Shown here piece after piece: positions 1 to 24,000 of a stretch of DNA of 24,000 nt. The translations under genes and the position numbers were made by a program. The stretch covers positions 20,939-44,938 of the forward strand of contig CAWBEF010000012.1 of assembly GCA_963787765.1 (NCBI GenBank). The letters run 5' to 3'. The notes under the pieces were generated by a model that was not told the DNA's origin, did no database searches, and was given only the letters and a program-made list of their open reading frames with translations. This DNA comes from an uncultured Solirubrobacteraceae bacterium. Its GTDB lineage: Bacteria > Actinomycetota > Thermoleophilia > Solirubrobacterales > Solirubrobacteraceae. The first letter of the stretch is position 1, and every line of letters starts with the position of its first letter.

Positions 1-1
1 C

Positions 2-472
2 GGTGAGGTCTCGCCCTACTTCCACGACGTGCTCGCCGCGGGAGACGAGGTGGAGCTGCGCGGCCCGTTCGCGTCCTATTTCGTCTGGCGCGGGGAGGCC
101 CCGGCGCTGCTCGCCGGTGGAGGCTCGGGGATCGTGCCGCTGATGTCGATGCTTCGCCACCGCCGCCTGACGGCGCCGGAGCTCCCCATGAAGCTGCTCT
201 ATTCGGTTCGTTCAGCTGAGGAGATCATCTATGCGGACGAGCTCGGGCAGGATGCCCTGATAACCCTCACCCGCACGGTGCCGGATGATTGGCAGGGCCA
301 CCGCGGGCGGATCGACGGCGAGCTGATCGCCGCGGCGGGCTCGCTCTACAGGACCGGTCTTGCGTTCGTCTGCGGGTCGAACGGATTCGTCGAGTCGACC
401 GCGGGGCTGCTGCTCGCGGCCGGGTATGACCCGGCCCTGATCCGAACGGAGCGGTTCGGGCCCAGCGGTTAG
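2..472 (+). CDS. FAD/NAD(P)-binding oxidoreductase (ferredoxin-NADP reductase-like), C-terminal part; 5' end lies outside the window
   Basis: The frame of ORF 29..472 stays open back to the window edge (GEVSPYFHDVLAAGDEVELRGP...). It carries an FNR-family NAD(P)-binding signature (ALLAGGGSGIVPLMSML) and the C-terminal FVCGSNGFVE motif. GC3 is high. Confidence 0.75.
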   Translation, partial: GEVSPYFHDVLAAGDEVELRGPFASYFVWRGEAPALLAGGGSGIVPLMSMLRHRRLTAPELPMKLLYSVRSAEEIIYADELGQDALITLTRTVPDDWQGHRGRIDGELIAAAGSLYRTGLAFVCGSNGFVESTAGLLLAAGYDPALIRTERFGPSG

Positions 473-1986
473 CCGGACTCGGGTCTGCCGGCCACCGCTC
501 GGCTCCTGCATGTGCGGTAGATCATCGCGCCCCTTGCCAACCCGCCGCGCGAGGTCCGCGCGAGGATCGTGACGATGTAGCTGCCCTGTGGGAGACCGAC
601 CAGGCTGACGCGCGCGACCGGGTCCGGGCCGGCGAGCCGAGCCACCGGGTGGCCGCCCAGCAGGACCTCGGTTCTCACCGGACGCACGCCGTCCTTGAGG
701 TGCAGGTGTTTGAGCGCGTGGATCGTGATCTCGCGCAGGCTGGTGCAGGTCTTTGGTGTGGCGGGGGCCGGTTCTCCCGGCGCCAGGGCGCCGGCAACGG
801 TGTAGTCGATCGTCGCCGTCGCGCTCTCGCCGTCCCTGCTCGTGGCGCTCACCGTGTACTGGTGTGAGCCGGGAGTCGAGGTCGCCAGCAGGCCGCTGCC
901 GGACGAGGCTCCGTCGGAGCCCACGCACGATTCGATCCCCGAGCCGCCCGCTCCGTCGCTGCAGGAGAACCGGGTCTTCACGACGGAGCCCTCCGGGTAG
1001 GCGCCCCCGCTCAGCGGTTCGGTGATCTTCGCGATCGGCGGCGCTGCGATCCTGTAGTTGATCGTCACCGCCTGCGGCTGGTCCGTGCCTGAGCCGACCG
1101 ATCCCCTCACCCCGGCGGCTTCATCCAGATAGCTCGAGCCCGCGCCTCCACCGCCGCCGTCGAGGTTCCCGGCGCCGCCGCCACCGCCGCCGTAGAGGCC
1201 GCTGCCCCCGCCGCCGCCCGCGCCGACGAAGGGGGCGCCGGAGGCTTCGTTCAAGGTGGCGCCGCGCCCGCCCGTGCCGAGCGACGCCGCCGTCGCCGAG
1301 GTGACCCAGGATGAGATGTTGCTCTCGCTCGCTCCGGCTGCTCCCGCGCCGAGCTGACTGCCGCCTAAGCCGCCGCCGCCTTCGCCGGTGAGGTTCGAGC
1401 CGAACGCCCAGACGCCGTTGCCGCCGTCCGCGACTGCGCCTGACGCGCTTGCACCCGGGCCGCCGTTCGCGCTTTCTTCTTCCTCGGGCGATCCGAAGCC
1501 CATGCTTCCGCCTCCGCCGCCGCCGCCGCCGGCGAGGACGAGCGGGGCCGACGTGTCGGTGAGCACCTCGGAGGAGCCGCCGCCCGATCCGCCGCTGGGC
1601 GCGCACCAGTCATAGCCGTTGCCCCCACCACCGGCTCCGCCCGCGTTGAAATCGATGAACAGAGATCTGATGCCGCTCACGGGCGCCGTCGCCGTGACGA
1701 GCGCACCGGATCCGCCGGCTCCCGGGCCTGATCCCTGGCTTTCATCGCACTGGCTTCCCCGTCCGCCTTCGCCACCGACCGCGATGACTTCGACCGTTGC
1801 GACACCGATCGGAACCTTGAATTCCTGTCTCGTGCCGGGCGTGAACGTGAGGCTCTGCGCGGAGGCCGCTGCGCACGAGGCGAGCAGCGCTGCCGATGCG
1901 AGCACCAGCGCAGCTATCAGTCCGTGCCGGCGCCTGACCGGGTTGGCGGAGGGGAACGCCGGCTCGCGGCCCGTTGCGAAGCTCAT
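469..1986 (-). CDS. Secreted glycine-rich protein: N-terminal half resembles the ALK/LTK-type Gly_rich domain, C-terminal part looks like Ig-like/beta-sandwich segments
   Basis: ATG at 1986 sits 9 nt downstream of AAGGAGG. The signal peptide is RRRHGLIAALVLASAALLASCAAASAQS. It opens with SLTFTPGTRQEFKVPIGVATVEVIAVGGEGG, followed by several poly-Gly runs (GGGGGGGG, GGGGGSGLYGGGGGGAG, GGGGGAG). The C-terminal region is Cys-containing and Thr/Ser-rich. Confidence 0.85.
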   Translation of the reverse strand: MSFATGREPAFPSANPVRRRHGLIAALVLASAALLASCAAASAQSLTFTPGTRQEFKVPIGVATVEVIAVGGEGGRGSQCDESQGSGPGAGGSGALVTATAPVSGIRSLFIDFNAGGAGGGGNGYDWCAPSGGSGGGSSEVLTDTSAPLVLAGGGGGGGGSMGFGSPEEEESANGGPGASASGAVADGGNGVWAFGSNLTGEGGGGLGGSQLGAGAAGASESNISSWVTSATAASLGTGGRGATLNEASGAPFVGAGGGGGSGLYGGGGGGAGNLDGGGGGAGSSYLDEAAGVRGSVGSGTDQPQAVTINYRIAAPPIAKITEPLSGGAYPEGSVVKTRFSCSDGAGGSGIESCVGSDGASSGSGLLATSTPGSHQYTVSATSRDGESATATIDYTVAGALAPGEPAPATPKTCTSLREITIHALKHLHLKDGVRPVRTEVLLGGHPVARLAGPDPVARVSLVGLPQGSYIVTILARTSRGGLARGAMIYRTCRSRAVAGRPESG

Positions 1987-2112
1987 GGCACCAGTGCCTC
2001 CTTGGTTCCCGTCCGGTGGTGCCGGGGGCAGGGACCCTGTCGATTGTCGAGGTGGAGCGCGCTCGCCCCCCAGGACCCGCCCGCAGTCGTATCGGCAGGC
2101 CTGCCCGCTGAC

Positions 2113-3375
2113 TCAAGCCGGGGCGCAGCAGATCGCGCGCTCGAGCAGGAGGGCGCGCTCGCGGTCGTTTGCGCACATGTCGGCGGCGCGCTCGAACTCC
2201 CGGCGCGCCTCGGCTCTCCGCCCCAGACGGGCGAGGATGTCGCCGCGAACACTTCCCAGCAGGTGGTAGCCGTTCAGCGCCGGCTCCTCGGTCAGCGAAT
2301 CGACAATCTCGAGCCCGGCCTCGGGGCCGAAGGCCATCGTGACGGCCACGGCGCGGTTCAACTCGACCACAGGGGAGCCGGTCAATGCCGCCAGCCCGTC
2401 ATACAGCGCGACGATCCGCGGCCAGTCGGTCTCCTCGACGCTCCCGGCCTCGGCGTGGCAGGCCGCGATCGCGGCCTGCAGCCCGTAGGGGCCGAGCGTC
2501 CCGCCGAGCGCCCTGGCCTGCTCCAGCGCGGCCAGGCCGCGCCGTAGGAGCAGGCGGTCCCAGCGGGACCGGTCCTGGTCGGCGAGCAAGACAGGTTCAC
2601 CGAGCGGCCCGACGCGCGCCGGGAGCCGCGCGGCCTGCAGTTCCATCAGGGCCAGCAGCCCGAGGACCTCTGCCTCGCGGGGCATCAGCGCGCCAAGGAT
2701 CCTGGCGAGGCGCAGGGCCTCCGCGCACAGGGCCGGGCGGATCCAGTCCTCGCCGGCGGTTGCGGCGTAGCCCTCGTTGAATACGAGGTAGATCACCTCG
2801 AGCACGGCCGACACTCGCTCGGCGAGTTCGTCACTGGCAGGAACCTCAAACGGCACACGCGCCTCGCCCAGTGTGCGCTTGGCCCGGACTATGCGCTGCG
2901 CGAGTGTGCCTTCGGAGACGAGGAAGGCGCGCGCGATCTCGGGCGTCGTGAGGCCGCCCAGCAGGCGCAGCGTCAGGGCGACGCGTGCCTCCCGCGAGAG
3001 GACCGGGTGACAGGTCATGAAGATCAGGCGCAGGAGGTCGTCCTCGACTTCCTCGGCCATGGGGAGGAGCTCGGGCCGGTCGAGCTGCTGGAGGGCCTCC
3101 AGCTCGCGCCCGATCAGCTCATGCTTGCGCTCCAGCGTGCGGCGCCTGCGCAGTGCGTCGATGCCCCGGCGCCTGGCGGTCGTCATCAGCCATGCGCCCG
3201 GGCGCTCCGGGATGCCTGAGTGAGGCCACTGCTCCAGTGCGGCGAGGAGCGCGTCCTGGGCCAGGTCCTCCGCGACCGCGACGTCGCGCACCGTGCGAGT
3301 CAGCCCGGCTATCAGCCGGGCCGACTCGATTCGCCAGACAGCCTCGATTGCCCGATGGGTGGCCGACGGCGTCAT
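2113..3375 (-). CDS. ECF sigma factor, ECF42-type, with a long C-terminal TPR-like extension
   Basis: 420 aa. The N-terminus has sigma-70 region 2/4 hallmarks (EDLAQDALLAALEQWP...GAWLMTTARRRGIDALRRRR; GGLTTPEIARAFLVSEGTLAQRIVRAKRTL). A ~200-aa helical extension follows. It starts 4 nt after the stop of the upstream YciI/DGPF gene. Confidence 0.9.
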   Translation of the reverse strand: MTPSATHRAIEAVWRIESARLIAGLTRTVRDVAVAEDLAQDALLAALEQWPHSGIPERPGAWLMTTARRRGIDALRRRRTLERKHELIGRELEALQQLDRPELLPMAEEVEDDLLRLIFMTCHPVLSREARVALTLRLLGGLTTPEIARAFLVSEGTLAQRIVRAKRTLGEARVPFEVPASDELAERVSAVLEVIYLVFNEGYAATAGEDWIRPALCAEALRLARILGALMPREAEVLGLLALMELQAARLPARVGPLGEPVLLADQDRSRWDRLLLRRGLAALEQARALGGTLGPYGLQAAIAACHAEAGSVEETDWPRIVALYDGLAALTGSPVVELNRAVAVTMAFGPEAGLEIVDSLTEEPALNGYHLLGSVRGDILARLGRRAEARREFERAADMCANDRERALLLERAICCAPA

Positions 3376-3379
3376 TGGA

Positions 3380-3793
3380 CTACTGCATCGCCTGCTCGCG
3401 CAGCCGCTCGTTGGCCTCGCGCAGCTCGGGCGTCAGCTCCTCGCCGAAGTCCTCGGGCGCGAAGACCTGGCGCAGCTCGATCTCGACGCCGCCGTCGAAC
3501 GGCGCACGCTTGAGCCACTCGATCGCCTCCTCACGCGATGCGCACTCCCAGATCCAGTACCCCGCGATGAGCTCCTTGGACTCGGTGAAGGGGCCGTCGA
3601 TGACGGTGCGCTCACTGCCGTTGAAGCGGACCCTGGCGCCCTTGGCGGTCGGGTGCAGGCCCTCGCCGGCAAGCATCACGCCGGACTTGACGAGTTCCTC
3701 GTTGTACTTCGTCATCGCCGTGAGAAGCTCCGTGCTGGGCATCTGACCCGCCTCGGAATCGGGCGACCCGGGGACCAGGACCATGAAGCGCAT
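3380..3793 (-). CDS. YciI/DGPF-domain family protein
   Basis: The start is taken at ATG 3793 (MRFMVLVPG...), preceded by AAAGGAGAG. The sequence is typical of YCII-related proteins (GVMLAGEGLHP...VIDGPFTESKELIAGYWIWECASREEAIEW). The 42 codons upstream in the ORF-track entry overlap the promoter region and look non-coding. Confidence 0.88.
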   Translation of the reverse strand: MRFMVLVPGSPDSEAGQMPSTELLTAMTKYNEELVKSGVMLAGEGLHPTAKGARVRFNGSERTVIDGPFTESKELIAGYWIWECASREEAIEWLKRAPFDGGVEIELRQVFAPEDFGEELTPELREANERLREQAMQ

Positions 3794-3829
3794 TGTTCTC
3801 TCCTTTTGTTGGGTTGTATCTACCCGTAC

Positions 3830-3856
3830 GTCGAACGAGCTCGGCTGAAATCGACA
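3830..3856 (-). promoter_or_regulatory. Candidate ECF42-dependent promoter of the yciI-like/sigma operon (TGTCGA-N17-CGAC)
   Basis: The minus strand reads TGTCGA (3856-3851), a 17-nt spacer TTTCAGCCGAGCTCGTT, then CGAC (3833-3830). This lies 36 nt upstream of ATG 3793. It matches the ECF42 target signature as I recall it (-35 TGTCGA, -10 CGA/TC). Confidence 0.5.
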
Positions 3857-3912
3857 CGCCCGGGACCGGCTCTCCGACGTTACTCGGCGAGACGTCTCGC
3901 CCGCCGAGGCTA

Positions 3913-3941
3913 TTGACATTAGCCTAGAGGCTAGCTATATT
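3913..3941 (+). promoter_or_regulatory. Near-consensus sigma-70-type promoter (TTGACA-17-TATATT) with an operator-like palindrome in the spacer
   Basis: TTGACA lies at 3913-3918 and TATATT at 3936-3941, exactly 17 nt apart. The spacer holds the inverted repeat TAGCCT-AG-AGGCTA (3920-3933). This is an AT-rich island in otherwise GC-rich DNA, upstream of the hydrolase-TetR operon. Confidence 0.6.
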
Positions 3942-3993
3942 ATTCTTCATGCCACGGACCCGAAGCACACACACGACCCCGGAGGACCGAAAC

Positions 3994-4842
3994 ATGACCA
4001 CAGCGACCGAGCTCACGCACTCTGAGCAGGCTGTCCAGAACACGACCTACCTGAGCCGCCCGGGCGGGCGCGTCGCCTACGACATCGCCGGGGAGGGCCC
4101 CCTGGTGGTGCTGGTTCCCGGAATGGGCGACCTGCGCGACGGATACCGGTTCCTCGCCCCTGCGCTGGCCGAGGCCGGCTACCGGGTCGCCACGACCGAC
4201 CTGCGCGGCCACGGCGACAGCGACGCGTCATTCGCCTCCTACGGCGACGCCGAGACCGCGGGTGACATCCTCGCCCTGATCGAGGAGCTGGGCGGCCCCG
4301 CCGTGGTCATCGGCAACTCGATGGCGGCGGCGGCAGCAGTGCTCGCCGCGGCCGAGCGCCCCGATTCGCTCGCCGGCCTCGTCCTCGTCGGACCGTTCGT
4401 GCGCAACGGCAAGGTGAGCCTCGCCCAGCGTGTCGGCTTGCGACTCGCGATGGCACCGCTGTGGGCCGCGAGCGCATGGCGCTCATACCTGCCGAAGCTC
4501 TACGCCGGGCAGCGCCCGGCCGACTTCGAGGAGTACCGCGACCGGCTCGTGGCGAGCCTGCGCCGGCCGGGGTATGCGAAGGCGTTCTCGCTCACGACGC
4601 GCGCCGACCACGCCCCCGCCGAGGCGCGCCTCGCCGATGTCTCGGCGCCAACCCTGGTTGTGATGGGCGATCAGGACCCCGACTTCCCCGACCCCCGGGC
4701 GGAGGCCGATTGGATCGCACAGGTGCTCGACGGCGAGGTCGTGATGGTGCCCGACGCGGGGCACTATCCGCAGTCCCAGCGGCCCGAGATCACCGCCGAG
4801 GCGATCGGCCGATTCCTTGGCGAGGTGAGCGGACGTGGCTAG
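3994..4842 (+). CDS. Alpha/beta-fold hydrolase
   Basis: ATG 3994 is preceded by GGAGGA at 7-nt spacing. An alternative leaderless-type ATG at 3949 sits 7 nt after the -10 box. Motifs are LVVLVPGMGD (oxyanion region), the nucleophile elbow GNSMA and a C-terminal DAGHYPQ (catalytic His). Confidence 0.85.
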   Translation: MTTATELTHSEQAVQNTTYLSRPGGRVAYDIAGEGPLVVLVPGMGDLRDGYRFLAPALAEAGYRVATTDLRGHGDSDASFASYGDAETAGDILALIEELGGPAVVIGNSMAAAAAVLAAAERPDSLAGLVLVGPFVRNGKVSLAQRVGLRLAMAPLWAASAWRSYLPKLYAGQRPADFEEYRDRLVASLRRPGYAKAFSLTTRADHAPAEARLADVSAPTLVVMGDQDPDFPDPRAEADWIAQVLDGEVVMVPDAGHYPQSQRPEITAEAIGRFLGEVSGRG

Positions 4843-5428
4843 AGCCGGCCTGAGCGAGCTCGCCGTCATCGAAGAGGCCGAGCGCCTGATCGACGAGGTC
4901 GGCCTGGCGCGGCTGACGCTGGCCGAGCTCGCCGCGCGCCTGGGTGTCCGCCAGCCCTCGCTCTACAAGCACATCCGGGGTACCGGCGGGCTCGTGCGCA
5001 GCATCTCGGTCCGCGCCAAGCACGAGCTGGCGTACGTCCTCGCCCGGGCCGCCGTCGGGCGCGAGCGAGCCGATGCGGTCGCCGCGATCGCGGACGCCTA
5101 CCGGGACTGGGCAATCGAGCATCCAGGCCGCTACGCGACCACCCAGACCGCGCCCGCGGCCGGCGACGAGGAGGACGAGGCCGCGAGCCTGGCGGTGCTG
5201 GAGGTCGTCACCGACGTCCTTGCCGGCTACGGGCTGAGCGATGAGGACGCGATCGATGCGACGCGCACCCTGCGCTCGGCGCTGCACGGCTTCATCACGC
5301 TTGAGAGCGGCGGCGGCTTCGGGCTCCCGATGGACATCGACCGCAGCTTCCAGCGGCTCGTCGGGGCAATTGCGACGGCGTTCTCCTCATGGACCGAGCA
5401 GCCGGCGATGAGCCGCGCAGGGAGCTGA
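4835..5428 (+). CDS. TetR/AcrR family transcriptional regulator (WHG-type C-terminal domain)
   Basis: The GTG start overlaps the hydrolase stop by 8 nt. The HTH is LTLAELAARLGVRQPSLYKHI. The C-terminal LRSALHGFITLE motif is typical of the TetR_C WHG subgroup. Confidence 0.88.
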   Translation: MARAGLSELAVIEEAERLIDEVGLARLTLAELAARLGVRQPSLYKHIRGTGGLVRSISVRAKHELAYVLARAAVGRERADAVAAIADAYRDWAIEHPGRYATTQTAPAAGDEEDEAASLAVLEVVTDVLAGYGLSDEDAIDATRTLRSALHGFITLESGGGFGLPMDIDRSFQRLVGAIATAFSSWTEQPAMSRAGS

Positions 5429-5539
5429 ACCGCGCCGTGAGCATCCGGTCGCGGCAACCGAGCCCCGCTACGCTCGCCTGGGGCTCCATCCAGTAGCCGG
5501 CCGCGCAGGCCCGAGCAAACCACAACCCGGGAGCAACTC

Positions 5540-6130
5540 ATGACGAGCGAGACTGTCGAGCCGATCGACCCGTCCAGGACCGCGCTGTTGATCATGGACT
5601 ACCAGAACGGCATTCTGCCGATGGCAGCGAATCCCGATGAGCTGCTGAGAGGTGCCCGGCAGGCGATCGATCTGATGCGCTCGCACGGCGCCACGATCGG
5701 CTACGTCCGCGTCGGCTTCGCCGATGCGAGCGAGATCGGCGGCTCGATGGGAAAGCGGGTCGGCGGCCCCGCAGCGGCGCTCGAGCATTTCAACGCCGAG
5801 CACGCCAACACCCAGATCCACCCCGACGTCGCGCCCGAGCAGGGAGACATCGTCGTGCGCAAGACCCGGGTCGGTCCCTTCGGCAGCACCGACCTCGATC
5901 AGCAGTTGAGGGCACGGGGGATCGACACACTCGTTCTCGCAGGCGTCTCCACCTCGGGCGTCGTCCTGTCGACCGTCCGCGACGCCCACGACCGCGACTA
6001 CCGCCTGATCGTCCTGGCCGACCTCTGCGCCGACCGCGACGCCGAGGTCCACGAGGTCCTCACCGGCAAGGTCTTCCCGGGGCAGGCCGAGGTGATCAAC
6101 GCCGCCGAGCTGCACGGCCTGCTGCACTAG
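5540..6130 (+). CDS. Isochorismatase/cysteine-hydrolase family protein (nucleophile Cys apparently absent)
   Basis: TALLIMDYQNGIL (catalytic Asp region), VVRKTR (Lys) and LVLAGVSTSGVVLSTVRDA. In this last motif the usual T-x-x-C-V cysteine position reads Val. GGGAGC lies upstream of the ATG. Confidence 0.82.
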   Translation: MTSETVEPIDPSRTALLIMDYQNGILPMAANPDELLRGARQAIDLMRSHGATIGYVRVGFADASEIGGSMGKRVGGPAAALEHFNAEHANTQIHPDVAPEQGDIVVRKTRVGPFGSTDLDQQLRARGIDTLVLAGVSTSGVVLSTVRDAHDRDYRLIVLADLCADRDAEVHEVLTGKVFPGQAEVINAAELHGLLH

Positions 6131-6225
6131 CCCGTGCTCGGAGGAGAGGTCCATATGCGGAGGGGCCGATCATCCACGGTTGGAGGAGGACGAGCATCTC
6201 GAGGAGCGCCGAGCGGGCAAAGGGG

Positions 6226-6537
6226 TTGAGCTCGCTGACCGAAGTATTCGCGGTGCTCGCGGGCGGCTTCGGCGTCGTGATGGGCGCGGGGCCGCTGCTG
6301 CAGGCGCTGCACTCCCATCGCCGCGAGAGCGCGTCCGACGTGAGCCTGGCCTTCCTCGTCGTGCTGCTCTGCGGCGGCACGTTGTGGCTGCTCTACGGCC
6401 TGGCGCTGGGCAACGCCGCGATCATCGTCGCGAACGCGGTCGGCGTGACATCTTCCTCGGTGGCGCTCGGCGTGACGATCCGCTGGCGTCGCCACGAGGC
6501 TCGCCGGCAGAGCACCGCGCACCGGGCTTCGCACTAG
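6226..6537 (+). CDS. SemiSWEET / PQ-loop family small transporter (3 TM)
   Basis: About 100 aa with three hydrophobic helices. The PQ-loop-like motif is GAGPLLQALHSHRRESASDVSL. The TTG start at 6226 is uncertain; an in-frame GTG at 6253 is an alternative. Confidence 0.7.
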   Translation: MSSLTEVFAVLAGGFGVVMGAGPLLQALHSHRRESASDVSLAFLVVLLCGGTLWLLYGLALGNAAIIVANAVGVTSSSVALGVTIRWRRHEARRQSTAHRASH

Positions 6538-6546
6538 ACCCCGGGG

Positions 6547-8019
6547 TCAGGTCTCGGGGACACCCTTGGCAACGCCGGCGGCCTTCCAGGACGGCTTGCG
6601 GAACCGGTGCAACAGCAGCGGCGGGAGCACGCCCAGGGCGAGGATCCCCGCGGCGATCAGGGCGCCATAGCCGAGCGGGCTCGTGTGGGCCAGCTGCGAC
6701 GGGGACACGAACCCGATCAGGAACGCGATCACCGATGCCAGCCCGCCCACGACGCACAGCAGGCTGAGCGCGGGGGCGCGGTAACCGCGCGGGTGATCGG
6801 GCTGCGCGCGGCGCAGGCGCACCGCGGCGATGAACATCAGGACGTACATGATCAGATAGACCTGGGTGGCCATCGCGGTGAACATCCAGTAGGCGCTCGA
6901 GACCGTCGGGATCAACGCGTAGAGCGCCGCGATGACGGTGATCACGACGGCCTGCGCGGTCAGGATGTGGATCTCGATCCCTTGCTCGTTGACCGCTTGG
7001 AAGTAGGGCGGCAGGTAGCCCTGTTCTCGCCCGATTCGCACCAGCCCCTCCGACGGGCCGTCAAGCCAGGCCATCATGCCCGCCAGCGCGCCGGCCGCCA
7101 GCGCAACACCGATCACCGGCGTGGCGAACCCGATCCCGAAATGCGTCGTGAGGCTGTTGAAGGCCTGCATGACCCCGGCGGTGAAGCTGATGTGGCCCGC
7201 CGGGACGACCCAGGCGATCGCCAGGGTGGGGAAGATGAAGACCGCCAGCACGAGCGCCATGGCGAGGAAGATCGACTTCGGATACTCCCGGCCGGGGTTG
7301 CGCAGCTCATCCACATGAACGGCGTTGATCTCGACCCCGGCATAGGTGAAGAAGCTGTTGACGATCAGGACGATGCTCGCCAGGCCGCTCCATGGCGGCA
7401 GGATGTGACGGGTGTCGATCGGCGCCGCGGAATGGTTGCCCTGGATCAGATAGATGACGCCGAGCACGACGAGGATGGCCCCCGGGATCAGCGTCCCGAT
7501 CACGGTCCCGCTCGAGGACAGCTCGGCCACCAGCGAGACGCCCCGCGAGGACACGAGCACGCCGCCCCAGAACAGCACGATGATGATCGCGGCCGTGTAG
7601 ATCCCGTTGCCGGCCAGCCGCCGGTCGACCACATAGGCGAGCGTGCTTGCCACGTAGGCGAGCAGCGCCGGGTAGTAGAAGACGGTCTGGGCGAACTGGC
7701 ACCAGACCGCCAGTAGGCCCATCGGGGCCGAGATCCCCTCGCGGACCCAGTTGTATACGCCGCCCGGCCAGCCCGAGGCCAGTTCCGCCGCGACCAGCGA
7801 GACGGGCAGCAGGAACACGAACGCCGGCAGGACATAGAGGAAGACCGAGGCCAGCCCCAGCACCGAGGTCGCGGGCGCCGATCCCAGGTAGCCGACCGAC
7901 CCGACGGTCATCATCGCCAGCGCGGGCCAGGTGATGCGCTTCCGGGGCCGCGGCCCGGCGGCTGCCCTGCTCGCCGAGGGGCCGAGGGCTCGTGGATGGC
8001 GTCGCCTCAGCACCCACAT
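6547..8019 (-). CDS. APC-superfamily amino-acid permease (GadC/YjeM-like)
   Basis: 490 aa with about 12 predicted TM helices. The characteristic N-terminal region is LVAAELASGWPGGVYNWVREGISAPMGLLAVW. Confidence 0.88.
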   Translation of the reverse strand: MWVLRRRHPRALGPSASRAAAGPRPRKRITWPALAMMTVGSVGYLGSAPATSVLGLASVFLYVLPAFVFLLPVSLVAAELASGWPGGVYNWVREGISAPMGLLAVWCQFAQTVFYYPALLAYVASTLAYVVDRRLAGNGIYTAAIIIVLFWGGVLVSSRGVSLVAELSSSGTVIGTLIPGAILVVLGVIYLIQGNHSAAPIDTRHILPPWSGLASIVLIVNSFFTYAGVEINAVHVDELRNPGREYPKSIFLAMALVLAVFIFPTLAIAWVVPAGHISFTAGVMQAFNSLTTHFGIGFATPVIGVALAAGALAGMMAWLDGPSEGLVRIGREQGYLPPYFQAVNEQGIEIHILTAQAVVITVIAALYALIPTVSSAYWMFTAMATQVYLIMYVLMFIAAVRLRRAQPDHPRGYRAPALSLLCVVGGLASVIAFLIGFVSPSQLAHTSPLGYGALIAAGILALGVLPPLLLHRFRKPSWKAAGVAKGVPET

Positions 8020-8264
8020 TCCGCCCCAGTATGACGCTGGGACCGTGGCCGGACGGGATTCCGTCTAGTCGCGCTGAGCCTGGCGGCGAGGCGGCCGTGA
8101 ACTCCGGCTCGGTTCGCTCCTGCTCCTCAGCGCGCGGAGCCAGAGGACGGCCTGGGCCTCGGTGTGGCGGGCGCGGAGCCGTGTGCGCTCACGCCGAGCT
8201 CGTGGAGCGGGCGTCGTGGCCGGTGCGCCGGAAGTGGGCAGGCGCCCGGTTAGGGCGGGAGCGC

Positions 8265-9275
8265 TCATGCCCGGCCGGCCATTGTCAGCTCGCCGGCGCT
8301 CTCGCCGCGCAGCAGCCGGTAGCCGAGCAGGCCACCGAGGCTGGGGATCCAGAAGGCGACGGCGTGGTAGATCAGGACCCCGGCCGTTGTCTCGAGAGCC
8401 GGGGCGCCGTAGAGGATCAGGACCGCCGCAAGGCCGCCCTCGAGCACGCCGATCGAGCCCGGGACAGGGATCAGGTTGCCCAGGTAGCCGATGATGTAGC
8501 CGAGGATCAGCACCGAGATCGGGGGGCTGAAGTGGACAGCGTGGAGCGCCGCTCCGAGGACGGCAATGTCGAAGCCGAGGTAGCCGATCGCACCGAACAG
8601 GCGCCAGCTCGGGTGACGCAGTGCGCCCAGGGCCTCGCTGACGCCGTCGGCGAGTGCACGCACGGGTGCGCTGGAGGCCAGGCGCCCGCGGGAACGGTGG
8701 GCAAGGCCTGACAGCGCCGCCGCCCCCACGATCACGAGGACACCGCCGCCCGCCGGCAGGGCCCAGGCCAGCGTGCCGCCCGGGCCCGCGGAGACGCCGA
8801 TACCGAGCAGGACCCCCGCGAGGCTCATCGCGCTGACGCTGACGGCGCTCGAGAGGAAGAACAGCCCCCCCGAGCGGCGCACGATCTGCTCGGTCGGGAT
8901 GCCTTCCAGGTGCATCAGCCAGCCGCCGAGCGCGAGCGCGCCTGCGCCGCCGGTCGGCAAGAGAGCCCCGGAGCCCATCTCGGTCCAGGCCAGCTCCCTC
9001 GCCCGTCGCGCGCTCAGCCCATCGAAGAAGTGGCGGAACAGGACGACGAAGCTCGCGCACGAGGCGAGCTCCAGTGCGATGGCGAGCGCCAGCCAGCCGT
9101 CCGAGGCTCCCCGCAGGTCCACGAGCACCTGCCGCAGGCCCGGGACGGCGATCAGGATCGCCACGAGCGCCGCCACGAGGACGGCGCCCGTCCCCAGGCG
9201 ACGCAGGAGCGGGTGGGAGCTCGCGCCTGCCTGGAGGGGCTCAACCCGCCCGGCGCCGGCGGCGACGGCGCTCAT
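8265..9275 (-). CDS. UPF0104 / lysylphosphatidylglycerol-synthase-TM-like (flippase-like) membrane protein
   Basis: Polytopic membrane protein ending with the family-typical NLIPVPGSIGVLEGGLAAVLILYG...VLIYHAVAFWIPSLGG. Its start overlaps the upstream gene stop (ATGA at 9272-9275). Confidence 0.8.
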   Translation of the reverse strand: MSAVAAGAGRVEPLQAGASSHPLLRRLGTGAVLVAALVAILIAVPGLRQVLVDLRGASDGWLALAIALELASCASFVVLFRHFFDGLSARRARELAWTEMGSGALLPTGGAGALALGGWLMHLEGIPTEQIVRRSGGLFFLSSAVSVSAMSLAGVLLGIGVSAGPGGTLAWALPAGGGVLVIVGAAALSGLAHRSRGRLASSAPVRALADGVSEALGALRHPSWRLFGAIGYLGFDIAVLGAALHAVHFSPPISVLILGYIIGYLGNLIPVPGSIGVLEGGLAAVLILYGAPALETTAGVLIYHAVAFWIPSLGGLLGYRLLRGESAGELTMAGRA

Positions 9276-9802
9276 CGCTGTGCCGCCGCGAGGATCCTCG
9301 CGTCAAGCCGGCCATGGCCGATGTGCAGGACGGTCGTCTCGAGGGCGCCGGCGAGGAAGCGCATCCCTGCCCGGTCCAGCTCGGCACGGGCCTCGGCCCG
9401 GATGATGCCGTCATCCTGGCCCGGCTCCGCGGGGAGCAGCACTCCGTGGAAGGAGACTTCCAGGAGCTCGTCTCCCGTGGCCAGCGATCCGGGAATCGTC
9501 AGCCGGCCCTGGCCGTCGGCCAGGATCCGCCGCGAGCGAAACACGAGCCCCGGCCCGGCGGGGTCCTCCTCGCGTGCAGCCGCGGAGATCAGAAAGGCAC
9601 CGGTGCCGTCGTTCACGATGCGTCCGCGCAGGGGCATCTGCTGGAGCGGTTCGAGGTGGGCCAGGCGCCGCACGGCCAGCTCTGCGGTTGAGCCCTCGAG
9701 CAGCGTCCACGAGCCCGGCGCCGTGAGGGCCGGTGCTGCGCTGATCCGCCGGTGTGCTCCGCTCCACCGGCGAGTCTGGTGACTGTGGAGGTCGATCGCC
9801 AT
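9272..9802 (-). CDS. Hypothetical protein, translationally coupled to the flippase-like gene
   Basis: The long ORF has high GC3. The start is taken at ATG 9802 (MAIDLHS...). I recognise no family from the sequence. Confidence 0.6.
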   Translation of the reverse strand: MAIDLHSHQTRRWSGAHRRISAAPALTAPGSWTLLEGSTAELAVRRLAHLEPLQQMPLRGRIVNDGTGAFLISAAAREEDPAGPGLVFRSRRILADGQGRLTIPGSLATGDELLEVSFHGVLLPAEPGQDDGIIRAEARAELDRAGMRFLAGALETTVLHIGHGRLDARILAAAQR

Positions 9803-9824
9803 AGAACGCACCCTAGCGCAATCA

Positions 9825-9838
9825 TTGGTAGTTACCAA
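9825..9838. promoter_or_regulatory. Operator-like palindrome TTGGTA-GT-TACCAA in the MarR divergent intergenic region
   Basis: Perfect 6-bp arms with a 2-bp spacer, in a locally AT-richer region between the 9802 (minus) and 9886 (plus) starts. A weaker inverted repeat, GATAT-N5-ATATC, lies at 9862-9876. Confidence 0.5.
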
Positions 9839-9885
9839 CTACATCGATTGAAGCGAGGATCGATATCTGACATATCATCACCGCC

Positions 9886-10515
9886 GTGACGGCCATCTCC
9901 GATCTCGGCTTGAATGCTGGAGAACAAGAACTCCTCCGGCGGGTGGGCATCCCCTTGCAGATCGTGCGCCTCCTGTCCAGATGCCGCGCAGAGGGCTATG
10001 CTTGGTATATGCCAATGGAAGCCGTGATAGCCAAGGAGCCTGCCAAGCAGGAAGTCATCGGACGCCACATCGGCTTCCTGGTGGCTCAGGTGGGCCGGGC
10101 GGCAACGCGTCGCTACGGGGCTGCCCTCGCTCCCGTCGGCGTCAACCCGCGCCAGACAGCGATCCTCTTCGAGTTGCGTCGCGACGGGGCGATGAGCCAA
10201 CAGGCGCTGAGCGAGGTGCTGGACATCGACCCGAGCAACCTCGTGGGCCTCTTGAACTTCCTCGAGGAGGAGGGGTACCTGCTGCGCCGCCGCGACCCCG
10301 CCGACCGGCGCCGCCACGTCGTCGAAATATCTCAGCGCGGGGTCCGGGTGCTCGGCGAAATCGAGCGGGCGGCCGAGGAGGTCGAGGACGAGTTCTTCGG
10401 CGCCCTGAGCCTCGAGGAGCGAGACCAGCTGCGTGAGCTGTTGCGTCGTGTCGCCAAGACGGACATCGTCTCGCTCGCACGGGGCGAGGACGGAGCCGCT
10501 CCCCAGGGCTGCTGA
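9886..10515 (+). CDS. MarR family transcriptional regulator
   Basis: The winged-HTH core is NPRQTAILFELRRDGAMSQQALSEVLDIDPSNLVGLLNFLEEEGYLLRRRDPADRRRHVVEISQRG. The start is uncertain. GTG 9886 has no SD and the first ~40 codons have lower GC3; ATG 10009 or 10015 are alternatives. Confidence 0.85.
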   Translation: MTAISDLGLNAGEQELLRRVGIPLQIVRLLSRCRAEGYAWYMPMEAVIAKEPAKQEVIGRHIGFLVAQVGRAATRRYGAALAPVGVNPRQTAILFELRRDGAMSQQALSEVLDIDPSNLVGLLNFLEEEGYLLRRRDPADRRRHVVEISQRGVRVLGEIERAAEEVEDEFFGALSLEERDQLRELLRRVAKTDIVSLARGEDGAAPQGC

Positions 10516-10536
10516 GCCCGGCGGAGCTCCAGGACC

Positions 10537-11325
10537 TCAGCTGCCGGCGAGCGCGCCTGCGTACACCTGCCATGCCAGGGCGCTCTTCGCGACCAGGCTG
10601 AGGATCAGGTAGACACGCTCGGCAAAGGCCGGGTCTGCCCAGCGGCCGCGGCCGCGGTAGTGCAGCCACATGTTGACGGCGAAGGTGTTGAACAACAGGA
10701 ACAGCGATACGAAGATCGCGAACACGAAGCCCGGCGCGCCACTGCTGTTCGCCTGCGAGACGCCAAGCTGCAGGCCGATCGCGACCCAGGGGACGGCGCC
10801 CGCGACGCAGCCGTAGATGAACGGCCGCCAGTCGACGGGCTCCCCGGCGCGGTTCGCTCGCTCCATCGCAAGCCCGAACAGGATCATCGCCGTGTTCACG
10901 CCGAACAGCCCCACGAGCGCGACCGCATCGGTCACGCCGGCGAGCATTGCGATGAGGACGACCATGATCGACGCGCTGAGTGAGTACTCCCACCAGCGCG
11001 CGGGGTTGACCCCCCGTGCGACGTTCGCCAGATACCAGGGTCGTATCCGCGGGGTGACGACGCTCAGATGGTCGGCCGCGGCCAGCAGCAGGAACGCGGC
11101 GACCGCGAGGTCGATCCGGAGGTTCAGCAGCCCGACCGGCCCTCCGAAACGATCTGCCCCGGGCGGGCCGGTCAGGTAGCGCACGTTCACCGGCAGCGAG
11201 GCGGCCCTGGCCAGGCCCAGGATCAGTAGCGCCTGTGCCAGGTGCGCGAGTCCCACGATGATGTTCATGCGCACCAGCCGCCCGGCCGCGGGCCCGGCTG
11301 GCTGGGACGGTGCGGGCGCGCTCAT
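10537..11325 (-). CDS. Heliorhodopsin (7-TM retinal-binding protein, HeR family)
   Basis: Similarity runs the full length against the prototype HeR 48C12, recalled from memory. Shared blocks are YLTGPPG, RWWEYSLSASIMVVLIA (Glu113), FGVNTAMILFG, PGFVFAIFVSLFLLFNTFAV and LILSLVAKSALAWQVYAG (Lys247, AAG at 10585-10587). His28 and His86 are conserved. The start is taken at ATG 11325, which gives an N-terminal length matching 48C12. Confidence 0.92.
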   Translation of the reverse strand: MSAPAPSQPAGPAAGRLVRMNIIVGLAHLAQALLILGLARAASLPVNVRYLTGPPGADRFGGPVGLLNLRIDLAVAAFLLLAAADHLSVVTPRIRPWYLANVARGVNPARWWEYSLSASIMVVLIAMLAGVTDAVALVGLFGVNTAMILFGLAMERANRAGEPVDWRPFIYGCVAGAVPWVAIGLQLGVSQANSSGAPGFVFAIFVSLFLLFNTFAVNMWLHYRGRGRWADPAFAERVYLILSLVAKSALAWQVYAGALAGS

Positions 11326-11456
11326 CGATCGAGCATAGTCACGTGTCGGGCGCTCAGGTTCAGCAGTGGTGGCCCGCGATGAGCGCCGCCCCCGCGCAGC
11401 CTGGGATCTGGTTGTAGGGTCGACATACGGCAACCTGAGCTCCAGCGGAGGCACCC

Positions 11457-12968
11457 GTGAGCACCGAGACGGCGCTGCGAACAATCGAACATGACATCGG
11501 CGGCGTCCGCACCGCCGGCGAGTCGACGCGGAGCTCGGTCGTCTGGGACCCCGCCACCGGCGAGCCCCAGGCGCGGGTGCTGCTGGCGGAGGCCCCCGAC
11601 GTCGATCGCGCGGTCAAGGCGGCTCGCGGGGCGCTAGCGGAGTGGGCGAACGCGTCCCTGGCCAGGCGCAGCAGGATCATGTTCCGCTTTCGCGAGCTGC
11701 TCGAGGGAAGCGTCGAGGAGCTCGCGCGGCTGATCGCCGCCGAGCACGGCAAGGTCGTCGAGGACGCCAAGGGGGAGATCGGACGGGGCATTGAGGTCGT
11801 CGAGTTCGTCTGCGGCCTGGCGCAGCTGCTGAAGGGCGAGTACTCCGACGAGGTCTCGACGGGCATCGACGCGCACTCGTTCCGCCAGCCGCTCGGGGTC
11901 TGCGCCGGCATCACGCCGTTCAACTTCCCCGCGATGGTCCCGATGTGGATGCATCCCGTAGCCATCGCGACGGGCAACACGTTCGTCCTGAAGCCATCCG
12001 AGCGCGACCCCTCGGCTTCGAACCTCATCGCCGAGCTCTACCGCGAGGCGGGCCTCCCCGACGGTGTCTTCAACGTCGTCCACGGCGACAGGCTCGCCGT
12101 CGATGCGATCCTCGACCATCCCGGGATCGCGGCGGTCTCCTTCGTCGGCTCGACTCCGATCGCCCGCTACGTCCACGAACGTGCCACGCAGCAGGGCAAG
12201 CGCGTCCAGGCGCTCGGCGGGGCCAAGAACCACGCCGTCGTGATGCCCGACGCGGACCTCGACCATGCAGCCGACCAGCTCACAGCCGCGGGCTTCGGCT
12301 CGGCCGGCCAGCGGTGCATGGCGATCTCGGTCGTGGTCGCGGTGGGGGAGTGCGCCGAGCCGCTGCTTGAGCGCCTCGCCGCCAGGGCGCGAGCGATCAA
12401 GGTCGGTCCCGGCCTCGACCCCGAGTCGGAAATGGGTCCCGTCGTGACACCCGAGGCGCGCGAGCGGATCCTCGGCTACATCGAGCAGGGAGTCAGCGAC
12501 GGCGCCGTCGCGACCGTCGACGGGCGCGAGCTTCAGAACGCGACCGGCGGCTTCTATGTCGGCCCAACGCTCCTCGACCGGGTCACGCAGGAGATGTCCG
12601 TCTACACCGATGAGATCTTTGGCCCGGTGCTGACGGTCATCCGTCTCGACACGCTCGACGCGGCGATCGAGCTGATCAACGCCGGGTCGTTCGCAAACGG
12701 CACTGCGATCTTCACATCGAGCGGCCAGGCCGCCCGCCGCTTCCAGCGCGAGGTGAACGTCGGGATGATCGGCATCAACGTCCCGATCCCCGTGCCGATG
12801 GCCTACTACTCCTTCGGCGGCTGGAAGGACTCCCTGTTCGGCGACCACCACATCCACGGCGCCGAGGGCATCCGCTTCTACACGCGAGCCAAGGCGGTCA
12901 CGACCCGCTGGCCGGCCGACGGCACGGGCGGCGCGAGCCGGGGCCTGAACTTCCCCACCAACTCGTGA
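11457..12968 (+). CDS. mmsA: CoA-acylating methylmalonate-semialdehyde dehydrogenase
   Basis: GTG 11457 lies 5 nt after GGAGG. Aldehyde dehydrogenase superfamily, with MmsA-typical ITPFNFPAMVPMWMHPVAIATGNTFVLKPSERDP, the catalytic Cys region GQRCMA and the C-terminal FYTRAKAVTTRW. Confidence 0.92.
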   Translation: MSTETALRTIEHDIGGVRTAGESTRSSVVWDPATGEPQARVLLAEAPDVDRAVKAARGALAEWANASLARRSRIMFRFRELLEGSVEELARLIAAEHGKVVEDAKGEIGRGIEVVEFVCGLAQLLKGEYSDEVSTGIDAHSFRQPLGVCAGITPFNFPAMVPMWMHPVAIATGNTFVLKPSERDPSASNLIAELYREAGLPDGVFNVVHGDRLAVDAILDHPGIAAVSFVGSTPIARYVHERATQQGKRVQALGGAKNHAVVMPDADLDHAADQLTAAGFGSAGQRCMAISVVVAVGECAEPLLERLAARARAIKVGPGLDPESEMGPVVTPEARERILGYIEQGVSDGAVATVDGRELQNATGGFYVGPTLLDRVTQEMSVYTDEIFGPVLTVIRLDTLDAAIELINAGSFANGTAIFTSSGQAARRFQREVNVGMIGINVPIPVPMAYYSFGGWKDSLFGDHHIHGAEGIRFYTRAKAVTTRWPADGTGGASRGLNFPTNS

Positions 12969-14431
12969 TGTCCTCGCCGGCCGACCACCCGACAACCCGG
13001 ATGCCGGCCTCCTCGGGCCACGCTCCCGGCTCCCCTGTCGCCCATCTGAGCGTCGCCGAGCGGGTCGCCCGCGGCAGGGCGGCGCGCAAGGAGGTTCCGC
13101 GCTCCAGCCACGGCGTGTTCGAGCCGCCGGCCGCGCGTCCAGACCCCGTCACGCTCCTTGAACGACAGGCGAAGACCCGTGTGCCTGAGCTCGTTCCGGT
13201 GCGCAACGGGCGGATGCTCGCCTCGCCGTTCGCCTTCTATCGCGGCGCCGCTTTGATCATGGCCGGCGACCTCGCCCAGACGCCGCGCTCGGGCCTTACG
13301 GTGCAGTGCTGCGGCGATGCGCATCTGTCGAACTTCGGCGTGTTCGCCTCGCCCGAGCGGCGGCTGGTGTTCGACCTCAACGACTTCGACGAGACGCTCG
13401 CCGGGCCGTGGGAGTGGGACGTCAAGCGGCTGGCCGTGAGCATGCTGATCGCCGCGCGGGAGAACGGCTACAAGGCGAAGGACCAGGAGCAGATCGTGAC
13501 CGGGACGGTCGAGGGCTACCGCACGGCGATGGCGGGCTTTGCGGGGATGAAGGACCTCGACGTCTGGTACGCCCACCTGGAAATCGAGGATCTCCTCGGG
13601 GAGATGGGCGGCGAACTGAAGCGGGGGATGGTCCAGCGGACCGAGAAGACGCTCGCCAAGGCACGCACCAGGGACAGCATGTCGGCGTTTTCGAAACTCA
13701 CCCGCGAGGTCGACGGGGAACGGCGGATCGTCGCCGAACCGCCGCTGATCGTGCCGATCGACGACCTGGCGCAGGGCAGAGAACGCGATGAAATGTTTGA
13801 CGGCCTGCACGAGCTGGTCAACCAGTACCGTGCGACGCTCCCCTACGAGCGTCGCATCCTGCTCGAGCGCTTCCGGCTGACCGATCTCGCCCGCAAGGTC
13901 GTCGGCGTGGGGAGCGTGGGGACGCGGGCCTGGATCGCGCTGATGCTCGGCAGGGACAAGCAGGACCCGCTGTTCCTGCAGCTCAAGGAGGCCGAGGCCT
14001 CGGTGCTGGAGGAGTTCCTGGAGCCCAGCGAGTTCGCCAATCACGGCGAGCGGGTCGTCGTCGGCCAGCGGCTGATGCAGGCCAGCAGCGACATCTTCCT
14101 GGGCTGGCTGCATGTCGAGTCGGGTATGGACGGAGGTGAGCGCGACTTCTACGTGCGCCAGCTGCGCGACTGGAAGGGCTCCGCGGAAATCGACCGCATG
14201 ATTCCCGAGGGCATGACGGTTTACGGCCGGCTTTGCGCCTGGACGCTCGCGCGCGCGCATGCCCGCAGCGGCGACCCTGTTGCGATCGCCGCATACCTCG
14301 GTGGCGGGAGCGTCTTCGACCGCGCGATCCTCGAGTTCGCCGACTCCTACGCGGACCAGAACGAGCATGACTACGCGGCATTCGAGCAGGCCGCCGTGTC
14401 GGGTCGCATCAGCGCCGAGAAGGGCGTCTGA
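12965..14431 (+). CDS. DUF2252 domain-containing protein
   Basis: The start (GTGATG at 12965-12970) overlaps the mmsA stop. The family-typical block is RMLASPFAFYRGAALIMAGDLA...CGDAHLSNFGVFASPERRLVFDLNDFDET. Confidence 0.88.
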   Translation: MMSSPADHPTTRMPASSGHAPGSPVAHLSVAERVARGRAARKEVPRSSHGVFEPPAARPDPVTLLERQAKTRVPELVPVRNGRMLASPFAFYRGAALIMAGDLAQTPRSGLTVQCCGDAHLSNFGVFASPERRLVFDLNDFDETLAGPWEWDVKRLAVSMLIAARENGYKAKDQEQIVTGTVEGYRTAMAGFAGMKDLDVWYAHLEIEDLLGEMGGELKRGMVQRTEKTLAKARTRDSMSAFSKLTREVDGERRIVAEPPLIVPIDDLAQGRERDEMFDGLHELVNQYRATLPYERRILLERFRLTDLARKVVGVGSVGTRAWIALMLGRDKQDPLFLQLKEAEASVLEEFLEPSEFANHGERVVVGQRLMQASSDIFLGWLHVESGMDGGERDFYVRQLRDWKGSAEIDRMIPEGMTVYGRLCAWTLARAHARSGDPVAIAAYLGGGSVFDRAILEFADSYADQNEHDYAAFEQAAVSGRISAEKGV

Positions 14432-14440
14432 GCCCCCGCA

Positions 14441-15133
14441 TCACGACTGGCGGGCGGAGTAGGCCCGGATCGCCTCCAGGCGCCGGTCGGCCGTGACGAG
14501 GCTCTTGACGGTCTCGCCCCGCAGCCCGTCGAGATGGGTTGCCAGCACGATGAACAGCTCGGCGGTCGTAAGCGCGTCGCCGAGTGCGTCGTGGGGCCGG
14601 TGGGAGGGGATGCCGAGCTCGGCGGCCAGCTCGGAGAGCATCATCCGCCTCGGCTGGACACCGTCGCGTTCGTGCAGCCAGATCGCGCCGAGGACGCTGG
14701 TGTCGACCATCGGGCGGCGCAGGCGCAGGCCCTGACCGCGCAGCGCCCGTCCGAGGAAGCGCCGCTCGACCTCGGCGAAGTGGACGATCGGGATCCGCCC
14801 TGCCATGCAGCCCAGCAGCGGGTCGATCGCCACGTCCAGCTCGGGCGCGTGCTCGAGATCGACGTGGCGCAGGCCATGGACCTTGATCGAAGCCTCTCCC
14901 AGCGCGCCGTCGGGACGGACCATCCCTGCGAGGGCCCTGCCGGGCAGCGCCCTGGCGTCCTCGACGGGCACTGCACCGAAGGCGATGATCTCGTCGCGCC
15001 GGGGATCCAGTCCCGTCAGCTCGAGGTCGACGGCGCACCAGCGCGCCTCGCGCCAGGGCATCCGCCCGGAGGGGGGGCGCTCGAGCGCATAGGCGCTCGC
15101 CCCAGGGCGGCGCTCGCCGGCGCTCCGCGTCAT
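14441..15133 (-). CDS. DnaQ-like (DEDDh) 3'-5' exonuclease
   Basis: ExoI is VDLELTGLDP, the ExoII-like motif is VHFAEVERRFL and ExoIII is HDALGDALTTAELF. Its ATG overlaps the stop of the upstream DUF294 gene (ATGA at 15130-15133). Confidence 0.85.
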   Translation of the reverse strand: MTRSAGERRPGASAYALERPPSGRMPWREARWCAVDLELTGLDPRRDEIIAFGAVPVEDARALPGRALAGMVRPDGALGEASIKVHGLRHVDLEHAPELDVAIDPLLGCMAGRIPIVHFAEVERRFLGRALRGQGLRLRRPMVDTSVLGAIWLHERDGVQPRRMMLSELAAELGIPSHRPHDALGDALTTAELFIVLATHLDGLRGETVKSLVTADRRLEAIRAYSARQS

Positions 15134-17025
15134 CGCGGCGGGAGGTCCAGTTCGGCGCCAACGCGCTTCTGAACCGACGCCACCGCCCGGAAGGCCTCCT
15201 TGAGATGGCTGCGGGTCAGGGCGCTCAGCTCCCCGGTGTCGAGGTGGTCGTCGGGCTCGCGGCCCTCGCGCAGCTGCTCGACCTGGTGTGCCATCCGCAG
15301 CTCGCTGAACAGCTCGTGGGCCTCCTCCAGTGTCCGGGCGTCCTCGGCCGGGAGCGTCCCCGCGTCCCTGGCGGCCCGCAGCCGCTCGGTCGTCGAGGCG
15401 CTCGTCACGCCCGCCGCGATCCCGGCCCAGCGTGCGAGGTCGACAACGGGCAGCAGCCCTCCCGTCTTGATGTCCAGCAGCCCGCGATGCTTGCCGTCGT
15501 GCTCGAGCACGAGCCCGCGGAGGAAGCCCGTCGGCGGCCGGTGGGCCAGGGCCAGCCGGGCGAGCAGCCGGACCAGCTGAGGCCGGGCCTGAGCCATGCG
15601 GAAGGTGTCGGCCAGCGGTGTGCCCTGGTGGATCCCCCAGACGGGCCGGCTGTCCACCAGCAGGGAGACGAGCACCAGGGCCTTCTCCTGGGTCGGCCGC
15701 TCGATCCAGCTGCGGGCCAGCCCCTGCCAGGAGTCGATCGAGCGCACGAACACCACATCCGAGGCCGTCGCGCCGTGGCTGTCGATCGGCAGTCCCCAGC
15801 TGCTCAGCTGCGCCGTCGCGGTCTCGGCCAGGCCGTGGAGATAGGGACGGACCTCCTGCTCGGCGCTGTCGCCGTACCAGACGATCGCGCTGTCCAGATC
15901 GGACCCCGGCGTCGCCTCGCGGCGCGCCTGGCTGCCGAGCGCCAGCCAGGTGAACTCGGCCGGCGCCGGCCCGGCCGCCGTGATCGCCAGTTCGATCACG
16001 CGGCGCGTCAGCGCGTCGAGCAGTACCGAGTACATCCGCGCGATGCTGGGCGCACCGACGCGTGCTTCGTGCAGCGCCACGACGGCCGGGCGTAGCCCCC
16101 CCGCTGCCCGGGCGAGCTCCTCCACGCTCGCCGCCCGTGCGATCGAGCCGCGCAGGTTGAACGAGGAGAGCGTCTCGGCGGCATGCAGGTCGACTGCCTC
16201 CACGACACCCACAAGCGTCCGCCCGGCGGTCACGACAGGGAAGTGGCGGATGCCCCGGTCGAGCATCTCGAGCAGCACGTCTCCTCCGAGGGCATCGGGG
16301 TCGACCGTGTAGGCCGGCGCGCTCATCGCCTGCGAGACCGGTGCGTCATAGGGGAGAGCGCCGGCGACGACGCGCGAACGGAGATCGCGGTCGGTCAGGA
16401 TCCCGAAGCTCTCACCCAGGTCGATGACCGCCGCGGTGGCTCCCGCCGCGGTCATCTGAGCGGCCACGTCGCGGATCGCCGCGGAGGGCGGGCACAGGAC
16501 CGGCGCTCCCCGGATCAGGCTTCGCACCGGGCGGTTCGCCGGGTCGGGCGTCGGCGCCCCGGTCGCGAGCGCCGTCGGCGCCCTCGCATGCATCTCAAGG
16601 AGCGAGCGCGCCACGAAGCGGACGCTCTCAGGACGCGCCAGGACGGCGCTCGCGACAGGCTGGGGGATCCGGTAGCAGAGCGTGTCCTCCTCGGCCCGGG
16701 CGGCGAATCCGGGGGGCAGCCCCGAGAGCATCGAGGCATGGCCGAACAGCTCACCGGCGCCCAGCAGGTCGAGCACCCGGCCGGCGAGCAGGATCGCCAC
16801 GGCGCCCGCCCGGATCACACGCAGGTGCTCGATCGGATGGGTCCCCTGGGAGAAGATCGTCGCCCCCGCGGGGAAGAACTCGACCTCGGTCGCCTGCGCC
16901 ACCCGCTCCAGATCGCCCTGGTCGAGCTCGTTGAACGGGGGGTATCCGCGCAGGAAGGCGCCGACCTCCTCGACAGCCGTGTTGACAGGCTGCTCGGCCG
17001 GCGCTGGCGCTGGGCCCGATGTCAC
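15130..17025 (-). CDS. cNMP-binding + tandem CBS + DUF294 nucleotidyltransferase protein
   Basis: The N-terminal cyclic-nucleotide-binding fold is FFPAGATIFSQG...GELFGHASML. Two CBS motifs follow (ILTDRDLRSRVV; HFPVVTAGRTLVGVVEAVDL). The NTase motif is LALGSQARREATPGSDLDSAIVW, followed by a C-terminal DUF294_C-like helical domain. The exact start is uncertain (GTG 17025). Confidence 0.85.
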   Translation of the reverse strand: MTSGPAPAPAEQPVNTAVEEVGAFLRGYPPFNELDQGDLERVAQATEVEFFPAGATIFSQGTHPIEHLRVIRAGAVAILLAGRVLDLLGAGELFGHASMLSGLPPGFAARAEEDTLCYRIPQPVASAVLARPESVRFVARSLLEMHARAPTALATGAPTPDPANRPVRSLIRGAPVLCPPSAAIRDVAAQMTAAGATAAVIDLGESFGILTDRDLRSRVVAGALPYDAPVSQAMSAPAYTVDPDALGGDVLLEMLDRGIRHFPVVTAGRTLVGVVEAVDLHAAETLSSFNLRGSIARAASVEELARAAGGLRPAVVALHEARVGAPSIARMYSVLLDALTRRVIELAITAAGPAPAEFTWLALGSQARREATPGSDLDSAIVWYGDSAEQEVRPYLHGLAETATAQLSSWGLPIDSHGATASDVVFVRSIDSWQGLARSWIERPTQEKALVLVSLLVDSRPVWGIHQGTPLADTFRMAQARPQLVRLLARLALAHRPPTGFLRGLVLEHDGKHRGLLDIKTGGLLPVVDLARWAGIAAGVTSASTTERLRAARDAGTLPAEDARTLEEAHELFSELRMAHQVEQLREGREPDDHLDTGELSALTRSHLKEAFRAVASVQKRVGAELDLPPR

Positions 17026-17125
17026 GCCTCGATCCTACGCCCGGGAAGTCCCGCGAACAGATTCCAATGGCCGGATTCTGAACTAAAGGCGCGATCGCTT
17101 TCGGTCGAAGCGATCAGGACGGCTT

Positions 17126-19187
17126 ATGACAGGCAGGGGATCCACGGACGTGCAGGCGCCGCCTCGCGGCTCGCAGAGGCCGACGCTCCGCGCCCCCGGC
17201 GCCCCGTGGGGGCCGCCGCGGGCGGATCAGGGCCACAGCGCGGCGTTTTGGCAGGCGACGCTCGATTCTTTGAGCGCACACGTCGCGGTGCTCGATCAGG
17301 ATGGCCGGATCGTGGCGGTGAATCGTCCCTGGCGGGACTTTGCCCAGAGCCAGGGCGGAAGCGGCGATTACATCGGCGAGAACTACCTCCAGGTCTGCAC
17401 GGCCGCCGGCGACCCCCTGGCGCTCGAGGTTGCACGTGGCCTGCTCGCGATCCTCGCGGGCGTGGAGCGCGAGGGCGTCTGGGAGTACCCCTGCCACGGG
17501 CCGCGGGAGCGGCGCTGGTTCGAGCTGCGCGCGACGCGCCACGCAGGCGCGGGGCCCGTGCGCGTGGTTCTCGCCCACCAGAACATCACCGCCGCACGGG
17601 AGGCCGAAGAAGAGGCGAGGCTCAAGTCGGAGCTGCTCGACGAGGTCGACGCCTCGGTGATGGTCGCGGACCTCGAGCTGCGCGTGCTCTCCTGGAGCAA
17701 GGGCGCCGAGCAGCTCTACGGCTGGACCGAGGAGGAGGCGATCGGGCGGCGCGCCGACGAGCTGCTCAGCGGCGGCGAAGTCGAGCGGAGCGCCCCGATC
17801 ATCGACGAGCTCCTCCAGGCCGGCCGCTGGGAGGGCGAGTTCCTCGCCTGCCGCAAGGACGGGTCCACGTTCTCCGGCTACTTCCGCAACCACGTGATCC
17901 GCGACGAGGCAGGGAATCCCCGGGCACTGGTCGGGGTCTCGGTCGACATCTCACAGATCAAGAGCGCCTCCCATGAAGTGCTCCGCGCGGGCAGCTATCT
18001 CCGAGCCGTCACCGACAGCATCGGTGAGGCGATGTTCACGCTGGACACCGAGGGGCGCGTCCAATACCTCAACCCCGCGGCTGAACGAGCTCTGGGCTGG
18101 ACCACGGCCGAGCTCGAGGGTCGCTCGATGCACACCGCGACGCATTCGCGCCGTGCCGACGGATCCTCGTTCCCCGTCGAGGAGTGCCCGATTCGGCGCA
18201 CCCGCACTGACGGCGAGACCGTCCACGAGACCGACGATGCCTTCATCCACTCCGACGGCACGCAGTTCCCCGTCGAGTACACCGCCACACCATTCTCGAC
18301 CGAGGAAGGGATCGAGGGCTGCGTGGTCGTCTTCGAGGACATCTCCGAGCGCAAGGCCGAGGAAGCAAAGATCGCGGCCGACCTCGAGAAGCTGCAGTGG
18401 GCCCGTGAAATCCAGGACGCCCTGGCGCAGGAGCGCTTCGTGCTCCACGGCCAACCGATCCAGGACATCCGAACGGGCAGGGTCGTCCAGCAGGAGCTGC
18501 TGATCAGAATGCGACCGCGCGAGGGCGAGCAGCTCATCCTCCCCGGCGCATTCCTGCCGGCCGCGGAGGAGCTCGGGCTGATCACCGAAATAGACCGCTG
18601 GGTGATCGACCAGGCGGCGCATATCGCGGCCACGGGAACGCCCGTCGAGCTGAACGTCTCGGCCCGGTCGATCAGTGACCGGCAGCTGATCGAGCACATC
18701 GAGAGCGCCCTGCGGCGCACCGGCGCGAGCCCACAGCTGCTCGTCTTCGAGATCACCGAGACGGCTGTCATGAGCAACATGGCGGCGGCCGAGGTATTCG
18801 TCAGGCGCCTGCGCCGGCTCGGCTGCCGGATCGCCCTGGACGACTTCGGCACCGGCTTCGGGAGCTTCACCTATCTCAAGCAGCTGGAGTTCGACTATCT
18901 GAAGATCGACATCGAGTTCGTGCAGGATCTCGCCGTCAACCCGGCCAGCCGGACGGTGGTGGAAGCGGTCGTTCGGCTCGCCGACGGCTTCTCGCTGAAG
19001 ACGGTCGGCGAGGGCGTGGAGGACGAGCAGACGCTGCGGCTGCTCGGGGCCCTGGGTGTCGACTATGCAGGGCTATCACATCGGTCGTCCCGCGGCGCTC
19101 GGCCCCGTGGCCGGCCCCCAGCATCCCGGGCAGCGGCTCGCCGTGAGGATCCGGCCGCTGCCCGCCGTGGGCGCTATCCGGCGGTGA
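17126..19187 (+). CDS. PAS-PAS-PAS-EAL cyclic-di-GMP phosphodiesterase-type protein (no GGDEF domain); frame disrupted near 19066-19068
   Basis: Three PAS-like modules. The EAL-domain motifs are QELLIRM, ELNVSARS, FEITE, DDFGTG, LKID and EGVEDE. The conserved terminal QGYHIGRP motif appears only after a +1 frame change at ~19067 (..GVDYA | QGYHIGRPAAL..), and that frame stops at 19187. The uncorrected ORF (to 19378) runs into the antisense of the next gene. Confidence 0.8.
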
Positions 19188-19740
19188 CGGCCCGCAGCTC
19201 CGCCAGGGCATCTCGGATCACGGCGTCGAGCTCGAGGCGGTTCCCGGGCTCGACCCAGCGCTCGAACGCGACCCGGAAGACCGCGATGGCAGCCTCGGCG
19301 GTGAGGGCCGCCGCCGGGTCGGCCACCCCGCGCCGCGCAGCGCCTCGGCGACCGCGCCGGCGAGCGATGCGAGCTTGATCAGCTCACGCTCCTGCAGCTC
19401 CGGGTTGGCGGCGATGATCTGCTGGCGCACGGGCCGCGAACTCGCGGCCGCGCCTCGAACATCGGCGGCGACCGCCTCGAGCGCGGCGGCGACGGCGTCC
19501 AGCGGCGCGGACGGATGGGGGGCGCGCGCCGACCTCGGAGACGAACAGCTGCTCGAGCTCCTGCGCCCCTGAGAACAGCACCTCGCGCTTGTCCGCGAAG
19601 TGGCGGAAGAACGTTCGCTTGGTCAGCCCGGCCCGCTCGGCGATCTCGGCGACCGTCGTGCTGTCGAAGCCGTGCTCCCCGTAGAGCGCCCACGCCGCCG
19701 GCTGGAGTCTGCCGCGCGCGTCCGGTTGCCATCTGCCCAT
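19174..19740 (-). pseudogene. TetR family regulator, interrupted by about 5 frameshifts
   Basis: The N-terminus is intact (MGRWQPDARGRLQPAAWALYGEHGFDSTTVAEIAERAGLTKRTFFRHFADKREVLF). The rest can be read only by hopping frames: HPSAPLDAVAAALEAVAA / MFEAR / REFAAR / RQQIIAANPELQERELIKLASLAGAVAEALRGAG / ADPAAALTAEAAIAVFRVAFERWVEPGNRLELDAVIRDALAELRAVTAG*. Shift sites are ~19517-19522 (G6 run), 19463, 19447, 19428 and 19326-19329. Confidence 0.8.
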
Positions 19741-19756
19741 CGTCCCAAGCATAGTC

Positions 19757-19804
19757 ATGACACCGGGTGTCATCCATGCTAAGTTGATGACATTGAGTGT
19801 CATC
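19757..19804. promoter_or_regulatory. Two related operator-like palindromes between the divergent TetR and SDR genes
   Basis: ATGACAC-CGG-GTGTCAT lies at 19757-19773 and GATGACA-TTGAG-TGTCATC at 19786-19804. Both are built on ATGACA/TGTCAT arms. Confidence 0.6.
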
Positions 19805-19854
19805 GAACACTCGGGCGCCGCAACGGCCCGAGCGCCGTTACCTGGAGGTTTTCC

Positions 19855-20783
19855 ATGCGTGTCTTAGTCACCGGCGCGTCCGGCCACATCGGCTCCGCCG
19901 TCGTTCCCGAGCTCTCGGGGCCGGTCATCAGGTTGTCGGTCTCGCCCGCTCTGACACTTCGGCCGCGGCGCGTCGAGGCCGCCGGCGCAGAGGTGCAGTT
20001 CGCGGCGAGCTCGATGACCTCGACGGCCTGGCGCCGGCCGCCGGCGCGGCCGACGGCGTGATCCACCTCGCGTTCAAGCACGAGGCGATGCAAGCGGGGG
20101 ACTTCCTCGGTGCGGTCGCCGCCGATCTCGCCGCGATCGAAGCGATCGGCGCGGCGCTGGAGGGTTCTGAGAAGCCCTTCGTGAGCACCGGAGGCACCTT
20201 GATGCTGGCCTTCGCGGGCATCACGGGCCGGCCGGGCACCGAGGCAGGACGTGGTCGCAGGCGGGGCCCCGCGTCGATGCCGAGAACGCCGTCGTCGCGA
20301 TGGCCGAGCGCGGGGTGCGCTCCTCGATCGTGCGCCTGCCGCCGCTGGTGCACAGCACGCTCGATCACCACGGCTTCGGGCCGGCCCTGATCGGGATCGC
20401 TCGCGAGCAGGGTTTCGCCGGCTACATCGGCGACGGGTCAACCGCTGGCCGGCGGTGCACACGCTCGACGCGGCCCGCGCATACCGCCTGGCACTGGAGT
20501 CGGCCCCGGCGGGACTCGCGCCTGCATGTGGTCGCCGAGGAAGGCGTGGCGTTCCGGGAGATCGCGGCGGCCATCGGCCCGGCAGCTGGGTGTGGGCAGC
20601 AGGCGGTCGCGCGCCGAGGACGTGGCCGGGTACTTCTCCTTCCTGGCGCCGTTCGTGGCGCTGGACAACCCCACCTCCAATGAGCTGACACGCGAGCTGC
20701 TCGGCTGGGAGCCGACCCACCCCGGGCTGATCGAGGACCTGGAGGACGGCCATTACTTCGCCGGGGATTCGGCGTCGAGCTGA
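19855..20783 (+). pseudogene. Atypical SDR / NAD-dependent epimerase-like oxidoreductase, interrupted by about 8 frameshifts
   Basis: GGAGG lies upstream of ATG 19855 (MRVLVTGASGHIGSAVVPEL). Consecutive family-typical segments lie in alternating frames: GAGHQVVGLARSDTSAAA / VEAAGAEV / RGELDDLDGL..ADGVIHLAFKHE...GRPGTEA / DVVAGG / PRVDAENAVVAMAERGVRSSIVRLPPLVH...GYIGDGS / NRWPAVHTLDAARAYRLALESAPAG / SRLHVVAEEGVAFREIAAAIG / RQLGV...LGWEPTHPGLIEDLEDGHYF. Confidence 0.8.
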
Positions 20784-20821
20784 TCGATCCCGCGCGGCCC
20801 GTCGGACGCTAGGATCGTCAT

Positions 20822-21172
20822 GTGTCCGACGTGGCCGCTCTGGTGGACGAGGTCGTAAGCGAGCTGGACAGCTGGCCGGGCGTTCGCTCCGAGCGCCGGT
20901 CGCAGGAGCTCGTGCTGGTCCGCTATGAGCATCTGGAGCTCGGGGTGCTCGACCGCGATCGCGGCGTGGCGCAGCTGCGCTTCTCGCCTGATGAGCGCAA
21001 CGATCTCGTCGAGCACGGCGACGCCGAGCCGGCCTACCCGGTGCTCGCCGGGGAGAACGTCAGCCACGACCTTCGCGGCCCGTCCGACGTTGCGGCCGTA
21101 CTCGAGCTGTTCGGCCGTCGCTACCGCGACCTCCGCGGCGAGGACGACCCCCGCAGCTCACAGGAACACTGA
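20822..21172 (+). CDS. Small DUF5519-like ('luciferase family') protein
   Basis: Intact 116-aa ORF with a GTG start. Its pattern matches my recollection of this family: SELDSWPGV...ELGVLD...LRF....R..LVEHG.A......G..V........DV.AVLELFGRRYRDLRG. Confidence 0.6.
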   Translation: MSDVAALVDEVVSELDSWPGVRSERRSQELVLVRYEHLELGVLDRDRGVAQLRFSPDERNDLVEHGDAEPAYPVLAGENVSHDLRGPSDVAAVLELFGRRYRDLRGEDDPRSSQEH

Positions 21173-21195
21173 CCATCGAGGGAAGGAAGTGGGGC

Positions 21196-21973
21196 ATGCG
21201 CAGGGGGGCAACGGGCTTGCTGGGGTTCGCGCTCGCCGCGGCGACGATCGTGCCGGGCCTCGCCGCGGCCGCGCCGACGGTGAGCATCAAAGCGAAGATC
21301 GTCCCGATCGCGGGCTTTCCGCACACGGGCAACAAACTCGGAGCGGGCGCCGCCGTTGAAAGCCGCGTCACGATCTCGGGCACCGAATACGGCGGCTTTC
21401 CGCCGCCGCTGATCGGCGTCAACGTCTTTCTGCCCAAGGGCACCGTGCTGCACCCCGCAGGGTTCCCCACATGCCCCGTCGCGACACTCGAACCGACGGG
21501 GCCCGGACCCAAGTACTGCCCGCAGGGCTCGCAGGCCGGGCCGGTCGGCAGGGTGCGTGGCGAGGTGGCCTTCGGCACGAAGATCGTCCCCGAGGAAGGG
21601 ACGATCGAATCGTTCTTCGCGGAAGGAGGCGGCCTTGAGTTCTTCACCTACGGCCACGAACCGACGATCATCGAAGTCATCTCGAAGGCCCACTACGTCG
21701 CCCGCGAGCGGCATCTACAGCCATGAGCTGATCGCCGCCGTGCCGCTCGTGGAAACGGTCCCCGGGGCCCAGGACGCCTCGGTGACGTCGGTCTCGATCA
21801 GGGTCGGCTCGGCGATCAGGCTGCACGGCCAGACGATCTACTACGGGCGGGTTCCGAAGAAGTGCCCGCGTGGCGGCTTCCCGGCGAAGGCTCAGCTGAC
21901 GTTCGCCGGCCTGGGCGGGCTCACCCAGGTGACGGTCACCAAGAAGCTGAAGGTCCCCTGCCCGCCTGGTTAG
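21196..21973 (+). pseudogene. Secreted protein of unknown function, with one frameshift near 21697-21712
   Basis: GGGAAGGAAG lies upstream of ATG 21196. The signal peptide is MRRGATGLLGFALAAATIVPGLAAAAP. The reading frame ends at 21726, but the +1 frame continues in a coding-like way (ASGIYSHELIAAVPLVETVPGAQDASVTSVSIRV...KLKVPCPPG*) to 21973 with no start codon of its own after the shift point. Confidence 0.6.
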
Positions 21974-21992
21974 CGGCGCAGACCGGCTCGCG

Positions 21993-22955
21993 TCAGGCGG
22001 CACTCCACAGCGCGTCGTCGCCGAGCGGTGTGCGGTGCGCGCGGCCGGTTGCGACGAGGTGCGTCAGCGCCGTTTCCGCCGCCGCCCGGTCTGGCAACGT
22101 CGTCGTGTCGGCAAGGACCCGCGCGACCTCCTGGCTCGTCAGCCCGCCGGGGTAGAGCGCCAGCAGCTCCTCGAGCTCGGGGACGGGCAGCCGGACGAGG
22201 TCCGGCTCCAGGTTCATGATCGCGACATCGGCCGCCTCGAAGGGCTGGAAGCCCGGGACGACCGAGGTGGCCCCGTCGGCGGCCCTGAGGACGAGACTGG
22301 GGGCGGTGTAGCGGTCGCGGCCGTCGGAGTTCGCCGTCCGCCCGAGCTTCACGGCCAGCCCGGCGGGGGTGCGCACCTCCTCGCGGTCGGCCTGGTAGGC
22401 ATCCTCGACGCCGGGGCTGTTCAGATCGCTGATCGCCTGCTCGACGTCGAGCCCCTCGATCGTCGAGCAGATCACGGCGAGCGCCTCGTCTGAATCGAGC
22501 GGGAGCGGTGTGTTGAAGACCGCGAAGCGCAGCGCCCTCATCGTCGCCTCGACGAACTCCTCGCCCTGCAGCGCCACCGCCTTGACCAGACGGCAGGCGG
22601 GCGCGCTCGCGAACAGACGCTCGCGCACATAGGGGGTGAAGGGCATCCCCAGGCTGCGGAAGTGCAGGGCCGTCAGCGCACCGCGCTCGGATGTGTAGCC
22701 CCGTGCTTCCAGCGCCTCGACGTGCTCGACGAGGCCGATCACGACGGTCCGCAGCTCCAGCTGGTCGCCGTAACGGCTCTCCAGCGTCCGCATGGCCGGC
22801 TCGAAGGAGTAGGCCCACGGGCACAGCGGGTCGGTCACGTGGGTCACCGTGACCCGGGCGCTCGAGCCCGTCTCGGCCGGAATGCGCCATGGCGCCGCGA
22901 TCCGCGGCAGCTCCCTCGTGTTCAAGCCCATGTGGGTCGAAGCCATGCCCACCAC
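21993..22955 (-). CDS. DsbA-family thioredoxin-fold protein (monothiol CPWA motif) with a C-terminal extension
   Basis: VTVTHVTDPLCPWAYSFEP matches the DsbA/FrnE-like active-site region, with Ala replacing the second Cys. The start is uncertain (GTG 22955, ATG 22946 or ATG 22931). Confidence 0.75.
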   Translation of the reverse strand: MVGMASTHMGLNTRELPRIAAPWRIPAETGSSARVTVTHVTDPLCPWAYSFEPAMRTLESRYGDQLELRTVVIGLVEHVEALEARGYTSERGALTALHFRSLGMPFTPYVRERLFASAPACRLVKAVALQGEEFVEATMRALRFAVFNTPLPLDSDEALAVICSTIEGLDVEQAISDLNSPGVEDAYQADREEVRTPAGLAVKLGRTANSDGRDRYTAPSLVLRAADGATSVVPGFQPFEAADVAIMNLEPDLVRLPVPELEELLALYPGGLTSQEVARVLADTTTLPDRAAAETALTHLVATGRAHRTPLGDDALWSAA

Positions 22956-23018
22956 GCTAGCGGCTCTGAGGCTCCTACCCGGCGGGGAATGCCCCGATCG
23001 GGCATCCTCTGGGGCGCG

Positions 23019-24000
23019 ATGAACGCGACCGCCAGCACGGCCGGCCCGGGTGAACTGACCGCTTGGGGGCGCAGCGTCGCGGCGCCCGTCCGGGACTTCC
23101 TGAGCACGGAGACCGGCGGTGCGCTCGTGATGCTGGCCGCCACCGTGGCCGCGCTGGCCTGGGCGAACATCTCACCGAGCTCCTACGACTCGGCCTGGAG
23201 CACCCAGCTCGGGATCCACCTCGGCAGCGCCGGCATCGCGACCGACCTGCGCCACTGGGTCAACGAGGGGCTGATGACGCTCTTCTTCCTCGTGATCGGC
23301 CTCGAGGCCAAGCGCGAGCTCGACCTGGGCGAGCTGCGCGAGCGCCGGCGCCTGGCGATCCCCGTGCTGGCCGCCGGTGGCGGGATCGCGGTGCCCGTCG
23401 CGATCTACCTCGCCTTCAACGGCGGCGGTGCGGGCGCGCACGGGTGGGGCGCGGCGATGTCCACCGACACCGCATTCGCGCTCGGGGCGCTGGCCCTGCT
23501 GACCCCCAGGGCGGCGACCCGGATCCGCGTCTTCCTGTTGACACTGGCGGTCGTCGATGACCTGAGCGCACTGGTCGTGATCGCGACCGTCTACACGACC
23601 CACGTCTCGATGCTCGCACTGGTGATCGCATTGGCCCTGTTCGCGGTCCTGATCGGCCTGCGCTACCTGCCGGTCGCCCGCAGCGCAGTGTCGAAGCTCA
23701 TCGCTCTCGGGCTGTGGGTTGCGATGTTCGAATCGGGAATCGATCCGGTCATCTCGGGACTCGCGGTGGGGCTCGTGACGAGCGCCTATCCGCCGCCCCG
23801 GGGGGATCTCGAGCGGGCCACGGCGCTGGCGCGCTCGTTCCGCGAGCAGCCCACGCCCGAGATGGCGCGCTCGGCACAGCAGGGCCTGCTCTCGGCGATC
23901 TCGGCCAACGATCGGCTGCAGTTCGCGCTGCACCCCTGGGTCAGCTACGTCGTCCTGCCGCTGTTCGCCCTGTCCAACGCGGGCCTTCATCTGACGAGCT
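23019..24000 (+). CDS. nhaA: Na+/H+ antiporter NhaA; 3' end lies outside the window
   Basis: This frame is missing from the ORF track because it runs off the window. It reads MNATAST..APVRDFLSTETGGALVMLAATVAALAWAN...HWVNEGLMTLFFLVIGLEAKREL..GWGAAMSTDTAFALGAL...FLLTLAVVDDLSALVVIA...LHPWVSYVVLPLFALSNAG, with classic NhaA motifs including the DD pair. ATG 22989 is an alternative start. Confidence 0.9.
   Translation, partial: MNATASTAGPGELTAWGRSVAAPVRDFLSTETGGALVMLAATVAALAWANISPSSYDSAWSTQLGIHLGSAGIATDLRHWVNEGLMTLFFLVIGLEAKRELDLGELRERRRLAIPVLAAGGGIAVPVAIYLAFNGGGAGAHGWGAAMSTDTAFALGALALLTPRAATRIRVFLLTLAVVDDLSALVVIATVYTTHVSMLALVIALALFAVLIGLRYLPVARSAVSKLIALGLWVAMFESGIDPVISGLAVGLVTSAYPPPRGDLERATALARSFREQPTPEMARSAQQGLLSAISANDRLQFALHPWVSYVVLPLFALSNAGLHLTS

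Follow-up and report, generated by a model that had tools for sequence, protein, structure and literature searches.

We identified a genuine full-length heliorhodopsin (HeR) of an uncultured Solirubrobacteraceae-like actinobacterium (Thermoleophilia, Actinomycetota) in the window, the whole 24 kb stretch of DNA that was analysed. The explanation that best accounts for the gene, and that we hold to be rather probable as a whole, is that it stands alone and encodes a light sensor or regulator with retinal on Lys247 and its N-terminus inside the cell. The analysis established family membership and fold, the functional residues, how the charges are distributed, where the gene begins and ends, and that conserved neighbours are missing. 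The coding sequence and the elements at its 5' end are located as follows.

10537..11325, minus strand: heliorhodopsin coding sequence, 262 aa plus a TGA stop (on the basis of Pfam, NCBIfam, PDB and the AF2 model)
11323..11325, minus strand: ATG start codon (Met1), placed by RLVR conservation, homologue lengths and upstream alignment
11332..11337, minus strand: TATGCT, a -10-like box of the TANNNT type, 6 nt upstream of the start codon

The 262-aa minus-strand translation given in an earlier, sequence-only reading of this DNA was reproduced, and every block quoted there was found in it. The Pfam Heliorhodopsin profile (PF18761), which that reading had proposed as a check, matched end to end (profile 1-242 of 242) with E = 2e-86 and 289.7 bits against a cut-off of 26.7. 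NF038020, the NCBIfam equivalog model by which NCBI labels heliorhodopsins automatically, gave 283.6 bits against a cut-off of 100 (profile 2-244 of 244); the two curated HMM scores exceed their cut-offs by 183-263 bits. Heliorhodopsin was the sole Pfam family at E <= 1, with no match to the type-1 rhodopsin family PF01036. Among 8,000 candidates scored, at least 2,109 homologues had E <= 1e-20, and the nearest relatives are Solirubrobacteraceae MAGs of 81-88% identity. The G+C content of the window is 70.6%, and the GC3 of the heliorhodopsin gene (0.82) is the same as that of the other window genes. The protein is an ordinary stand-alone family member, one among thousands, that standard annotation pipelines would name, and one further heliorhodopsin carries little weight by itself. 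Thermoleophilia are already among the HeR carriers (cluster C5 of Bulzu et al., 10.1101/2021.02.01.429150).

The closest characterised counterpart is 48C12, from a freshwater actinobacterial metagenome clone (PDB 6su3, 6su4, 6uh3 and 9ljj); the host of the window gene belongs instead to a high-GC Thermoleophilia lineage. The sequence-only reading had stated a match to 48C12 along the whole length, and the deposited PDB sequences agree: phmmer aligned query residues 16-259 with 48C12 chain residues 11-253 (E = 2e-61), with 45% identity over 242 residues and three single-residue gaps. The blocks quoted as common to both proteins resemble each other without being identical: YLTGPPG, for instance, reads YLNGPPG in 48C12. 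Both proteins are of the same length class and share an architecture of seven transmembrane helices plus an A-B hairpin. The AF2 model (pLDDT 87.6, pTM 0.85) contains the seven helices and the hairpin, with strands at 43-51 and 60-70, and superimposed on the 48C12 structures 6su4, 6su3 and 6uh3 in Foldseek with TM scores of 0.87-0.90. When TaHeR was included, TM scores ranged over 0.82-0.90 and E-values over ~1e-14 to 1e-16. TaHeR itself (Thermoplasmatales archaeon SG8-52-1; PDB 6is6, 7u55 and 7clj) matched with E = 1.4e-51, ~40% identity in the structural alignment and TM 0.82-0.88, and has the same Lys, Glu and His-His set; it differs in being archaeal, in a shorter, gapped A-B loop region, and in the residues equivalent to Ala82 and Asp85 of the window protein, which are Ser and Ala, respectively. 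Sequence and structure thus match both references, with the Lys and the Glu in place, in the alignments that the earlier reading had suggested, and every solved HeR gave a significant match.

Likeness to type-1 rhodopsins (bacteriorhodopsin, proteorhodopsin, xanthorhodopsin and sensory rhodopsins) is weak. They share the seven-helix retinal-protein fold, with a Schiff-base lysine in the final helix, and Foldseek gave E ~2e-3 to 2e-2, TM 0.5-0.65 and 11-17% identity (best E ~2e-3, TM ~0.6). Their counterion is Asp, whereas it is Glu here, and their topology is opposite to that predicted here; Ser243 of the window protein stands at the position of bacteriorhodopsin Asp212 (PMC7049168). High-GC DNA does yield many long spurious ORFs, but we found no support for a non-heliorhodopsin reading, and there is practically no chance that this is a random ORF or a divergent type-1 rhodopsin, given the HMM scores, the PDB matches, the homologue count, the GC3 and the TM scores of 0.87-0.90 to HeRs against ~0.6 to type-1 rhodopsins.

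In a count of positive charges, 13 Arg fell on the side predicted to be cytoplasmic and 4 on the external side, which favours an N-in orientation, as a prediction only; the N-terminus is most likely cytoplasmic. All positive charges lie inside in 48C12 and none is external (PMC7049168). The four Arg of the predicted external A-B loop break this strict pattern.

Judged by its homologues, ATG 11325 is the right start; the maximal ORF (315 aa) and the JGI call (243 aa) are both wrong. Homologues of 259-269 aa begin at the position equivalent to ATG 11325. The JGI call (P0001), which starts at Met20 (ATG 11268), leaves out the conserved RLVR at residues 16-19 and is therefore truncated; most homologues have Leu at the Met20 position. 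A start at TTG 11484 would add 53 codons that are unconserved in homologues and overlap the start (11457) of the divergent methylmalonate-semialdehyde dehydrogenase (MMSDH) gene, in agreement with the earlier view that the 315-aa ORF over-extends the N-terminus by this number of codons. Upstream of the start, C-TATGCT-C is kept in the window and in five related loci (L001-L005), while the surrounding DNA is otherwise unalignable; the start codon, ATG in the window and GTG in the five loci, follows 6 nt downstream in each. TATGCT is a putative actinobacterial -10 element of a leaderless transcript. The conserved box 6 nt upstream of the start thereby suggests a leaderless mRNA, in which ATG 11325 would also be the transcription start. 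Scanning of 10300-11700 found no sigma-70 consensus promoter and a single terminator-like match, which lies inside the coding sequence and is probably due to chance.

The residues that are diagnostic for function map to the following codons.

10585..10587, minus strand: Lys247 (AAG), retinal Schiff-base lysine in helix G, aligned with 48C12 K241
10987..10989, minus strand: Glu113 (GAG), Schiff-base counterion in helix C, aligned with 48C12 E107
11242..11244, minus strand: His28 (CAC), aligned with 48C12 His23
11068..11082, minus strand: Ala82-Ala-Ala-Asp85-His86 in helix B, from the residue map against 48C12
11068..11070, minus strand: His86 (CAT), aligned with 48C12 His80

All four residues named in the sequence-only reading (Lys247, Glu113, His28 and His86) are therefore present and aligned to their 48C12 counterparts, and the coordinate claimed for the Lys247 codon was exact. 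Lys247 lies inside the conserved LSLVAKSALAWQ block, within a helix predicted by AF2 at 232-261. Conservation was assessed in 80 related loci of 52-88% identity to the window protein. Lys247 and Glu113 are each invariant (80/80), as are Ala82, Asp85 and His86 (80/80 each); the His28 position varies, with His in 55 loci, Phe in 18 and Ala in 4, and 3 loci left unaligned there. Ser243, aligned with 48C12 S237, is likewise invariant in the relatives, together with Glu113. The residues common to 48C12 are, in its numbering, K241, E107, H23, H80, N16, Q26, Y92, N101, R104, W105, Y108, S111, E149, E230, S237 and W246. The cavity and hydrogen-bond network, whose roles have been described for 48C12 (PMC9726877, PMC7049168), is kept as N21, H28, Q31, H86, Y98, N107, R110, E113, Y114, S117, E155, E236, S243, K247 and W252. 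Within the polar cavity set (48C12 N16/H23/H80/Y92/N101/R104/Y108/S111/S76/E149/E230), 10 of the 11 positions are identical, the exception being Ala82 for Ser76.

The departures from 48C12, namely Ala82 for Ser76, Asp85 for Phe79 and Met219 for Gln213, are clade-wide; the window protein also has Ala118 for Ser112 and Ala177 for Ile170. Ser76 was termed conserved across HeRs (PMC7049168), and the S76A mutant of 48C12 reportedly still forms a pigment, red-shifted by 6 nm (PMC9726877). Because one of the three serines described as stabilising the counterion is replaced by Ala in this clade and an Asp adjoins His86, the chemistry of the proton acceptor may differ.

The genes around the heliorhodopsin gene are the following.

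9886..10515, plus strand: MarR-family regulator (Pfam MarR, 1.5e-12), convergent with HeR, 21 bp between the stop codons
11457-12968, plus strand: CoA-acylating MMSDH (TIGR01722, 677.5 bits against a cut-off of 448.5)
12965-14431, plus strand: DUF2252 protein (PF10009, 9e-147), its start overlapping the MMSDH stop by 4 nt
15130-17025: cNMP-CBS-DUF294 protein, 3.8 kb from HeR, among the nearest signalling genes
17126-19378: PAS-EAL protein, 5.8 kb from HeR, among the nearest signalling genes

MMSDH and DUF2252 form a two-gene unit (11457..14431, plus strand) divergent from HeR. The score of the MMSDH subfamily model excludes a retinal-related aldehyde dehydrogenase. The DUF2252 protein had no match among PDB sequences at E <= 1. 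The MarR-HeR order is repeated on a contig of the same organism (L081) and is absent from all 80 related loci; a linkage of MarR to HeR is not indicated. Neither the cNMP-CBS-DUF294 nor the PAS-EAL gene recurs in those loci. No transducer (Htr/MCP), histidine kinase or response regulator adjoins HeR, and the Pfam and NCBIfam search of the window, which left a few ORFs unannotated, found no retinal-synthesis, transducer or histidine-kinase gene; a Pfam scan of the remaining ORFs for crt and blh returned nothing relevant. The absence of such genes noted in the sequence-only reading thus holds across the 24 kb window within the reach of Pfam and NCBIfam. That reading had treated the lack of a retinal pathway and of a partner as peculiar to this organism, but such a lack is the published norm for heliorhodopsins. 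A full de novo retinal pathway was found in only 1 of 381 HeR-only genomes (Bulzu et al., 10.1101/2021.02.01.429150), and gene neighbourhoods of the 48C12 subfamily have no conserved transducer (Kovalev et al., PMC7049168).

None of the ten recurrent HeR neighbour classes (PMC11109279) adjoins the window gene. The window contains no glutamine synthetase, photolyase, ABC transporter, SDR, MerR, TerC, NAD+ synthetase, DUF2177 or DUF2238, and one alpha/beta hydrolase ~5.7 kb from HeR. tblastn of all 21 window proteins against the 80 related loci found nothing recurrent except DUF2252 in two loci, and when 982 neighbouring ORFs were clustered in an unbiased way, the commonest family (fasciclin) reached 13/80 loci. 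In 8/80 loci HeR is directly followed by a photolyase-related gene (Pfam DPRP); photolyase-related and SDR clusters are confined to HeRs of roughly 60-70% identity. The contigs of five further relatives (75-82% identity) have mixed neighbours, such as MFS transporters, an acyltransferase, CrcB and NucS, and no window neighbour is conserved in them, the DUF2252-HeR pair being repeated only in L087. L087 is of the same lineage as L009, which also has the pair. DUF2252 occurs near HeR in three different arrangements (the window, L009/L087 and L004). No flanking gene recurs consistently in the 80 loci, and therefore no partner can be named. Even orthologues of 81-88% identity sit in unrelated neighbourhoods, which speaks against partners being operon-encoded in this clade.

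Pigment formation, photochemistry and regulatory action are extrapolated here from characterised relatives. All-trans-retinal would most likely form a protonated Schiff base with Lys247, and Glu113 would serve as its counterion. On absorption of green light the retinal would isomerise, and the Schiff-base proton would move into the internal cavity formed by Glu113, His86, His28 and water without being released. A long-lived state would then alter the protein surface and modulate another protein, giving a light sensor or regulator rather than an ion pump. The gene would have a TATGCT promoter of its own and would probably be transcribed by itself into a monocistronic, leaderless mRNA. Because it stands alone, the partner and the retinal source would be encoded elsewhere, or retinal would be imported from outside the cell. 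Light-dependent modulation of a partner is the only experimentally supported mechanism of bacterial HeRs: glutamine synthetase is bound and modulated by AbHeR (PMC9529153), photolyase by TfHeR (PMC9769723) and the ABC transporter OmrDE by OcHeR (PMC11109279). These three proteins belong to the same family as the window protein, some of whose ~60%-identity relatives have a photolyase-related gene immediately 3'. Their partners are encoded in the same operon, whereas the window HeR is monocistronic between the convergent MarR gene and the divergent MMSDH-DUF2252 unit; since all three cases had operon partners, extrapolation to a stand-alone gene is weak. With no operon partner and no neighbour conserved in the 80 loci or the five contigs, the regulatory model has no named target in this organism.

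We doubt that the role of the protein lies in phototrophy instead of signalling, as that of a light-harvesting 'two-antenna' HeR in which an exogenous xanthophyll in the lateral fenestration feeds energy to retinal. The fenestration ("carotenoid site") motif, defined as aromatic residues at 162/206, small residues at 166/210 and Gly169 in 48C12 numbering (10.1101/2025.11.27.691015), is complete in the window protein as F169, C173, G176, F212, N213 and A216, equivalent to F162, C166, G169, F206, N207 and A210 of 48C12. The host is a monoderm, as the model in the same work requires. The motif occurs, however, in 91.3% of HeRs (10.1101/2025.11.27.691015) and hence marks nothing specific to this gene. 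Carotenoid binding by bacterial HeRs rests on docking and structural analogy, neither ion transport nor any other energy-conserving output is known for the 48C12-type subfamily, and an antenna also fits a sensory role.

[quoted passage not shown] An Asp85 facing the Schiff-base cavity could then accept the proton as a new terminal group, or release it, and the clade would have a different photocycle or even a transport function; as a second possibility, the recurrent proximity of DUF2252 would mark an undescribed partner. Outright transport, with the clade-specific Asp85 beside His86 as an extra carboxylate in the proton path, appears quite improbable. V2HeR3 shows that the HeR fold is able to move protons (PMC9448325); Asp85 is invariant in 80/80 loci and Ser76 has become Ala, which alters the set of polar groups around the Schiff-base cavity. 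Yet transport has so far been reported for viral HeRs only (PMC9448325), and the window protein is much closer to 48C12 (45%) and TaHeR (~40% identity). It also keeps the fenestration motif, which is missing in subfamily 2, a mostly viral group that includes the ion transporters (10.1101/2025.11.27.691015).

The protein would be intact but non-photoactive, as a relic or a light-independent opsin, if the organism neither made nor obtained retinal. The window has no blh or crt genes, and most HeR-only genomes lack a complete retinal pathway (10.1101/2021.02.01.429150); the 24 kb window, however, covers only a part of the genome. Beta-carotene oxygenase and retinol dehydrogenase occur in 55% and 63% of HeR-only genomes, respectively, and HeRs capture exogenous retinal efficiently (10.1101/2021.02.01.429150). 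Purifying selection, seen in the invariance of Lys247, Glu113 and the retinal-pocket and cavity set across the 80 loci of 52-88% identity, also speaks against this reading, which we consider highly improbable.

The Ala at the 48C12 Ser76 position had been overlooked in the sequence-only reading. The clade-wide Ser76Ala/Phe79Asp signature beside the proton-accepting His offers a cheap mutagenesis target for studies of HeR proton transfer.

As the sequence-only reading had proposed, the translation of the minus-strand gene (ATG 11325 to TGA 10537; 262 aa) was searched with the Pfam Heliorhodopsin profile, PF18761, which it matched over the full length (289.7 bits against a cut-off of 26.7, E = 2e-86, profile 1-242 of 242). 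The NCBIfam equivalog NF038020, "heliorhodopsin HeR", was matched as well (283.6 bits, cut-off 100, profile 2-244 of 244). GC3 of the ORF is 0.82, similar to that of the window's other real genes; window G+C is 70.6%. The best PDB sequence matches were entries 6su3, 6uh3 and 9ljj of the prototype heliorhodopsin 48C12 (E about 2e-61), followed by the archaeal TaHeR, 6is6 (1.4e-51), and a 317-residue heliorhodopsin, 9vfc (6e-39), the structure of the eukaryotic Cv06 (10.1101/2025.11.27.691015). The protein (hereafter HeR) is 45% identical to 48C12 across an alignment of 242 residues that contains three single-residue gaps; given these matches, the reading's comparison with 48C12 was correct. All of its quoted sequence blocks are present in the translation, and the only codon it located, AAG at 10585-10587, is exactly that of Lys247. 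The view that the gene does not encode a heliorhodopsin is refuted, its chance of being right negligible.

The heliorhodopsin family was described in 2018 and several of its structures have been solved. HeR adds to this already known, abundant family, for which NCBI keeps an equivalog model of its own; of 8,000 candidates scored, more than 2,100 match HeR at E <= 1e-20. The analysis corrects the gene model, points to a probable leaderless promoter, argues against a partner encoded in the same operon and adds a clade-wide Ala82/Asp85/Met219 signature. An identical protein was found on JGI metagenome contigs, and the nearest genomes are uncultured Solirubrobacteraceae/Solirubrobacterales MAGs (81-88% identity to HeR) from the Thermoleophilia, within Actinomycetota. 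Thermoleophilia are already recorded as heliorhodopsin carriers (10.1101/2021.02.01.429150).

AlphaFold2, run with an alignment of 40 sequences, gave a model (mean pLDDT 87.6, pTM 0.85) of seven long helices, with a hairpin of two strands (43-51, 60-70) between helix A and helix B; this hairpin corresponds to the long A-B loop that typifies 48C12 (PMC7049168). The top ten PDB chains in Foldseek were all heliorhodopsins (E 2.5e-16 to 4.9e-14, TM 0.82-0.91), whereas type-1 rhodopsins scored E about 2e-3 or weaker (TM about 0.5-0.65, 11-17% identity). With helix boundaries taken from the model, an N-terminus inside would place 13 arginines in the cytoplasm (R16, R19, R93, R95, R104, R110, R156, R159, R167, R224, R226, R228 and R237) and four in the external A-B loop (R40, R49, R59 and R70). 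This predicted distribution favours the inverted topology, although less cleanly than in 48C12, whose positive charges are reported to lie on the cytoplasmic side without exception (PMC7049168).

HeR residues were mapped onto 48C12, with roles taken from PMC9726877 and PMC7049168. Conserved from 48C12 to HeR are N16→N21, H23→H28, Q26→Q31, H80→H86, Y92→Y98, N101→N107, R104→R110, W105→W111, E107→E113, Y108→Y114, S111→S117, E149→E155, E230→E236, S237→S243, K241→K247 and W246→W252; changed are S76→A82, F79→D85, Q213→M219, S112→A118 and I170→A177. On the minus strand, Glu113 is encoded by GAG at 10987-10989, His28 by CAC at 11242-11244 and His86 by CAT at 11068-11070. The His28 position is variable among the 80 related genomic loci (His in 55, Phe in 18, Ala in 4, unaligned in 3). 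Met at the Gln213 position is a frequent variant, and Ser76 of 48C12, a hydrogen-bond donor to the counterion, is listed as conserved across heliorhodopsins (PMC7049168); the 48C12 S76A mutant still formed pigment, with a 6 nm red shift (PMC9726877). Ala82 and Asp85 (codons within 11071-11082, minus strand), the latter adjoining the proton-accepting His, are invariant in 80/80 related loci (52-88% identity), whereas TaHeR has Ser and Ala at these positions and 48C12 has Ser and Phe. The pair is therefore a clade signature and not peculiar to the window gene.

The window genes were annotated with Pfam and NCBIfam as follows.

2-472, plus strand, NAD-binding oxidoreductase fragment
2113-3375, minus strand, ECF sigma factor with DUF6596
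3380-3919, minus strand, YCII
3949-4842, plus strand, alpha/beta hydrolase
4835-5428, plus strand, TetR
5441-6130, plus strand, isochorismatase
6547-8019, minus strand, GadC-like antiporter
8265-9275, minus strand, LPG_synthase_TM protein
9272-9838, minus strand, 188-aa protein with no Pfam/NCBIfam match
9886-10515, plus strand, MarR
10537-11325, minus strand, heliorhodopsin
11457-12968, plus strand, methylmalonate-semialdehyde dehydrogenase (MMSDH)
12965-14431, plus strand, DUF2252
14441-15133, minus strand, RNase T-like exonuclease (RNase T / DEDD)
15130-17025, minus strand, cNMP-CBS-DUF294 nucleotidyltransferase protein
17126-19378, plus strand, PAS-EAL phosphodiesterase (PAS-PAS-PAS-EAL)
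19384-19803, minus strand, TetR, unusually short (139 aa)
21993-22955, minus strand, DsbA-like (thioredoxin-like) protein
about 23094 to window end, plus strand, NhaA Na+/H+ antiporter (Pfam domain)

Two other starts for HeR were rejected. TTG 11484, which opens the longest ORF (315 aa), would add 53 codons that are unconserved and overlap the divergent gene starting at 11457, as the claim that this ORF over-extends had held. ATG 11268 (Met20) lies just downstream of the conserved R16-L-V-R19, and Leu replaces Met20 in most aligned homologues. It is the start used in the JGI call P0001 (1400-2131 of contig L081, metagenome 3300014167; 243 aa, 100% identical), which omits RLVR; the MarR neighbour is also shorter in the JGI call (166 aa against 209 aa for the longest window ORF). 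With both candidates failing and upstream DNA conservation in agreement, ATG 11325 is supported as the start. When L001-L005, the five loci closest to the window, were aligned with it, a C-TATGCT-C box was conserved at equivalent sites (TATGCT at 11332-11337, minus strand), and the DNA upstream of the box showed little similarity. Exactly six bases after TATGCT comes the start codon, which is GTG in L001-L005 but ATG in the window. Actinobacterial promoters have a -10 of the TANNNT type, and leaderless mRNAs starting at A/GUG are frequent; this suggests that TATGCT is the putative -10 of a leaderless transcript beginning at the HeR start codon. A generic sigma-70 scan around the gene found no promoter. 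The conserved box also explains a spurious peptide, "YAP.VSSPA", common to ORF calls in relatives that extend too far upstream. The HeR stop lies 21 bp from that of the convergent MarR gene, and no terminator could be recognised in the interval.

Pfam and NCBIfam, which left a few ORFs without a family match, revealed no phytoene synthase/desaturase, lycopene cyclase or Blh/Brp-type oxygenase in the window and no transducer or histidine kinase, as the sequence-only reading had stated. A missing retinal pathway is the norm; only 1/381 heliorhodopsin-only genomes has a complete de novo pathway, 55% having the oxygenase and 63% a retinol dehydrogenase (10.1101/2021.02.01.429150). Contig L081, with the window order MMSDH / HeR / MarR / 176-aa / LPG_synthase, is presumably from the same organism. 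Beside the heliorhodopsin gene in the 80 related loci, no window neighbour recurs except DUF2252, in two: in L009 (8503-9951; equivalent contig L087, 4536-5957) it is directly upstream on the same strand with a 43-nt gap, and the L004 copy (11309-12637) lies downstream and on the other strand. The window has it as the second member of the divergent unit. DUF2252 thus lies within about 1.6 kb of the heliorhodopsin gene in three different arrangements, a sample too small to separate linkage from chance; a PDB search found no sequence relatives of it.

Unbiased clustering of all 982 neighbouring ORFs gave no family present in more than 13/80 loci. The recurrent families were fasciclin, a PLP-dependent enzyme (Pfam PALP; judged TrpB-like by eye), zinc alcohol dehydrogenase, acyltransferase, DUF2254, SDR and a photolyase-related protein (Pfam DPRP). 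The last is encoded directly downstream of the heliorhodopsin gene on the same strand in eight loci (L028, L038, L040, L045, L048, L050, L053 and L060; heliorhodopsins of about 60% identity), often followed by SDR and the PLP-dependent enzyme. SDR and photolyase-related neighbours are published classes (PMC11109279); the latter is matched by these relatives but absent from the window. Neighbours were again unrelated in five further contigs of relatives (75-82% identity to HeR). Since neighbours do not recur across these loci and contigs, we concluded that the gene in this clade is a stand-alone unit with quickly turning-over flanks and no partner readable from context.

The account best supported is the one for characterised heliorhodopsins (PMC9726877, PMC7049168): retinal would be bound to Lys247 through a protonated Schiff base, whose counterion would be Glu113. 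Isomerisation in the light would be followed by transfer of a proton into an internal Glu/His/water cavity without release, and a long-lived late intermediate would then alter the protein surface. In three bacterial heliorhodopsins, light leads to binding and modulation of a partner, either an enzyme or a transporter (PMC9529153, PMC9769723, PMC11109279); by analogy HeR is rather likely to act as a sensor or regulator, although those three have operon partners and HeR has none. A carotenoid-antenna role in light harvesting is unlikely: the fenestration ("carotenoid-binding") motif (48C12 positions: aromatic 162 and 206, small 166 and 210, Gly169, Asn207) is complete in HeR (F169, F212, C173, A216, G176, N213), but it is generic, occurring in 91.3% of heliorhodopsins (10.1101/2025.11.27.691015). 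We give still less weight to the idea that the chemistry of the proton acceptor, or the function, is altered by the Ala82/Asp85/Met219 signature, or that DUF2252 acts as a partner. Proton transport as in viral V2HeR3 seems very improbable, and an opsin without chromophore in vivo, which strict conservation of the retinal pocket contradicts, even more so.

Elsewhere in the window, the GadC-like permease scored 627.5 bits against the Glu/GABA antiporter GadC equivalog, just below the 640-bit cut-off, and no glutamate decarboxylase gene is visible adjoining it. A small second-messenger cluster lies 3.8-8 kb from HeR and is not conserved in related loci; its exonuclease and cNMP-CBS-DUF294 genes overlap by 4 nt, with the PAS-EAL gene divergent beside them, and Pfam matched no GGDEF in the PAS-EAL protein. 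The ORFs or stretches 469-1986, 9272-9838 and 19800-20753 (all minus strand) and 20753-21993 lack a Pfam/NCBIfam match; the first (505 aa) fails the GC3 filter that real genes pass, so that gene calls within 472-2113 are tentative. The DsbA-like gene overlaps the NhaA frame, open from 22494; because the Pfam domain begins only at residue 201 of this frame, the true NhaA start is probably near 23060-23100.
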